Shown: in pieces, positions 1-64,000 of the stretch
Layout: each line of letters opens with the position of its first letter
How positions within the stretch are numbered: the stretch's first letter is position 1
From: a virus
Length of the DNA stretch: 64,000 nt
Reading direction: 5' to 3' (one strand)
IMG/VR virus record: IMGVR_UViG_3300018080_007253
Location: 356 to 64,355 of that record
The notes under the pieces: model-generated
The model's database searches: none
The model's input: only the letters and a program-made list of their open reading frames with translations
Told to the model about the DNA's origin: nothing
Made by a program: the position numbers and the translations under genes

Positions 1-2
1 TA

Positions 3-242
3 AAAACGACTGGTCTTGCAATTAGAGATTATGATCCTGTCTCTTTGAGAGTTAAAAAGCCAGATGGCACAATGTGTGAATGGAGTGCAACGCTTGTTAG
101 TGGAGTGTATATCCAACATACAGTGATAGATGGTGATTTTGATCAACCTGGAAAATATTCTGTGCAACCATATGTTGCGACGAGTGGATGGTCTGGAGTT
201 GGAGAAACATCAACTTTTGACATATATAGATATTATTGTTAG
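3..242 (+). CDS. 3' part of a virion protein (BppU-N/Ig-like beta-sandwich); ORF runs off the window start
   Basis: The frame is open from base 3 (KTTGLAIRDYDPVSLRVKKPDG...). The KKPDG..W.A...Y....GD.DQ.G.Y..Q pattern resembles BppU-like N-terminal domains. It contains 3 SG dipeptides. Confidence 0.5.
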   Translation, partial: KTTGLAIRDYDPVSLRVKKPDGTMCEWSATLVSGVYIQHTVIDGDFDQPGKYSVQPYVATSGWSGVGETSTFDIYRYYC

Positions 243-251
243 GAGCTTATA

Positions 252-794
252 ATGACCGTTATACAAATAAATACAATTGTTGATGATGTTGCTTTAGATA
301 TGGGGACAACAGATGAAATTGATAATGATTCTATAAGAAAATTTGTTAGTAAAGCGATAAAAAGATTAAATAGAATTTTTAAAATTAATGGAATAACTGA
401 TACAATATCTCAGTGCGATGAATATTGTGATATAGAGGTTGCTGATGATAAGTCGGAGATTTATCCAGATTTAATAACACTGCAAACTGAATGTTTGATA
501 TCAAAAAGAAGATACTATGAGGCTGTCTCTAAAGGAATAAAGATAAAGAGTGGTTCTGATAGTGTTGATACAACTAGTTCATTTGGTGGCTATAGTCAGT
601 TGACTAGTGAATTTTGTGATGAATTAAATAGGTCACTTAATAGTTTTCTTGATGATAACAAATCAGATGATGTTGTTGATGGCGGAACTTTGATATGGTA
701 CGGTGAACAGCGCGAATATTGGGAGAACGAAGATTACGACAATAGTAGAAAGAATTTTAGAAGCCCATTTGATAATGGGACAGAAATGGATTAA
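252..794 (+). CDS. putative head-tail adaptor/connector protein
   Basis: 180-aa acidic helical ORF with an AGGAG RBS, at the start of the neck gene series. The call rests mainly on synteny. Confidence 0.45.
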   Translation: MTVIQINTIVDDVALDMGTTDEIDNDSIRKFVSKAIKRLNRIFKINGITDTISQCDEYCDIEVADDKSEIYPDLITLQTECLISKRRYYEAVSKGIKIKSGSDSVDTTSSFGGYSQLTSEFCDELNRSLNSFLDDNKSDDVVDGGTLIWYGEQREYWENEDYDNSRKNFRSPFDNGTEMD

Positions 795-796
795 TT

Positions 797-1342
797 ATGG
801 CTAAAGATGATTCAATATTGCCAATTGCTGGGCGATATCTTACAGATAATTTAAAAAATTTATACTCTACATCTATTCAACAACTTATTGCTGATCTTGG
901 AAGAGAGGTTGTTTTAACATTACCACCATCGACTAGCGGATGTCCTAATTGTACTTATTCTGCACTTGATGAAAGGTCGGCAGGTAGATATAATACGTCA
1001 AATCCATTCAGTGGCAAGCCATATAATATTCCATTTGCAGAAAATCAACGATGTCCAGTCTGTTTAGGAACGCACACCATTAAAGAAAAAAAGACTGCGA
1101 CTTGGCGTGCGACAATTGTTAAAAGTCCAAAAGAAGTCAATTATGAAAAATACGGAGTTTCTCCAGAAAACACTGTTTTAACAAAGACAGTAATTAATTC
1201 ATTCAGAGATATTTCTAACTGTGTGCGTGCAACAATAGATGGGTTGGAGTACACAAGATTGTCTGATCCTGTAAAGATAGGACTTGGTAATAATAACGAA
1301 GATTTAAAATTTGTTAATACTATTTGGAAGAGGGCATCATAA
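797..1342 (+). CDS. putative head-closure protein with a CxxC...CxxC zinc-finger insertion
   Basis: CPNC and CPVC pairs, a beta-rich C-terminal half (ATIDGLEYTRLSDP), and neck-gene synteny. Confidence 0.45.
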   Translation: MAKDDSILPIAGRYLTDNLKNLYSTSIQQLIADLGREVVLTLPPSTSGCPNCTYSALDERSAGRYNTSNPFSGKPYNIPFAENQRCPVCLGTHTIKEKKTATWRATIVKSPKEVNYEKYGVSPENTVLTKTVINSFRDISNCVRATIDGLEYTRLSDPVKIGLGNNNEDLKFVNTIWKRAS

Positions 1343-2019
1343 TGCCAGTTGCAGTATACCCTTCTGATTTTAAGATTATTCTTACTAAAAGTGTTTTGAA
1401 ACACTTAAATCTTAGACTTAAAAAACTCAAGCTTAGGTTGATAGCAGACAGGGCGTCTATTTTGCTTGCTGCTGACCAATTCCTCCGTATTTTTAGGAAC
1501 GAACTATTCAACAGTCAGGTAATACAAAATGTCTCTAAAAAAGGCTCTACTGGCCCTTTAACTGGCATTAAATCTTTGGCAGATGCTGAAACACATCCTT
1601 TGTTTGGAATGTTGGGGTTTTCTAGTGCGCCGTCTGTTAATGCTATTATAAACAATATCAGAATTGGTTCACAAAGTGTGGTTTTTAAAACGAGAAAAAC
1701 GCCGAAAGGCTTTATTGGTGATCTTATTTTTGATTTTAATGCATTTAATGGCGATACTGCTGCAAAAATATCTTGGAACAAAGGATCTGTGTCATGGCCA
1801 AGAATATTGGAATATGGAATTTCTATAGGCAATAGGCTCTTTGGTTGGTGGATAGACAGCAATGCCTCTAGGTCGCAAGATGGTATTATGATAAGAAATA
1901 AGAATCATTCAGGGTTTGCTATAGTTCCATTATATATATTTAGAACTGCATTTGAACGAGCAATGGTAATAACACCGATAGACATTATGAAAAAACTCTC
2001 TGTGAGATTTGTGGGGTAA
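1342..2019 (+). CDS. putative neck/tail-completion protein
   Basis: Basic ORF whose ATG at 1342 overlaps the upstream TAA (TAATG). It lies between the closure-like and terminator-like genes. Confidence 0.4.
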   Translation: MPVAVYPSDFKIILTKSVLKHLNLRLKKLKLRLIADRASILLAADQFLRIFRNELFNSQVIQNVSKKGSTGPLTGIKSLADAETHPLFGMLGFSSAPSVNAIINNIRIGSQSVVFKTRKTPKGFIGDLIFDFNAFNGDTAAKISWNKGSVSWPRILEYGISIGNRLFGWWIDSNASRSQDGIMIRNKNHSGFAIVPLYIFRTAFERAMVITPIDIMKKLSVRFVG

Positions 2020-2021
2020 CA

Positions 2022-2885
2022 ATGATATCAATATCTTTTACATCTAATCTTAAGTATAATTTAAAACAATATTATATGAAGAGATTTTTAAACAATGGGT
2101 TTTATACTAATATACACAAAAATGATTTATTTTATAATGATAATAATCCATCTGTTTTACGCAAAAATGGCAACCTTTTTGAGTCTATAGCAAATGAGTG
2201 GGTATATGAGCTGGATATAACTCAGCCATCTGGATTTGAGGCACCTATCGACGTAAGCGGTGTATATGTAAATAATACATTTTATGCAAATGGAGCCGCG
2301 CCATATTATCCACAGCCAGATTATTTATATGGGGCTATTAAATTTGTATCTCCGCCATCTTCTACAGACGTTGTTCAGGCTGAGTTTAGCTATAAAGACT
2401 GTGTAATAGATTATGAAGATTCTAAAATAAATAACATTATACAAACACAATATATACAAAATCCTGATTATGACACAACAGAAATATACCCATCTGGAAT
2501 AGATAGGATATTGCCAGCAATGATAATAGAACCAACAGTTAGAGGCAGGAAGGGCTTGCAGCTGGGCGGTGGAGACATAATAAGCGAAAATGTTACATTA
2601 TTTATATATGCTGCGAAACCATACGAAAAAGATGCAATAATGGATACAGTATATGACACAGTAAGAGAGGTAATAATTGGTGTAGATTATAAAGATGCGC
2701 CTGAAATATTAAATTATCAAGGTGGAAGGTCGGCTGGTTATAAAACATATGCTCAAATGCAAAATGATTATTTTTGGACAAAAATTTATATAGATGATGC
2801 AAGGATTGTGGAAAGAGCCCAAATAACGCCATATATGTATATGGCAAGAATTGATTTGTTGTTAAAAATTTATTTAAGTGCTTAA
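2022..2885 (+). CDS. putative tail terminator protein
   Basis: Immediately upstream of the tail tube gene. The C-terminal half (LQLGGG..ENVTLFIYAAKPYEKDAIMD...RIDLLLKI) fits a lambda gpU/SPP1 gp17-type alpha/beta fold by pattern only. Confidence 0.45.
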   Translation: MISISFTSNLKYNLKQYYMKRFLNNGFYTNIHKNDLFYNDNNPSVLRKNGNLFESIANEWVYELDITQPSGFEAPIDVSGVYVNNTFYANGAAPYYPQPDYLYGAIKFVSPPSSTDVVQAEFSYKDCVIDYEDSKINNIIQTQYIQNPDYDTTEIYPSGIDRILPAMIIEPTVRGRKGLQLGGGDIISENVTLFIYAAKPYEKDAIMDTVYDTVREVIIGVDYKDAPEILNYQGGRSAGYKTYAQMQNDYFWTKIYIDDARIVERAQITPYMYMARIDLLLKIYLSA

Positions 2886-2955
2886 AATAAAAACCGTATA
2901 ATAATATAGAAGATTTCCCCTATAATCGTGTGCTTGTGTTTAAAAGGAGGTTTCA

Positions 2956-4170
2956 ATGGCAAATAACAGAATTACGTATGCAACGGCTCAAGTGTCAATT
3001 AAAGACAATAGGGCTGCGGCTACAAATATCATAGCGAACGATTATGATGCTGCTATTCTTGCTTCAGGAATTTCCGCTGCTGACACAATAATAGGTTTTA
3101 ATACAGCTTTAAGTGGTACGTGGCCTGACTCTCATGACATCATGATAGAGAATGAAATTATCAATTTTACCGAGTGGGTTACAACCGACTCTATTGGTGG
3201 TTTGACTCGTGGTGCTCGTGGAACAACTGCTGCGTCGCACGCTTCTGGTACAGAGGCAAAACTTCTTGCATGGGAGGTACCTTACGGTATGCAAACGACA
3301 TCTATCAGTACAGCATTTAATACTGAAGATGTATTTCAGATTGGACAGCTCGACGCATATGAAAACGTTGAGACTATTCCTGAAATTGAAGTCACGATGG
3401 AAAGAGTGCTTGATGGTACTGTACCTTTGTGGCTTATGTGTACCGATAGTCAGTATACCTCTTTGAAGGGAAGGACCGCTGATTTTAAGGTTGATCTTGC
3501 CGTTAATGTTTATCCTGATACACAGGATTCTGCGGCTGGAACTGACGAAGATGCGGTTGTCACTTGTTCTGGAATGTACGTAAGCTCTGTAAGCTATAGT
3601 CTTACTACCGATGGGAATTTTACAGAAAGTTTAACTCTCGTTGGAAACGATAAGACTTGGACAGATGCTGAAGGTATTCCAGATGGACATTTTCCAACAA
3701 GCGATGCCTTTTATGCAGATAAGGTTGCTAAACCTGCTAACGGTGTTGGTTCGGGCGTTCAGCGTTCAGAAGACTTTGATGCTGCTGGCTCTACGCTTCC
3801 TACCGATATTAGCGCAGATGATCATATCCAGTCTTTGGATGTATCTGCCGACATTGGTCGTGAAGACATTTATGAGCTTGGAAGTAAGGCTCCATATTAC
3901 AGGGCTGTTACTTTTCCAATCGAAGTCACTTGTTCGTTTGAAGTTATTACATCTGAAGGTGACAAGGTAGAAGCATTATCAGATCGTGACAATCTTTCCG
4001 CACAATCAATTATTATTAAGACAGATGGTGGACTTACGATTGATCTTGGTAGCAATAACAAACTTACAAACGTTTCATTTGGAGATTTTACGACAGGCGG
4101 CGATTCCGTAACATGCACCTTTGAATACGCAAACTCCAATTCATTAACCATTTCTCACGCCGCTGAGTAG
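2956..4170 (+). CDS. major tail tube protein
   Basis: Strong RBS (AAAAGGAGG) and a downstream terminator. The acidic, Ser/Thr-rich protein has two related halves (EDVFQIGQLDAYEN..PEIEVT and EDIYELGSKAPYYR..FPIEVT) and lies upstream of chaperones and the TMP. Confidence 0.75.
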   Translation: MANNRITYATAQVSIKDNRAAATNIIANDYDAAILASGISAADTIIGFNTALSGTWPDSHDIMIENEIINFTEWVTTDSIGGLTRGARGTTAASHASGTEAKLLAWEVPYGMQTTSISTAFNTEDVFQIGQLDAYENVETIPEIEVTMERVLDGTVPLWLMCTDSQYTSLKGRTADFKVDLAVNVYPDTQDSAAGTDEDAVVTCSGMYVSSVSYSLTTDGNFTESLTLVGNDKTWTDAEGIPDGHFPTSDAFYADKVAKPANGVGSGVQRSEDFDAAGSTLPTDISADDHIQSLDVSADIGREDIYELGSKAPYYRAVTFPIEVTCSFEVITSEGDKVEALSDRDNLSAQSIIIKTDGGLTIDLGSNNKLTNVSFGDFTTGGDSVTCTFEYANSNSLTISHAAE

Positions 4171-4193
4171 ATAGGCTTCTCGCAATGAGGCAC

Positions 4194-4223
4194 GCCCCCT
4201 CTGCAATGGAGGGGGCATTTTTT
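4194..4223 (+). terminator. Rho-independent terminator after the tail tube gene
   Basis: GCCCCCTC-tgcaatg-GAGGGGGC perfect 8-bp stem followed by ATTTTTT. Confidence 0.8.
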
Positions 4224-4253
4224 ATACTAAGGAAATAAGGCAAGGCAATAGGT

Positions 4254-5297
4254 ATGGAAGCTGGAGAAATAGAGAGAAAAATACAATCTATTTTGTGGGG
4301 AAAAGCGATAGTTGACATCGAGGATGGTAGTGGCATTGAGCACAATGTTATTATTAGAGCGCTGTCATCAAAAGAAAATAATATTGTTAATTACTTGTAC
4401 AATAAAGAAATAGAGAATGGCAAAGCAGATGGGCTTTGTACAAACGATGAGCTTGCAAAAATATATAATGAGAATGGTGCTTGGACATATGTAGATGAAG
4501 AAGAAATAATAAAGCTTCAAAATGGCATCAAAAGATTATATAAAATCCTTCCAGATTATCAATATTTAAGATCAAAGTATTTAAGTATTAAAAAGCGCAT
4601 TAAAAAAGCCGAAGTAGATCTTGCAGAATTGCATCAGACTAAAGTTGGGCTGTTTTACAATAGTCTTGAAAATAGAGCGAGCGAAGTGCGCATGCGAAAA
4701 GTCGCGCAATTTTGTGTTGAAACACTCGATGAGAAGATGTACTGGTCAGAAGACGATTTTTTAAATACTACTGATCTTGATTTTGTTCATAATATTATGA
4801 TAGCATATTCAGATGTTTTTATTATGCCAACAGAGCAAGTTAGAGAAATTGCTAGATCATCTGAATGGCGTTATAGATGGAAAGCATCTAAAAATGGTGC
4901 TAATTTATTTGATAAGTCAGTTGCAGAATGGTCTGAAGCGCAAAATTCACTAGTTTTTTGGTCACAATATTATGATTGGATATTTGAACATCCAGAATGT
5001 CCAATGGGACTCATAAATAACGACAAGGCGTTAGACAAATGGGTAGAAGATCAAAATAAAAAAGATAAACAAAAAAACGTATCATCTAATAAGGGATCTG
5101 TTTCTTCTAATCCAAACGCTATAAATGAACAATTTATAATGGTAGAAAAAGGAGATAAAGATTCTATAAAAGAAATACAAGGGCAGAACGATGCATCTAC
5201 AAGGAGACGATTATCTGCCGAAAGGAAAAAACTTAAGGAAAAAGGGAGGTTAAAGGAATGGGAATTGAGGAAAAACCTTTACGCAAAAAAACATTGA
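4254..5297 (+). CDS. tail assembly chaperone-like protein
   Basis: Charged helical protein between the tail tube and the TMP; paralogous with 5585..6310. Confidence 0.5.
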   Translation: MEAGEIERKIQSILWGKAIVDIEDGSGIEHNVIIRALSSKENNIVNYLYNKEIENGKADGLCTNDELAKIYNENGAWTYVDEEEIIKLQNGIKRLYKILPDYQYLRSKYLSIKKRIKKAEVDLAELHQTKVGLFYNSLENRASEVRMRKVAQFCVETLDEKMYWSEDDFLNTTDLDFVHNIMIAYSDVFIMPTEQVREIARSSEWRYRWKASKNGANLFDKSVAEWSEAQNSLVFWSQYYDWIFEHPECPMGLINNDKALDKWVEDQNKKDKQKNVSSNKGSVSSNPNAINEQFIMVEKGDKDSIKEIQGQNDASTRRRLSAERKKLKEKGRLKEWELRKNLYAKKH

Positions 5298-5572
5298 AAG
5301 AAAGAAAACTTATAGAAAATGATCCATATTTTTTAAAATCAAAAGAATATATGCGACATTTTCTCTATAATCAAATAAAAGATGTTTTTGTCGGCTCTTT
5401 AAATGCTATTGAGAATAAGCTTGGAAAAACATTTCCTTCTTATCCGCAATTACGTGCTGAGATATTGAGAGTGGGTAATGATAAAATTAGGGAGATGCAT
5501 GATCTTCTTGATAGTTTTAATATTGAAATGGTTGCTGATGTAGAAGAATTTGGAAACAAGGACAAAAGGTAA
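5258..5572 (+). CDS. small ORF overlapping the upstream gene in the -1 frame; possible frameshift extension
   Basis: No well-spaced RBS at the ATG at 5258. A slippery A AAA AAA heptamer at 5285-5291 lies inside the overlap. Confidence 0.5.
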   Translation: MGIEEKPLRKKTLKERKLIENDPYFLKSKEYMRHFLYNQIKDVFVGSLNAIENKLGKTFPSYPQLRAEILRVGNDKIREMHDLLDSFNIEMVADVEEFGNKDKR

Positions 5573-5584
5573 GGAGACAAAAAA

Positions 5585-6310
5585 ATGGAAAAACTTATTA
5601 ATTTTGATTACAATGGCAAAAAATTTTCGATTGTTAGGCCGACACAGGAAGATTTGATGAAAATTGACATGGAACATCGTAAGGCGTTTGCGGAAGGAGT
5701 GAGGAATGGGCTTATGACTCAATTTGAAGCACAAAAACGCTTTGAAAAAGATGGCGTATGGGGCAGCGAAGATGAAGAAAAGATGCAAATGTTGCAGACA
5801 GAAATTGTAACAATAGAGAGCGAGCTACAAAAAGCAAAAGGGGCGGATGGTAGAAAGATGGCGTTTCAATTGGCAGAAAAACGTAATGCACTTATGGAGC
5901 TTATTAATCATAAGACACAATTGTTTTCTGGACAAACTGCTGAAGGCTATGCAATTGAGAATAAAACCGTTATGTTTGCCGCGCTCTGCACTGTTGATAA
6001 AGGCGGGCGTCGCGTTTTTGGCGATAAAAAAACTTTTCTTGATCATGAAGACCATTCTTTTACGGCAACATGTTATGGTAAGGCATCTCTTGCTGACTAT
6101 GGGATGAGCGAAGAAGACTTGAATCCTGAATATTTAGAGCGCAAATGGCTTGTCGATAATGGTTATGTAGAAAAAGATGGCAGTTTTACAAAACAATATT
6201 ACGATGAGATACTTGAAGAGGGTGGGATTAAAAAGAAGAAGACTACTAAGAAAAAGTCAGCAAAGAAAAAAAAGACTGCTAAGAAAAAAAATATATCTAA
6301 GACAAAATAG
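5585..6310 (+). CDS. tail assembly chaperone-like protein with a Lys-rich C-terminal tail
   Basis: AAGGAG RBS; directly precedes the TMP; ends KKKKTTKKKSAKKKKTAKKKNISKTK. Confidence 0.55.
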   Translation: MEKLINFDYNGKKFSIVRPTQEDLMKIDMEHRKAFAEGVRNGLMTQFEAQKRFEKDGVWGSEDEEKMQMLQTEIVTIESELQKAKGADGRKMAFQLAEKRNALMELINHKTQLFSGQTAEGYAIENKTVMFAALCTVDKGGRRVFGDKKTFLDHEDHSFTATCYGKASLADYGMSEEDLNPEYLERKWLVDNGYVEKDGSFTKQYYDEILEEGGIKKKKTTKKKSAKKKKTAKKKNISKTK

Positions 6311-6323
6311 ATAGGAGAGAAAG

Positions 6324-9300
6324 ATGGCGGGCGAACAGCTACCTTTAGGCATTAGATTTACAGCTAGAGATGTTGAAACTGCTAATATTACATCAGAAGT
6401 GCAAAAAGCTATTAATACAGCCATTGCTAATACTGACACTAAGCAGCTTAGCAAAAAGTTTGAGAATGCGCCTATCACTATTACAACCAAGCTTAGCAAA
6501 CAGGCTAAAGGAGTAATAGCAAAAGATGTTCAGTCCGCACTCAATAAAGTTGGCATTGTTTTTACAGATAGAAATGTTAAAACTAAAACATTAATAGAGA
6601 AAGTGCGACGTGGCGTAAGTAATGCTATTTCTACAGTTGGGACTAAAACATTTGGTAGCCGCCTTTATGATGCCGCAGTTAAGGTTAGAAATGGTATTAA
6701 TGTAGCATTAAATTCTGCCAAATTTTCTGATTTATCAAAAAGATTACAGCAACAATTGAGTAAGCCTGTTACTGTTAGAGTTGGAAAAGTTGAGTCAACA
6801 AAAGATGCTGTTATTAAATTAAAAGGAAAGATAGATGGTAAAACACTTGGAGAATCTGTCAGGGCGCTTGATGGAAAATATTCTGTATTAATTAGAGCAA
6901 AAGTGCAAGGATTGAGAGAAGCCGTAGCGCAGATACAAAGGCAAGTTGGAACTACACCAACAGCAACTGGTAGTGCGAAGCAAGCCCAATCTGCAGCAAA
7001 AGCAAATCAAGAATTGGCGCAAAGTAGGAGGCAAGCTACTAATGCTGCAATTAGTCATACACAAGCAACAAGTAAAGAGGCTAATGCTCAGTCTATTAAT
7101 ACAAAATCTGCAAGAAGTCAGGCAGATGCATTAAAACAATTGCGAAACGACATATTGCCAGCAGAGAAGGGAACAAAAAAATTATCTAGTGCAACAGTAC
7201 AGCTTAGTAACACACAAAATAAAAGTGCTGCTGCTGCAAAATTAATGTTTCAGCCATTTAATAAAACAAGAGCAATGACAGATAGCTTGGCTAAATCTTT
7301 TCAAGAAGCTGGAATAAATGCAGAGATACTTGGCACAAGAATCGCCCAGATTGCGAAAAGATTTTCTGGATTTTTCATTTATACTGCTGCACTTTTTAAA
7401 TTTCTTGAGGCCATACGAGAAACAACTCAGGCAATTAAGGATTTAGATAGAACTGCCGCTAGTCTTGGAAAAGTGTTGAAGGAGCTTTCGGAAGATGATA
7501 TAGATGCAGTAAATCAGCAGCTAATAGAAATGGCAATTAATACCAAGAGGGCATATAGTGAAGCCGCAACCGCGATGGAAAATTTTGCCCGTCAGGGGTT
7601 GTCTACCAAAGATGCTATGCAAGCGACAAAGGGCGTATTAGATTTGCTTAATATTTCTACCGTCGATGCCGCTACTGCGTCAAAGTTGATTATTACTACG
7701 TTTAATGCGTTCGGCGGCGAAATGGAGGAAATGACAAAGACGCTTGCCACCTTCTCTGATCTTGCAGATGCGAGCGCCATTGATGTTGTTGATTTAGCGC
7801 AGGGTTTTATTAGATCTGCTGCGGCTGCAGATGCATTTGGTGTTTCTCAAGAGCAGTTGGCATCCGCTATCGCAACCGTTGGTGGCGTAACTCAGATGCA
7901 AGCAACTCGTATTGGTACTGCATTTAAAACAATCTTTAGTTACTTGGGACAGAACAGAAAGGCTGTACTTGAGCTTGCGGCGTCTTATCGTGGAATTAAT
8001 AGAACAATAGGTGATTTGGACAATGAGTTTTCAACAATGCATGACACCCTTCGTTTCGTGGCAGAAGGATGGGCGTCTTTTAGTAAAGAACAAAGAAGTG
8101 CTATTGGGCAACTCGTAGGCGGGAAAAGAAGATTTAATGAATTGTCTGCATTGATGCAGAATTTTTCTAAATACCAAGAACTTTATGGTCAGTCACTTGA
8201 GGAAAGCAATGCTATACAGCGCAAAAGCGAAGTTGAATCAAAAACACTTGCTGCTGCACACAGAGAACTTTCTTCTTCTATTGTGCAACTTTCTAAAAGT
8301 TTTACTGATTTTGGTGCTACAGACTTTTATAAGAATATTATTTCTGGACTTTCTTCTATCATACAGTTGTCTTCTACTGCTCTTAGAAGTTTAGATACAA
8401 TTAGTAATTTTATAGCAGAGGCAAGCGATGAGACTATAGCTGTAGGAATAGACGGTAAGGAAATTAAGATAGAAATTAATAATGCGCAAAAGGCTTTTCT
8501 TGGGTTTGTGGAAAGTGCAACAAGTGGTAGTAATTTATTGACAAATTCATTCATCTATCTTTTTGCAAGAGTTGTTTTGCCATTTATAGGGAAAGCCACA
8601 AAGTCATTTAAGGCATTTTTAACTGGCAATGAAAAGGGATTAAATAAAATTTTAGCACAACAGGCTGGCTACACACAAGAGGTTGCGAATTCCATAAGTG
8701 CGCTTAGTAACGAGCAGCAAAGGCTTACTGGTATATTACAAACAGAAAAACAAATACTTCAAACTAGACAACAATCTTCACAAGTACAAGCTGGCGGGAC
8801 TACAGCGAAGAGTGTCGCAACACAAAGGGGTTCTGAAGGTGCAGCGAATTTTGCGGCAGCTTCTAAATTTGTTGATTCTATAAAGAATACTCAAGGTGTA
8901 GTTGTTGGTATGTCTGCTGCGATTAAAAATGCAGAAGCTGTATCTAGAGGGTATGGCAAGGCATTAACAAATAATACAAAGGTTGTTAGTTCTAATATTA
9001 ATAGTATGAAACTCCTTGAATATAGAAGGAAGGCGCTCCTTTCTGAAGTTGATAGAACTAGCAATATATTTCAAAAGCTTTATGTTGCAGTAAAAAATGG
9101 ATTACAAATACAGAAGGTTGAAAACAGGGCTGGTATAGCTGCGCCAAAACAGGGGTTGGCATACACTCTTCCAATATTTGGAAAAGGACTTGGCGATAGT
9201 TTCAAGAAAAGTCTTGGAGGATTTAAGACTAGTATTGGCAATATAAGAAAACAAATGTCTGGCTTCGGTGGGCAGATGATAAAAATGGTAGCGATTATGC

Positions 9301-12300
9301 AAGGAATCCAGGCGATAGGTGGTGGATTTGAAAGCCTTGCGGAAGGATTCAGAGAAGATGGCGATGCGCTTAAGGCTAATGCCGCAGAGCTTGGGGCTTC
9401 TGTCGCACAATCTGCTGCGCCGCTCGCTGCGTTTGGTCCTGCCGCTGCGCTGGCTGGTGTAGCTATGGGCGCGTTTAAACACACAGTGTCTGAAGTTAGC
9501 AAGGCGCTGAAAGCTAATGCTGCACTTGTCAATGCAGAAGCAAAGGTTAGATTAGAAAATCTTAATGCATCAGAACTGCTTGCTGCCGCCCAGGACAACT
9601 ACTTATTGCAAACATCTCTTGTAGAAAGAGGGTTGGGTGAATTTGTTAAAAATGCAAGAACTGGTGCTAAAGAATTCAATATAATAAGTGAAGAATTTGG
9701 AAAGCTTGATGGTGCGAATATTAGAGTTGAAGAAACAAGGGGTGTTGCTACCATAAAAGAAGATCTAAATGAAGTTATAAGACAAGCTACAATCCTTTCT
9801 ACAAAATGGAATGATAATTTAGAAACAATTGAAAAAATGTCAGATGTTATAGATATATTTAAAAGTAGCGCTGAAGATATAACTAATGCTAAAATAGATC
9901 TAAATATTGAAAACACAAGAGAGCTTTTAGGGTATGCTTCTTCTGATATGGGAGACCTTTTAAAACAGATAAATAAGGTGAATTCTACAGATGTTAAGTT
10001 TCTTGCAGTCGGCGGTGAGCTGGGTAAATTTATAGATATTAACAGAGAAGCTGGAGATGTTATAGATAAGCTTAATAGTCAATTTAAAAAGCTACAAATA
10101 GGTGAAATAACTAGAAGTGAGTTTAGTGACTTCTATGAGATGCTGAATATAACGACTCCTGAAATAGAAAAATACAATAAAGAAATAGAAGCGATGGAAA
10201 AGAGACAGGTAGAGTTGCAGAAGTCCATTAAGAAAATTCCAGATGCGCTTGGTGGTGCTGACTTTTCGCTTACAGAGGAAGTTTCGTCGTATAAAGATAT
10301 TAGCAATGCACAGAAGGATCTTACGGACGAACATAAGGCTAGAGTTAAAGAAATACAAAAGCTTGTTGATGTCACTAAAGAGTCTACTAATTTAAGTGAA
10401 GAAATAAACAAATATGAAGAAAAAAGAAAAGATTTAATAGAAAAAACTAAAAAAGAACAGCTTGAAAATCTTCTTGCCTTGAAGAACATAATAGCAGAAA
10501 CAGAAAAAAGGGTACAGCTTGCCAATCACAATTTAAAAATACAGCTTGCTGAGAACGCTCTTCTTGGCAGAAACGATAATCTTATTAGACAAATTAATGG
10601 TGGTCTTGCAGAAAACGGAACAGAGATATCTGAGGGGCTATCAGCTACAATAGCAACACGGAAAGAATTAGAGAAAAGTGCAATTTCGATTGCAAAACTT
10701 ACGGCAGCCAGAGAGCGTCAAGTTAAACTGCTTCAAGAGAATGCTGGTGAAATTGCTGTTGATTTTGGAGCAGTGGACGCCATAACTCAACAGATAGATG
10801 TTGAGATAAAGGGAAGGTTAAGGGATCAAATAGCTAATATGATAGGCACTCTTGGAGACAAGGCAGCCCAAGAGACTGAAAGAATTAGTAAGCTTGAAAA
10901 AGAAAGATTCAATATAGCAAAAGAACAACTGGAAAAACTTGCTGAAATGGAAAGATATCGTATAGAAATCGCGGGAGAAATGACAAGCTCATTGATTGAT
11001 TCAGCAAAAGAAATGGGAGCTTCTGATATAGACATTAGTTCATTAATTGATTCTTCTGCTATCACTGAACAATTTGCTGGCATTAATGAGAACATTAAAG
11101 ATAAATTAAATAATCAAGCAAAAGTACAGTTAGCGCATTCATTAGAGCAAATTAATATAGAAGAACAAAAACAAAAAGCAATTTTAGATGCACAAATGGC
11201 AAGAGCGAACGATGAGCAAAGGGTAGCTCTTGAAACAAAAAGGGCGATAATTGAGAAAAATTTTGCTGAAGAAAGATCAGTAGAAATTATGGACGCGCTT
11301 AAGAAAAGCTCTATAGATGCTTTGCAAACAATCAAGGGTGCCGCAGAGGAAATGCGAAGTAGCCTTGATAAAATGAAAAATATTAGGGCTGATATTTTAA
11401 AACAAGATAAAGAAATAGCTACGTTGCAAGCTAAAATAAAATACGATGAGCAAATAAAAGGACTGCAAAATTATAAATCTTCCCTTGAGGATAGCTTGAG
11501 CACTCTTAGTTCTTTTAGCAACCGGGTCCAAGCGGTTGAAAGAAAAAACAATGCTCTTGTAGATTCTCTCATTTCTTCTGAAAAATATCTTGAAGATGTT
11601 GCAGATGAAGTTGGAGGATTAAAAGATCTTAGTTCTACACTTGGCATAACTGGAGCAAGGGCAGATGTTGCAAAAAGATCTATAGGTGGTATTGCGTCAA
11701 CGTTTGCAAATATGCCAAGAAAACTTGGACTTTTTGAAGATAAGATTCAGGAATTGCGTATAAATTCCGCCAAAGAGACAGTGAACACACTAAAAGAAGA
11801 ATATAACAAGCTAAAAACATATGGGGAACAATTGTATGCTGCTGACTATAGTAAATTATATGAAATGGCTGCGGCTCAATCTGCCATTGAAAATGCTACT
11901 GGCGATTTAAATGAAAAATTGCAAAAAGTACCTTTATTTTTGAGGGGGGCTGCAGCAGAATATGTAAAAAGGCAATATGGAGAAGAGGGCGGTCAAGCAG
12001 TAGCTAAGGCTGGACTAGAAAGAGTTGGACTCGACTCCACTAAGATGGAGTCGCTAGAGAAACAGACTGTAGATGCAGCGAAAGAGGCTGTAAAAGCACA
12101 GTTTAGAATGGTCGAGTTGCAGCAGAATAGTATTAATGCCGCTAGTGTTCATGCTGAAAAAATTCAATCAAAAATTAGTTCTGTTGATGAAAAAATTACT
12201 GCCGTTGAAGAAACAAAAAATAGTGTTGGCAATGCTAATCAAACACTTAAAGAGCAGCTAAATGATGCAAAAGAAAGAAAAAAGCTCTTACAAAAACAAA

Positions 12301-13625
12301 TTGAACAAGAGATTAAATTATATAGTCAAAACGCACAAAGAATAGATAAGCTATTGCCAGGGGTCGATTCTATGACCCAGGGGATATCTCAACAAACTGA
12401 CACAATGGAAAGAATTCATAATGTTTTAATGGGGCAAAATACTGCCGTTGAACTTCAAAAGGCAATGCAGCCATTTCAACAATTGATAGCCGAAATTGCA
12501 ACGCAGACGACAGGCGGTGAAACTGTTTCTGATCCTAACGCCTTAGCTAATCAGTTGAATGCATTAACAGTTGCTCCACTTAATGATGCCATAGGTCAGC
12601 ACAAAAAAAGTGTTGTAGAAGCGACTGGATATATAAATCAATTGCGTGAAATTTATAATAATGAAAATCTTAATGCACAACAAATGATAGAAAAGACAAA
12701 TGCAGTTATTGCTAAAGCAGATGCTATTCTTACGCAAGAAATAGCAGCAGCAACCGATGAACAAGTTGTAACACTTAAAGATGAAGAAATATTTAAGAAT
12801 TTTTCAAATGCGCTTGTTGATGGAATAGCTCTTTCGCAAGACACTAAAGAGGGACAAAAGAAAAATATGACAGAGGCCGTTAAGACAGGAAATGAAGAAA
12901 TTAAGAAAAATACAGAAAATAATATAAAACAACTTGAAAGTTTAAATATTACCAATAAGGATATTGTAGCTAAAACAATAGCTGTTGCAAAAACAGTTGT
13001 AGATGGTTTTAATACAAATGTAAAGACGTTAAGTAATGGCTTTAATCATGTTGCAAATGCCTTTGCAGATATTGTTGTAAAGGTACAGAGGGTTGTAACT
13101 GGGAATAAGGCACATGGTTTAACTGGATCAGAAGAAAGGGGGCTTTTGGCTGCAGCAAGAAGAGAAAAGCGCAAAATGCCACAGGGGGCGGGACTGACGG
13201 TTGCAAACACCTCTGAACTTGTAATGACACCTAAGCAAGCGAACAAAGTGTTTGGACAAGTGCAGATGCCAGAAGGCGTTAGAGATGTACAGAAACAGAT
13301 GTATACGACAAAAAGAAAAGAAATCATTAGAGAAAAAACAGATGGCACATCTAAAGATATTACAAAATTGACAAATAAAATTAATGATTTACTTGATCGT
13401 GCAGAAAAGAAGGAATTATTTAAAAATCAACAAGAGATTTCAATAAATGTTGATGGAAAGCGTGAAATAAGTCTCAAGGGCGTTAAGTCTTTCAAGAAAG
13501 AGCTTAAAGATACGTTTAAACAACAAATGTCAGGATTATCATCTAAGGCAGAACTCAATGCTGTACGTGGTACACTTGAGAAACTAATAAGAAGACTGAG
13601 GGAAACAGGTGTTGATGGAGTATAA
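6324..13625 (+). CDS. tail tape measure protein (TP901-family core)
   Basis: 2,433 aa, Ala/Lys/Glu-rich coiled coil, with the TP901-type block (ATAMENFARQG...DLADASAIDVVDLAQGFIRSAAAADAFGVSQEQLASAIATV...IGTAFKTIF) and a hydrophobic Ala/Gly segment. Confidence 0.92.
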   Translation: MAGEQLPLGIRFTARDVETANITSEVQKAINTAIANTDTKQLSKKFENAPITITTKLSKQAKGVIAKDVQSALNKVGIVFTDRNVKTKTLIEKVRRGVSNAISTVGTKTFGSRLYDAAVKVRNGINVALNSAKFSDLSKRLQQQLSKPVTVRVGKVESTKDAVIKLKGKIDGKTLGESVRALDGKYSVLIRAKVQGLREAVAQIQRQVGTTPTATGSAKQAQSAAKANQELAQSRRQATNAAISHTQATSKEANAQSINTKSARSQADALKQLRNDILPAEKGTKKLSSATVQLSNTQNKSAAAAKLMFQPFNKTRAMTDSLAKSFQEAGINAEILGTRIAQIAKRFSGFFIYTAALFKFLEAIRETTQAIKDLDRTAASLGKVLKELSEDDIDAVNQQLIEMAINTKRAYSEAATAMENFARQGLSTKDAMQATKGVLDLLNISTVDAATASKLIITTFNAFGGEMEEMTKTLATFSDLADASAIDVVDLAQGFIRSAAAADAFGVSQEQLASAIATVGGVTQMQATRIGTAFKTIFSYLGQNRKAVLELAASYRGINRTIGDLDNEFSTMHDTLRFVAEGWASFSKEQRSAIGQLVGGKRRFNELSALMQNFSKYQELYGQSLEESNAIQRKSEVESKTLAAAHRELSSSIVQLSKSFTDFGATDFYKNIISGLSSIIQLSSTALRSLDTISNFIAEASDETIAVGIDGKEIKIEINNAQKAFLGFVESATSGSNLLTNSFIYLFARVVLPFIGKATKSFKAFLTGNEKGLNKILAQQAGYTQEVANSISALSNEQQRLTGILQTEKQILQTRQQSSQVQAGGTTAKSVATQRGSEGAANFAAASKFVDSIKNTQGVVVGMSAAIKNAEAVSRGYGKALTNNTKVVSSNINSMKLLEYRRKALLSEVDRTSNIFQKLYVAVKNGLQIQKVENRAGIAAPKQGLAYTLPIFGKGLGDSFKKSLGGFKTSIGNIRKQMSGFGGQMIKMVAIMQGIQAIGGGFESLAEGFREDGDALKANAAELGASVAQSAAPLAAFGPAAALAGVAMGAFKHTVSEVSKALKANAALVNAEAKVRLENLNASELLAAAQDNYLLQTSLVERGLGEFVKNARTGAKEFNIISEEFGKLDGANIRVEETRGVATIKEDLNEVIRQATILSTKWNDNLETIEKMSDVIDIFKSSAEDITNAKIDLNIENTRELLGYASSDMGDLLKQINKVNSTDVKFLAVGGELGKFIDINREAGDVIDKLNSQFKKLQIGEITRSEFSDFYEMLNITTPEIEKYNKEIEAMEKRQVELQKSIKKIPDALGGADFSLTEEVSSYKDISNAQKDLTDEHKARVKEIQKLVDVTKESTNLSEEINKYEEKRKDLIEKTKKEQLENLLALKNIIAETEKRVQLANHNLKIQLAENALLGRNDNLIRQINGGLAENGTEISEGLSATIATRKELEKSAISIAKLTAARERQVKLLQENAGEIAVDFGAVDAITQQIDVEIKGRLRDQIANMIGTLGDKAAQETERISKLEKERFNIAKEQLEKLAEMERYRIEIAGEMTSSLIDSAKEMGASDIDISSLIDSSAITEQFAGINENIKDKLNNQAKVQLAHSLEQINIEEQKQKAILDAQMARANDEQRVALETKRAIIEKNFAEERSVEIMDALKKSSIDALQTIKGAAEEMRSSLDKMKNIRADILKQDKEIATLQAKIKYDEQIKGLQNYKSSLEDSLSTLSSFSNRVQAVERKNNALVDSLISSEKYLEDVADEVGGLKDLSSTLGITGARADVAKRSIGGIASTFANMPRKLGLFEDKIQELRINSAKETVNTLKEEYNKLKTYGEQLYAADYSKLYEMAAAQSAIENATGDLNEKLQKVPLFLRGAAAEYVKRQYGEEGGQAVAKAGLERVGLDSTKMESLEKQTVDAAKEAVKAQFRMVELQQNSINAASVHAEKIQSKISSVDEKITAVEETKNSVGNANQTLKEQLNDAKERKKLLQKQIEQEIKLYSQNAQRIDKLLPGVDSMTQGISQQTDTMERIHNVLMGQNTAVELQKAMQPFQQLIAEIATQTTGGETVSDPNALANQLNALTVAPLNDAIGQHKKSVVEATGYINQLREIYNNENLNAQQMIEKTNAVIAKADAILTQEIAAATDEQVVTLKDEEIFKNFSNALVDGIALSQDTKEGQKKNMTEAVKTGNEEIKKNTENNIKQLESLNITNKDIVAKTIAVAKTVVDGFNTNVKTLSNGFNHVANAFADIVVKVQRVVTGNKAHGLTGSEERGLLAAARREKRKMPQGAGLTVANTSELVMTPKQANKVFGQVQMPEGVRDVQKQMYTTKRKEIIREKTDGTSKDITKLTNKINDLLDRAEKKELFKNQQEISINVDGKREISLKGVKSFKKELKDTFKQQMSGLSSKAELNAVRGTLEKLIRRLRETGVDGV

Positions 13626-13627
13626 TT

Positions 13628-14935
13628 ATGGCTAAGATGTATTATGGAAACTATCGTTTTTTGCCAGCACCACTGATGAATTATTCTGTGGAGCATCAAT
13701 ACGATGACAATAACGATCTTCTATACAAAATTACTACATATGATTTGATTGGAACGCTTTTATTCCCAAGTGGTGACTTTACTACCATGATGGAAAAAAA
13801 ACAAGAGCTTGAAAGCGCTCTTGGTAGCGGCAATCAATTATTTTTAATAGAAAATGAAAACGGTGCCCCATTAGCATCTGGATATCCAACAGTAGATTCA
13901 TTTTCGATAGATGAAGGTGTTTGGGTAGATAGGATGAACTATAATGCAACTTTATCTATTGAAGAGTCGCTTTCTGCTAGTGGTGCAGTTGAGTCATTCT
14001 CTGAGTCGTGGAGTTTTGAGGAAAATGAAGATAGGGAAACAATATCTGTTACTCACAATGTTTCTGCTGTAGGAATTAATACAGAAGGACTGAATAATGC
14101 CACTGAAAATGCCAAAAATTATGCTTTAAGCAGGGTGGGCTATACACAAGTACCATCGTTTCTTCCGGCATTTACTGAGGGTTCTGGTACTTTATCGGCA
14201 TATTCTAGCTTTCGGTCGGAGAGCGTTAATACAGTTGATCACGAATATGAAATTCAAGAAACCTTTGTTTTGTCAGAACAAACATATACGCATGATAGCA
14301 GTGCGACATTTGCAAGCGATGAAAACGGTGTTATATCTGTTGAAATAGAGGGCACGATACAGGGGCTTGGGCGCGGCGTTTTGGCGATTAATCGTGCAAG
14401 GTATGGTTGGACACAAGTAGAGCCAAGCGTTATAGCAACAGCGTCTGGAGTCTATTTACGGTATGGTGGCACTGACGAATTGCCTGTATCGCCCGGATCA
14501 CAGAGCATAGCTGAAGATGTAGAGGCTGGCACAATAAACTATTCTTTTTCATATGAAGAAGTAGATCAGGTTTTACCGTCTGGAATAACCGATTTTACAA
14601 TGACAAAAGATATTTCCGAGCCGACTACACTTTATGCATCGCACACTATTGTAAATAAAGCAGATGGACCTGTTGTGCAGGATTTGGGCACCACATCTGA
14701 GGGAACTGTAACAATAAATGGGACAGCGACAAGGAAGAGCGACTATCCTTTGTCTGATCTTAAAACATATATAAGCAATAGAATATCTGCTGCTGCACCA
14801 TCAAGCTATTCTACAACATATCGTATTACTGAAGAAACGTATAATATAGATGAGACGAGCAAAACGATAGAGTTTTCCGTCACATGGACATTTACCGCAC
14901 CACTTGCCGGTGGGTTTTTGTCGTATTTAAGTTAG
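13628..14935 (+). CDS. putative distal tail/hub protein
   Basis: First gene after the TMP; acidic and beta-rich with repeated strand patterns; 7 SG dipeptides. Confidence 0.5.
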   Translation: MAKMYYGNYRFLPAPLMNYSVEHQYDDNNDLLYKITTYDLIGTLLFPSGDFTTMMEKKQELESALGSGNQLFLIENENGAPLASGYPTVDSFSIDEGVWVDRMNYNATLSIEESLSASGAVESFSESWSFEENEDRETISVTHNVSAVGINTEGLNNATENAKNYALSRVGYTQVPSFLPAFTEGSGTLSAYSSFRSESVNTVDHEYEIQETFVLSEQTYTHDSSATFASDENGVISVEIEGTIQGLGRGVLAINRARYGWTQVEPSVIATASGVYLRYGGTDELPVSPGSQSIAEDVEAGTINYSFSYEEVDQVLPSGITDFTMTKDISEPTTLYASHTIVNKADGPVVQDLGTTSEGTVTINGTATRKSDYPLSDLKTYISNRISAAAPSSYSTTYRITEETYNIDETSKTIEFSVTWTFTAPLAGGFLSYLS

Positions 14936-14944
14936 GAGTTTCGT

Positions 14945-15508
14945 ATGGACCCCGTTACACATTTTTCTGAGTTTAGCATAAATGCACCATCTCCAAGTGG
15001 AAATAGGCATAATAGTAGTGGTATAGCTTATGTTAAAGAAATTTCTATAAACCCTAATGAAAGTTTAGATTTTGGTACATTAAACAATAGCGATGGACAA
15101 GTGGTGGATTCAGAAACAAAGTGTGTTGTTTGGTGTGTTGATGATTTTAAAGATGCAACACAAAAAATATATGATATGAAATTTTGGTTGTCATCTATAG
15201 CTGGTTTTGTTGGTGAAGGAAGTGGTAATTATAATGTTTATTTTAATTGGCACACTAGTAACGAATGGATGGGAAGCGGAAATCCGACTTTAGTACACAC
15301 TAGTGGCAATTATGTCCCACGTTCATTGCCATCAGAACAAAACTTATATAAATACGACGGAAGTAGCAGCATAACAACTTCTGGTTCAGATGAGTCTGTT
15401 TCACAATATATATATTTGAGCACTAGTGTTGATCCAAATACTCCAAATGGGCAATATGGCGGGATGGATGGTGGCTTCAGATATCGTATAACATATAAAT
15501 ATTTGTAA
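14945..15508 (+). CDS. virion structural protein, paralog family A
   Basis: Shares LDFG...MK.W...LP..QN.Y..DG...SQYIY...FR.R.TY with 19811..20500 and 20513..21154. Confidence 0.55.
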   Translation: MDPVTHFSEFSINAPSPSGNRHNSSGIAYVKEISINPNESLDFGTLNNSDGQVVDSETKCVVWCVDDFKDATQKIYDMKFWLSSIAGFVGEGSGNYNVYFNWHTSNEWMGSGNPTLVHTSGNYVPRSLPSEQNLYKYDGSSSITTSGSDESVSQYIYLSTSVDPNTPNGQYGGMDGGFRYRITYKYL

Positions 15509-15519
15509 GGGACACTTTA

Positions 15520-17862
15520 ATGAGTAAGGACATAGGTAAGGTAGCAGCTTTTTTTACAGGATATAGATCTTATAATAATGCTAGGCTCTTTTTGGTTGGT
15601 CCAAGTGGTAACATTTGTAGATTGCCAGAGCCTTCTGGATTGGGATTTAAATATAATGACCAATATTTTGTTTCTAATTCATATTCTTTTCCTGAAAATA
15701 CGAACCTTGCTAGTGGTGAAATAGATAGTGTTTTTACATATTATAAATCTGATTATGCAGTTGGACATAAGGTTTTGTGTTGGCTTGGCAATGAATTAAT
15801 GATAACAATGGGAAATAGCGATGCTACTTATTTGTATAGTACATATAGAGGAAAAAGCTCTAGAGATATAAACTTTGTCTTTTGTCCATATGGCACCCCT
15901 GAAATAAAAGAAAATCCAAGTGGATTGATATATCCAGGAAATTATAAACATGGGGGGTACAATGGAAATCTGGCTTCTTATATTTTTCAAGATGGAACAT
16001 ATTATAGATTTCTTGGACATGCTAAATATCCTGCAATTGAGGGATGGGAAGATTATTATACAGGAACTCAGTTTAAAATTTATTCTGATAATATAGAGAG
16101 AATTGGAGAAAATTCTTTAATATTTTTAAATGAGTCTTGTCATATAATCACTCGTGAAGGATATGGAGTAGGGCATAGGCATAAAATATGTTATGATGCA
16201 CAAAAATTTAAACATTTTCCTACAGTTGGGGGGGTTCATACTGTTGATAGTGGATATGAGTCATACGCAGCCTCTGGGTTCGCTCCAATTTTATCGAAAA
16301 TAGATGGTAATAATGTTATTTCTTTTATAGATGACAGATATAGTACAGAGCCATATAATCCATTATTTACAGTAGTAAACAAGTGTAATTTATATGGAGA
16401 ACATAATCTTCATAACATAGACAATGTTGAATGTCAGCCATCTATTGCAGAATTTGCTTATTACAGATATAAAGGATTATATCATGATATTGATGTAAAA
16501 TATTTTAATGGATTGATATATGTTGCTAAACCTGGGGGGATAAGTATTTTTAGTCCGAATGCAGAAAGTGCAGCACACAATTATGTAGAGAGGAATTATT
16601 TAAATGATGATGATTACAGGTTAAATTATAGAAAATTAATTCCATTTAAAAATAGAATGCTGTCACTTGAAACAAATGGAAAGCTATATGAAATACATAA
16701 TAGTGGCATTAGTGAGTTATATGATTTTTCAAATTTGCTGAATGAAAACGAGACATTTATTGATGGATATGGAGTTAATCAGTATGACGACAGTGTATCT
16801 ATTAATGGATACCTTAGGGCAGGGATGTGTTATGGGGCTGAACTTGGAGATAAATTAGAGGTATTTTTAAATTATGAAGATGGAAATAAATGTGGTGTTT
16901 TTTGGGGTGAATCTACAGATATAGATTCTGACTCAACATATTCTAATTTAACATCTTTATTGCCACAAAGTGGAATAATACCACCATCTGGAATGTCAGA
17001 GTCTGGATATTTAGCTATAATAAGTCCATATAAATATTCTGGATATAATGGTATTCCATTGGCATCTGGAAAAACGGCGCTAACTGAATGTAGGCCTTCT
17101 GGATGGACACAGATTGGGAGTGGTGATATAGTGTTGTGGGGTGGGTCTGGAACTTTTTATAATAATGACTATGGAATAGATCCTTCTGGATGGGATGTTC
17201 CAATGTATTATAATAATCGTAATTATTTTTTAAGTCCAACTGAAGTCATAATTCCTGTTTCTGGAATGAGTAGACATTCGCCATCTGGTGGGATCGCAGA
17301 AAGCGGGTTGCGCTGGACTGGTGTAAAAAGATATAATATTATGGGATATAAAGATGAGGACAATGAAGAATTGCATTTGTTTTTTGGTGGCGCAAATAGT
17401 GGAGTGTCGCAAGAGCCATTGTTATATTATACATTAAATTCAAGTGGTAATTGGACATTTAAAAATGAAACAAAGACTGGAAAATTATTTGATGTAGAAC
17501 TAACAGATATGTTTGAACCATCTATTCTCATTCCTTCTGGATCAATACAAAAAAGATATCCATATTATGATTACGAAGATGATGTTGTATATCAACCCAT
17601 TAAAATATTCAATTGGCCAACTTTTGAGAATGTGGATATTGAAGCAGAATATACAATCGACAAAAGTTCAACATGGAATGTAGCAACTGTTAATGCTACA
17701 TACTCTGATTCAATGACAAATATTGATACTGGGGATTTATCTACTGATCCGTCTGGAGTCAACGGAGTTTCAGTTATGTTTGCTTGGGACTATATCTCTG
17801 ATATTGGAACATCTTTTATCCCATGGGCACAATTAAGGTTTAGGGCGGTTACACATGAATAA
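15520..17862 (+). CDS. large tail-associated protein, paralog family B, SG-rich
   Basis: 780 aa, Tyr/Gly/Ser-rich, 23 SG by manual count; C-terminal domain shared with 17855..19801. Confidence 0.55.
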   Translation: MSKDIGKVAAFFTGYRSYNNARLFLVGPSGNICRLPEPSGLGFKYNDQYFVSNSYSFPENTNLASGEIDSVFTYYKSDYAVGHKVLCWLGNELMITMGNSDATYLYSTYRGKSSRDINFVFCPYGTPEIKENPSGLIYPGNYKHGGYNGNLASYIFQDGTYYRFLGHAKYPAIEGWEDYYTGTQFKIYSDNIERIGENSLIFLNESCHIITREGYGVGHRHKICYDAQKFKHFPTVGGVHTVDSGYESYAASGFAPILSKIDGNNVISFIDDRYSTEPYNPLFTVVNKCNLYGEHNLHNIDNVECQPSIAEFAYYRYKGLYHDIDVKYFNGLIYVAKPGGISIFSPNAESAAHNYVERNYLNDDDYRLNYRKLIPFKNRMLSLETNGKLYEIHNSGISELYDFSNLLNENETFIDGYGVNQYDDSVSINGYLRAGMCYGAELGDKLEVFLNYEDGNKCGVFWGESTDIDSDSTYSNLTSLLPQSGIIPPSGMSESGYLAIISPYKYSGYNGIPLASGKTALTECRPSGWTQIGSGDIVLWGGSGTFYNNDYGIDPSGWDVPMYYNNRNYFLSPTEVIIPVSGMSRHSPSGGIAESGLRWTGVKRYNIMGYKDEDNEELHLFFGGANSGVSQEPLLYYTLNSSGNWTFKNETKTGKLFDVELTDMFEPSILIPSGSIQKRYPYYDYEDDVVYQPIKIFNWPTFENVDIEAEYTIDKSSTWNVATVNATYSDSMTNIDTGDLSTDPSGVNGVSVMFAWDYISDIGTSFIPWAQLRFRAVTHE

Positions 17863-19801
17863 GTGGATAACACAAATTGCATCTAAATATGCGTATCTTG
17901 GTGACAAATATATATACAGTTCTCCATCCATTAGATCTGATCATCATCAATTTTACAATATAGACAATAATAAAATAGGCAATTGGAGAATTGGTTCTGG
18001 GGATGGTTGTTTGGAAAACGGAAGGGGTGTTGTTCGTCCAGAAAGTTATTTAAATGACAAGAGTTTTACTGCATTTGGTTACAACTTATATTCTGTTTGG
18101 TGTACTACTATTGATAATAATGAAGCAGAGCTACAATTTATGGAAACAGATTTTCGTTTAGATAATATTAATAAAAACTATAAAAAAATTCCGTCTAAGG
18201 AAATATATAGTCTGATATTTGAAAGTGGGGTAGAAAGTATACACTCAAGCGGAGAATATGCATCTTCACCTAATTTTTTAAGATGGATTGGGTATTCTCC
18301 AATTGTAATGAATTATAAAGGAGGAGTGCTAGTTCTTGGCTGTTTTAATAGTGCACCTAGTTTTACAGAGGGAGAATTTACACAAAGTAGTGGAATGATA
18401 CCAATGGATATTAAAAGTGTCCAATTTAGTGATACTAGATTTATTGATTTAGGCTCTGGGTTTTATGGGCACAACTATAAAAATTATGATAATTTGGTTG
18501 ATCCAGATACATTTCAAGACCATTTTTTTTATCAAAGCTATTGGTATAGTCCGCCCATTGGCGAGCAAAGTGGTGTTTTCATTATTAATAATAGTGGACT
18601 GCCGATAGAAGTTAGAGGTGCTGGATATAGTGGAACAAGTTTTTGGGAAAATACACGAAGAGATTTATATGCGGATGCAATACAGCCAACTGGTGGTGGA
18701 TTAAATTGGCATACTGATTTTTATGATGCATTTGAAAATGTTTTAGGAATGACAGATGCAATTGAGTATAAAGATAGTATTATCTGTGCAAATTCAATTG
18801 ATGTGGTGTCATTAAATGGAGACGATTTGAACAGATGGGAAAGGATACACACTTCTACCACTAACAATTATTATGCAACCTCTCCAAAATGGTTTGCAGT
18901 ATATGACAGTAATTTATATATGTATGAGGGAGATGGATGGCTATCACAAATTAATTATTCAAATGGTAATTTTGATAGATCAACAGTATATGACCTTAGT
19001 TATATCCCAGAAGTTAATGGAGATAATTGTGCATATGGAAATATGCGCTCTAGGGAAGATGGGCGAGAAAGGGCAGTCAAATCTGCTATTATTGCATTTA
19101 ATGACTATTTGCATATTTTTATTGGTGGAGAAAACAGAATTTATCATGTGAAGACAGACAATCCATCTTCTGCAACTTATCACACAAACTTATCTGATGA
19201 TTTGCCAGATATAATGAAGAATCATACTGGCAATATAACAGTAAGAAAAGATCCAGATAGTGGAAATCTTATATTGCTATTTACAATAATGGGGAAAGAT
19301 CAAACCTTGGGGCTTTTAGGCTGGATAACACACGGAAATTCAGTTGGAGGAACAAGATATTTATTTGAATATGATGGAAGCACATGGACCGAAATTGGAT
19401 GGTATCCATTTGGAACAGTAGCGGGCGGTGGATTAATGGCATATAACATTGATGGCGCTAATGCGGCTTGTAGCGGAGCATATGACAATGGATTTAGTGT
19501 AACGCCAGATTGTTATATATGCAACGATTATGTATTGTTAGATTATACTATTATTGATCGTTATAGTAGAAATTGGGATGCATATATAAAGTATTCTTTA
19601 GATTACGGTGAGACATGGAGCACATGTAGACGACAAAAAGACCGTATATATAGAAATTATTTGGGAGATCCGACTATTGATATTAGTGGCTCTCCTTCAG
19701 GAGAAAAATATACTTTTTATTGGGACTATGTTACAGACGTTGGATATACAACTTCTGATAGAGACATAAAGTTGAAAGTTACGCTGACACCACACGAATA
19801 A
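17855..19801 (+). CDS. large tail-associated protein, paralog family B
   Basis: 648 aa with propeller-like aromatic repeats; shares the C-terminal domain (Y..D...TW...PSG....F.WDY..D.G...L......HE). Confidence 0.55.
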   Translation: MNKWITQIASKYAYLGDKYIYSSPSIRSDHHQFYNIDNNKIGNWRIGSGDGCLENGRGVVRPESYLNDKSFTAFGYNLYSVWCTTIDNNEAELQFMETDFRLDNINKNYKKIPSKEIYSLIFESGVESIHSSGEYASSPNFLRWIGYSPIVMNYKGGVLVLGCFNSAPSFTEGEFTQSSGMIPMDIKSVQFSDTRFIDLGSGFYGHNYKNYDNLVDPDTFQDHFFYQSYWYSPPIGEQSGVFIINNSGLPIEVRGAGYSGTSFWENTRRDLYADAIQPTGGGLNWHTDFYDAFENVLGMTDAIEYKDSIICANSIDVVSLNGDDLNRWERIHTSTTNNYYATSPKWFAVYDSNLYMYEGDGWLSQINYSNGNFDRSTVYDLSYIPEVNGDNCAYGNMRSREDGRERAVKSAIIAFNDYLHIFIGGENRIYHVKTDNPSSATYHTNLSDDLPDIMKNHTGNITVRKDPDSGNLILLFTIMGKDQTLGLLGWITHGNSVGGTRYLFEYDGSTWTEIGWYPFGTVAGGGLMAYNIDGANAACSGAYDNGFSVTPDCYICNDYVLLDYTIIDRYSRNWDAYIKYSLDYGETWSTCRRQKDRIYRNYLGDPTIDISGSPSGEKYTFYWDYVTDVGYTTSDRDIKLKVTLTPHE

Positions 19802-19810
19802 GGATGTATA

Positions 19811-20500
19811 ATGAGTAGAAAAGGAATATATAGATACGCTGCACCGATTACTCTTAACAGTAGTGGTTTTTATGAGGCTGAAACTGATTATTTTAATATT
19901 CCTGAATTTAATATTGTACCAGAAATTGTTTGGTGGGATTTAAATAGTTCTGATCCTATAGGGCATAGGCACGAAAATACACATGAGGCATTTGTAGCAA
20001 TTGTTGGAAGTGGAAGAGAAACGATAGATGAATATTTAACAAGATTCAATTTTAATGATGTTGATATAGGTTCTGGAGTTGGAATAAGTGAACCACGCTG
20101 TATGAATATGAGGATTGCTTCTAAAGAATGTGAAACTGCTAGATTAACACAGATGAGATTATGGGTGCAAGATGATTCTGATTTTTTGGGTAAAAATTAT
20201 AGGATTGTATGGGATAAAGATACAGAGTGGTTGCCAAATAAAAGATTCCATATAAAAGATGCGTTCCCAGTTTCTTCTGAAAAAAATTATTTGCCAACAT
20301 CAGATCCAGGTACTCAGAAAATTTTTGCGCAAGATGGAGGTGTTTCAATTCACGGAAGCGGGGACACTGCTTGTAGTGAATATATTTATTTAGCTTTGGC
20401 TGTTTCTGGAAATGTTATTCCAGGGGAGTATGGCGCTATTCCATCTTCTGGATTTAAATTAAGGATGTCATATTCGTTTGATAATTTTTATCGTGAATAA
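19811..20500 (+). CDS. virion structural protein, paralog family A
   Basis: QMRLW...EW...LP...Q.IF.QDG..SI.GSGD...SEYIY...GEYG...FKLRMSY pattern. Confidence 0.55.
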   Translation: MSRKGIYRYAAPITLNSSGFYEAETDYFNIPEFNIVPEIVWWDLNSSDPIGHRHENTHEAFVAIVGSGRETIDEYLTRFNFNDVDIGSGVGISEPRCMNMRIASKECETARLTQMRLWVQDDSDFLGKNYRIVWDKDTEWLPNKRFHIKDAFPVSSEKNYLPTSDPGTQKIFAQDGGVSIHGSGDTACSEYIYLALAVSGNVIPGEYGAIPSSGFKLRMSYSFDNFYRE

Positions 20501-20512
20501 AAAGAGGAAATA

Positions 20513-21154
20513 ATGGTAGAAAGTGGTTTTTATACATTTGGTGTAGTTGGAGATTTGCGTCCTAAAATAACTTGTATTCAATATCCAACCTTTCTTCAAG
20601 AAAATCCAAAAGAATGGGACTTAGTTTTTTCTTCTGGTAATTCATTGGGGGAAAAGGGGGGGTGTCTTGGATTAAGTGGTTATAATAGTGGAGTATTGGA
20701 CTATGGTGAAATTGTTTGTGAAAACTCAGAAACTGTTTCTTCTGATACAATTGTTTTTGTATTCAGACCAAAGTATAGTGCGACATCCGGTGTATGGAAT
20801 GAAGCACAAATTTTTAATATGAAATTATGGGTTGATGACTATGGCGATATGAGTGGCATCAATCCATATATTCAAATGTTAGCCACAAGCGGATGGTATC
20901 AAAATGTTGACATAGGAAGTGGGGAAATGGGAGCTATAGAAATTCCTTATGTTTTACCATCTGGACAGAATATATATAGAAAAGATGGACACTATGCGCT
21001 TGTCGGTACATCTAATTCACAAATTACACAGAACATATATTCTAATATTATTTTATCATCTGGCTTATATGACATTGGTATTAAAAATTTTAGATTAAGA
21101 TTTACTTATGATTGGACAGCAAGTAGTGCAAATGTGGCAAGTGGAGACTTTTAA
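20513..21154 (+). CDS. virion structural protein, paralog family A
   Basis: LDYG...NMKLW...LPSGQNIYRKDG...FRLRFTY; 11 SG in 213 aa. Confidence 0.55.
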   Translation: MVESGFYTFGVVGDLRPKITCIQYPTFLQENPKEWDLVFSSGNSLGEKGGCLGLSGYNSGVLDYGEIVCENSETVSSDTIVFVFRPKYSATSGVWNEAQIFNMKLWVDDYGDMSGINPYIQMLATSGWYQNVDIGSGEMGAIEIPYVLPSGQNIYRKDGHYALVGTSNSQITQNIYSNIILSSGLYDIGIKNFRLRFTYDWTASSANVASGDF

Positions 21155-21155
21155 T

Positions 21156-21602
21156 ATGAACGATAAAAATTTTTGGGTAAAAAGAATTGATAATAATATT
21201 GATCTTTTGCATGTAAATATTTTTTGTTCAATTGATAATATATATAAAGTATATAAAATTGAAATTCCAAGTGGAAAACGCCCATTTATTTCACATACTG
21301 CAACAATGGGAATGGTAGAGGCGATTGGTAACATAAAAAATAGTAATATAGCTACAGCATATTATTTAGGAAATCCAAAATATGAATTTAAAGTAAATAA
21401 TATTTATGGATACAAAAAAGGAGAAAGAGTTATTGTTAGTGAGCATATTAGATTAGATGGTAAAATTGAATATTTAGTATCTAAAAATAGACTATTGCAA
21501 GGTAATTTGAATTTTGTTAATATTGGGCATTACAATGAAAAGAATGATGGAATTATTAAAATGATTGTTGATGTGATTACTGGTGAACATAAGGTCTTAT
21601 AA
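21156..21602 (+). CDS. hypothetical protein
   Basis: ATG at 21156 sits just after the upstream TAA. The basic 148-aa ORF fills the gap in the operon; no recognisable motif. Confidence 0.5.
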   Translation: MNDKNFWVKRIDNNIDLLHVNIFCSIDNIYKVYKIEIPSGKRPFISHTATMGMVEAIGNIKNSNIATAYYLGNPKYEFKVNNIYGYKKGERVIVSEHIRLDGKIEYLVSKNRLLQGNLNFVNIGHYNEKNDGIIKMIVDVITGEHKVL

Positions 21603-21617
21603 AATAAGAGATAAACA

Positions 21618-22439
21618 ATGGTAGCTTCTGGTGTAAAAAAAATTGGTGGTTTTTTATTTTCTGTAAATCCGATTGAAACATATGTTGACTCTTTGAATAG
21701 AGCTCTTGTAAAGGTTGGAACAGAGATAATTAATGATCAAGAATACAAAATAGACGGAGCAGTTTATTTATTGAGGCAAACAAATAGCGACTTCTATTCT
21801 GAAGTAACAGTCATAAAAGATAGCAGTGATTCTTTTAACAGTGTTATTAAGATAGAAAAAGGGCCTCGTAAAAATCCTTATGTTGAAATTATCTCTCAGA
21901 GTGCACAAAGTGGAGCGGTTAATCAGAACTTTAGCATTACTGCATCTGGATATGCTTTTAATGAAAATGGAAACAGAGTCAACGATGGTATTTCAAGCGT
22001 TATTTTTAACTGGACAGATGGCGACTATGATGTTATAGAGTCGAGCGGAGACTCATGGACACTTTCTCATAGCTATAGTCATAGTGGGCTGTATAAACCG
22101 TATGTGGCTGTAAAAGATCATTATGGACGAGTAGGTGGTGACATTACATCATTTAGTACGGCATCTGGAATTTCAAATATGCCAATAATATCTCTATCTG
22201 GTATACCAAGGAGCGTGATTGCAAACACCTTAAGTGTAGATTTTTATGCTGATCTTGCTGATGTTTTAGGAGATTATACATTATATTGGGATTATGGGAA
22301 TGGGTTTAGTTATTATAATAATACTGTTGATACAACTACCCAATATAATTTCCCTGGTGATTATATTCCATACATTAGAGTTATAGACGGCAGGGGAGTT
22401 TATGTTTGTGATTCTTTAAAGATAGGATACAATAGATAA
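21618..22439 (+). CDS. PKD-domain virion protein
   Basis: Two PKD-like modules (FNWTDGD...SHSYSHSGLYKP.V.V.D and YWDYGNG...YNFPGDY.P...V.D). Confidence 0.7.
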   Translation: MVASGVKKIGGFLFSVNPIETYVDSLNRALVKVGTEIINDQEYKIDGAVYLLRQTNSDFYSEVTVIKDSSDSFNSVIKIEKGPRKNPYVEIISQSAQSGAVNQNFSITASGYAFNENGNRVNDGISSVIFNWTDGDYDVIESSGDSWTLSHSYSHSGLYKPYVAVKDHYGRVGGDITSFSTASGISNMPIISLSGIPRSVIANTLSVDFYADLADVLGDYTLYWDYGNGFSYYNNTVDTTTQYNFPGDYIPYIRVIDGRGVYVCDSLKIGYNR

Positions 22440-25111
22440 TGGCTTCAGACAATTTTCCTTACGATTATTTTAAAGGAATACATCCTACTCCAGAGTTTGA
22501 AAATCCACATGGCGATTTTCCATGGTGGAACATATCTTGGAAATATAGGCGATTTATATTAGAACCACACAATGATGCTGGTGGCTATTATGATTATGGT
22601 AATAATTTAGTTCGTGCGTCTGGACGAACTCCAGTAATGCTATGGGTTTATCTTGATAAATATGTTGCAGAAGGAAAAGTAAACGATGACTATAGTGATG
22701 TAAGAATTATTTTTCAGTCTGGTGTATCAAATCCTAAATATTTTAATGTTCCATATTATATTGCGTCTGGATTATCACCACAAAAAATATATTTTTTTAT
22801 GCAAAACGATGTTTATGATGCCAATCCTGTTCTTCAGTTGCACGATGGCGGGGATGGATGGGCATATTATTTATATTACGGAAATGATTCGACTCCAGAC
22901 ACAGAAAAACCAGAAAAATATATAAATTTTAATAATCCACTTGCTCCATTTCATGTTCAAAAAGAATGGACATCAATTCCTGGACATCCAGAAAGCGGAC
23001 ATCGTGACTTAATGTTTTATAGACTTAATGACGATCCATCTACAATGGGAAATGGTCCAAAAGATGAAACTGGGAACACCTATGCAATAAGTGGATGCAA
23101 TGGAGATGCTTGTACATTGGCTTTTGGTGTAAGTGGATATTTGGACTCGGCAGTTTTTTTCGATGGAACAGTTAATAATTTTATAGATATATTTGGTAAT
23201 AATTCAAATGTGGCACATTATCCTAGCTCAATGTTTGTTTTGGATTTTTGGTATGCTGATCCTGATCCATATAGAAAAATGGGAACATCTATGACAGTTA
23301 CAGATGGAATGGGATATCAAGGGTATCATCCGCAATCTGGAATGGGGTCTGACATTATTATTGATAGAAGCGGATTTTTGACAGTTACATCTATTGAAGA
23401 TGCGTCAAATTTTCTTGATGATGTTGACCCGATACGCTGCGCGGTAAGTGGACAGCTTCAAGTTGGGACTGGCGTGGGGGATTTTTTAGAAGCTTATGAT
23501 CCATTAACCGATCATGTTCCAACAAACGGTGATACTCAAATATTTGCAGATGTTGCAAGCGATTGGTATACTTATGAACAAGCCAATATGTTTTGGATGC
23601 CAGACATATCAGAATTGTTGTGGCGCTTTGTGCGATTTTGTTATCGTGGAGATTCTACAGCGGCATCATCTGTTTTTTCTTTATATGACAATTATGATAG
23701 AACTTTGATAAATGATAATGGTAATTTTGATGATTCTATAAATGATATATATAAAAATGGAAAGTTTACAATTGGACAAAATGCTTCTCATAATAATAAT
23801 GTTCCATTTAAGGGAATAATAGAACAGGTGCGACTTTCGACATTTCCATTAGATCAAATAGATGATCCGAATAGTTCGATATGGTTACCAACAAAAGAAA
23901 TAGCAACAAAAGATAAAAGGTTGTATTGCTTTCCAAGTGGTGGAGAAGAATCAATATCTATTAGTGAAGCATCGGGAGAAATTGGAGGTTGTGTTAGTAC
24001 AGAAGAAGGTATTGTTACTGCTGACGCCCGCGAATTTGGTGGCTATATATATACAAATATTTTTTCTTCTGGCTTTATGTTGGGTGGATATTTTTATAGT
24101 CTTCCTGGAGAAATACAGGATGCCTTGGGTGGTGGGATTTATGGTGAGTCTCCTATGGTATATCAATCTGGACATTTTGGCGGCGCGGTAAATGTATTTA
24201 AGGTTGATACAATAGCAACAATTGGTGGATTTTTTAATCCAAGCCCTGAATTTATATGGAAAAAAGAAAAATTTGGTGGCTATATGTTTACAAATGAAAC
24301 AATAGCTCCAAACAAAATAGGTGGTCATTCACTAGGTACATGGGAAGGTAGAAATGATATTTATGTAGACTCACTTTGCAGAACTCTTGTTGAGATGAAT
24401 AGTGACTCTACACACAAACAAGGATATAACATTGATAGTAAATTAAAAATATATAAAATTTGCAACAATGATTTTAATTCAAAGATAAATGTATCTAGAA
24501 AAGATTACAGCGTTTTTAATGCAGAAGCAACTGTTATAAATTTAAGAAAAAATCCATATGTAAAGATTATTTCCTCTGGTATTGATGGATTGTCGTTAGA
24601 GCTAACGGCTTCTGGCTATATGTTCAACAAAAACGATGAAATGGTTGACAATGGTATAAATAGAGCATATTGTAGATGGAGCGATGGTAATATTTCAATT
24701 CTTGAGAATGCGCAAGAAAGCGGCTCTATTTTTAAATTTTCTCATGACTATAGTTTTAGTGGAATATATTCACCAATAGTTACTTTGGTTGATATAAATG
24801 GAAGAGTTGGTTCAGATTATATAAGAGTTGATATGACAAGCAGTGGAACAGATGTGCCAAGGATATCTCTTAGTGGAGAGCCAAGGAGTGGATATGACCA
24901 ATTAGATGTTGATTTTTCTGTAGATATAAATAATACTATTGGTGCATATAATTTATATTGGGATTTTGCAAATGGTTTGACGTATTATAATAATAGTGAG
25001 GATATGGTTACATCTTATAATATGCCAGGGAATTATATTCCATATGTTATGTTAAAAGATGAAAGGGGTATTGTTGTTACAGACACACTTTTGTTAGGGT
25101 ATAATAGATAA
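22439..25111 (+). CDS. DUF2341 + LamG/ConA-like + tandem PKD tail protein (possible receptor-binding protein)
   Basis: WKYRR...GKVNDDYSDVRI...YYLYYGN (DUF2341-like); YRLND...FDGT...FTIGQ...FKGIIEQVRLS (LamG-like); C-terminal PKD pair. Confidence 0.7.
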   Translation: MASDNFPYDYFKGIHPTPEFENPHGDFPWWNISWKYRRFILEPHNDAGGYYDYGNNLVRASGRTPVMLWVYLDKYVAEGKVNDDYSDVRIIFQSGVSNPKYFNVPYYIASGLSPQKIYFFMQNDVYDANPVLQLHDGGDGWAYYLYYGNDSTPDTEKPEKYINFNNPLAPFHVQKEWTSIPGHPESGHRDLMFYRLNDDPSTMGNGPKDETGNTYAISGCNGDACTLAFGVSGYLDSAVFFDGTVNNFIDIFGNNSNVAHYPSSMFVLDFWYADPDPYRKMGTSMTVTDGMGYQGYHPQSGMGSDIIIDRSGFLTVTSIEDASNFLDDVDPIRCAVSGQLQVGTGVGDFLEAYDPLTDHVPTNGDTQIFADVASDWYTYEQANMFWMPDISELLWRFVRFCYRGDSTAASSVFSLYDNYDRTLINDNGNFDDSINDIYKNGKFTIGQNASHNNNVPFKGIIEQVRLSTFPLDQIDDPNSSIWLPTKEIATKDKRLYCFPSGGEESISISEASGEIGGCVSTEEGIVTADAREFGGYIYTNIFSSGFMLGGYFYSLPGEIQDALGGGIYGESPMVYQSGHFGGAVNVFKVDTIATIGGFFNPSPEFIWKKEKFGGYMFTNETIAPNKIGGHSLGTWEGRNDIYVDSLCRTLVEMNSDSTHKQGYNIDSKLKIYKICNNDFNSKINVSRKDYSVFNAEATVINLRKNPYVKIISSGIDGLSLELTASGYMFNKNDEMVDNGINRAYCRWSDGNISILENAQESGSIFKFSHDYSFSGIYSPIVTLVDINGRVGSDYIRVDMTSSGTDVPRISLSGEPRSGYDQLDVDFSVDINNTIGAYNLYWDFANGLTYYNNSEDMVTSYNMPGNYIPYVMLKDERGIVVTDTLLLGYNR

Positions 25112-25137
25112 ATAAGGAATAAGGAAAGGAATAAAAA

Positions 25138-28100
25138 ATGGGTTCTCCATATATTTATGTTTCTGGCGTAATGGACGACAGTCTTTATTTTAATGACAAT
25201 AGTCATATTGATATTGATCTTGGTATTCCAGATAATTTTGGACAGATTTGGTTGTCTTCAATTGAAACTTCTTTTGGATTTAACGATAGTCCACACACGC
25301 TTAATCTAGAAATTGTTGCTAAAAATCAATTACCAAATAGAGATATTGTTGGCAATAATTGTGTTTTTCAAATAGGTGAACTTTTGTTTAATGGCCATAT
25401 CGTTCATGTTGACAATAGTGTCGGTTCTAATGGATTTATAACAAGAATACAGTGTGAAGATGGCAGAAAAATAGAATTAAATAAATATTTGATACACACA
25501 GAATCTCTTTTGCAAAATAATTTAAATAATGTAATAATTGTTCCAAAGGTTTTAAACACCAGGGGCAATCTTCATAAAAAATATTCTCCACTATGGTTAA
25601 TGAACAGATATGGTGCTACTTATTCAGAAATATATAATGCTGCCACATCTGAAGGTGTTGTTGGGCTGCCATCTCCATCAATAATTAATAACAAACTGGG
25701 AGATTATGAAGGATATAGATGGCAATTTAGTATGACGCCGCTTTTTAGCGCCTTATTACAAATATTTGATGATTGCGGTTATGATCTTTATTATTATGGG
25801 AATGAAATTAGAATAATAGATAGAAGCAAAACAATTCGTGTTGACACCTCTTTTTTAGATGATTACTATAAAACAGAGGTTAGGGAAGGTTATGATTTAA
25901 CAAGTAGCCCCACACGTCATTCTGTATTGGGAGCAAAAAAACAAGGTAGTGTTGGAACTATAGATTTTTGTGAATATCATAATGAAATTTCATTAGGGAA
26001 AAATTCTTTCACTCCTGCGTGGAATGATATACAAATTCAATATCATAATCAAGATGGTATATTAAATTCATATTATCCTACAGATGACGAATTAAGAATG
26101 GCATTAAAAGGAATAGAATTTTGGATATATTATAAGCTTGAAGAGGGCATACATGTTGAAGAGGGATGGATGGAGTCACGTTTAAATCCTGCAGTATATG
26201 GAATAAATGATAATTTAGCAATGCTTTCTGCTGGAGGCGGACGTTCAGATGTTATTAAGGCTATACAAAATAGAAGATCAGAAGCTGCTAATTGGTTGGT
26301 TACATGGTATGATGCAGTGTCAAATCATGCACGAAGATATTATGGTAAATTATATTCATGTATTCCTGGAGAAAGCTTTTTGCGTAATTGTAACATAGTA
26401 GACTCAGCGTGGATAGCGGACAATGTTGATAATATGACAATCCCCTTAGAATATTCTCCATTTTATGACGATGGTAAAATCAGAGCCTTTATGCAAATTT
26501 CAACAGACGATGTTATTGGATATGGACTTAAGGGAACGGATGTTCCAGCAAGCTTTGTAGAATGGAACGAAATGGATGGTAATGCCTATATTCCAATACA
26601 GGCATCTATTTATAGTCCGAGCGATGATAGTCAGCGCATTCCAGGAATGACAGAGCAGCGAGTTTTGTTAAGGCTGCCGAATATAATTGTTACTGATATA
26701 TATGTACATGAATTGTTAGAAAATTTGTCTACACTAGATTATTTTGATGGTGGCACATTAAACGCCAGTGGTATTTCTGATCAATTCCAACTATATGTAA
26801 CAGCTAAAGATAAGGAAAATCCAAGATTGACGATTCAGCCGTTACAATCTATAGACAATTTTTTAATTCCTGTTGAATATAATATTAGATATGGGGATAG
26901 TGGCGATACAACCTACGGGACAACAAATGGCGAGTATGCTGTAGAAATAAATGATAAATATGCACCATGGACAAAAGAAAATCCGAGCGATCCTACAAGT
27001 CAAATGTTGCATAGAGCACAAGAAATGATATCTAGTAGTGGATCAGTAGATTTTTATGAAGCAACTGTTGTCGGTTTGCCGTCTGTAAATTATTTTAGCG
27101 ATTTTGCTGATAGAAACGGCGAAGCAGTCTATCCATTTACATCTATGAATGTTAGAATCGGTGGAGATGGTTTAACCACACAATATGCCGTTAAAACACA
27201 ACTGAAAGAATTAATACGTGATAACAAAATAGATTATTCTAGATGGAAATCTAGATTAAATCATATTCAACACTATAGTAATTTAGATAAATTAATGACA
27301 AATTTGAATCTTATAATGCCGGGCTTATCGCAAGGAATTATAGATGATTTGACAAAAGACAATTGGAATATGTTTCAAACAGCAACAAATAATAAAGAAG
27401 AAGAAGAAAATGTTCCAGAAGACAAAAGCTATACGAAAATGGTTAAAATTGTGGATGTTGCATCAGCCAATATTACTGATCCAAATGGTGCAGAAACGCA
27501 AGTTGTTGTGGAATTTTATACCGGACAGGATGATAACGGAAATGTTTACCCCTTTTCTTGGAAAAATTTTTATAGAACTATAGGAGAAGATGTTTTTACA
27601 GAAAATAAAGAAGTGGATATAGTTAATTTTGGTGAAACCACCACTAGAAGAAGAATGATGTCTGAAGGATATTGTATGTGTACCGATGGGTATTTGCGCC
27701 CTGGAATGTCTGCGATGTTTCATCACGAGGAAATAGAAGGAACAGTTTTTGAGTATTTTACTGGAGGAGTTCAGTTAGAGTCTGCCCGTGTGGTTGAAAT
27801 AGCAAACGATGTAGAGCAGATCGGTGATTATTATTGTGCAGATGTCAAGACTGTCTCTCATATAGCTGATACAGCATCTTTCAATTTTTATAAAGTTCCA
27901 TTTTTAAATAACACACAAGCTGGGATGCAATCTTATAAGGTAGGAGACAAAGTACAGATAGTTCATAATAGGGCAACAAAAGGTGGCTCATCTACCTCTT
28001 CTGACAGTGATTTTGATGTTTTTGATGAAGGAACGCTACGTCCAGAAAGCACGCATATTAAAGACGATGAGCCGGTAAATGACTTATATATAGAAAATCC

Positions 28101-28362
28101 AAAAACTATAAATCCTATGTTTGTTACTGTTGTTACGCCGCCACTTGCGGATGGCACAGGTGGAAAAGTTGCAAAAGCAGATGATCCAACACAAACATAT
28201 GAAGAATTTCCATCTGAAAATGGTGAAATGCAAGATTTATTATGGATTGGATGCCCCTATGATGCAATATATGAGGGTGATTATGGAATTTTAACACAGG
28301 GAAAAGAAGGATGGTATGTTTTGATCCAGAAACCACTGTTTACTGCATATAGTCAGGAGTAA
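25138..28362 (+). CDS. putative tail tip/baseplate hub (central tail) protein
   Basis: 1,074 aa. The N-terminal SFGFNDSPHTLNLEIV...FQIGELLFNG and RIIDRSK patterns resemble gp27/Tal-like hubs; position in the tail operon agrees. Confidence 0.55.
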   Translation: MGSPYIYVSGVMDDSLYFNDNSHIDIDLGIPDNFGQIWLSSIETSFGFNDSPHTLNLEIVAKNQLPNRDIVGNNCVFQIGELLFNGHIVHVDNSVGSNGFITRIQCEDGRKIELNKYLIHTESLLQNNLNNVIIVPKVLNTRGNLHKKYSPLWLMNRYGATYSEIYNAATSEGVVGLPSPSIINNKLGDYEGYRWQFSMTPLFSALLQIFDDCGYDLYYYGNEIRIIDRSKTIRVDTSFLDDYYKTEVREGYDLTSSPTRHSVLGAKKQGSVGTIDFCEYHNEISLGKNSFTPAWNDIQIQYHNQDGILNSYYPTDDELRMALKGIEFWIYYKLEEGIHVEEGWMESRLNPAVYGINDNLAMLSAGGGRSDVIKAIQNRRSEAANWLVTWYDAVSNHARRYYGKLYSCIPGESFLRNCNIVDSAWIADNVDNMTIPLEYSPFYDDGKIRAFMQISTDDVIGYGLKGTDVPASFVEWNEMDGNAYIPIQASIYSPSDDSQRIPGMTEQRVLLRLPNIIVTDIYVHELLENLSTLDYFDGGTLNASGISDQFQLYVTAKDKENPRLTIQPLQSIDNFLIPVEYNIRYGDSGDTTYGTTNGEYAVEINDKYAPWTKENPSDPTSQMLHRAQEMISSSGSVDFYEATVVGLPSVNYFSDFADRNGEAVYPFTSMNVRIGGDGLTTQYAVKTQLKELIRDNKIDYSRWKSRLNHIQHYSNLDKLMTNLNLIMPGLSQGIIDDLTKDNWNMFQTATNNKEEEENVPEDKSYTKMVKIVDVASANITDPNGAETQVVVEFYTGQDDNGNVYPFSWKNFYRTIGEDVFTENKEVDIVNFGETTTRRRMMSEGYCMCTDGYLRPGMSAMFHHEEIEGTVFEYFTGGVQLESARVVEIANDVEQIGDYYCADVKTVSHIADTASFNFYKVPFLNNTQAGMQSYKVGDKVQIVHNRATKGGSSTSSDSDFDVFDEGTLRPESTHIKDDEPVNDLYIENPKTINPMFVTVVTPPLADGTGGKVAKADDPTQTYEEFPSENGEMQDLLWIGCPYDAIYEGDYGILTQGKEGWYVLIQKPLFTAYSQE

Positions 28363-28369
28363 AATATTT

Positions 28370-30211
28370 ATGTCAGAAATTAAAAGTTTTGAATTTGAAT
28401 GGATGCCGCCAGATCCTTTTGTTTTACCATCATATGAAGATGAAGTGTATAGTGTTCCATTTGATGGAAGATTTTTAGAAAATATTATGTATAATATTAA
28501 TAAATATAGAGAAGAATATTTATATATTGCTCCTGTTGAATGGAATCTCTATAGGGGGAACGGGAAGATAAAAGAAACTTTTGTGCCAACTGCCGCCATT
28601 CCTACTGAGGCTAATTCAAAGCTTAACAATTCTCCTGTATCACTATTTTCAACTTATGTAGAAGATATAAAAAGAGAAATAGAAAAAATAATTGTTGCCC
28701 CAGATAATTTACAAGCACATTTTGCACGCTGTTTTGATCCATTACGATGGGAAAATAAAAGAACATTTTCTACACCAAATTTTAATTGGTTTAAAATTAA
28801 TGATGGAACTCAATTGGTTGAAGTATATAATTTTCCACAAGACATTAATTCAAAAACTGTATTAGGAGCAACACAAGACTTTCATTATGGGGTAGAGGTA
28901 GGAGGAAAACAGGCGCTAGTAATAAATGCATTTGACACACTTAAGGCTCGCTTAAACAGCGAGGGTATTCCAGTTTTTACGAGAATGCAAAATGGAGAAT
29001 GGCCGTTTACAAAAAGTGAGCTTGACAACATATTAGAAATGATGTTTTATGGCATACACTTAAATATTGCACCGTCTAAAACTGATAATGGCGACTATAA
29101 TTTTTTTGATCCAAAAAGATTTCCCATTATGTTATGTTCGTGGTTAATTCAGTCATTACGATTTTCTCCTCCAATAATAGAAAGATTTTATTTAGAAAAT
29201 AAAAAGTTGTATAATATTGAAAAATATGATTGGGGTGTAACTAATGGCAGAAGTTGGGATGGTACAAGTTGGAATGGTGGTGCTCGTGTAGAAGACTCAA
29301 CAAACGCATGGGGTATTAAATATGAAGGACTAATATCACTAGGTTTCAAGGAATCTACTGTTTGGGATTTTGGCACTGGAAAATGGCATATAGCAGGAAA
29401 ATGTAGACACAAAAAAGATGGGATTAAATTATATCAAGGAACTCCATATTATAATTATTTTGAGCCAGTTGATGTTTTTGGTGTAATTACATCTAGCAGA
29501 GACCATTTGGAATTTAGTGCATTAGAATGGTATAGTGAATATGAAGATTATACTGGTGTCCCTATAGGTTATCCATATGAATATAAAAAGAGCAATGGGA
29601 ATGTCGAACTTTATTTTAATAAATTCAAACAGCCGATTTTATTTGCAAATTCTGATGTTGATGGAATAAATTATGGACGTGAGGCTAACGAAAAAACAAT
29701 CTATTCTTATTATTCAGAATGGATTGGAGCTGGAACATATATGGATATTTGCATTTATGAAGATGTTTTTTTGGGAAATGGTATAGAAATTGAGGCGAAA
29801 GATGATTCTTTACTAGAAAATTCTTCTTATTCTGAAGATCCAATAAATATAACACATTATATAAATGCGAATGAACCAATTTGTTTTTCTATGCCGAATG
29901 AATGGGATAGTGAAATTGAAAACAATAAAGCGATACAGGAAATTAAAAATATAAAGATTATTGCACATTTTAAACAAAGAGCACAGGGTGGATCATATCC
30001 GACCGATGTTATTCCAATTAAAACAAGGGGTTTCAGTTTAGATGTTAAGGCTTTTGCTATATTACATGACAAAATACATAAACCAGAAGAATATTTTTCA
30101 TATGACGAGTCAACAGATACAGTTTCTTATAACACAGATTTTATAGGAATGGAAAACGTATTATCTTATAGAGAAAGTCATATAGATGATTTTTATAGCT
30201 TTTTATATTAA
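28370..30211 (+). CDS. putative tail fibre/tip-associated protein
   Basis: 613-aa aromatic-rich ORF after the hub; function assigned by synteny only. Confidence 0.4.
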   Translation: MSEIKSFEFEWMPPDPFVLPSYEDEVYSVPFDGRFLENIMYNINKYREEYLYIAPVEWNLYRGNGKIKETFVPTAAIPTEANSKLNNSPVSLFSTYVEDIKREIEKIIVAPDNLQAHFARCFDPLRWENKRTFSTPNFNWFKINDGTQLVEVYNFPQDINSKTVLGATQDFHYGVEVGGKQALVINAFDTLKARLNSEGIPVFTRMQNGEWPFTKSELDNILEMMFYGIHLNIAPSKTDNGDYNFFDPKRFPIMLCSWLIQSLRFSPPIIERFYLENKKLYNIEKYDWGVTNGRSWDGTSWNGGARVEDSTNAWGIKYEGLISLGFKESTVWDFGTGKWHIAGKCRHKKDGIKLYQGTPYYNYFEPVDVFGVITSSRDHLEFSALEWYSEYEDYTGVPIGYPYEYKKSNGNVELYFNKFKQPILFANSDVDGINYGREANEKTIYSYYSEWIGAGTYMDICIYEDVFLGNGIEIEAKDDSLLENSSYSEDPINITHYINANEPICFSMPNEWDSEIENNKAIQEIKNIKIIAHFKQRAQGGSYPTDVIPIKTRGFSLDVKAFAILHDKIHKPEEYFSYDESTDTVSYNTDFIGMENVLSYRESHIDDFYSFLY

Positions 30212-30226
30212 AAAAGGGGAGTTAAA

Positions 30227-30874
30227 ATGGCAGCGAGTGGAGTAATAACTTTTACGGCTACACATAATGAATCATTAGAAATAGCAAATCTTGGATCTGG
30301 AACATATGATCATATTGGTTTCTTTGGTGCGAATGGAGTAGATGATGCCATAATAGTTGGTAATTGGCAAGATTCTACATGGATTGTTGATGCGTCTGGG
30401 AATAGGGATTCATCCGTATGGGGAGAATTAATGAATTGTAAGTATATTGACTCTACCCACGTAGAAACTTCTGGTGGCATTACAAAAACTATTCAAGATA
30501 TGCAAACCGAAGCTGCTACACAGTCTGGGACTCTAAGAATAGCATTTTCTGGCTTAGATGGACTTACTGTACACACATATAATGCTAGACTTTATGTATA
30601 CGACAATACACAGGGATCTTACTATACTGGACCAGATGATGTTACTGTTAATGGCTTTGAAATTGATCCATCTGGGCAAAATTCGGCTACAGAATGGAGT
30701 TCTATGTCAAGCAAAACAAATGGAATAATCTTTGTTGACCATTCAGAAGCGCAGAGAGGTGCTGGGTTCCCAAAGGGGAATATACATGAATGGTGGTGTG
30801 GTATTAGTGCAAGTGCTGATGCTGTCGGTTTCTTAGACGACTTTGACTTTGTTTTTGAATTTCAATTTGCTTAA
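30227..30874 (+). CDS. virion structural protein, SG-rich
   Basis: Strong RBS (AAGGGGAG); last gene of the structural operon; 7 SG in 215 aa. Confidence 0.5.
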   Translation: MAASGVITFTATHNESLEIANLGSGTYDHIGFFGANGVDDAIIVGNWQDSTWIVDASGNRDSSVWGELMNCKYIDSTHVETSGGITKTIQDMQTEAATQSGTLRIAFSGLDGLTVHTYNARLYVYDNTQGSYYTGPDDVTVNGFEIDPSGQNSATEWSSMSSKTNGIIFVDHSEAQRGAGFPKGNIHEWWCGISASADAVGFLDDFDFVFEFQFA

Positions 30875-30915
30875 TATATTGTGTGAAAATTAATAGCCGT
30901 ATAATACAATATAAT

Positions 30916-30992
30916 AGTGGAGTAGTCTATTTTGGTAAGACGTGTGCCTTGGGAGCACAAGATCGCTGGTTCGAATCCAGTCTCCGCTACCA
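30916..30992 (+). tRNA. tRNA-Pro (anticodon UGG) with encoded CCA
   Basis: Full cloverleaf: acceptor AGTGGAG/CTCCGCT, D-stem GTCT/AGAC, anticodon arm TGTGC-CT TGG GA-GCACA, T-arm GCTGG-TTCGAAT-CCAGT, 3' ACCA. Confidence 0.95.
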
Positions 30993-31069
30993 TAAAAAAG
31001 AGGTAATGACTAGCCATCATTTTTGTCTATGTAGGCTTTGAAGAATGGGACTCTTTTTATATATAATAT

Positions 31070-31113
31070 ACCCGCTACGCCTCTCAGTGATGCGAACCAT
31101 TAGCGGGTTTTTT
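31070..31113 (+). terminator. candidate terminator between the convergent transcription units
   Basis: ACCCGCTA...TAGCGGGT stem followed by a T-run. The loop is long (23 nt), with an inner CGC/GCG pairing. Confidence 0.55.
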
Positions 31114-31121
31114 AATGTTTA

Positions 31122-31457
31122 TTATTCCTCATCGTAGATGTCGAAACCCCAAGACTTCAAGTCTCCACAACATGACAGCAATACTAGCCCATGTTTTTTG
31201 CTATACATTCCGTAATAATAATCCTCATCATCGTGGACAAGTCCAAAAAATTCATATTTTTTGCCATTATTTACATATATTTTACCATATAGTCCTTTGC
31301 ATTCTTTTACAAATTTACGCCAATTCCCATAGCAAATACAACCTTCGCAGTTTTTTTGTTCAGGAAATATTTTTTGCATCATGGCAGTCCACGCTTGCTC
31401 TTTTCTTTCTTCAGGATATACTGGCTCATTTTTAGCAAGTTTCCGCTTATTCTCCAT
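31122..31457 (-). CDS. hypothetical protein
   Basis: 111-aa ORF with a GAGG-type RBS; last gene of the minus-strand block. Confidence 0.55.
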   Translation of the reverse strand: MENKRKLAKNEPVYPEERKEQAWTAMMQKIFPEQKNCEGCICYGNWRKFVKECKGLYGKIYVNNGKKYEFFGLVHDDEDYYYGMYSKKHGLVLLSCCGDLKSWGFDIYDEE

Positions 31458-31509
31458 TGATTTTTTCCTCTTTAGTGTTGTAGTGCAATATTATATAAAA
31501 TGTCTCAAA

Positions 31510-32460
31510 TCAGTCTATTTGCCGCCTTATATAAGTAATGGTCTTTTTAAGTCCGTCATATATCTGTGTTTTTTTAAAATTTGATATTTCTGCAAGATTA
31601 GCTCTTGATAAATCTGGCTTCCTTCTTGCAGGGTCGCCATCATAAAGTGGCATATGAACAATATTAGGATTTTTCCCTATAATATTCATTATCATATTGA
31701 GAATTTCTTTTACGCTATACTCTTTGTCGTTTCCAATGTTATACGGTCCGAACCCCCCGATGTCCATAGCATTAATAAGCATTTTTATCATATCATCTAT
31801 ATAGCATGGAGATCTTGTTTGGCTGCCACCATTATAAATTACGACATCCCTTTCTTCCAGCACCCTTTTTGTAAATTCTACAATGAATCTTCCATCGTTT
31901 AGTGCCATTCCAGGACCATATGTATTAAAAATTCGTACTATTGTGGCATTTAACCCATCTTTTGAGAATGTATTAACTACTGTTTCTGCCATTCTCTTGC
32001 TTTCGTCATATGGCGCTCGTTTAGAAAGAGTATCAACATTGCCGTTATATGTTTCAATTTGTGGATGATTTTTTGTGGGTGGTCGTCCATAGACCTCACT
32101 TGTTGATGACAACAATAATTTTGCCCCCCTGTTTTTTGCCAACTTACACATATTTATTGTGCCATTTACGTTTGTCATTATTGTTTCAAATGGATATTGT
32201 TTATAAATTGGCGGTGAAGCAATTGATGCCAAATGATATATTTCATCTATTTCATATGGAAGAAATTTCATATAGGTTTCTGGATAGCACACATCGCCAA
32301 GGATATATCTAAATGGTTTGCTAGTATAAAATTTGGTTGCAGATGGACATATTTGATTATCAATTCCTATAACGTTATGCCCATATTCTATTAACTTATT
32401 GCAGAGATGTGCGCCTATAAATCCTCTTACTCCAGTTATAACAATGTTCTTTTTAGCCAT
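31510..32460 (-). CDS. uxs: UDP-glucuronate decarboxylase (UDP-xylose synthase)-like extended SDR
   Basis: TGxxGxxG (TGVRGFIG), IYHLASIASP, STSEVYG, HPQ.ETY.GNV, YDESKR (YxxxK), RIFNTYGP.M...DGR and QTRSPCY form the UXS-type signature set. Start placed at MAKKNIV. Confidence 0.85.
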   Translation of the reverse strand: MAKKNIVITGVRGFIGAHLCNKLIEYGHNVIGIDNQICPSATKFYTSKPFRYILGDVCYPETYMKFLPYEIDEIYHLASIASPPIYKQYPFETIMTNVNGTINMCKLAKNRGAKLLLSSTSEVYGRPPTKNHPQIETYNGNVDTLSKRAPYDESKRMAETVVNTFSKDGLNATIVRIFNTYGPGMALNDGRFIVEFTKRVLEERDVVIYNGGSQTRSPCYIDDMIKMLINAMDIGGFGPYNIGNDKEYSVKEILNMIMNIIGKNPNIVHMPLYDGDPARRKPDLSRANLAEISNFKKTQIYDGLKKTITYIRRQID

Positions 32461-32866
32461 TATTTTTTTCCTTTTTTGTAACAGTTTTAAGTACATGCTT
32501 ATCAATAAGTACCCTGTCTGTAAAAACCTCATCTAATTCGTGCCAATATTGTACTTCGTTTTCTACAAGTGGCAACACACAAAGGAAAATTTTTCTTCCA
32601 TGATATAAAGATGTGAAGTGTATCTCGCCTTTCTTAAAAGCAGCAACAAGTCCATCGAGACTTTCTATTTCTTTTATATATTCGTTAATTTTGTCAATAT
32701 TTTTACTAAGCTCTTTCTTTATTGTTTCTTTTTCGTCGCATTCTGACATTTGTTCGATAGATATTTTTTGCTCTATAATAATATCCCATATTTGCTGAAT
32801 ATCCAACGTAATCGGTTTAATAAGGGGAAGCATTTTGTTTACATCATCAATACCTAAAATTTTCAT
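32453..32866 (-). CDS. DUF2203-like protein
   Basis: LPLIKPI...EIESLDG...IHF...GRKIFLC..L.E.EV.YWHE resembles the DUF2203 pattern. Confidence 0.55.
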   Translation of the reverse strand: MKILGIDDVNKMLPLIKPITLDIQQIWDIIIEQKISIEQMSECDEKETIKKELSKNIDKINEYIKEIESLDGLVAAFKKGEIHFTSLYHGRKIFLCVLPLVENEVQYWHELDEVFTDRVLIDKHVLKTVTKKEKNNG

Positions 32867-33789
32867 CTAATCTCCTCTACTGTTGTAAGCAACTCTATCA
32901 TTCTTTGTTCGTATGTGTGTTTCTTTGTGTCTATATTGTTTCGCATTTGCAAAAGCACATTTTTATTTTGATAAAGATATTTTAATATTGCCTCAAGGTT
33001 GTCGTTATCATAATAAATTATATCTTTCATATTTGTGAACATATCTTTATATTTTGCGCCCTTTGTGATTGGATCAGGATAATTTGTAAGACACGGGACG
33101 CCCGCGCAATGCGCTTCGAAAACGCGCTGTTGAAAGCCGAATGACATCATTTTTGTAGGCGGACCCAGCTCGCTATGATAAAGCCCAACATTTAAAACAA
33201 GATGGTGCGCGTTATAAATTTCGTTTACTTTTGTTGCGTCAAAGTTTGTTGTGATCGTTAAATCCTCTTTTGGAATTACGCTTTTCACTCTGTCGAGAAA
33301 ATGGACGCGATTTTTCCACTTGCCACCAACGCTGCCTATGAAGCACGCAAATTTTTTCGGTTTCACCTCCAATGGTTTATACCATAAAGGGTGTCCAGCT
33401 TGTGGGAGAAACATTATATTGCAGCCCATGTTTTCGTATATATCCATTTCTGTATCATCAAAAGTGGCGTGTAGATTAAAAAGTTCTTTTTGTTTTTTTA
33501 CTCTATTATAATAATTTGGCAGTCTTATTGGTTCAGAATTCCAAAGTATGCTAAAATTCCCTACTAATTTACGTACTATTGGATGCTGCTCTTCAATCAT
33601 CTTGGGTGGAAGTCCAGCGCCCAGACAAAGGATAAAATCGTATTGTTTATCAAGTGACATCATTGGAGATTTTGTGCCAAGATCATATATTGATACGTCG
33701 TAACCCAATGTTTCGAGAGCATAAATTACCCCAACTTCTGCGCCATGTTTTTTATTTGATATAGGCTTCCCAACTACTAATATTTGCAT
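32863..33789 (-). CDS. CgeB-like GT-B glycosyltransferase (308 aa); in frame with the upstream nuclease ORF
   Basis: Own AAGGA RBS and ATG at 33789. FLPQAGHP.WY.P...ACFIGS...NR..FL...IYN.H..VLN...QRVFE...AG...LT...IIYY matches the CgeB/Glyco_trans_1_2 type. Confidence 0.75.
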   Translation of the reverse strand: MQILVVGKPISNKKHGAEVGVIYALETLGYDVSIYDLGTKSPMMSLDKQYDFILCLGAGLPPKMIEEQHPIVRKLVGNFSILWNSEPIRLPNYYNRVKKQKELFNLHATFDDTEMDIYENMGCNIMFLPQAGHPLWYKPLEVKPKKFACFIGSVGGKWKNRVHFLDRVKSVIPKEDLTITTNFDATKVNEIYNAHHLVLNVGLYHSELGPPTKMMSFGFQQRVFEAHCAGVPCLTNYPDPITKGAKYKDMFTNMKDIIYYDNDNLEAILKYLYQNKNVLLQMRNNIDTKKHTYEQRMIELLTTVEEIR

Positions 33790-33791
33790 TG

Positions 33792-34377
33792 TTATTCCTT
33801 TTTTTTTGCTAAAAAATGGTTTAAGTGTAGAATATGCAATGCTAATGTTTTTGTGTTGTCCACGAATTGCATTTTCTAATGGTAATTTTATAATATTTTT
33901 TTTATATTGATATCCTACAAGACAAATTTGTACACAACAATTTTCCTTATCCTCATTAAGTAGGTACGCACCAACAATTACATCAAATTTTATTGGAACC
34001 AGACATCCTTTTGATGTTTTCCTTCGTACCAATATTCTTCCATAGTTATGACTAGCTGTTTTTATCTCAATATTTTTATTTCCAACGATAAAGTCTGTGT
34101 CATCACCATTTTTTATATAATTAAAATTAACTGGCTTATTTATTATTTTGGAAAGAGCCATTTCGCCCAATCGTCCAATTCTTTCTGTTTTAAATCTATC
34201 TTTTTTTGTATTTAATATTCCATCGTTATATGATTGCATTTCTTTTTTAGACTTTTTATTGTTTACCCACATTTTTTTAGAAAAATAATCACAAACCCTA
34301 TATTCTTCCCCCTGTATGGTTATATTAATAAATTTAGATGGATTTTTTATTTTTATTTGTTTTGGCAAAAATTGCAT
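33792..34377 (-). CDS. PD-(D/E)xK restriction-endonuclease-like protein
   Basis: ERIGRLGEMAL...GDDTDF...IEIKT motif. It overlaps the 3' end of an adenine MTase. There is no stop in this assembly: it reads through an A9 tract into the GT. Confidence 0.55.
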
Positions 34378-35153
34378 ATTATCAGTTCACTTTTTTTTGT
34401 AGAACCATTTATGGAATACTTTGTGATAATTTTATTTATTGTTGATTTTCTATACATTTTTTTAATATCTTCTGCATCATCATATGACACTATGCACATA
34501 GCATTTGATGTTTCAACAAGCCTAGCTAATTTATTATGTTGATTGAATTTTTCTAAATAAAGACTGCCTCCTTTGATGTAATATGGCGGATCAATATATA
34601 TTATAGTTTGCTTACTGCTTTGATACATTTGAATAAGTTTTAATGCATCTGTGTTGTATATCGAAACATTATTTTTTGTAAATAACACATGATATTTGTC
34701 TATTTGTGACAATAGAGATTCAATATTCCAGCGACAGTTAATTTTATATTTTGAATTTTGTTTTTTCCCACCAATTGGACCTCCAGCCATTTCTCCAAGT
34801 CCAGAATATGACCATTGATGAATAGCTATTTTGATTGCTGCTGTTTTTACTATATCGTGTTTTGTTTTTTCTATTAGAAGTTTTTTTATTTTATAAAAAT
34901 TTTGTACAGTTGGCTTAAGTTTTGATAGATATTTTTTTAATTTTTTTGGATATTTTTCTATAGACTTCCAAATGCTATATATGGCGTAGTCTTTATCATT
35001 AAAAACATAGCGAGTTGCAAGTTTATTTTCTAGACATTTCAATCCTATAAATCCACCACCAAAAAACGGCTCAACATATGTATCTGATGGTGTTAAAAAT
35101 TTAGATATGTGTTTATATAATTTTCTTTTGCCGCCAGGGTATCGTAACATCAT
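34353..35153 (-). CDS. Dam/D12-class N6-adenine DNA methyltransferase
   Basis: LRYPGGK, YVEPFFGGG, FND.D and IYIDPPY motifs; ATGA overlap with the upstream gene. Confidence 0.88.
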   Translation of the reverse strand: MMLRYPGGKRKLYKHISKFLTPSDTYVEPFFGGGFIGLKCLENKLATRYVFNDKDYAIYSIWKSIEKYPKKLKKYLSKLKPTVQNFYKIKKLLIEKTKHDIVKTAAIKIAIHQWSYSGLGEMAGGPIGGKKQNSKYKINCRWNIESLLSQIDKYHVLFTKNNVSIYNTDALKLIQMYQSSKQTIIYIDPPYYIKGGSLYLEKFNQHNKLARLVETSNAMCIVSYDDAEDIKKMYRKSTINKIITKYSINGSTKKSELIICNFCQNK

Positions 35154-35662
35154 TGATGAGACTCCCATGGGAGCACAATCCACTCATTTCTTTGCTCTAC
35201 AAAATGTACACCATGTGTACTCATGCATGCAAATTTATTCCACGGCTTAATAAATAGAGTAAAAATATAATATTCTTTACCCATATTTTGCAACACTTTC
35301 TCAGCTCTTTCTATTTCTTTCCCTGTATCAATTACATCATCAATAAGTGCAATTGTTTTATATTCTTTTCTAATGTCGTTATCTACACTATCATCTATTC
35401 TATAATTATTGTTTGATGTAAAAATATAATTTATTTCATTCTTTTTATCAATAGAATAACATGGCTTATTGTACATATCTGCTATCATTCTAGCAGGAAT
35501 GCTGCCACCATTCTCTATAGCACAAACTGCATCTATGTGTTGTATCATCTCGCCAAAAAGATAGCAAAATCGTTGCATTATATCAAAATATTCTACTGGC
35601 GTACATCGATGTTCTAATATACTTTTGCTACGTTTTCTGCTATCGTCTAATAAGTTTTGCAT
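35150..35662 (-). CDS. purine phosphoribosyltransferase (Gpt/Hpt-like)
   Basis: AIENGGSIPA, PRPP loop IALIDDVIDTG, and C-terminal EWIVLPWE typical of XGPRT. Confidence 0.8.
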   Translation of the reverse strand: MQNLLDDSRKRSKSILEHRCTPVEYFDIMQRFCYLFGEMIQHIDAVCAIENGGSIPARMIADMYNKPCYSIDKKNEINYIFTSNNNYRIDDSVDNDIRKEYKTIALIDDVIDTGKEIERAEKVLQNMGKEYYIFTLFIKPWNKFACMSTHGVHFVEQRNEWIVLPWESHQ

Positions 35663-36674
35663 TTTGTTTAAATTCCTTTATATTTTTTGAATTAGTCATA
35701 CTAAATGCAGAGCGCAGCCCACCAGCTAATTCATTGATGATTGTAGCAGTTTTTCCCTTTGGAGATATTACTTTTTCCTTTCCTTCTGGTGCCGTCCCCT
35801 CTTTTAGTTTGCCAAATCTTAAAATCTGTGCTTCTCTGCTAGCCATCCCATAATACTTTGCTTTAAACACTCCATTTTCTGTGAAAAACGCATTTTCTGG
35901 ACAACATGAAGATCCGGCAAGCAGTCCGCCAATCATAACAGCATCTGCTCCGATAGCCAATGCTTTTGCCATATCTCCAGAGCTTTTAAGCCCTCCGTCT
36001 GCGATTAGCGTTTTTCTTTCGCCAGTTTCTTTCGACGCGCAATCGACACCTTGTTTGCACCCCCACAAAGATGTTGCTGTAGGCACACCGACTCCAGTTG
36101 TATCTATTGTCGTACATGCAGACCCGCCGCCGTTTGTAGCCCTGATGCAATCTGCACCAGCCATACATAGGTCGTACGCACCTAGATGGGTTGATACATT
36201 TCCAGCTATAATTTTTAGATCAGGATAGTTTTGTTTAACAAACTTTATCATTTCGATCGTTTTTTTATGGTGTCCTACATTAAGGTCGATACACACAGCG
36301 CCAATACTATCATTGCACGCTTTTAGTATGCGCCTATCTCTTTCATTAACGCCAATCGCTATGGCTGTACGCCTTTTCGGAACGCTATATAACCCATGTG
36401 TGGTTTTACCCTGTGCTTTTTTGATTTCAAAACCGATATCTTCAACGCTCATAAAACGATGCAAAATGCCCATGCCACCAAGAAAATCCATTTTTGACAT
36501 CATTTTTGACTCGCAGATTGTTGACATAGGGGCAGCAATAATCGGGACATTTAGATTCACCCCAGGCAAAACTTCAGAAGATAGATCAACATCAAAGCGC
36601 GAATCTACTTCAGAATAAATAGGCTCTATCAAAAAATCATCGTACCAAAAACCTTTTCCACAATTTAATATCAT
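35640..36674 (-). CDS. IMPDH/GMP reductase family protein without CBS domains (GMP reductase favoured)
   Basis: PIIAAPM, CIDLNVGH, IIAGNV, catalytic GGGSACTT, IADGG...GDMAKALAIGADAVMIGG, YGMAS, EGK, GGLRS. Confidence 0.85.
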   Translation of the reverse strand: MILNCGKGFWYDDFLIEPIYSEVDSRFDVDLSSEVLPGVNLNVPIIAAPMSTICESKMMSKMDFLGGMGILHRFMSVEDIGFEIKKAQGKTTHGLYSVPKRRTAIAIGVNERDRRILKACNDSIGAVCIDLNVGHHKKTIEMIKFVKQNYPDLKIIAGNVSTHLGAYDLCMAGADCIRATNGGGSACTTIDTTGVGVPTATSLWGCKQGVDCASKETGERKTLIADGGLKSSGDMAKALAIGADAVMIGGLLAGSSCCPENAFFTENGVFKAKYYGMASREAQILRFGKLKEGTAPEGKEKVISPKGKTATIINELAGGLRSAFSMTNSKNIKEFKQNAKLIRR

Positions 36675-36689
36675 CTTTGTCTCCTTCTA

Positions 36690-38390
36690 TTATGTAATAT
36701 CTACTAATCGAGATATTTTTTTCATACTTTCTTCAATGTGAAAAGATTTTATTTTTCTGCAGTTTTTATGATGACACTTATTGTAGTTGCCATGTTGACA
36801 TAGATTTCTTTTATCGCATGGTAGCATAATAATTTCAGCATTTGGATTTAATGGTGCATTTTTTGTAAAATTTGTAAATGTCCACGCAATTACAGATGGT
36901 ACATTGTAACATGCGGCGATATGCATTAGCCCACCATCTAGTCCTATAAATAATTTTGCTCCTTTAATAATTGCTGCGGCATATTTAATACCTGTTGCAC
37001 CGCAAAGGCTAATGGCATTATTAGATCCAAGCTTTGATATTATTTTTTGAGAAGTTATATGGTCATCTATTGTTCCAAGAAAAAGTAATTTGAAATTATT
37101 GTCTAGTAATTTTTTGAGTGGCTTTATCCATTCATCGTTGTTTTCTATTTGTTTCAGACGCCACTGTGCCCCATCTTTGAGGTATCCGACAGACACTACT
37201 GCATATTTCCCATCTGGAGACTTTTTAGATGTGTAGAACGTAGGGTTCGGAGGAGGTGCGTTATAACCAAGTTTGCGCACAAGGTCCATATTATATTCGC
37301 TTTCGTGCTTTTCCCATTCTTTGCCTTTCTTGATCTTTATAACATTCTTTGAATTGTTAAATAGAGATGGTGGTGTAAGATGTGCAGTTGGGGAACACAG
37401 TAGATAGTCAAGCCCATCTATTGATGCTATAAAGCGATCATAGTGTTGTGGCATTATATTGTCGTCGATAAAATCAAGTCCGTTAAAAACCTCTCTTGTT
37501 CTTTTCCAATTGAATACGCTTATTCTCGCGTTAGGCTTTAGCAATCTGATAGCCTTTAGTGCTGGAGTTGATAAAATGGCGTTTCCCATCCCAGAATTTA
37601 TTAAAAACCCAATTTTTTCTGGTTCTTCATAAATAAACGCAGATTCAGGAGCTTCCTTTTGTAACATATGATGGTTTTCAACAATAGATGGTTTAAAATT
37701 TGTTTGTTTAAATGATACACCTTTTCGCTTTATCCATCCATCTTGTAGTGTCCACTTAAACTCACCATGTGTAGATATCCTGTCTGCAATCTTTTTTTTC
37801 ATACGATCGGTTGTCATAATATAACTATAATGATAAAATGTTGCTATAGGATCAGGACAATGTTTAAGTTCGGCATTATTTGGTTTTAATAGATGGTTTG
37901 GACTGCGAAATTTATAGCCAGCCCCATCAACTCTGAATAGGCGCGGCCAATTTATTTCAACGTAATGTTTGTAGTCATTGACAAATGTAAGCGACTTGGT
38001 GTCGAAATATTCAAAGTCATTTCTTTGTGTCGCATTTACAACCTTCTGAGCGTCTTCTGGCGTATAAATTTCATCTGAATCTACTATCCATAGCCAGTGT
38101 GCATTTGGGCAAATTTCGAAGTGTTTGCTGCGTTGTTGTAGCTGTGTTTTTTCGTTCAATTGATGTACTTCAATTTTGTCTGGATATTTTTCTTGTAGTT
38201 TTTTTAAAATCGGGATTGTTTCGTCGCGCGATCTTTCTATTCCACCATTCGAATTTACTGCCGTTTGCCACGCACCCTCTATGACAATAATTTTATCGGC
38301 ATAATGAATAACTGATTCTATCGTCTCTTTAAGAAAATAATCTTGTTCGAAAACACACATATGAACAACTATAGGTAACTTATGCGACAT
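36690..38390 (-). CDS. bifunctional glycosyltransferase, GT2 + GT9 (heptosyltransferase-like)
   Basis: N-terminal FLKETIESV...IIVIEG...WLWIVDSDE (GT-A DxD); C-terminal SGMGNAILSTPALKAIR...IGLDGGLMHIAA (GT9). Start placed at MSHKLP. Confidence 0.85.
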   Translation of the reverse strand: MSHKLPIVVHMCVFEQDYFLKETIESVIHYADKIIVIEGAWQTAVNSNGGIERSRDETIPILKKLQEKYPDKIEVHQLNEKTQLQQRSKHFEICPNAHWLWIVDSDEIYTPEDAQKVVNATQRNDFEYFDTKSLTFVNDYKHYVEINWPRLFRVDGAGYKFRSPNHLLKPNNAELKHCPDPIATFYHYSYIMTTDRMKKKIADRISTHGEFKWTLQDGWIKRKGVSFKQTNFKPSIVENHHMLQKEAPESAFIYEEPEKIGFLINSGMGNAILSTPALKAIRLLKPNARISVFNWKRTREVFNGLDFIDDNIMPQHYDRFIASIDGLDYLLCSPTAHLTPPSLFNNSKNVIKIKKGKEWEKHESEYNMDLVRKLGYNAPPPNPTFYTSKKSPDGKYAVVSVGYLKDGAQWRLKQIENNDEWIKPLKKLLDNNFKLLFLGTIDDHITSQKIISKLGSNNAISLCGATGIKYAAAIIKGAKLFIGLDGGLMHIAACYNVPSVIAWTFTNFTKNAPLNPNAEIIMLPCDKRNLCQHGNYNKCHHKNCRKIKSFHIEESMKKISRLVDIT

Positions 38391-38391
38391 T

Positions 38392-38748
38392 TTAACCTTC
38401 CAAAAGTTTGAATTGTTTACCAAGAATCGAAATTGTTGTACGCTTATTTCCCTTCTTGTCTTCCCAATCTGATTGCTGAAGCTCCCCAGTAAGCTTAATA
38501 AGCAGTCCACCCTCAATTCGTTCGCTGTCTTCTACTGTCGGCATAACAGTTTCGATTTGTGTGTTAAGGTCTTCTGCTTGCTTATCCCAAAATGTAACCA
38601 TTATTTTCGTATAATTTTTTCGACTGTTCCTTGTAGACACACGCAAATTCAACACATATTTGCCCTTAGCGGTTTTACGAAGTGTTTTAAATTGGATATC
38701 TCCGATAAGCGCAACCTTATTTTTGTAACGTTCAGTTTTGTCAGACAT
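38392..38748 (-). CDS. ssb: single-stranded DNA-binding protein paralog lacking the acidic tail
   Basis: NKVALIG...VTFW...AE...GELQ..DWEDKKGNKR OB-fold; ends without DDDIPF. Confidence 0.8.
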   Translation of the reverse strand: MSDKTERYKNKVALIGDIQFKTLRKTAKGKYVLNLRVSTRNSRKNYTKIMVTFWDKQAEDLNTQIETVMPTVEDSERIEGGLLIKLTGELQQSDWEDKKGNKRTTISILGKQFKLLEG

Positions 38749-39547
38749 TGAAATCTCCTTTCAAAAAAATTAATTCTTTACAATCTTTCTTGATACTATT
38801 ATTAACAGAATACTTAATTCCATATTCTATACAATGAAAATCTGGCATATATTTTCTTATAGATTCATTATATGAAACCATTACGTTTGCGCCATTTTCT
38901 GCCAGTCTTTTTGCGATTATAGCAACTTCCTTCATCTTCTTTTCTGTAAATACACCTTGATATGCGATATCTGTAGAAACTGTTCCTACATATGGTGGAT
39001 CAAGATAAAATAGATGTCCATTCAAATCTTTCGCATTGTCTTTAATATAAGCATAACAATAATTTGCTATGTCGTTATTACTAATTGCTGTTCTTTGCAA
39101 CAACTTTGATACAGATAGGATATGCTCCTTTTTAAATATTTTTTTATACGCCCTTCCATATGGAACATTAAAACGATTGTTTTTATTAAATCTCATCAAT
39201 GCGCCAAATGATACCTTATTAAAATAGATATAAAATGCAGCAAACGCTATATCTCCTAACCTGTCGTGAAATTTTTCTCTTATAGAATAATAAGATTCTT
39301 TATCCTGATGTTTTTGAAGTGTTGATAGCACAACACACACTTCTTTTGGATGGTTGCGTATAGTTTTATAAACCCTTATAAGCCTTTTGTCTGTATCATT
39401 AATAAAGCCACATTTTGGCTCAAGATCAAAGAAAAGTGAGCCGCCCCCAACAAACGGCTCGTGATAATACTCGAATGATGGCAATAGCGGGCGAATATGT
39501 TTAAGCATCCTGCGCTTGCTACCAACATACCTCAAAAATGGTTTCAT
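38741..39547 (-). CDS. dam: Dam-family adenine methyltransferase
   Basis: PFLRYVGSK, YHEPFVGGGS.FF, IND, RFNK..RFNVPYG (Dam-type target-recognition loop), FYLDPPY. Confidence 0.88.
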   Translation of the reverse strand: MKPFLRYVGSKRRMLKHIRPLLPSFEYYHEPFVGGGSLFFDLEPKCGFINDTDKRLIRVYKTIRNHPKEVCVVLSTLQKHQDKESYYSIREKFHDRLGDIAFAAFYIYFNKVSFGALMRFNKNNRFNVPYGRAYKKIFKKEHILSVSKLLQRTAISNNDIANYCYAYIKDNAKDLNGHLFYLDPPYVGTVSTDIAYQGVFTEKKMKEVAIIAKRLAENGANVMVSYNESIRKYMPDFHCIEYGIKYSVNNSIKKDCKELIFLKGDFNV

Positions 39548-40551
39548 ATTGAGCTCCTCTTAACAAAATGCAAATATTCTTTCATTTGGCTGTCCTTATA
39601 TTTTCTTTTATCAGACCTGTCTGCTTTAAATCTTTTGTAATTTGTTTCAAATCTCTTATAGTTGCCAAACTTTTTCATTATTTTTTCTATGGTAGATGTT
39701 TGCATCAGTCCATCGCTACTGTAACTTACAAATATATATTTAAATGCTGCATTTATTAATAGGTTTTCAAACACATCCTCTACAACACCCTTTTGACAAA
39801 ACAAAGATCTTGTATATTCTCTCAGTCCAGTTTTACCATATGGAACAAAGTCATCATAAAGCGCTATAGTGTTTAATAAATGATAATTTGAACTATATTG
39901 GCGAGAGGTATAAGGTGGATCAATATATAAGATATCCCCGCTAATTTTTTTTATTAGTTCGTTACTATCCATATTATATACTATGTGATTTTTGTCAGTA
40001 TCGTCGAAAATCGCTGGTTCCAATATCATTTTTTGTAATGCGCTTTTTTTGAATTTTTTTAAATAGGCACCATACACAGATGTTGTATTTGCGATTTTGT
40101 CTGCTGATTCTATTAGACTTGCTATCAGAAAATAATATATGTCATCATCTATTATACATTTATTTTTGAGCCTATCTATTTGTTTTCTTATGGCGTCTAT
40201 TATAGAGCCGTTTTGATCTGTAAAATATTTTCTACTCTCTTTTCCTGATGGACAATAATGTTCTGCAATAAATCCAGGAGCGGCGTCTATTCTGTTCAAC
40301 ATTTTTATATATGTTAAATATGCTTCTTTTAATTTTTTGTTCCCAATGTAGTTTCTGTTTAAAACATAGCTATAATATTCTATGTCGTTCGCAATAATTT
40401 GTTTAGCTATATTTTTTATTTTCCTACCTATTATTCCTGTTCCTGCAAATAAGTCACAAAATATTTTATCAGATATCCCGTTTTTAACACTATTATTTAT
40501 ATTGTTTATAATAAAATTTTGTAGTTTATTTTTTGATCCGATGTAGTTCAT
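39544..40551 (-). CDS. adenine methyltransferase, M.NlaIII/M.HpyI-like (probably CATG)
   Basis: MNYIGSK.KL...FCDLFAGTGI.G...NDIEYYS.VL..NYIGN, NTTSVYGAYLK, GDILYIDPPY..RQY..NYHLL closely follow the recalled M.HpyI/M.NlaIII pattern. Confidence 0.82.
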   Translation of the reverse strand: MNYIGSKNKLQNFIINNINNSVKNGISDKIFCDLFAGTGIIGRKIKNIAKQIIANDIEYYSYVLNRNYIGNKKLKEAYLTYIKMLNRIDAAPGFIAEHYCPSGKESRKYFTDQNGSIIDAIRKQIDRLKNKCIIDDDIYYFLIASLIESADKIANTTSVYGAYLKKFKKSALQKMILEPAIFDDTDKNHIVYNMDSNELIKKISGDILYIDPPYTSRQYSSNYHLLNTIALYDDFVPYGKTGLREYTRSLFCQKGVVEDVFENLLINAAFKYIFVSYSSDGLMQTSTIEKIMKKFGNYKRFETNYKRFKADRSDKRKYKDSQMKEYLHFVKRSSI

Positions 40552-41162
40552 GCCGTAATCCAGATTATGTCAGATTTAATTTTTTGGTTTTTAAAGTTTA
40601 ATTCAACTAAGGTGTTGGTATTAAAACTGTTGAGGTATTTTCCAATTAGATTTTTTATCAACGACAATTCTGCTTTTAATTTCCAATGGGTTCCATCTTG
40701 CGAACAAAAAACAATAAAAAGTTTATTTTTGAAATGTTGCCTTTGTTGAGTGCTTTGATTCCTATATAGCCAACTGATTAATGCCTTCTTGTGATTTTTT
40801 AAAATATCAAATTTATTTTCTAATACTTTTGGAATTACTGTCGATTTGTGATCAAATGGTATATTATTTATGTAAAAGTCTATAGTCTTGTGGCTATTAT
40901 TTTTTTCTTTTTTAACATTTTGATTATTCGAGAAAATTTGTTCTACCGCAATGGCATGCCAAAAGTTATACCATCTATTGAGAGTATAATTTTTCAAATC
41001 AATATTAAAATGTTTTATTTTTTCCAACAATGTCTCAAAGGTAGATGTGTCATATATAAAATTAGTCTTATTATCAGCCTTATTTGTTTGTATTTGTGTC
41101 CATCGATATTGATATTGCAGCCTTTTTTTTAATTCTTTTTCTATCGCCGCTATGTTATACAC
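40548..41162 (-). CDS. candidate restriction endonuclease coupled to the CATG-type MTase
   Basis: AVEQIF...IDFYINNIPFDHKST (E...D...D-x-K) motif; ATGA overlap with the MTase. Confidence 0.55.
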   Translation of the reverse strand: MYNIAAIEKELKKRLQYQYRWTQIQTNKADNKTNFIYDTSTFETLLEKIKHFNIDLKNYTLNRWYNFWHAIAVEQIFSNNQNVKKEKNNSHKTIDFYINNIPFDHKSTVIPKVLENKFDILKNHKKALISWLYRNQSTQQRQHFKNKLFIVFCSQDGTHWKLKAELSLIKNLIGKYLNSFNTNTLVELNFKNQKIKSDIIWITA

Positions 41163-41385
41163 TTTTATTATTTTTCCTTTTCAGCAAATTTTTACTAAGT
41201 TCTAATATGCGCTCTATAATTATGTTATCAACAACAGTCTTAATAGTTTTGCTATCAACACCTTCTTTTTCTAAATCATCATAAATTGATATAATAATTT
41301 TCTTTTGTTCTGCATCTGTGTCGCCATAATTAATTTTTTCTAAACGCTTTTTTGCAAATTCTTTAACGTTAGCTATAGACATCAT
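41155..41385 (-). CDS. hypothetical protein
   Basis: 76-aa charged ORF overlapping both neighbours. Confidence 0.55.
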   Translation of the reverse strand: MMSIANVKEFAKKRLEKINYGDTDAEQKKIIISIYDDLEKEGVDSKTIKTVVDNIIIERILELSKNLLKRKNNKSV

Positions 41386-41714
41386 TTTATATCTTCTCCT
41401 ACGTAATTGTCAATTGCCATAGTGATAGCCAAATCAATTCCAGCCATTATAGCATTTTTTAATATTTGTTGTGCAATTTTTTCATTACGGATAGCCTTAA
41501 TTGTTTCTAGTGATGCCAATTGTGCTTCTAAATGTTTCTTCCACTCTTGTTCTTTTACAAAATTTCCTGTTGCCTTGTATTTTCCATATACAGATGCCGT
41601 CTGAGCTATCTTCTCAGATATTTTTTCCATCTTTTCATCTGTGTGTAATAGACTCATAGAATTTTTAATAAAAGAAATCGTATGTTTCATTATTTGTGTT
41701 TCTAAATTATTCAT
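41382..41714 (-). CDS. hypothetical protein
   Basis: GAGGTG RBS with ATG at 41714; helical 110 aa. Confidence 0.6.
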   Translation of the reverse strand: MNNLETQIMKHTISFIKNSMSLLHTDEKMEKISEKIAQTASVYGKYKATGNFVKEQEWKKHLEAQLASLETIKAIRNEKIAQQILKNAIMAGIDLAITMAIDNYVGEDIK

Positions 41715-41867
41715 CAAACACCTCAATTTTTTCTTCTTTTTCTATAATTCCTTTTTCTTTCAAAACATTAAATGGAATGTTGACAGTTAAAGAACACCAT
41801 TTTTTCTTTCCACGCCTACTGCCATTGGTAGAAGTTTTATAATTATGATCACTACTAATTATTTCTT

Positions 41868-42548
41868 CTAAAAGAAAGGATCAAATACTATGTCGCCCCT
41901 CTTTGTCCATGTCTCTATATGGTCTATTGCCAGCTTTTCAGGAAACATTGCTGGATGTTCAAATGCAAATTTATCTGATGTCGTGTAGCCTTTTCCTGTA
42001 TTATATCGCCAAATATTTACTCTTGGACTAAATTCTGCAACAGACTTTACATCTCGTGCCTTAAGTTTTCCATTTTTAAGTCGCATTGTTCCGCCACCCC
42101 ACGGCTTCCACCCCTGCCATCTGTTCTTTTTATCACAAATTAAATTAGCTGTTTTTGGCTTTCCTTTTGAAAATACAAACATATATTCGAAAATTTGTGA
42201 ATACCTATTACTTTTGCGTCCTGCTGGAAACGGCGTGCTATTTTTTTCATATATCATTGTGTCGTGTAACCTAAATCCAGCAGCCATAAATGATAGTGCT
42301 TGCTTAAAAGAACTGCCTGTTTCTGAACCATTTACTACGCCATCGCCAACCACCCAAACTACAACGCCACCCTTTTTTGTTACCCTATATAGTTCTGCTA
42401 TTAATTTTTGTATATCTAGTTTATATCCTTCATACGATCGAAGCTTATCATAAGGCGGAGACGTAATAGTTAGATCAATACAATTGTCTGGCAACCACTT
42501 CATTTTTTCGCAACAATTGCCATTCGCAACAAGGCTTCGTACAGCCAT
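41868..42548 (-). pseudogene. beta-class N4/N6 DNA methyltransferase truncated inside motif I
   Basis: DLTITSPPY and HPAMFPEKL...IVFDPFF followed by TAG; the expected GSGT SAM-binding residues are absent in all frames. Confidence 0.7.
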
Positions 42549-42764
42549 CTATTCTTTCGCCCTTTCTATCATTTCATCAAAAAGCTCAACAGTGAACAGT
42601 TTAATATCTTTTTCTGTAGCACTAAGTTCTTCATCTTCCTTAACATACTGAACATATTCTGGACGTATCGCCCCCCAATTCTTTTCTACAGCCTTCAGAA
42701 ATTTTTGATTGACGCCACAGCCGCAAAGAAATGTAATTGATATACAAAGAATAAATTTTTTCAT
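42549..42764 (-). CDS. small lipoprotein
   Basis: MKKFILCISITFLCG-C: basic n-region, hydrophobic h-region and a lipobox-like LCGC. Confidence 0.65.
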   Translation of the reverse strand: MKKFILCISITFLCGCGVNQKFLKAVEKNWGAIRPEYVQYVKEDEELSATEKDIKLFTVELFDEMIERAKE

Positions 42765-43189
42765 TAAATTTCCCCAATGTTAAAATAAATAATTTTTTTA
42801 CCAAGTTTTTCTGCAACATCTATTTCTTTTTTCATCCCAGAAGTAATCTTGTTATCAGGCACAAACACTAATACTTCGCTACAGCTTTTAAGCCACTCGA
42901 TACCTTGCGATATCCCAAGATTTCTTTCTTCTTCCCTGTTATCATCAAGAAAGCGGGTATAATAGACGTGTGGTGCGAACGGATTTTTCCCAAGAAGACA
43001 AACAAGTCTACACAAACACTCCGCGATACTTCGATTTTTTTCTATATCACCACTAAGTGGGCTGCAGATAAACACATTGTTATTGTTTTCGTCGGGCATT
43101 GGCTTTGATGCCTCCTTCTTTTCGTATAGATGATGCGAGTTTATATTATACATTTTTTCTGATCTTTCGATACATATAATGTGCAGCAT
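42764..43189 (-). CDS. nucleoside 2-deoxyribosyltransferase-like (DUF4406-type) protein
   Basis: FICSPLSGDIEKN...NPFAPH...FLDD...ER..G...L..C.EV.VF...GM..EI..A..LG pattern. Confidence 0.7.
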   Translation of the reverse strand: MLHIICIERSEKMYNINSHHLYEKKEASKPMPDENNNNVFICSPLSGDIEKNRSIAECLCRLVCLLGKNPFAPHVYYTRFLDDNREEERNLGISQGIEWLKSCSEVLVFVPDNKITSGMKKEIDVAEKLGKKIIYFNIGEI

Positions 43190-43409
43190 GTATAATTGGG
43201 ACGATAAAAAAATAAATCAAGGAAAGTGTTGTGCCAAAAATTGCCCCTATAGCAGCAAAAAACATTGTGATTATTATTAGCGGCGACAGTGTTTCGGCCC
43301 ATGTCATTTCGCAATTAATATCTAATATTTTTATTCCAATAAGAAATAGTGTTGCACCAATCAATAGCCATCCAATAATAATTATAGACTCAAAACTTTC
43401 TTTACTCAT
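43146..43409 (-). CDS. small membrane protein
   Basis: Two long hydrophobic segments; start placed at MSKESF. Confidence 0.55.
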   Translation of the reverse strand: MSKESFESIIIIGWLLIGATLFLIGIKILDINCEMTWAETLSPLIIITMFFAAIGAIFGTTLSLIYFFIVPIIHAAHYMYRKIRKNV

Positions 43410-46400
43410 TTGCGCCTCCATCATCAAACATATCTTTTTCTTCAAGTTTGATCAACAAATCCTTTGAGTTTTCCACCCTTTCTTTAATATCTTTGCTTGA
43501 ATTATGTGTCCACGAATTTTTGCCGTGCCAAGTATTATCCCAAAATTCGCCTCTTTGTTGTTTAACATTGGTGTCGTTCCAAGAAAGATGTAATGTGTGT
43601 GGCATTTTTGTTAATACTTGTGTTACCATTGCCACATATTCATACTTCAGTTTTTCAGGAATTTCTTTGCCTTGTTCGTGCATTTGTACCATTGCGGCGT
43701 GCAGTTGTAGTGCTTGCGGTGGCGTGATTGAAACATTCTGCATAATCTTGAGCGTATTTTTATCTATGTACTCACAACTATCGCTCACCTTTTTATTATA
43801 AGTTAATTGCATTTTTTCTGCATCAAATTCACGAGCATCTCCGTGCACACCATGTTCAATATTTTCGTCATTTTTACTAATGCGCCATTTTTCAAACGGA
43901 CGTTCAACCCTTATTGTTTTGTTGTCGCCGTAGAGATTAATACCTGGGATATTAAAAATTGGTACATTACGATTCATTTTAATAAGATTTCTAATTTGTC
44001 CCTCTTGCGGTTCTACCAAAATTTCGTCTGCATCAAGCTGAATAAGATAATCGCCATCACATTGTTTTCTTGCATACGTCTTCTCATTCCCCATTAGCAT
44101 TGGATCATCCATGTCCCATTGGTGCTGCATAATCTTAAGCTTCTTATTATTTTCTGCAAGCTTATTAAGATTTTCCCATGTGCCATCCGTACTTCCGCCG
44201 TCAACCATAATAAATTCATCTACAACGCCACATGCTGCAGAGATACATCGCTCATAAGGAAAATTATATTTTTCACCATCTTTTATAATGCAATATGCTG
44301 ACAACTTTAAAGGTTTCGGCGGGACTACATGTTCTTCTCCAAGTCTATCCGCAATGGTCTCTAAAATTGTTTCTGGAAGAATACTATTGATACATTTATC
44401 ACCAATTTTCTTTTCTTTTAAAATACACTTTTCTAGATGGCAACTCGTTATACATTGTCCCCTATTTTCTGGCTCAAGAGCAACCCCATTTTCAATTCCA
44501 GCTTGTTTTGCATAAGTACCACCGTAAAGCACAACGCTTGGAGTTCCTACAGCTCGTGCTATATGTGACGGGAACGAATCAAGTCCAACATGGAGCGCGG
44601 CGTTTGCAATTACGTGTGCAAGTTGCTGCGGCGTAGTTTTTCCTCGTAAATCAACAACATCTTTATGATCAATAAGAGGTTCGTCTTTTCCTCCAACCTG
44701 CACAATTTTCATATTTTTAATATTTGGAATTACTTCGTCCCATCTTTCATAATCTTTTGGGTCCTGTGTAGTTTTGCAATGAAATGTAATGTACTCGCCG
44801 TCTGGAATTTCGATAGAGATATCTGTGTCAATGCACATCTCTTCTTCTATTTCTTCATTTGACATTGTAAGATTGCACATATGCGCATAACTTACCCCAA
44901 GAGACTTCCCATTTCCACTATGAATCCAGTGTGGGATTTTTTGTGTTATAATAAATGGACAAAAACACATATCAACAAAGCCAGGAGATGGTCCAAAATG
45001 TTCTGGTGTTCTATAATTCAACAATTCAGGATGATATTCGACTACACCATGAATATATGGATTATCTTTTATAATGTCAAAATATTGTGGTTTTGTTGCG
45101 AAATAAATAGAGGCATCTGGATATTCGTCCTGCAACTTTGTTATGATTGCTGTTGAAATAAGCACATCTCCAGCAGTTTCTGGCATACAGTATAAAATTC
45201 TAAATGTGTCATCTTTATCCATCGACTTAGCAATTGCTTCTATAGGGTTTTGCGGCTTTGTATTGTCTAATAGGTCTGCTGCAACATTATTCTTTTTTGT
45301 AATGTTTCTAAAATATTCTTCAACTTTATTTCTTTGCACACCCTTTTTTAATTGTCCAAGCCAATTTCTTTTGCCGCTATTATCTGGTTCTCTATGTAAA
45401 ATTTCTTTATAACATTTATTTACAAATTCTTCATCTGAAAGATTTTGTTGTTTATGCAAGTTTTCTTCTGGCATTTCAAGCTTATCTATCTTTTTGTCCC
45501 ACGCATTTTTATCAACTTCTGTTTTGTCTAAAATATACTCCCATTTTTTAGAAGTTAAATCCCAATTGTAATAATCTACAGCACATCGTCTTGCCTCGTT
45601 AGAAAGCCTTTCAAGAATTTTTGGCTTTTTCATAATTTTTGTAAGCTTATTGACAAGATCTTGTCTGTCGAACCATGCTCGCCACTGCATAGTTTCTGCC
45701 TCTGTTTCTAGATCACACTTGATAAGTGCGCCACCGCCATTTTTGCCCTGTTCTGACATAGCTGCGTAGTTTGTTACAATTGTTGGTACACCAGCAGATT
45801 TAGCATTAACTATGGACATTTCCGCCGCACCTGCAATTGCGCCTTGTACATAAACATCCATCAAGTTAAAAAGTTTTGCAAATTGTTCGTCTGGATATCC
45901 AATTTGTGTATTTGGCGTTATCATGCTAACTTTCCCGCACTTTGGACACTTTGTAGGATGCCCAGCGAATGGAGATACAGCACATACACCACATTCTGCG
46001 CAAATGTAAGAGAAAAGCACTTCCTTTTGTAGCCCCTCTCGCCTAATAGCTTCTGGAATATCAAAACCAACGTCTTGAACACATGTGTGTAAAAGCAATT
46101 TGATATTGTCAATGTCTTTTATTTTTTTCTTTTTTGGGTCTGATTCGCCCCATCCATTTTGATCCTTGAACATTCTAAATGATTCGATAAGGCGTGGAAA
46201 CAATTTTCTTTTTTGATTTCTTGACACCATTCCAATGAATCTTATTTCAGGCGGAATTCCAAAATCTTGTTTAACTTTCGTTTTGTCTTGTGGTGCATAA
46301 ATTTTAGTGTCTATCCCAGGTTGCATCACCATATCTACTTTTAGCGGCTTAATTCCGAGTCCTCTTGCAATATCTGTTTTTGACTGCTCTTCAAGTGCTC

Positions 46401-48105
46401 GTTTCCCAAAGTGTGCATATGCTAACAGTGTATCAACGCCACCGTATGTATTTAGCCATTCCCATTTTTGAGGATAACTATCAACACATGCCATATATAT
46501 CCAGTGGAATCTATCCCTAAATGCACTATCTGCCCAAAAGTAATCCATCCAACGATCCCGTAACACTGCAACAATATTTGGTTTAAAGTCAGCCAAAACG
46601 TTATCCATAATCAATTTGCCAAATTGCGCCTCACGGTAATGTTGCTTGTATTCCTGAATGCCGACAGAATCATTGTCTTCTGGAATAACTCCATAAAATT
46701 TCCAAGGTAAAGATTGAGCACGAGGGTCTGATGTTTTTGCATACGAATTATGTACTACAAAATTATTACAAATATATGAATTATCATCCTCCACTTCTAA
46801 ATTATATACATAATCATTAAAATTTCTTTTATGTATTTGTGTAATTTTTGTAAATATTAAATTGTCTTTAATAATATATTCGGTTGCTGATAAATTTTTT
46901 AATTTACCACTTTTTTCTACAAAGTTATCAATTAAAACATTGCCATTCTCTCCACGACATCCAAGCAGATAATATCCTCCAGATGTGTTGGCATCACATT
47001 GACACCACTTTCTATTAATAAAAACACCATTTTTATGCCCAAGTTGCATTATGCGATTTGAAAGTAATTTAGAAACTGTTTTTGCCTCTAATACATTTCT
47101 ATCAATATTAATACAGCCATCTTGTTCAAAATAACTAGCCAATAATTTTATCATCCAGTCCTTATTAGCATTCCATAGTTTGTCACTAATAAATTTATCG
47201 TGACAACTTGTGCCAAATAGCGTATAAAAAAATCTTGCAATATTTCTATTGCACACCATAATTTCCCATACACCAATTTTTTCACGATAGAATATTTTTG
47301 GAGTTTTAACATTAAATAGATCAGAAATAGCGTTCGCTATCTGTGTTGCTATTGTTTTATAATTTTTATTACCACAAAATGAAATAGCATTTATGCCAAG
47401 TTTTTTATTTTTTATAGCACATCCATTTGATAAAAATGCACCAAACAACAATGCCGATTGGTCATTTAGTGGAACTTTTATTCCTTCTGATTCTATTGTG
47501 TTTATATTTTTCGACTTAAAACTTTCTTTTCCATAGGCTACAAAATCATCTTTTTTTAATTCTCCTGCAGGAATCCATTCGTATTTGATATCATCTACAC
47601 CTTTAAAACATTTCGATGATAAATATTTATAAGCATTTTCTTTTTTTATTGCCAAAATTGGATGGTTATGTGTTACCTCTATTGTTTCTCCACCCAAATT
47701 TTTTCTTAAAATTTTTACTGCCTGAGTATTTTTAATAGTTTTAAATGTATGTGTGACACTTTTAATTTGTCCGCTGTGCGTTAATACTTTGTCACCAACA
47801 TTTACTAGCGAAATTGGTGTTAATTTACCATTTTTCATAGAAATAAGAGCACGAGGATCTAAGATACAACCAATTTCCGCAATTTCATATTTACCGGTAT
47901 TTTCAAGTCGCCTGATAACATTATCCCAATATGTTGAAAATCCTGTCTTGAGAAAACTTGCCTCCCCCACGAAAAGCACTCTTTTCTTTTCATCTGTTTT
48001 TGGCAGCTCATCAATTTTTTCTTGCAGTTTTTCTATACTCCATGGCTCAGAAAATGTTCCACCCTTGATTCTACGCAATTTGTCCGGTTGATTCATATAT
48101 TTCAC
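43402..48105 (-). CDS. intein-containing multi-domain glycosyltransferase: GT4 - DUF4214-like - GT9 - GT2 (1,193 aa after splicing)
   Basis: GT4-like PGID...MVSRNQKRK.FPRLIE...DVYVQ...S.G.P; DUF4214-like DEEFV.KCY..IL.REPD.SG...W; GT9 AGDVLI...DLRGKTT...VGLDSFP.H.A; GT2 VDGGSTDGT...LDADE. Confidence 0.88.
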   Translation of the reverse strand: MKYMNQPDKLRRIKGGTFSEPWSIEKLQEKIDELPKTDEKKRVLFVGEASFLKTGFSTYWDNVIRRLENTGKYEIAEIGCILDPRALISMKNGKLTPISLVNVGDKVLTHSGQIKSVTHTFKTIKNTQAVKILRKNLGGETIEVTHNHPILAIKKENAYKYLSSKCFKGVDDIKYEWIPAGELKKDDFVAYGKESFKSKNINTIESEGIKVPLNDQSALLFGAFLSNGCAIKNKKLGINAISFCGNKNYKTIATQIANAISDLFNVKTPKIFYREKIGVWEIMVCNRNIARFFYTLFGTSCHDKFISDKLWNANKDWMIKLLASYFEQDGCINIDRNVLEAKTVSKLLSNRIMQLGHKNGVFINRKWCQCDANTSGGYYLLGCRGENGNVLIDNFVEKSGKLKNLSATEYIIKDNLIFTKITQIHKRNFNDYVYNLEVEDDNSYICNNFVVHNSYAKTSDPRAQSLPWKFYGVIPEDNDSVGIQEYKQHYREAQFGKLIMDNVLADFKPNIVAVLRDRWMDYFWADSAFRDRFHWIYMACVDSYPQKWEWLNTYGGVDTLLAYAHFGKRALEEQSKTDIARGLGIKPLKVDMVMQPGIDTKIYAPQDKTKVKQDFGIPPEIRFIGMVSRNQKRKLFPRLIESFRMFKDQNGWGESDPKKKKIKDIDNIKLLLHTCVQDVGFDIPEAIRREGLQKEVLFSYICAECGVCAVSPFAGHPTKCPKCGKVSMITPNTQIGYPDEQFAKLFNLMDVYVQGAIAGAAEMSIVNAKSAGVPTIVTNYAAMSEQGKNGGGALIKCDLETEAETMQWRAWFDRQDLVNKLTKIMKKPKILERLSNEARRCAVDYYNWDLTSKKWEYILDKTEVDKNAWDKKIDKLEMPEENLHKQQNLSDEEFVNKCYKEILHREPDNSGKRNWLGQLKKGVQRNKVEEYFRNITKKNNVAADLLDNTKPQNPIEAIAKSMDKDDTFRILYCMPETAGDVLISTAIITKLQDEYPDASIYFATKPQYFDIIKDNPYIHGVVEYHPELLNYRTPEHFGPSPGFVDMCFCPFIITQKIPHWIHSGNGKSLGVSYAHMCNLTMSNEEIEEEMCIDTDISIEIPDGEYITFHCKTTQDPKDYERWDEVIPNIKNMKIVQVGGKDEPLIDHKDVVDLRGKTTPQQLAHVIANAALHVGLDSFPSHIARAVGTPSVVLYGGTYAKQAGIENGVALEPENRGQCITSCHLEKCILKEKKIGDKCINSILPETILETIADRLGEEHVVPPKPLKLSAYCIIKDGEKYNFPYERCISAACGVVDEFIMVDGGSTDGTWENLNKLAENNKKLKIMQHQWDMDDPMLMGNEKTYARKQCDGDYLIQLDADEILVEPQEGQIRNLIKMNRNVPIFNIPGINLYGDNKTIRVERPFEKWRISKNDENIEHGVHGDAREFDAEKMQLTYNKKVSDSCEYIDKNTLKIMQNVSITPPQALQLHAAMVQMHEQGKEIPEKLKYEYVAMVTQVLTKMPHTLHLSWNDTNVKQQRGEFWDNTWHGKNSWTHNSSKDIKERVENSKDLLIKLEEKDMFDDGGANE
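46747..47868 (-). mobile_element. intein with LAGLIDADG endonuclease in the glycosyltransferase (374 aa)
   Basis: EIG|CILDPRALI...VTHNHPIL...FGAFLSNG...ASYFEQDG...VYNLEVEDDNSY...VVHN|SYA. Confidence 0.93.
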
Positions 48106-48125
48106 CCCGTGCTCAATAATTTTAA

Positions 48126-48242
48126 TTACTTGCTCTTCTTTGAACGTCGATTTTTCCGTGTAGTTTCTTGCTTACATGGTCCTTTGCCGCGCCCTGTGCG
48201 TGGACCTTTCCCTTCGGGTCCTGTCCTATCTCTATTCGGCAT
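48126..48242 (-). CDS. DUF5320-like small basic peptide (38 aa)
   Basis: MPNRDRTGPEGKGPRTGRGKGPC matches the MP.xDxTGP.GxGP.TGRG.G.C pattern; GGGAGG RBS before the ATG at 48242. Confidence 0.7.
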   Translation of the reverse strand: MPNRDRTGPEGKGPRTGRGKGPCKQETTRKNRRSKKSK

Positions 48243-48255
48243 AGCGCCTCCCTTC

Positions 48256-48702
48256 TTAGAATGGTAAATCATCATTATCCAACAGTTCTTCTTCCTCTTC
48301 TTCTTGTTGCTTTGGCTTAGCCTTTTGTGTCTTTTTTGGTTTACTTTGTCTCTTTTGTCTATTGTTACTGTCGCTATCCCCAACTTGAAGAAATGTTTGC
48401 TCTGTATCAACAACTGTCATTTCTGTTGCATTAAGAACAACTTTTGATCGTTTCTCGCCCTTTTTCGATTCCCATTTTTCCTGCTTCAAATAGCCAGTAA
48501 GTGTAACCATTACATTCGCATCATCTCCATTTGTAAGTGCTGCTGCCCTTTCGGCGTTCTTTTCCCAAAGAGTTACATCAAGATAACTATAATCCTTTCC
48601 ACTTTTAAAAGATACACTAGTTTGTGCAACAGCCTTACCATTAGAGGTATAGCGAAGGTTTACATTAAAAATACGTCCTGTAATTACTGTAAAATTTGCC
48701 AT
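48256..48702 (-). CDS. ssb: single-stranded DNA-binding protein
   Basis: LRYTSNGKAVA...VTLWEK.AE...GYLKQEKWE...KRSK OB-fold with an acidic tip DNDDLPF. Confidence 0.88.
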   Translation of the reverse strand: MANFTVITGRIFNVNLRYTSNGKAVAQTSVSFKSGKDYSYLDVTLWEKNAERAAALTNGDDANVMVTLTGYLKQEKWESKKGEKRSKVVLNATEMTVVDTEQTFLQVGDSDSNNRQKRQSKPKKTQKAKPKQQEEEEEELLDNDDLPF

Positions 48703-48731
48703 AAGAAATTTCCTTTCTAAAATAATGGTGT

Positions 48732-51700
48732 TTACTCATATATAATATCTACTAAAGTGCCCAATTTGTTTGATGAAATATTTTTAATTATACCGTCTCT
48801 GTCAAATACTGCCACATAACTTTTTTTCCCTGGCAAATATATTTTATTAATACAAAACGATCCATATTCTGCAGACAATTTGCCCTCTATGCAACAGACA
48901 TCACAATGTTCTAATGCTTTTTTTAATTTTTTATGTACTTCTTCATTATTATGGAAATAGATTGCTCGCTGTCTATCTGTTGAATCATATATGTCAAACA
49001 TTGATAATAAATTATCTTTTTTGCTTCTGATAGTTATAAAATCCTCTACACATACAAGTATTGGTCCATTTTCAAATTTAGCATACGACAAACCATCATC
49101 CACCTTTCTGTATACATCTGCAACAGAATATGTAATAGGAAACCCAATAATTTCTTTTTCTTTTTCTGCTATTATTTTTTTCTTTTCAATCTCGCTTAAA
49201 TTGTTTTCTACTGCCTTTTTAAGTTTGTCGTTTTTTAATTTATCTCCCATTTCTATAGCCCATTCATTTACTGCGGCCATAAAAGATATCTTTTTATTAC
49301 TCATTATTTCTTCTATTTTTTCTAACCTTTTGTCTGTAAGCATATAAAATATTTTGAACTCTCTCCACATTTCATAGCGATTATCATAATGGTTTAAAAG
49401 AGTTTCATCAAATGCACCACTGAACACCAATGTTTTTATTGTACTTTGATTAATTTTATATTGTTTTATCAAGTGTCTCAAACTATGAATGCACTTTACT
49501 CCTTTTAATCTTTCTATTGCTTTTTTTACAGATTTTCCTATTCCTTTCAAATCTTTAAAACCAAAATATATAACACCATCCTCAATACAAAAATCAAATT
49601 GAGATTTATTAATGTCTGGTGGCTTTATTTTTATACCAAATTTCATTGCATCATAATATAATTCTTTAATTTCCTGTTGCGGCTTTTGTTCTTGATGTGC
49701 CATTCTCAACATTGCCAAATAGAAATATAATGGATAATGTTTTTTGTACCACGCCATAGTGTATCCAAGCATAGCATAGGCCGTACTATGGCTTGCATTA
49801 AAGCTATAGCTTGCTGCAGCCTCTATGAGTTCCCACAATTCATCTGCTAATTCCTTATCGTATTTATTTTTAATACAACCATCAATAAATTTATTTTTGT
49901 ATTGTGCCATTTTTTCTGGCAATTTTTTCCCGACGAATTTTCTTAACTTGTCAGCTTCTATAAGTGAAAATCCTGCAATTTTTCTTGCAACCTTTAAAAG
50001 CTGTTCTTGAAAAAGCATAATACCATTGGTCTTACTAAATATTGGCTCAAGATCAGGATGCATATATTCTATTTTTTGTGCATTTTTGTTATCTACATAT
50101 TGTTGCGCAAGCCCAGTATCGAGCGTTGCTGGACGTATAAGCGCTATAACATCTGACCATTGTTCTATATTTGATGGCTTAACTTTTTTCATCCACGCAA
50201 TGCCAAGGTGTGATTCAAGTTGAAAAATTCCTTTAGTTTTTCCTTGCGACGCCATATTAAAAACAGATTCATCATCATAAGATTCAGAATCTTTTTTGTT
50301 ATGGACAATACCATTTTTTTTCATTTCTTTCCTAATAATATCAATTACAGTCATCGATTTAATGCCAAGCACGTCAAGCTTCAAAAAACCCATACTTTCC
50401 AATATTCTCATGTCGTATGCGGTTACGTGCCGCTTATTTCTCGCGTCCCACGACAGAGGCACTTCCCCGCCTATATCTTTATCTGACACGACTATCGCGC
50501 ATGCATGTCCTCCTGGCTGTCGCTTGCACCCTTCAAGTGTTTGCGCGTGTTTAAATAGCATTTTTAATTTTCTTGATCTTTCGTTTATTAGTTCTTTTAA
50601 CTGTGTTTTTCTTAATTGGTTAGTTGAGTTTTTTAATTCTTTTTCCCATCTTTCTATGTCTTCATCTATCCCTTCTGAAAATCTTTTAATATCTGTTGAT
50701 GTTTCAATGGCTTTTTCTATCGTGTCAACTTTGTGTGGAAACTTTTTTGTAATTTTATTAATGTAGTCAAACTGCAAATTTATTGCCCTGCCGACATCCT
50801 TAAGTGCCGCCTTGCCAGCCATTGTACCAACTGTCATCATTGGATATACTTTATTGTGTCCAAATTTTTGCCTTAGATAGTCTATAATTTCTCCTCGCCT
50901 TTCTACATCGAAATCCAGGTCGATATCAGGATATGAGCCTTTCCTACCTTTATTGTAAAATCTTTCCCATATTAAACTATATTTTATTGGATCAACGCCA
51001 GTTATATTCAAAATGTATGCAATTAGACTTCCTGCCGCACTTCCTCTGCCTACGCCCCTCGCTATTCCTTTTCTATCAGCGAACTCACACACATCATTCA
51101 CTATCAAAAAATAGTGTGCTAAATCAGCCTCTTTGATATCTGTCAACTCTTTTTTGACTCTTTCTACATAATCTTTATCATCCTTTGTAAACAATTTTCT
51201 TTTAATAGTTTTTTCTCTTGCCTTTTTCAACAATAAATCATAAGCTTCCTCATCGCTGAAGTTATTATAATTTGGAATTTTAGATGCTGGCTTAAATTCT
51301 ATTTCTACATTGCATCTATCGGCAATCCTTTGACTTTCTTCAACTTCTTCTTTTTTAAATCTTTCCAGCATCTCATCTTCTGATTGGATGTAATAATCAT
51401 ACCCATTAAATTTCATTCTTCCCCACGGCACGCTTTCTGTCTTTATTGGATCATCAAGAGTTTTGCGAGAATATATTGCTTTTAAAATTTCGTGAGAAAC
51501 ATGGTCTTCTTTGTTTAGGTAGTGGCAATTATGTACAATATATGAATTTGCAATATATGTATTATCATTTTCAACTTGTAAATTATAAACGTATCCATTA
51601 TATTTTTTTTCGTATATTTTATATATTCCAGTGTAAAAAAAGTTATTATCCGAACAAAATTTTGGTTTTGTGTTTTTTGTCGTTTGTATTTTTACATTTT

Positions 51701-54488
51701 TATCATATTCACAAGAATTAAATTCTTTTGAAAATCTCAACAATTGTTTACCACATATATTTAAAAAATATTGTGTTTTCCACGATGGGTGTTTTTTGTT
51801 TTTTATTTTAGTTGGAATAGAGAGATATCCTTTATAATTTAAATATTGAGATATTTGGTATATTAATTTTTCGCTGCAACTACAAATTCCAAATGACTGT
51901 GCTCTAATATGCCCATCACAATAAAAATAATATTTTAATATAGTATCTATCTCTGATTCTGTGAACCTATGTATATTTTTTATATATTTATTATGTCCTA
52001 AATGTCCAGTAAAATTTTTAAAAATATGACGAAAAACAAAAGATGAGTATGCTATTCTAATATATTCATTATGATATGTTTTATAGGCATTAAAACCAAA
52101 CTGCATAAAATATTTTTCTACAATATTAACAAAATCATTATGTTTTTTATTGAATGTAAATGAAACTTTATAATTATTAATATTGCCTTCTGCCATATAC
52201 ATGCCTAAAATTTTACACAATGTTTTGTCAATTTTTAAATTTCGTGGAATTTTTATATGTTGTTGTGAATAAGATTTAACATATCCATTTTTTAATATTC
52301 TGCCACGTTTTTTCTCGATATTATCCCATATATCATACGAAGATGAAAAATCAGAACGCTTTGGAAAAATCATTTTATATTTTGGAATGCATAAAATATC
52401 ATTTTCATTTATTTCCCCTGCCGTTTTCCATATCTTAATATTTTTATTCTTAAAATTTATACCTTTATTTTTTCTTTCTTTAACTAAAATTGGGTGATTT
52501 TTTGTACATACAATATTTTCTGATCCTAGATATGGCTTAATTACTACAAGGTTTTCGTCTATTTTTCTTTTGTTTATAAATTCTACATTATGTAATTCTC
52601 CATTGTGAGTGTATACCCTATCATGTATTTTTAAATTTTCTATATTTCTACAGCCATCTATTGTCGATATTTTTGTTCCTGGAATAAAGCAATCGTTCGT
52701 TGCAATAACTGGAATATCATATTTTGCTGCAAATTTTCTCGACACGTCTATTACCGTGTGTTGTTCTGGAATATAATCAATTCCATCTCTGTTTACTTGT
52801 TGAATTTCTAAATAAAAACGATCACCAAATTCTTTTTTAAAAAGTTTGGTAAGTCGCTCTGCCTTTTGCGCATCGTTTACCATGTGATAAGGTATAAGCC
52901 CTCCAACACAGGCAGTAAGAATAATAACCCCTTCTTTGTGCTTAAATAGCGTTGGCAGATCTATTCTTGGCTTATAATAAAAGCCGCCACCCTTATTCAA
53001 TGGAGTATTTGCATATGTTGTCAGCTTAACTATATTCTCCCAACCCTTGTTGTTCATCGCAAGTGCAATCAAATGATATGATTTGCGCTCTTTATCTTTG
53101 TTATCTTCCACGCAATAAAATTCACAATTATGGATTGCAAAACTGGACAAATATGAGTTGTCATGCTCTACCTCTATATTGTACACCGGACCATTGTACT
53201 GTTTTTTGTCGATATTTTTAATTGGGCATTTAATATAGTCATTTTCTACTATTGAATACTTTCCTTTTGTTTCCTTATTGGAAATATGTGCGTAGAATGC
53301 AACATGCTTTTGACAACTTTTCCCCTTTGGATGTGATTCTAAAATATTTATAGTCTGACCAAATTTTGCGAATAGATGTTTTAGCGTATACATCAATTTT
53401 TTATTAGATAATTTTAAAACATTAAATTGTTTTGTAGTTTTAGCATCTCCTTGACATACTCCATCTAATATGCCTCGATGGAATTTATTGTTATCAATAT
53501 ATAATATTTTCGCATTTATATATTTACCATATGAATATTTTCCGAATAACTTATAGAACAATTCAGCTATTATAGTAGATGAAATTGTAATGTCGTATGT
53601 GTTTTTGCCTTTTCTTTTCTTAGCGTTACCAGTAACTCCAAAGCATTTATTGATCATTGACAATACAAAATTAACATATTCGTTTTCATCAATGTTAAAT
53701 GTAAAACTAATGCCAGTAAGTTTATTATTTATAGAATAATATGAGCCTTCTGCCAAAAATAACCCACAAAGTCTTCCGAAATTGTAGTCTAATTTAAATT
53801 CTGTATTTATCCAATGCGATTGCGAATTTTTGCAATCAGATATACCATTCTTTTTCCATGCTCTCATGGCAATTTTTGAGCTTTTGATGATATATTGTTT
53901 GTCTGTTATATTCAAAAATTCTGACATATGGAAACTATCTTTTTTTGCAAATTTATATTTTGTGGGGATATTAATATACGATTTCCATAATTTGTTATTT
54001 ATTTTTTTAGGACTTCCATTCTTATATTTTTCCTGTCCAAAGCATATTTCATCCGCACGAATCCATTTTGTTTCGTTTGTATTATAAGTGATTAGAACAG
54101 GATGTTCGTTTGTTAACCACATTTTTTCATTAACCCATGGATCAATTCCATATATTATACCATTGTAATCACGAGTCATAGTCCTTAATACTTTTTTAAA
54201 CCTACCGTTATGTGTAATAACATAATCATCTGTTGTTACTTTCTCTATAGGTTTCGGGCCATCTTTTGTATATATAATTTGTCCAGGTAAACAACAGCCA
54301 ATAACCGGCTTAATCCCCTGCTTTTTGCACTCCTTGTAAAATTCTAGAGCTCCGCTGATGTTTCCGTGATCTGTTATCGCACAAGCGTTTTGCCCTAATG
54401 CCTTGACTTTTTTAACATAGTCTTTGATCCTAAGACAAGAGTCCAAATACGAATAGCTTGTATGTGCATGTAGGCTTACATATGCCAT
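48732..54488 (-). CDS. dnaE: DNA polymerase III alpha subunit with two inteins (1,140 aa after splicing)
   Basis: PHP HAHTSYS.LD and ITDHGN; GRGSAAGSL; YPDIDLDF; LKLDVLG; FQLES; FQEQ; FNASHSTAY. Confidence 0.96.
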   Translation of the reverse strand: MAYVSLHAHTSYSYLDSCLRIKDYVKKVKALGQNACAITDHGNISGALEFYKECKKQGIKPVIGCCLPGQIIYTKDGPKPIEKVTTDDYVITHNGRFKKVLRTMTRDYNGIIYGIDPWVNEKMWLTNEHPVLITYNTNETKWIRADEICFGQEKYKNGSPKKINNKLWKSYINIPTKYKFAKKDSFHMSEFLNITDKQYIIKSSKIAMRAWKKNGISDCKNSQSHWINTEFKLDYNFGRLCGLFLAEGSYYSINNKLTGISFTFNIDENEYVNFVLSMINKCFGVTGNAKKRKGKNTYDITISSTIIAELFYKLFGKYSYGKYINAKILYIDNNKFHRGILDGVCQGDAKTTKQFNVLKLSNKKLMYTLKHLFAKFGQTINILESHPKGKSCQKHVAFYAHISNKETKGKYSIVENDYIKCPIKNIDKKQYNGPVYNIEVEHDNSYLSSFAIHNCEFYCVEDNKDKERKSYHLIALAMNNKGWENIVKLTTYANTPLNKGGGFYYKPRIDLPTLFKHKEGVIILTACVGGLIPYHMVNDAQKAERLTKLFKKEFGDRFYLEIQQVNRDGIDYIPEQHTVIDVSRKFAAKYDIPVIATNDCFIPGTKISTIDGCRNIENLKIHDRVYTHNGELHNVEFINKRKIDENLVVIKPYLGSENIVCTKNHPILVKERKNKGINFKNKNIKIWKTAGEINENDILCIPKYKMIFPKRSDFSSSYDIWDNIEKKRGRILKNGYVKSYSQQHIKIPRNLKIDKTLCKILGMYMAEGNINNYKVSFTFNKKHNDFVNIVEKYFMQFGFNAYKTYHNEYIRIAYSSFVFRHIFKNFTGHLGHNKYIKNIHRFTESEIDTILKYYFYCDGHIRAQSFGICSCSEKLIYQISQYLNYKGYLSIPTKIKNKKHPSWKTQYFLNICGKQLLRFSKEFNSCEYDKNVKIQTTKNTKPKFCSDNNFFYTGIYKIYEKKYNGYVYNLQVENDNTYIANSYIVHNCHYLNKEDHVSHEILKAIYSRKTLDDPIKTESVPWGRMKFNGYDYYIQSEDEMLERFKKEEVEESQRIADRCNVEIEFKPASKIPNYNNFSDEEAYDLLLKKAREKTIKRKLFTKDDKDYVERVKKELTDIKEADLAHYFLIVNDVCEFADRKGIARGVGRGSAAGSLIAYILNITGVDPIKYSLIWERFYNKGRKGSYPDIDLDFDVERRGEIIDYLRQKFGHNKVYPMMTVGTMAGKAALKDVGRAINLQFDYINKITKKFPHKVDTIEKAIETSTDIKRFSEGIDEDIERWEKELKNSTNQLRKTQLKELINERSRKLKMLFKHAQTLEGCKRQPGGHACAIVVSDKDIGGEVPLSWDARNKRHVTAYDMRILESMGFLKLDVLGIKSMTVIDIIRKEMKKNGIVHNKKDSESYDDESVFNMASQGKTKGIFQLESHLGIAWMKKVKPSNIEQWSDVIALIRPATLDTGLAQQYVDNKNAQKIEYMHPDLEPIFSKTNGIMLFQEQLLKVARKIAGFSLIEADKLRKFVGKKLPEKMAQYKNKFIDGCIKNKYDKELADELWELIEAAASYSFNASHSTAYAMLGYTMAWYKKHYPLYFYLAMLRMAHQEQKPQQEIKELYYDAMKFGIKIKPPDINKSQFDFCIEDGVIYFGFKDLKGIGKSVKKAIERLKGVKCIHSLRHLIKQYKINQSTIKTLVFSGAFDETLLNHYDNRYEMWREFKIFYMLTDKRLEKIEEIMSNKKISFMAAVNEWAIEMGDKLKNDKLKKAVENNLSEIEKKKIIAEKEKEIIGFPITYSVADVYRKVDDGLSYAKFENGPILVCVEDFITIRSKKDNLLSMFDIYDSTDRQRAIYFHNNEEVHKKLKKALEHCDVCCIEGKLSAEYGSFCINKIYLPGKKSYVAVFDRDGIIKNISSNKLGTLVDIIYE
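51528..52691 (-). mobile_element. DnaE intein 2 with LAGLIDADG endonuclease (388 aa)
   Basis: ATND|CFIPGT...TKNHPIL...LGMYMAEG...YYFYCDG...IVHN|CHY. Confidence 0.93.
53127..54296 (-). mobile_element. DnaE intein 1 with LAGLIDADG endonuclease (390 aa)
   Basis: KPVIG|CCLPGQ...TNEHPVL...GLFLAEG...GVCQGD...AIHN|CEFY. Confidence 0.93.
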
Positions 54489-55621
54489 TATTTTACCTCA
54501 TTCGACAGCAATGTTGTCCATGTGCAGTCTACAATATTTGAAAACGCTGAGAAATTTCCATTATCATCGTGCGATGTAAGAGCAATTTTTAAATCAACAG
54601 TTTCTTCGCCAGTTACAGGCATCGCTCCCATATTAAAAAGTTCTAATAGTGTGATTGTATTCATAACCCCTATAGAACAAACTGCATTTTCTGGATCGTT
54701 AGTTGGCTGTTCATCATTGGCATTCCAAATATAAACATGATACCCTGTTACAACACCACTAATGTCTTCATCCCAAACTAGTCTGCCAACACTTTCTTCT
54801 ATAATCTCTGATGTACACATTTGAAATCCGCTATAGCAAAATAGTTGAAAATCAAAAATTCCATATATTTCATTCACATATAAATATGATGTGTCGCTAC
54901 CATCAATTGTGTCTATAATACTTTTGCCACATTTAATTTCTATTTTATCATATGCGCTGCCATTTTCCCAATTTAGTGTGATATCTCCTGTGTCATGGTC
55001 AACTTCAGTTACTAATAGCTCAACAGGATGTATTTGTGGAATATCAGTTTCACAAAATGTTGACATTGTTTCGTGGACGCCAAAAGTTGACTTTATTTCA
55101 AAGAGGAGTTTTCCACTTACATTATTTTCATATGTATACGATGTAGCGTTGCCATCTAAGGTTATTGTGTCACTTCCACAAATGATTATAATATTGTCGT
55201 ATTCTTGACCGTTCGTCCATTCAAGCAGGATGTTGCCACTCGTATTATCTACATTGCACGAAAAGTCACTAATCCTTTCTGGCTCCCATACAACAATCGC
55301 AATGCTCGGAGGCTGTAGCCAATCGCCTTTTGGATTTTCTGATACATTATAAAAATTTGTTCCATTGGGTGGATTAACATCAACAAATTGTTTTGCGTTT
55401 CCATCAACTGTAGCAATAATTTTATTATTTCTCAACACATCGATTGATTCACATTTATTTTCTTCAAAAAGCTTCCATTGTACTTTAACACTTTTCTCTT
55501 TTGCGATATATTTACCACTTACATTATAAACGTTTGGACTATTGCTTGGTGTGTCATGATTGTCGTTGTGGCATCCAAAAAATGTAAACAGTGTAACAAT
55601 AATTGTAATAAAATACTTCAT
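54488..55621 (-). CDS. lipoprotein with three Fn3/Ig-like repeats
   Basis: Signal peptide with FFG-C lipobox; repeats such as ILLEWTNGQEYDNI...LDGNATSYTY and ITLNWENGSAYDKI...IDGSDTSYLY. Confidence 0.7.
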   Translation of the reverse strand: MKYFITIIVTLFTFFGCHNDNHDTPSNSPNVYNVSGKYIAKEKSVKVQWKLFEENKCESIDVLRNNKIIATVDGNAKQFVDVNPPNGTNFYNVSENPKGDWLQPPSIAIVVWEPERISDFSCNVDNTSGNILLEWTNGQEYDNIIIICGSDTITLDGNATSYTYENNVSGKLLFEIKSTFGVHETMSTFCETDIPQIHPVELLVTEVDHDTGDITLNWENGSAYDKIEIKCGKSIIDTIDGSDTSYLYVNEIYGIFDFQLFCYSGFQMCTSEIIEESVGRLVWDEDISGVVTGYHVYIWNANDEQPTNDPENAVCSIGVMNTITLLELFNMGAMPVTGEETVDLKIALTSHDDNGNFSAFSNIVDCTWTTLLSNEVK

Positions 55622-55640
55622 AGTTTTTTCCTTTCGATAA

Positions 55641-56420
55641 TTATGAATTGACTAATTCGTTCCACTTTGCATCGCATGTTTGTCTGTCGCATAAATATTT
55701 GCATCTAAAGTTGGGTTCCTCCCATTGGCGACGAGGCACCTCTGTCATTGCTGTTAATATGTTCCAGTATCTTTTTATGGCAATTTTTGCACCTTTCACC
55801 ATTTTGTCGGTTGGTGCTACCCATACTGGGCGCTTCTGCAAATAGTCGAGACAAATATTATAATATTTGTAGCCAGGATATAGAATTTCTGCAGCTATTC
55901 TATACATTAATACCTGAGCATCACGGTGCGCTTCCTTTTGAGACATTGTATGCTTTCCGGTTTTCCAGTCGAGAACCAAAAGAGTTTCTTTATCTTCTTC
56001 TATTACTAAATCCATAAAACCTTTTATAACTGCTCCAGAATCAAGTTTTTCATTAAACTGTTTTTCTGCTGCAATAGTATTCCATGTCAAAGGATTAAAT
56101 TTATCTGGCCTATCAAAGACTTTATTTACCAGCCAAAAAATATCCGTCCATACATCTTTTGGGTCTTTGTTTTTGTCTTCTTTTGCTATTTTGTGCAATG
56201 TGTGTGCCTTTGGCTTAGCATAATCAATCCATGTGTTGGAATCTATTTTGCCATTAGCAATCTGCTCAAATACATCATGTACAAACGAGCCCAAGTCTGC
56301 AGGGTAATTTGATGGCATCTTTATTTTCAGCACATATTGCAAAAAGAATTTGAACGGGCATTGTTTATATGACTTTATAGATGATGCAGACAGGTGTTTC
56401 ACTTTATGAATTTTCATCAT
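55641..56420 (-). CDS. Cas4/RecB-like PD-(D/E)xK exonuclease
   Basis: LSASSI..Y.QCP, G.FVH, GFMDL...VLDWKTG, Q...Y, and a C-terminal CKYLC...C cluster. Confidence 0.82.
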   Translation of the reverse strand: MMKIHKVKHLSASSIKSYKQCPFKFFLQYVLKIKMPSNYPADLGSFVHDVFEQIANGKIDSNTWIDYAKPKAHTLHKIAKEDKNKDPKDVWTDIFWLVNKVFDRPDKFNPLTWNTIAAEKQFNEKLDSGAVIKGFMDLVIEEDKETLLVLDWKTGKHTMSQKEAHRDAQVLMYRIAAEILYPGYKYYNICLDYLQKRPVWVAPTDKMVKGAKIAIKRYWNILTAMTEVPRRQWEEPNFRCKYLCDRQTCDAKWNELVNS

Positions 56421-56673
56421 TATTCCCTTTTGTCTCTTGTAAATAAAGTTTACCTAATTCAGATTCTCTCTTAATGACTGTAACCTGTTTGCCCCTAGTG
56501 ATACGACCAAAAGCTTGTTCAAAATTTAATTGTCTAAAATATAGCGGCTTTAATCCTGTTTGATCTCTAACAGTTAAATCACCAGCTTGCGTTTCCTCTT
56601 TAGAAATCTCCATAAATAACAATTCGTTTTTGTTTTCATCTAATGCTAATAGATTTTCTTTAATGCTCATCAA
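56404..56673 (-). CDS. hypothetical protein
   Basis: 89-aa ORF coupled to its neighbours by overlaps. Confidence 0.55.
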   Translation of the reverse strand: MMSIKENLLALDENKNELLFMEISKEETQAGDLTVRDQTGLKPLYFRQLNFEQAFGRITRGKQVTVIKRESELGKLYLQETKGNNDENS

Positions 56674-57335
56674 TTACTCTCCCTTAAAATTTGTTTAATT
56701 ATTCTTGCCCACTCAGTATCAAGTTGTTTGATTGTCCTTTCTTTATTATAATCACGTATTGCAAAATCAAAATAATTGTCTGGCATTTCATCAAAAAGGC
56801 TTTCACTAGGATGCGTATCTACACCTAAATCAAAAATACTATATAGTTTAACAAGATATCCACCAGCATTCCTTATAGCTTCAAGTTCATTTTCAAATCT
56901 TACATCATCTACCACGCAGAGATTTGCTTGAGATTTTTCCATTGCTCTAATAGTGTTCTCTACCCACACATCTTTTTTGATAGCCCTGAAAAGATCTGTT
57001 CCAACAAGTTGCAATAATTGTCGATGTGTTATTTTGCCATGTTGAAATGCGTGGTTGGCCCCAAAAAACGAAAGTTTTATCATCAAATCTACATCGCTCC
57101 AATAGAGATGTGTAGGTGAGCTTTTATCTTCTTCTGTTCCAACCAGCTTATTATAATCAACATTAAAGATATCTGCAGTTAGTCGCTTTAGTTTTTCAGC
57201 AAATGAAAATTTTTGTACGACAAAATTAAGTGGAACATGTTTTTCAATAAATTTATACGATGTTGTTTTACCAGATTGTTTTTTCCCAAAAATTCCTATA
57301 ATGTTTTTTTGGTTTTTTCCCATTTCGATAGCCAT
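56670..57335 (-). CDS. deoxynucleoside monophosphate kinase
   Basis: GIFGKKQSGKTT, SFA..LK, RQLLQ.VGTD.FR, DVW, VDDVRFENE (T4 gp1-like). Confidence 0.85.
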   Translation of the reverse strand: MAIEMGKNQKNIIGIFGKKQSGKTTSYKFIEKHVPLNFVVQKFSFAEKLKRLTADIFNVDYNKLVGTEEDKSSPTHLYWSDVDLMIKLSFFGANHAFQHGKITHRQLLQLVGTDLFRAIKKDVWVENTIRAMEKSQANLCVVDDVRFENELEAIRNAGGYLVKLYSIFDLGVDTHPSESLFDEMPDNYFDFAIRDYNKERTIKQLDTEWARIIKQILRESN

Positions 57336-58309
57336 TGTTGGAAGCCCTCCAAATTAAATTCTTTTCTTTTAAGTAAAAAAAGTGGAACTGATGCTGCATC
57401 ATTATATTTTTTATCAAAAGTTAGCACAGACACTTCATATCCGTGATTTTCTAACATTACACCTATTTTTTCAGTTCCCTTCCATCCTGCCTTGTCGTTA
57501 TCAAGGCAAAGATAAATATTTTTTATGCCTATTTCATCTAGTGCAATTCTCTGTTCATTACTCATATCGCTACCCAAGAGTGCCAAACTGTTGTGTATAT
57601 TTGCAGATTCTAATTTTAAAACATCTGCTGGACCCTCTACAATAATTGCTGTATTTTTATTTGGTTTAAACGCATGTATGTTGTAAAACAAACCGCTTTT
57701 TCTAAAATTATAATGCTTCCATTTAGGAAATCTTTTATTATTTTTGTCATAACGAATAGCTCTGCCTGTCGCTCCTACAATAGTGCCTTTGCTGTCAAAA
57801 ATTGGAAACAAAACTCTATATTGAGTAATTGTTGGATAAATACCAACAAGATATCTATCTATTGTGCCTTTACTAATGCCCCACCTCATTGCATGTAAAC
57901 CGCATAATCTTTCTGATATATTTAAATCTTTAAATTCTTCAAATTCTATTTTTCTTGTATCTTGAACATTGTAGGAATAATCCATATCTGTATCTTCATA
58001 TTCATTAAATATCAGATGCATTATTTCTTCTGTAGTAATTGGATCAGGACTTCCATCAAGCATTCCATCAATAAATGATTTGGCATCTATTCCATATCGT
58101 TCATGACATCCCTTTGTCCAACAGCGCCATCTTTGATATTTTTTGTCCCAACTAAACCCAGTTGGATTATCTCCACCATGAATCGGACACGGCATTCTTA
58201 TTTCACGCCCATCTTCTATAACAATAAGTTTTGTCAAATCAAAATAATCAAGGATGTGTTTAAAATAAAAATTAAGTTTGTGTGTTTGTTTTTCACTGAT
58301 CATCTTCAA
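57296..58309 (-). CDS. dnaG: DNA primase (zinc-binding + TOPRIM)
   Basis: CPIHGGDNP...CWT.GCH; IIVEGPADV; ALLGS; LCLDND.AG. Confidence 0.88.
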   Translation of the reverse strand: MKMISEKQTHKLNFYFKHILDYFDLTKLIVIEDGREIRMPCPIHGGDNPTGFSWDKKYQRWRCWTKGCHERYGIDAKSFIDGMLDGSPDPITTEEIMHLIFNEYEDTDMDYSYNVQDTRKIEFEEFKDLNISERLCGLHAMRWGISKGTIDRYLVGIYPTITQYRVLFPIFDSKGTIVGATGRAIRYDKNNKRFPKWKHYNFRKSGLFYNIHAFKPNKNTAIIVEGPADVLKLESANIHNSLALLGSDMSNEQRIALDEIGIKNIYLCLDNDKAGWKGTEKIGVMLENHGYEVSVLTFDKKYNDAASVPLFLLKRKEFNLEGFQQWLSKWEKTKKTL

Positions 58310-59702
58310 TGTCTTCCACTAACCTACCAATTCCTGTGTCCTTAAAAAATCCACAACTTTTGTCTGCCTTAAACCCTATATATTCGTTAAATTTAATTCC
58401 TTTTCCAGCCCTGACTTTATCTATTAAAAACTTATGTGTTCCTTCGTTATCATCCATCATTCTTTCTTGCCTACTTTTTTCTTGAAAATATATAACGGCA
58501 TCGGCGTTATGTCTTATTCTGTCTGAGCCAGCAATGAACATTTCTTTATTTAACTGAGCTGTACACAGTACAGAAATACCATATTGCTGAGCGACATTTC
58601 TTAATTTGCTTACTTCTTTCCCAAGTCTTTCATATTCTTTTTCATTACCATTTCCCCTATCAACATCAAGTCTGAAATAATCAAAAACAAGAAAAGATTT
58701 GTTATAATTCCCATTTTTATCGAATTTTACATGTCTATTTACAAATCTTCTGATTGATGAAATAATGCTTTGCTCGCTTTTTCCTACAGCATCTTCATAG
58801 AAAAGCGGAAAATTTGGAAATAATCGCTTAATATTGTTATATCTTTCTACTTCATTTTCATTTTTCATCCATTGTGCAGTTTCTATCCTATTGAACCCAA
58901 GGTTAGCCCACGCTCCAGTTACTCTTGTTACTATCATTTCTTGTCCAAGTTCTGTATCAAGGTAAAGGGTCGGATACCCTCTTATTGCGTTCTGTAGCGC
59001 CGCATGTACAGACAATAAAGACTTGCCCTGTCCTGGACGCCCACAGATAAAAGTCATTGTTCCTGGGCGTATACCGCCGCCTATTGCGTCGTCTAATGTC
59101 TCAAAGCCAGTCGTAAGTCCAACAACAGGGTCGTCTGCAAATTTTTGCAATGTTTCTTCAATTACATCTGTAACCCTTACAATTGAATCTTTTTTAATAT
59201 TTTCAAGAACAAATTCATGTATATTATTTTCTACAATTTCCAAAGATTCTGTGGCCGTATCAGCATCCTTTAGTGCTATTTTTGACTGATCTAATATTTT
59301 TAACAATTGTCTTTTAAAGCTAAGGCTTTTTATTTTTCCAGCATATATCTCTATATTTTTATAATCAACACTTGTATCAAACAACTTATGTATATTTTCT
59401 TTTACTTTAGCAACATTGGAGAAAGAAAATCCTAATTCTTGTCCTTTATTTATTAAAGATGCTTGTTCAACCGCTATGTTATTGCACGCCAAATCTTTAA
59501 TGGTTTGGTATATTTCACTATAATATCTATTGCTAAAATCTCTATATGTTACACTTTCCTCATCTATTTCAATACATAACTTTGGATTTTGTGCTATAAT
59601 TGCAAGCAAACTAAATTCAGTATGTCTACTTATTAGTTTTTCATCTTTACTCATACCGATTGCTTCCCTTCTTTGCTTCACTTTGCTTGCGGAAATAAAC
59701 AT
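58293..59702 (-). CDS. dnaB: replicative DNA helicase
   Basis: GLTTGF..LD..IGGG, GRPGQGKS, YLDTEL, VFDY, AQLN, DKVRAG. The true start may be MSKDEK at 59654. Confidence 0.88.
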   Translation of the reverse strand: MFISASKVKQRREAIGMSKDEKLISRHTEFSLLAIIAQNPKLCIEIDEESVTYRDFSNRYYSEIYQTIKDLACNNIAVEQASLINKGQELGFSFSNVAKVKENIHKLFDTSVDYKNIEIYAGKIKSLSFKRQLLKILDQSKIALKDADTATESLEIVENNIHEFVLENIKKDSIVRVTDVIEETLQKFADDPVVGLTTGFETLDDAIGGGIRPGTMTFICGRPGQGKSLLSVHAALQNAIRGYPTLYLDTELGQEMIVTRVTGAWANLGFNRIETAQWMKNENEVERYNNIKRLFPNFPLFYEDAVGKSEQSIISSIRRFVNRHVKFDKNGNYNKSFLVFDYFRLDVDRGNGNEKEYERLGKEVSKLRNVAQQYGISVLCTAQLNKEMFIAGSDRIRHNADAVIYFQEKSRQERMMDDNEGTHKFLIDKVRAGKGIKFNEYIGFKADKSCGFFKDTGIGRLVEDIEDDQ

Positions 59703-60138
59703 TTTTTATTGTGCTAAGATATGTGTTAAGTGCTATTGGCATTGCTTCAAGTCGCTCTTCCTTTTCCACTTGTTCTTCCATCAAATAAAATATATCAGAA
59801 AGCTGTTTGTCGCTTTTGCGTGCTTCAAGCATTCTTTCATCTTTGCTTTTGCCTTTCAGCGTTTGTGAGCTCATAATACGAGCAAGCCTATCATTAAATT
59901 TTGTTTGAAAATATTTCTTTAGGCTTTTCGCTTTTGATAACTCATTTGATAAAAAAACAATATATTGTGATAGAAACATTAGTATAATTTCTAATTGCTT
60001 CAAGCTGAGGCTTTGAAAACTTTTTGGTTGTTCATTAAGGATAGACTCAACCCTTTCATTTGCAGCCTTCACATCTACAACTGTTTCTTGTGACCACTTT
60101 TTTAGCTTTTGCCCTAATTTGCCCATTTCATCTTCCAT
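59647..60138 (-). CDS. helical hypothetical protein (possible recombination mediator)
   Basis: Coiled-coil ORF between recA and dnaB; function from context only. Confidence 0.4.
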   Translation of the reverse strand: MEDEMGKLGQKLKKWSQETVVDVKAANERVESILNEQPKSFQSLSLKQLEIILMFLSQYIVFLSNELSKAKSLKKYFQTKFNDRLARIMSSQTLKGKSKDERMLEARKSDKQLSDIFYLMEEQVEKEERLEAMPIALNTYLSTIKNVYFRKQSEAKKGSNRYE

Positions 60139-60535
60139 TGATCTTCTCCAAAATTAATCGTTTTGTTTTGTCAATATTTTTTGCAATTGTATGACAAATT
60201 CTTATAAGTTTTATATTATTGAGATCACAAAGTTGTTCTTTTTTGTAATCATTTTGTTTTGCTGTTAAATAGCCGACATAATTATTGTGATAAAATTTAG
60301 TAAACTTTTTATGTTGACTGCCATCGACTTCTATTGCCGTTGATAATTCATAAATATAAAAGTCAAGAAAAAGTCCATCTATAGGTAGCTCTTCTATAAT
60401 ACTTAGATGTGGGAAAAGACTCTTGAGCACACTTTTAACATTTCGATGATTGATAGACACATTTTCTTTTTTTCTATTTTTTATTTTATTTATATTGATT
60501 ATTTGTTCGTAGCCATTAAGTCTTTTTAATTTCAT
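60128..60535 (-). CDS. DUF559/Vsr-like endonuclease
   Basis: LFLDFYI....AIEVDGSQH...D..K...C......LIRI. Confidence 0.75.
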   Translation of the reverse strand: MKLKRLNGYEQIININKIKNRKKENVSINHRNVKSVLKSLFPHLSIIEELPIDGLFLDFYIYELSTAIEVDGSQHKKFTKFYHNNYVGYLTAKQNDYKKEQLCDLNNIKLIRICHTIAKNIDKTKRLILEKINGR

Positions 60536-61533
60536 TCAGAAAGGAGCTCCATTACTTCATTTTTCAAACTGTCAAATGCCTTTGTGTTTTCGGCAAGCCC
60601 TTCCGCTAATCCTATCTCTCCCTGCCATTTGTAATCATTATAGCTATACCACGCACCGCTCTTTTTGACAATTCCACATTGTACACCAATAAGAGCAATA
60701 TCAAGCTCTGCGCTAAATCCATTCCCATAAATTAATGGGACTTCACACGCTTGATATGGTGCTGCAAATTTATTTTTTACACATTGTATTTTTACATAGT
60801 TTCCTATGGTTCTCTTAGATTTTTCTATTCTCTTAGATTTTTTCAATTGTATGCGCCTGTCTGCATAAAATTTTATTGCTCTTCCTCCAGGGGTGCTGTC
60901 GTTGGCTCCATAAGGACTAAGATTGTCACGAAGCTGATTTAGCAGTATGAGACATGATTGTTGTTCAAAAAGGAGTGATTTTACCTTTGGCAAAAAAGTA
61001 GAAAAAATACGGGCTATTGGTGCCATAAAATCTTTGTTTGCACTTTCTTCAATTTGTGCCGCACTAATACACGCAGGAATTGAATCTAACACAATCAAAG
61101 ATTTAGGAGACTGCTTTATAATCAATTCACACATATCGACTGCCTCGTTGCCACTCTTGGGTCTAAAAAAACATTCTCGCAATCTGTCTTTGTCTAATCC
61201 ATCTACAGTGTCTACAAGAGAAGCTGTCAACCCACGCTCCATATCAATATAAAATGCTTCCATATCTTGCTTTTGTGCGTTACATACAAGCCTAAGCGCC
61301 AAGCTTGTTTTTCCAGCCGCCTCGTTTCCATATATTTCTGTAACTCCTGGATTGATACCGCCTCCAATAATTTTATCTATAGACATAACGTTTGTAGGAA
61401 TTGTGTATGGTGGCTCAAGCCCTTCAAGTGTTGTTTGAACAGATTTTCCAAACCTCTTAGTGATCAATGCGGCAATTGAAATGTCATCATTTATTTTTTG
61501 TTTTTTCTTAGCCATCGTATTCTCCGAAAACAT
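60532..61533 (-). CDS. recA: RecA-like recombinase
   Basis: TEIYGNEAAGKT, IDME, IVLDSI, LNQLR, TPGGRAIKFYA, VKNK, G.WYSY. Confidence 0.92.
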   Translation of the reverse strand: MFSENTMAKKKQKINDDISIAALITKRFGKSVQTTLEGLEPPYTIPTNVMSIDKIIGGGINPGVTEIYGNEAAGKTSLALRLVCNAQKQDMEAFYIDMERGLTASLVDTVDGLDKDRLRECFFRPKSGNEAVDMCELIIKQSPKSLIVLDSIPACISAAQIEESANKDFMAPIARIFSTFLPKVKSLLFEQQSCLILLNQLRDNLSPYGANDSTPGGRAIKFYADRRIQLKKSKRIEKSKRTIGNYVKIQCVKNKFAAPYQACEVPLIYGNGFSAELDIALIGVQCGIVKKSGAWYSYNDYKWQGEIGLAEGLAENTKAFDSLKNEVMELLSE

Positions 61534-61945
61534 TCTTCTTTTGTTTTACATTAAGTTCTATTAAGCGCTTATCGCCATCTTCTTTTCCTATAATATTATG
61601 CTCTATGTCTTTTTTATTTTTTGCATCAATTTCTTTTTTTTCTTTTAATGTTATTCTTTTCTTTTTTCTTTTCGTCTTTGCAATTTCTTTTTTTCCGAAT
61701 CTATCTAATGCAATACCGAAAAAATCTACCGCTTTTATATTAGGCTCTCTATTTAATATTGCATATAGTTTATTTTTTGTTTGGAGAAATGTTTTTCTTG
61801 CATTAGGTTTTCCAGAACTTTTATACCAAAACTTTGGACATAAATCTAAACCATATTTTTGTAGGCAAACAAATTCTGCTATAGCATCTATCATATAGAA
61901 GGTGTGTCCGGGTGTTGTAACTGACCTGAATGTTTTCTCTTTCAT
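61508..61945 (-). CDS. hypothetical protein
   Basis: Basic 145-aa ORF within the operon. Confidence 0.55.
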   Translation of the reverse strand: MKEKTFRSVTTPGHTFYMIDAIAEFVCLQKYGLDLCPKFWYKSSGKPNARKTFLQTKNKLYAILNREPNIKAVDFFGIALDRFGKKEIAKTKRKKKRITLKEKKEIDAKNKKDIEHNIIGKEDGDKRLIELNVKQKKNVFGEYDG

Positions 61946-62319
61946 GTTGCAGGAATTCCTATGTCGTTATAAAATTTTGGAATATTCCCCAATACTTCTT
62001 TACATAAGTATTTGCCGTCTTCATTATACCAATAAATATAACATTTTTTTATATTATGAGGATGTTTGCACGCAACACCATATCCTTTTTTTATTTTTTG
62101 CCAATTGTTTTTTAATGATGCCTTAACATCGTGTACAAGAAAATAAAATTGTGAATGATTTCTTTTTATTTTTCTATAGTCTTTTCCCATAATTTCAAAT
62201 TTTTTTATTTTCAATTTGTTTATTTTACAATATTTTTGTAATTTTCTCCAAGAGACTATATCTTTTTCTTCATAAAAAACTTTATTATTAGATAGGGTAA
62301 TTTTAAAATATATAGACAT
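61942..62319 (-). CDS. hypothetical protein
   Basis: 125-aa ORF with an ATGA overlap downstream. Confidence 0.55.
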   Translation of the reverse strand: MSIYFKITLSNNKVFYEEKDIVSWRKLQKYCKINKLKIKKFEIMGKDYRKIKRNHSQFYFLVHDVKASLKNNWQKIKKGYGVACKHPHNIKKCYIYWYNEDGKYLCKEVLGNIPKFYNDIGIPAT

Positions 62320-62328
62320 ATTGACTTT

Positions 62329-62583
62329 CTAATTATAATAATTAACAATAATATTGTTGAACATTGTATTTTTAATAAAATCTTTCCGTATTTCTTTTGC
62401 CATTTTTTTATATATTTTTATTCTTTCTTCTGCAAACGGATATTGAATATCAACAATTTCTAAATGTATAGTTCTATTAGCCAAATTAATCTCATTTAAT
62501 AATAAATGAAATTTATATCTATTTAAATATTTCTTCCATTTTTTATACACCTTTTGAATATTCTTATAAAGATAAATCGACAT
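62329..62583 (-). CDS. hypothetical protein
   Basis: 84-aa ORF in operon orientation. Confidence 0.5.
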   Translation of the reverse strand: MSIYLYKNIQKVYKKWKKYLNRYKFHLLLNEINLANRTIHLEIVDIQYPFAEERIKIYKKMAKEIRKDFIKNTMFNNIIVNYYN

Positions 62584-62653
62584 TGAAACCCCAAAATGAT
62601 TTGTTGTGATGAATACGCTAAACTCTACTAATAATATCTACTAATTTGGCTTT

Positions 62654-63325
62654 TTATTCAATATTTTTTCTATATGCTCTAATAATTTTTTTGATAAGCT
62701 CTCCACGCACTATATCATTCTCAGTAAAATTAATAACTCCAACTTCCTTAATTCTCCCAAGTCTTTTTAGAGCATCTTCTAATCCATTATTTTTTTTGAT
62801 ATCAGTTTGTTCTAAGTCACCAGTTAATATAACTTTAGAATTATCATCCATTCGTGTCAAAATACACTTTAATTGACTTGGAAGACAATTTTGTGCTTCA
62901 TCTATAATTGTGAATGAACTTCTAAGAGTAATCCCACGAACATGTGCAATTGGAAATGCATGTATTTTATCATCTGCCACAAGCTGTTCAACTACACTTT
63001 TGTTGACAATATGTTGCAAATTATCAAGCAGCGGAAACATATATGGCGAAATTTTTTCATCGGCACTCCCTGGCAGTGCACCAAGCTTTTCTCCAACCAT
63101 TTCTACCGCTGGGCGCATTAATACAATTCTATTCACTCCGCCATTATGTACTTTTGTATACAATAGATCAAGAGCCTTACCCAATGCCAAAAAGCTCTTG
63201 CCTGACCCTGCAGGTCCTGTCACAATTACGACTCTTTTTTCATCAATAAGATCAAGGTATTTTGACTGATTAGTCGTTTTGGCTTCATAATGATAGGTTG
63301 GTTTTTTAGGTGATTTTTTTGACAT
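62654..63325 (-). CDS. phoH: PhoH-family ATPase
   Basis: GPAGSGKS, RPAVE, LGALPG, RGITL, IIDEAQN, LTR, GDLEQTD, IVRGELI. Confidence 0.93.
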   Translation of the reverse strand: MSKKSPKKPTYHYEAKTTNQSKYLDLIDEKRVVIVTGPAGSGKSFLALGKALDLLYTKVHNGGVNRIVLMRPAVEMVGEKLGALPGSADEKISPYMFPLLDNLQHIVNKSVVEQLVADDKIHAFPIAHVRGITLRSSFTIIDEAQNCLPSQLKCILTRMDDNSKVILTGDLEQTDIKKNNGLEDALKRLGRIKEVGVINFTENDIVRGELIKKIIRAYRKNIE

Positions 63326-63803
63326 TCTTTTCCTCGTTAAGTTGTTTTTTTATAAAGGCCAAACAAAATGCAGCAATTCTTTTTTCTATTTCTTCGATTT
63401 CGTTCGAAATATACCATGCAGCAGTTTGTATCCAAGGATGCAAATCTTCTTCTTTTGTTGAATCTTCGAGATATATTACTACAGGGGTGTCGCTATATGC
63501 CGCAAATACCATTTCGCTTTTTGTCCCTATTGAGGCGTTACCATTAAATATTGTTAAAACAACATCGGAATTTTTTACACCGTTCAGGTCGCCCTTTATC
63601 ATTTTGTTTACAATACTTTTCCAGGTTTTGGGGTTATTTTTCTTGATCTCTTTTACATTTTTGAATTCTTCATTATATTCAAATTCGCAAGGATCAATAA
63701 ACTCAATATCTTCATAGTTGCTAAAAACCTTTTTTATTCTGTCTCGTATCCCTCTGCCGCCATCGCTTTCTTTTTCTATAGGACCACACAGGTATATTTT
63801 CAT
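63306..63803 (-). CDS. nucleoside 2-deoxyribosyltransferase/nucleotide N-glycosidase family protein
   Basis: IYLCGPI...FIDP...DL..V..SDVV...GT..E...A....PV. Confidence 0.75.
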   Translation of the reverse strand: MKIYLCGPIEKESDGGRGIRDRIKKVFSNYEDIEFIDPCEFEYNEEFKNVKEIKKNNPKTWKSIVNKMIKGDLNGVKNSDVVLTIFNGNASIGTKSEMVFAAYSDTPVVIYLEDSTKEEDLHPWIQTAAWYISNEIEEIEKRIAAFCLAFIKKQLNEEKNVKKIT

Positions 63804-63971
63804 CGCAAACTCCTTCGGCTAAACTTAACCATTTCTTTTATGTTCATCCGGCACTTTTTTTCTTATATTTAATTAAAATATATTTAAAATTAGAATTTTT
63901 TGATATTTCATCTCGCATTTTATAAAAAAGTTTTTTTATTTTTTCTGGTATAGTTTTTTTACATCTTACAA

Positions 63972-63977
63972 ATTATA
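63972..63977 (-). promoter_or_regulatory. candidate -10 box for the minus-strand operon
   Basis: Perfect TATAAT on the minus strand in the intergenic DNA. The region is AT-rich and the -35 position falls at the window edge. Confidence 0.25.
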
Positions 63978-64000
63978 CATGGAGAAGTGAGAAATTTTTA

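Follow-up and report, generated by a model that had tools for sequence, protein, structure and literature searches.

To our knowledge, mycobacteriophages are the only phages whose enzymes have been shown to glycosylate the virion, and the acceptor rule is known for no phage. In mycobacteriophages, phage-encoded glycosyltransferases (GTs) glycosylate the virion (Freeman et al. 2023, Cell Host Microbe, as cited in PMC12619734); as summarised there, these GTs are believed to work in the cytoplasm on virion proteins of the phage itself, and the glycans are placed at the C-termini of capsid and tail tube subunits. In Listeria, flagellin is glycosylated by the O-GlcNAc transferase GmaR (PMC9638930). 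GmaR and the GT9-like autotransporter heptosyltransferases AAH/TibC are soluble cytoplasmic GTs; their targets are serines in beta-rich proteins or proteins of surface filaments that have yet to be exported or assembled. As far as we know, the acceptor rule of none of these enzymes is Ser-Gly. Glycocin acceptors are Ser or Cys next to Gly in a loop, and the substrates of the SunS-type glycocin GTs are small bacteriocins. The eukaryotic proteoglycan xylosyltransferases XT-I/II accept Ser, but not Thr, when Gly comes next, in disordered stretches.

We analysed a stretch of 64,000 nucleotides of viral DNA (the window; IMG/VR virus record IMGVR_UViG_3300018080_007253), in which Ser-Gly (SG) pairs are in excess in a set of virion proteins. 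The phage, which is uncultured, would belong to a lineage of siphoviruses of roughly 145-170 kb. As in mycobacteriophages, its GTs are conserved together with structural genes. Compared with the mycobacteriophages of the cited account, it has a much larger set of GTs, complete with a UDP-xylose synthase (UXS) homologue, and the candidate acceptors are dispersed Ser-Gly turns. Acceptors of the mycobacteriophage type are not apparent at the C-termini of the major capsid or tube protein: the former (MCP-like) has 0 SG, and the excess in the tube (5 SG in 404 aa, observed/expected (O/E) 1.7) is not significant. With XT-I/II the locus shares Ser then Gly, Ser rather than Thr and a UDP-xylose synthase homologue at hand, but its SG sites lie in folded beta-domains and not in disordered stretches. 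In contrast to SunS-type GTs, the enzymes here would have large folded virion proteins as substrates.

Ser-Gly-rich genes of the tail operon

The SG-rich open reading frames (ORFs), referred to below by their start positions, are as follows.

13628..14935, + strand: 435-aa orphan directly after the tape measure; 7 SG, O/E 1.8
14945..15508, + strand: 187-aa SG-rich protein, weak paralogue of ORFs 19811 and 20513; 6 SG, O/E 2.3
15520..17862, + strand: 780-aa tail protein; 23 SG, O/E 3.2
17855..19801, + strand: 648-aa SG-rich protein; 12 SG, O/E 2.2
19811..20500, + strand: 229-aa SG-rich protein; 6 SG, O/E 3.6
20513..21154, + strand: 213-aa protein; 11 SG, O/E 4.2, the highest SG density
21618..22439, + strand: 273-aa protein with tandem Ig-like/PKD domains; 7 SG
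22439..25111, + strand: 890-aa SG-rich protein; 20 SG, O/E 2.7
30227..30874, + strand: 215-aa SG-rich protein at the operon end; 7 SG, O/E 3.0

Two further entries served for comparison.

6324..13625, + strand: tape measure protein, 2,433 aa, internal control; SG O/E 0.45
25138..30211, + strand: two large ORFs of the same operon, 1,074 and 613 aa; 4 and 0 SG

Except for Ig-like/PKD and beta-propeller folds, the enriched proteins are orphans without assigned roles, and they make up at least six families without detectable similarity to one another. ORF 15520 has a C-terminal beta-propeller-like domain and an Asp-box-like motif, and ORF 17855 has two domain segments in common with the 780-aa family. 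ORF 21618 matches the Pfam PKD family (25.6 bits, cut-off 23.5); its AlphaFold model (pLDDT 80-90) is predicted as a tandem beta-sandwich fold, for which Foldseek returned SorCS2 PKD, RbmA, FnIII pairs and lambda J. ORF 22439 carries this tandem PKD-like module as its C-terminal ~270 aa (40% identity), with 6 of 7 SG aligned. In ORF 20513, Ser stands before 46% of the glycines. Similar-sized SG-rich ORFs are found at the position matching ORF 30227 in three relatives (G001, G002 and G004).

Excess of Ser-Gly pairs

Every SG count of the earlier note was reproduced ORF by ORF. Pooled over the seven ORFs that it had named, there are 85 SG and 18 GS (10 of them inside GSG) in 3,220 aa. Shuffling within proteins gave an expectation of 29.8 ± 4.9 SG for these ORFs (z = 11.2), with a maximum of 50 in 20,000 shuffles. 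The excess also survived per-protein composition correction in ten ORFs (100 observed against 36.4 expected, O/E 2.75), where SG, the one strongly enriched dipeptide, ranked far above the others and PS came next (O/E 2.08). By the same correction GS had an O/E of 0.63, NG (1.01) and DG (1.04) were neutral, and TG (0.48) and AG (0.47) were depleted. Because NG and DG are neutral, the SG excess is not a general X-Gly turn preference.

The proposal that the signal is at protein level held up: AGTGG occurs 41/2/1 times and TCTGG 44/0/1 times in frames 0/1/2, and both Ser codon families (AGY and TCN) are used in SG pairs. The dense SG patch described earlier was recovered at residues 484-556 of ORF 15520, and the counts in the controls agreed as well (tape measure, 5 SG and 5 GS in 2,433 aa; DnaE, 2 SG). 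Neither ORF 25138 (4 SG against 5.8 expected) nor ORF 28370 (0 SG) shows an excess; these two ORFs have a composition similar to that of the enriched proteins, but place N, D or E before Gly. The absence of an excess from two ORFs of the same operon indicates that the SG bias belongs to a protein set and not to the genome.

Outside the virion proteins of this genome SG has an O/E of 1.02. The values are 1.24 (maximum z 2.9) for the virion proteins of lambda and T4 and 1.14 for three unrelated large phage contigs, and one unrelated phage ORF, in contig G006, reaches 2.2. The Laminin_G_3 (LamG) lectin-like domains of a relative, the exposure of which is only assumed, are without SG enrichment.

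Conservation among relatives

The SG excess was detected in every relative found, over a GC content of 33-52%, and in three genomes it is confined to the virion block (O/E 1.9-2.2, z 7-11; elsewhere 0.85-1.23). It is a deep trait of the lineage. Individual sites are also retained: G001 orthologues keep 7 of 7 SG in ORF 13628 and 7 of 7 in ORF 21618, and ORF 19811 keeps 4 or 5 of 6 at 31-49% identity. In the tape measure 0 of 5 SG are conserved.

The 780-aa family was aligned over 20 orthologues with 22-37% identity. Eight of 20 SG serines are invariant, and the mean conservation is 0.58 for SG serines against 0.16 for the other serines, of which 0 of 42 reach 0.8 (P-value = 8e-5, Mann-Whitney test). 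AGY and TCN codons were both found at 3 of 7 invariant SG sites, and in the variable SG columns Ser gives way to D, N, G, T or A.

In two relatives, SG was kept at 57% and 42% of the sites, while DG and NG together were kept at 24% and 11% in the same proteins (P-value = 1.6e-4 and 4.8e-5, Fisher test). Replacement of D/N-Gly by S-Gly in a relative is often seen, and the reverse almost never. When non-virion proteins of these genomes were compared at a like level of identity, only 14-24% of their SG pairs were kept (P-value = 7.5e-5, Fisher test). As read from these alignments, the constraint is Ser-specific, with SG retained at two to four times the rate of DG/NG within one set of proteins.

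Sequence context and predicted location

The earlier note had drawn an analogy with proteoglycan xylosyltransferases, which did not hold as to context: the acidic flank is missing, and the SG context is instead hydrophobic-x-[P/A/Q]-S-G-hydrophobic. At position -1, P (4.0x), A (3.5x) and Q dominate, with E at 1.2x and D at 0.3x; hydrophobic residues occupy 58% of positions -3 and 52% of the positions directly after Gly. Nor was a GT14-type xylosyltransferase detected by Pfam in the ORFs scanned, which contained only GT2, GT4/GT1, GT9 and Glyco_trans_1_2 families.

The suggestion that SG pairs map to loops was supported by two AlphaFold models, in the confident parts of which the majority are predicted to lie in inter-strand loops, in coil beside strands. 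In the ORF 21618 model, 4 of 6 mapped SG sites are placed in loops and 2 of 6 inside strands. Some sites ('A-S-G' and 'S-G-x-P') fall on positions that are ordinary ones of the PKD domain, in part as judged by the general PKD consensus. The pattern of a type I turn plus G1 bulge, x-[P/A/E/K]-[D/N/S/T]-G between two strands, is present. In ordinary families of such 3:5 hairpins D, N, S and T interchange before Gly; here the exchange occurs only at non-conserved sites, and unlike in those families Ser is fixed, in virion proteins only.

Glycosyltransferase and UXS cluster

Six GT domains adjoin the tail operon in the window, on the opposite strand, together with the UXS homologue.

31510..32532, - strand: UDP-glucuronate decarboxylase (UDP-xylose synthase) homologue; human UXS1 match, E 8e-67
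32863..34377, - strand: Glyco_trans_1_2 (CgeB-like) glycosyltransferase; kept in G001-G004
36690..38516, - strand: GT2-GT9 fusion glycosyltransferase; kept in G001-G003
43402..48105, - strand: 1,567-aa GT4(+intein)-DUF4214-GT9-GT2 polyprotein; 46-57% identical in G001-G004

The assignment of ORF 31510 as a UXS is strongly indicated by its matches, since the next family after UXS1 reaches only E 6e-29, and the gene is kept in both complete relatives (G001 and G002). The C-terminal GT2 domain of ORF 43402 (PF13704, 35.4 bits, cut-off 27.5) is GmaR-like, GmaR being its sole PDB sequence match (E 2e-6 with the single sequence, 4.5e-9 with the profile); the TPR domain of GmaR is missing from the phage protein, which has a DUF4214 module instead. 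For the GT2 part of ORF 36690 the sole GT2 match among PDB sequences is the peptide S-glycosyltransferase SunS, a weak one (E 7e-4). The GT9 part of ORF 36690 resembles WaaF. The phage has two GT9 domains, as might recall AAH/TibC, but their PDB matches are WaaF (1PSW) and another GT9 protein (3TOV), and TibC was not matched. Where the GTs resemble protein-modifying enzymes, the similarity is weak (single-sequence E 2e-6 to 7e-4).

The cluster directly follows the tail operon in the window and in G001, G002, G003 and G004. No relative without it was found among the four with enough sequence, and the co-occurrence of GTs and SG excess therefore has no negative control within the lineage. Phages without the cluster (lambda, T4 and G005-G007, the last three carrying a GT9 homologue only) are without SG excess. 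In G001, a complete relative, the ThyA/hydroxymethylase family is missing, and this speaks against glycosylation of hm-pyrimidine DNA as the function for which the cluster is conserved.

Possible role of the Ser-Gly sites

We tentatively regard the SG sites as conserved beta-turn sites which most likely serve as O-glycosylation acceptors, a reading to which we give a little less than an even chance. SG pairs would sit at tight beta-turns of beta-rich tail-tip, baseplate and head-accessory proteins, and the serine would be retained as the acceptor. The phage's own soluble GTs (the CgeB-like GT, the GT2-GT9 fusion and the GT4-DUF4214-GT9-GT2 polyprotein) would act in the infected cell, with the phage UDP-xylose synthase supplying one donor sugar, and Gly after Ser would let the enzyme reach the serine at the hairpin tip. 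Attachment of a sugar, the GT that would start the chain and the identity of the glycan are inferred. The idea of a modification sequon, as first put forward, was partly supported and was not refuted by the tests on composition, GT-less relatives and predicted loop location; the excess, the Ser-specific conservation, the loop location, the conserved neighbouring GT genes and the mycobacteriophage precedent speak for it. The context speaks against the proteoglycan analogy, and the MCP lacks SG.

The strongest alternative is purely structural, and we consider it a real possibility, if somewhat short of probable. It holds that the lineage prefers SG for building its type I turn + G1 bulge hairpins, and its beta-bulges, where domains are Ig-like, PKD-like or propellers, that the serine caps the turn unmodified, and that the GT cluster has some other task, for example modification of the host surface, of DNA or of virion proteins elsewhere than at SG. 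[P/A]-S-G with hydrophobic flanks is the classical 3:5 hairpin pattern of established turn statistics, so that the turn motif explains position and context of the sites without any post-translational modification, and the residues that replace Ser in variable columns are the usual ones there. The predicted location of most sites in loops adjoining strands and the overlap with ordinary PKD positions fit as well. Many sites are invariant, as one would expect of structural residues more than of sequons in a glycan shield. Further points counted against glycosylation are the unenriched MCP and LamG domains, the 2 of 6 sites placed in strands in the PKD model, the O/E of 2.2 in the unrelated G006 ORF and the weak GT homologies. 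However, a structural role gives no reason for Ser to be kept two to four times better than Asp/Asn before Gly, and leaves unexplained the one-way drift from D/N-Gly to S-Gly, the lack of special SG conservation in non-virion proteins and the use of N/D-Gly by two ORFs of similar composition in the same operon. Nor does it explain a bias that is common to at least six dissimilar families yet absent from lambda and T4 virion proteins, and it leaves the large, highly conserved GT/UXS cluster beside the tail operon without a role.

Some other virion-specific chemistry of Ser that has nothing to do with the GT genes, be it a modification such as phosphorylation, acylation or an ester cross-link, or contact with a ligand or ion, is improbable. 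Conservation that is both Ser- and virion-specific implies that the hydroxyl or the small size matters, whatever the chemistry; but the ORFs scanned in the window gave no enzyme that might carry out a different modification, and the only modifying enzymes conserved next to the operon are glycosyltransferases and DNA methyltransferases. A compositional, nucleotide-level or repeat artefact, which Ser- and Gly-rich and partly paralogous proteins might suggest, is refuted with near certainty by shuffles (z = 11), composition correction and the frame test, the excess being in-frame only, spread over two Ser codon families and a GC content of 33% to 52%, and not carried by repeats.

Within the reading of the SG serines as O-glycosylation acceptors, a narrower version is unlikely, though less so than another Ser chemistry: the tail and head-accessory proteins of the lineage might be given a glycan like that of proteoglycans, with one GT starting at SG, the five other GT domains extending the chain and UDP-xylose among the donors. 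If true, it would bring the first O-glycosylation sequon to be defined for a phage virion, one that matches the Ser-Gly xylosylation site of animals by convergence.

If the serines are unmodified, turn architecture alone can yield a strong, directional and virion-specific dipeptide signal, which would be a warning against taking such signals for sequons. If the SG turns are acceptors, glycosylated virions could be predicted straight from metagenomes by this sequence signature, and the numerous large GT clusters found in uncultured phages would gain a role. A glycan coat at the receptor-binding tail end would bear on adsorption, on stability and on recognition by immune and defence systems.

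Ser-Gly excess in the window

All ORFs of 100 aa or more were translated, and dipeptides were counted in the products. The Ser-Gly (SG) and Gly-Ser (GS) counts of the earlier note, made by hand, were each reproduced exactly, with 85 SG against 18 GS (10 of the 18 within GSG) in the 3,220 aa of seven pooled ORFs (14945, 15520, 17855, 19811, 20513, 21618 and 22439, named by start coordinate). When each protein was shuffled separately, 29.8 ± 4.9 SG were expected and the maximum in 20,000 shuffles was 50 (z = 11.2). The excess also persisted after per-protein composition correction, a check that the note had proposed, with 100 SG observed and 36.4 expected in ten ORFs (13628-25111 plus 30227). 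None of the 400 dipeptides deviated nearly as much as SG in these ten ORFs; PS was next (2.08), and the observed/expected ratios (O/E) of other pairs were 0.63 for GS, 0.48 for TG, 0.47 for AG, 1.01 for NG and 1.04 for DG. The operon contains:

13628-25111 and 30227, plus strand: the ten ORFs of the composition-corrected count, with the SG-rich ORFs among them
25138-30211: two large orphan ORFs, 25138 and 28370 (1,074 and 613 aa); the G001 orthologue of ORF 25138 is 50% identical

Because NG and DG are neutral, the excess is not a general X-Gly turn preference, and avoidance of deamidation through replacement of NG and DG is likewise ruled out, neither pair being depleted. A genome-wide amino-acid bias is excluded by its absence from ORFs 25138 and 28370 and from non-virion ORFs. 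The proteins that the earlier note had used as controls behaved as it claimed (O/E 0.45 in the tape measure protein, TMP, and 0.69 in ORF 25138; no SG in ORF 28370; two in DnaE), and all minus-strand ORFs of the window gave an O/E of about 1. ORFs 25138 and 28370 share the operon with the SG-rich ORFs and resemble them in composition, but their glycines follow N, D or E, and follow Ser in only 0-5% of cases versus 20-46% in the SG-rich ORFs.

The signal lies at the protein level, as had been proposed: it is in frame only (counts in frames 0/1/2 are 41/2/1 for AGTGG and 44/0/1 for TCTGG), and the Ser codons AGT, AGC and TCT are all in use. A nucleotide-level motif is thereby ruled out. Among Ser codons before Gly, TCA-GGN alone was scored as avoided; in a separate look at 13628-30874 both TCA-GGN and TCG-GGN were nearly missing (one TCA in 99 SG sites versus 22% TCA for the remaining serines), a scarcity that would keep AGG/AGGA Shine-Dalgarno-like strings out of genes.

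The SG sites are not repeats. Repeats or paralogy as the source can be discarded, since contexts are diverse and paralogy is limited to 14945/19811/20513 and 21618/22439, the only groups linked by BLASTP among the SG-rich ORFs. An HMM of the family of the 780-aa protein (ORF 15520) matched only ORF 17855 among the plus-strand ORFs. Given that these are the only links, at least six families without detected mutual similarity share the excess. The sequence Met-[Val/Ala]-[Glu/Ala]-Ser-Gly at the N-termini of ORFs 20513, 21618 and 30227 looks like a common motif.

Genome context and annotation

The viral record of the window is 69,947 bp long and estimated to be 46% complete, and the same phage is present on a metagenome contig of 144,462 bp. 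The genome is of siphovirus type, with the TMP (ORF 6324) followed by the SG-rich ORFs and, on the opposite strand after the tail genes, a UDP-glucuronate decarboxylase homologue (UXS), glycosyltransferases (GTs), DNA methyltransferases and genes of nucleotide metabolism and replication. Searches of all SG-rich ORFs against Pfam and PHROGs gave no match except a weak PKD hit in ORF 21618, leaving the others as orphans. In cultured phages, tblastn found no match to the 780-aa protein, the MCP or the GT polyprotein; a word-indexed protein search returned self-matches or one relative only, and for ORFs 20513 and 28370 the ESM Atlas offered nothing beyond unnamed viral clusters or models of low confidence.

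On the long contig, SG was absent from the MCP-like protein and from a 547-aa protein preceding a cement-like protein, both in the 10 kb upstream, and a partial ORF at the start of this upstream locus has one. Enrichment is seen in four ORFs that follow the MCP (4 SG in 155 aa; 11 in 551 aa, p = 5e-4; 5 in 123 aa; 3 in 95 aa). Also upstream of the window, a 495-aa protein (L001:8214-9701) with 81 Ser is unenriched (O/E 1.26); its PHROG matches are large families without an assigned function.

Relatives and baselines

An exhaustive HMMER search for the 780-aa protein yielded over 20 orthologues, and from these the IMG/VR relatives G001 (150,882 bp, complete, GC 46%), G002 (168,570 bp, with terminal repeats), G003 and G004 and the metagenome contigs L089 (GC 52%) and L093 were reached. 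In IMG/VR, scanning with an alignment was successful, and scanning with one protein gave no relative. In all relatives the TMP is unenriched and the ORFs after it are enriched (SG O/E 1.8-5.2). Across the whole genomes of G001 and G002, SG is the top dipeptide of the virion block (O/E 2.2, z about 11), and the rest has an O/E of 0.85-1.23.

Two proteins of L093 with a C-terminal PKD-like module (11819-14059 and 15543-18038) also have Laminin_G_3 (lectin-like) domains, which are not SG-enriched, the remainder of each protein being enriched. A protein related to ORF 19811 at 49% identity (P0026; L091-L093) is filed under the MAG Candidatus Makaraimicrobium thalassicum (Omnitrophota); its contig has the same phage tail operon, which either hints at the host or means that a phage contig was mis-binned.

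Baselines were much lower. The pooled virion proteins of lambda and T4 gave an SG O/E of 1.24 and a GS O/E of 0.99, with no protein above z = 2.9; the 316 ORFs of three unrelated large phage contigs gave 1.14. Around distant GT homologues, some 350 ORFs had values of roughly 1.1-1.4, and few of them were outliers. A general SG excess is absent from three phages sharing only a GT9 homologue (G005-G007), so it is not predicted by GT9 alone. One of them encodes a 1,178-aa ORF (G006:C1:53986-57522, minus strand; L083:13986-17522) with 41 SG versus 18 expected, in Ile/Phe-x-Ser-Gly contexts and with no Pfam match.

Conservation of SG serines

Twenty orthologues of the 780-aa protein were aligned (22-37% identity over the full alignment), and every one had an SG O/E of 2.0-3.3. 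SG occupies query positions 484, 490, 527, 543, 673 and 745 in every sequence, and is also found at 29 (18/18), 415 (19/20) and 507 (17/20). SG pairs account for about 15 of the 37 invariant columns. Mean conservation was 0.58 for SG serines versus 0.16 for other serines (p = 8e-5, Mann-Whitney test); 8 of 20 SG serines are invariant, and none of the 42 others reaches 0.8. Both AGY and TCN codon families were seen at three of seven invariant sites.

Pairs of proteins were formed in two ways, which is why the SG figure for G002 is 50% in one pairing and 42% in the other.

Conservation of dipeptides between the window and relatives G001 and G002
Dipeptide and proteins; pairing; G001; G002
SG, SG-rich proteins; reciprocal-best; 57%; 50%
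Other X-Gly pairs, same SG-rich proteins; reciprocal-best; 21%; 19%
SG, non-virion proteins at similar identity; reciprocal-best; 14%; 24%
SG, SG-rich proteins; one-way best-hit; 57%; 42%
DG+NG, same SG-rich proteins; one-way best-hit; 24%; 11%

SG was better conserved than DG+NG in one-way best-hit pairs (Fisher p = 1.6e-4 for G001 and 4.8e-5 for G002), and virion SG better than non-virion SG (Fisher p = 7.5e-5, G001). Among positions that kept the glycine, D/N-Gly of the window was frequently S-Gly in the relative, and the opposite change almost never occurred (0/67 in G001). As judged from these comparisons, the constraint falls on the serine itself, and in virion proteins only, because SG outlasts both DG+NG and non-virion SG and the D/N-Gly to S-Gly difference runs one way.

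Site context and predicted structure

Of 99 SG sites, 58% have a hydrophobic residue at position -3 (Ile in 24 sites) and 52% have one after Gly; position -1 is Pro in 16, Ala in 16 and Gln in 7, with Asp rare and Lys and Trp absent. No acidic flank was found at these sites. By established turn statistics, this pattern is that of a type I turn with a G1 bulge.

The AlphaFold model of the 780-aa protein (overall pLDDT 62.5, rising to about 70-90 in residues 370-780) predicts a beta-propeller-like C-terminal domain; Foldseek returned propellers with low TM-scores, and an Asp-box-like motif is present. A C-terminal module of about 270 aa, common to ORFs 21618 and 22439 and six relatives, is modelled as a tandem Ig-like/PKD pair (pLDDT 80-90). 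The expected placement of SG on loops held for most sites in these models: 10 of 13 in confident regions of the 780-aa protein lie in coil beside strands, and in the module SG 98, 143, 156 and 183 are in loops; SG 110 and 194 are inside strands. Part of the module's SG sites coincides with ordinary PKD positions, and the residue before a conserved Gly is an invariant Ser here versus Lys or Ala in collagenase PKD domains.

Glycosyltransferase cluster

The minus strand after the tail genes contains:

31510, minus strand: UXS (human UXS1, E 8e-67, versus 6e-29 for the next family)
32863, minus strand: CgeB-like GT with a Glyco_trans_1_2 domain
36690, minus strand: GT2-GT9 fusion, with SunS as sole GT2 match in PDB (E 7e-4) and a GT9 part matching WaaF
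43402-48105, minus strand: polyprotein GT4 (with intein)-DUF4214-GT9-GT2
34353-42548, minus strand, among the GT genes: three Dam-like (D12 class) methyltransferases, one N4/N6 methylase, a GMP reductase/IMPDH-family enzyme and a phosphoribosyltransferase-like ORF

In PDB, the C-terminal GT2 of the polyprotein has a single sequence relative (E 2e-6; 4.5e-9 when a profile of four sequences is used), GmaR, whose N-terminal GT domain transfers GlcNAc to flagellin (PMC9638930). The intein (Pfam Intein_splicing, Hint) occupies residues about 79-453, inside the first GT domain, and the 1,215-aa orthologue in G001 is without it. The UXS homologue of G002 is in two halves within a 718-aa open frame (G002:C1:103322-105439; L007/L008), split by an insertion that is probably another intein.

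The fusion is kept in G001-G003 and the polyprotein and CgeB-like GT in G001-G004 (43-57% identity), and UXS is present in both complete genomes. No relative lacking the cluster was found, the contigs of the most distant orthologues being too short. A UDP-glucose dehydrogenase-like fragment occurs in G001 only; the host would thus be the main source of UDP-glucuronate. Glycosylation of hm-pyrimidine DNA is unlikely as the conserved role of the cluster, since complete G001 has no ThyA-family gene; other DNA chemistries may be served.

Discussion

We tentatively read the SG serines as O-glycosylation acceptors, a view that falls a little short of an even chance. Very high site conservation, the SG-free capsid protein and the SG-poor lectin-like domains are awkward for it. 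A purely structural role of SG without any modification is a serious possibility, if a doubtful one: it covers SG position, context and part of the invariance, and leaves unexplained the preference for Ser over Asp/Asn, the limitation to virion proteins, the two unbiased ORFs (25138 and 28370) in the same operon, the spread across unrelated folds and the co-conserved GT cluster, all of which the acceptor reading explains jointly. Both readings put SG at beta-turns. That these serines carry out another Ser-dependent function is unlikely, and an artefact can practically be dismissed.

The likeness to proteoglycan Ser-Gly drawn in the earlier note fits the SG excess and the nearby UXS, but the acidic context is lacking and the ORFs scanned with Pfam include no GT14 enzyme, and xylose directly on Ser, argued by analogy, is therefore much less certain than glycosylation of these serines as such.

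Mycobacteriophages provide the known case of phage virion glycosylation, in which the C-terminal ends of the capsid and tube subunits bear the glycans (Freeman 2023, as cited in PMC12619734). Here, in contrast, the candidate acceptors are dispersed Ser-Gly turns, accompanied by UXS and a six-domain GT set. If true, a dispersed Ser-Gly turn sequon served by these enzymes would be a new form of phage virion glycosylation.
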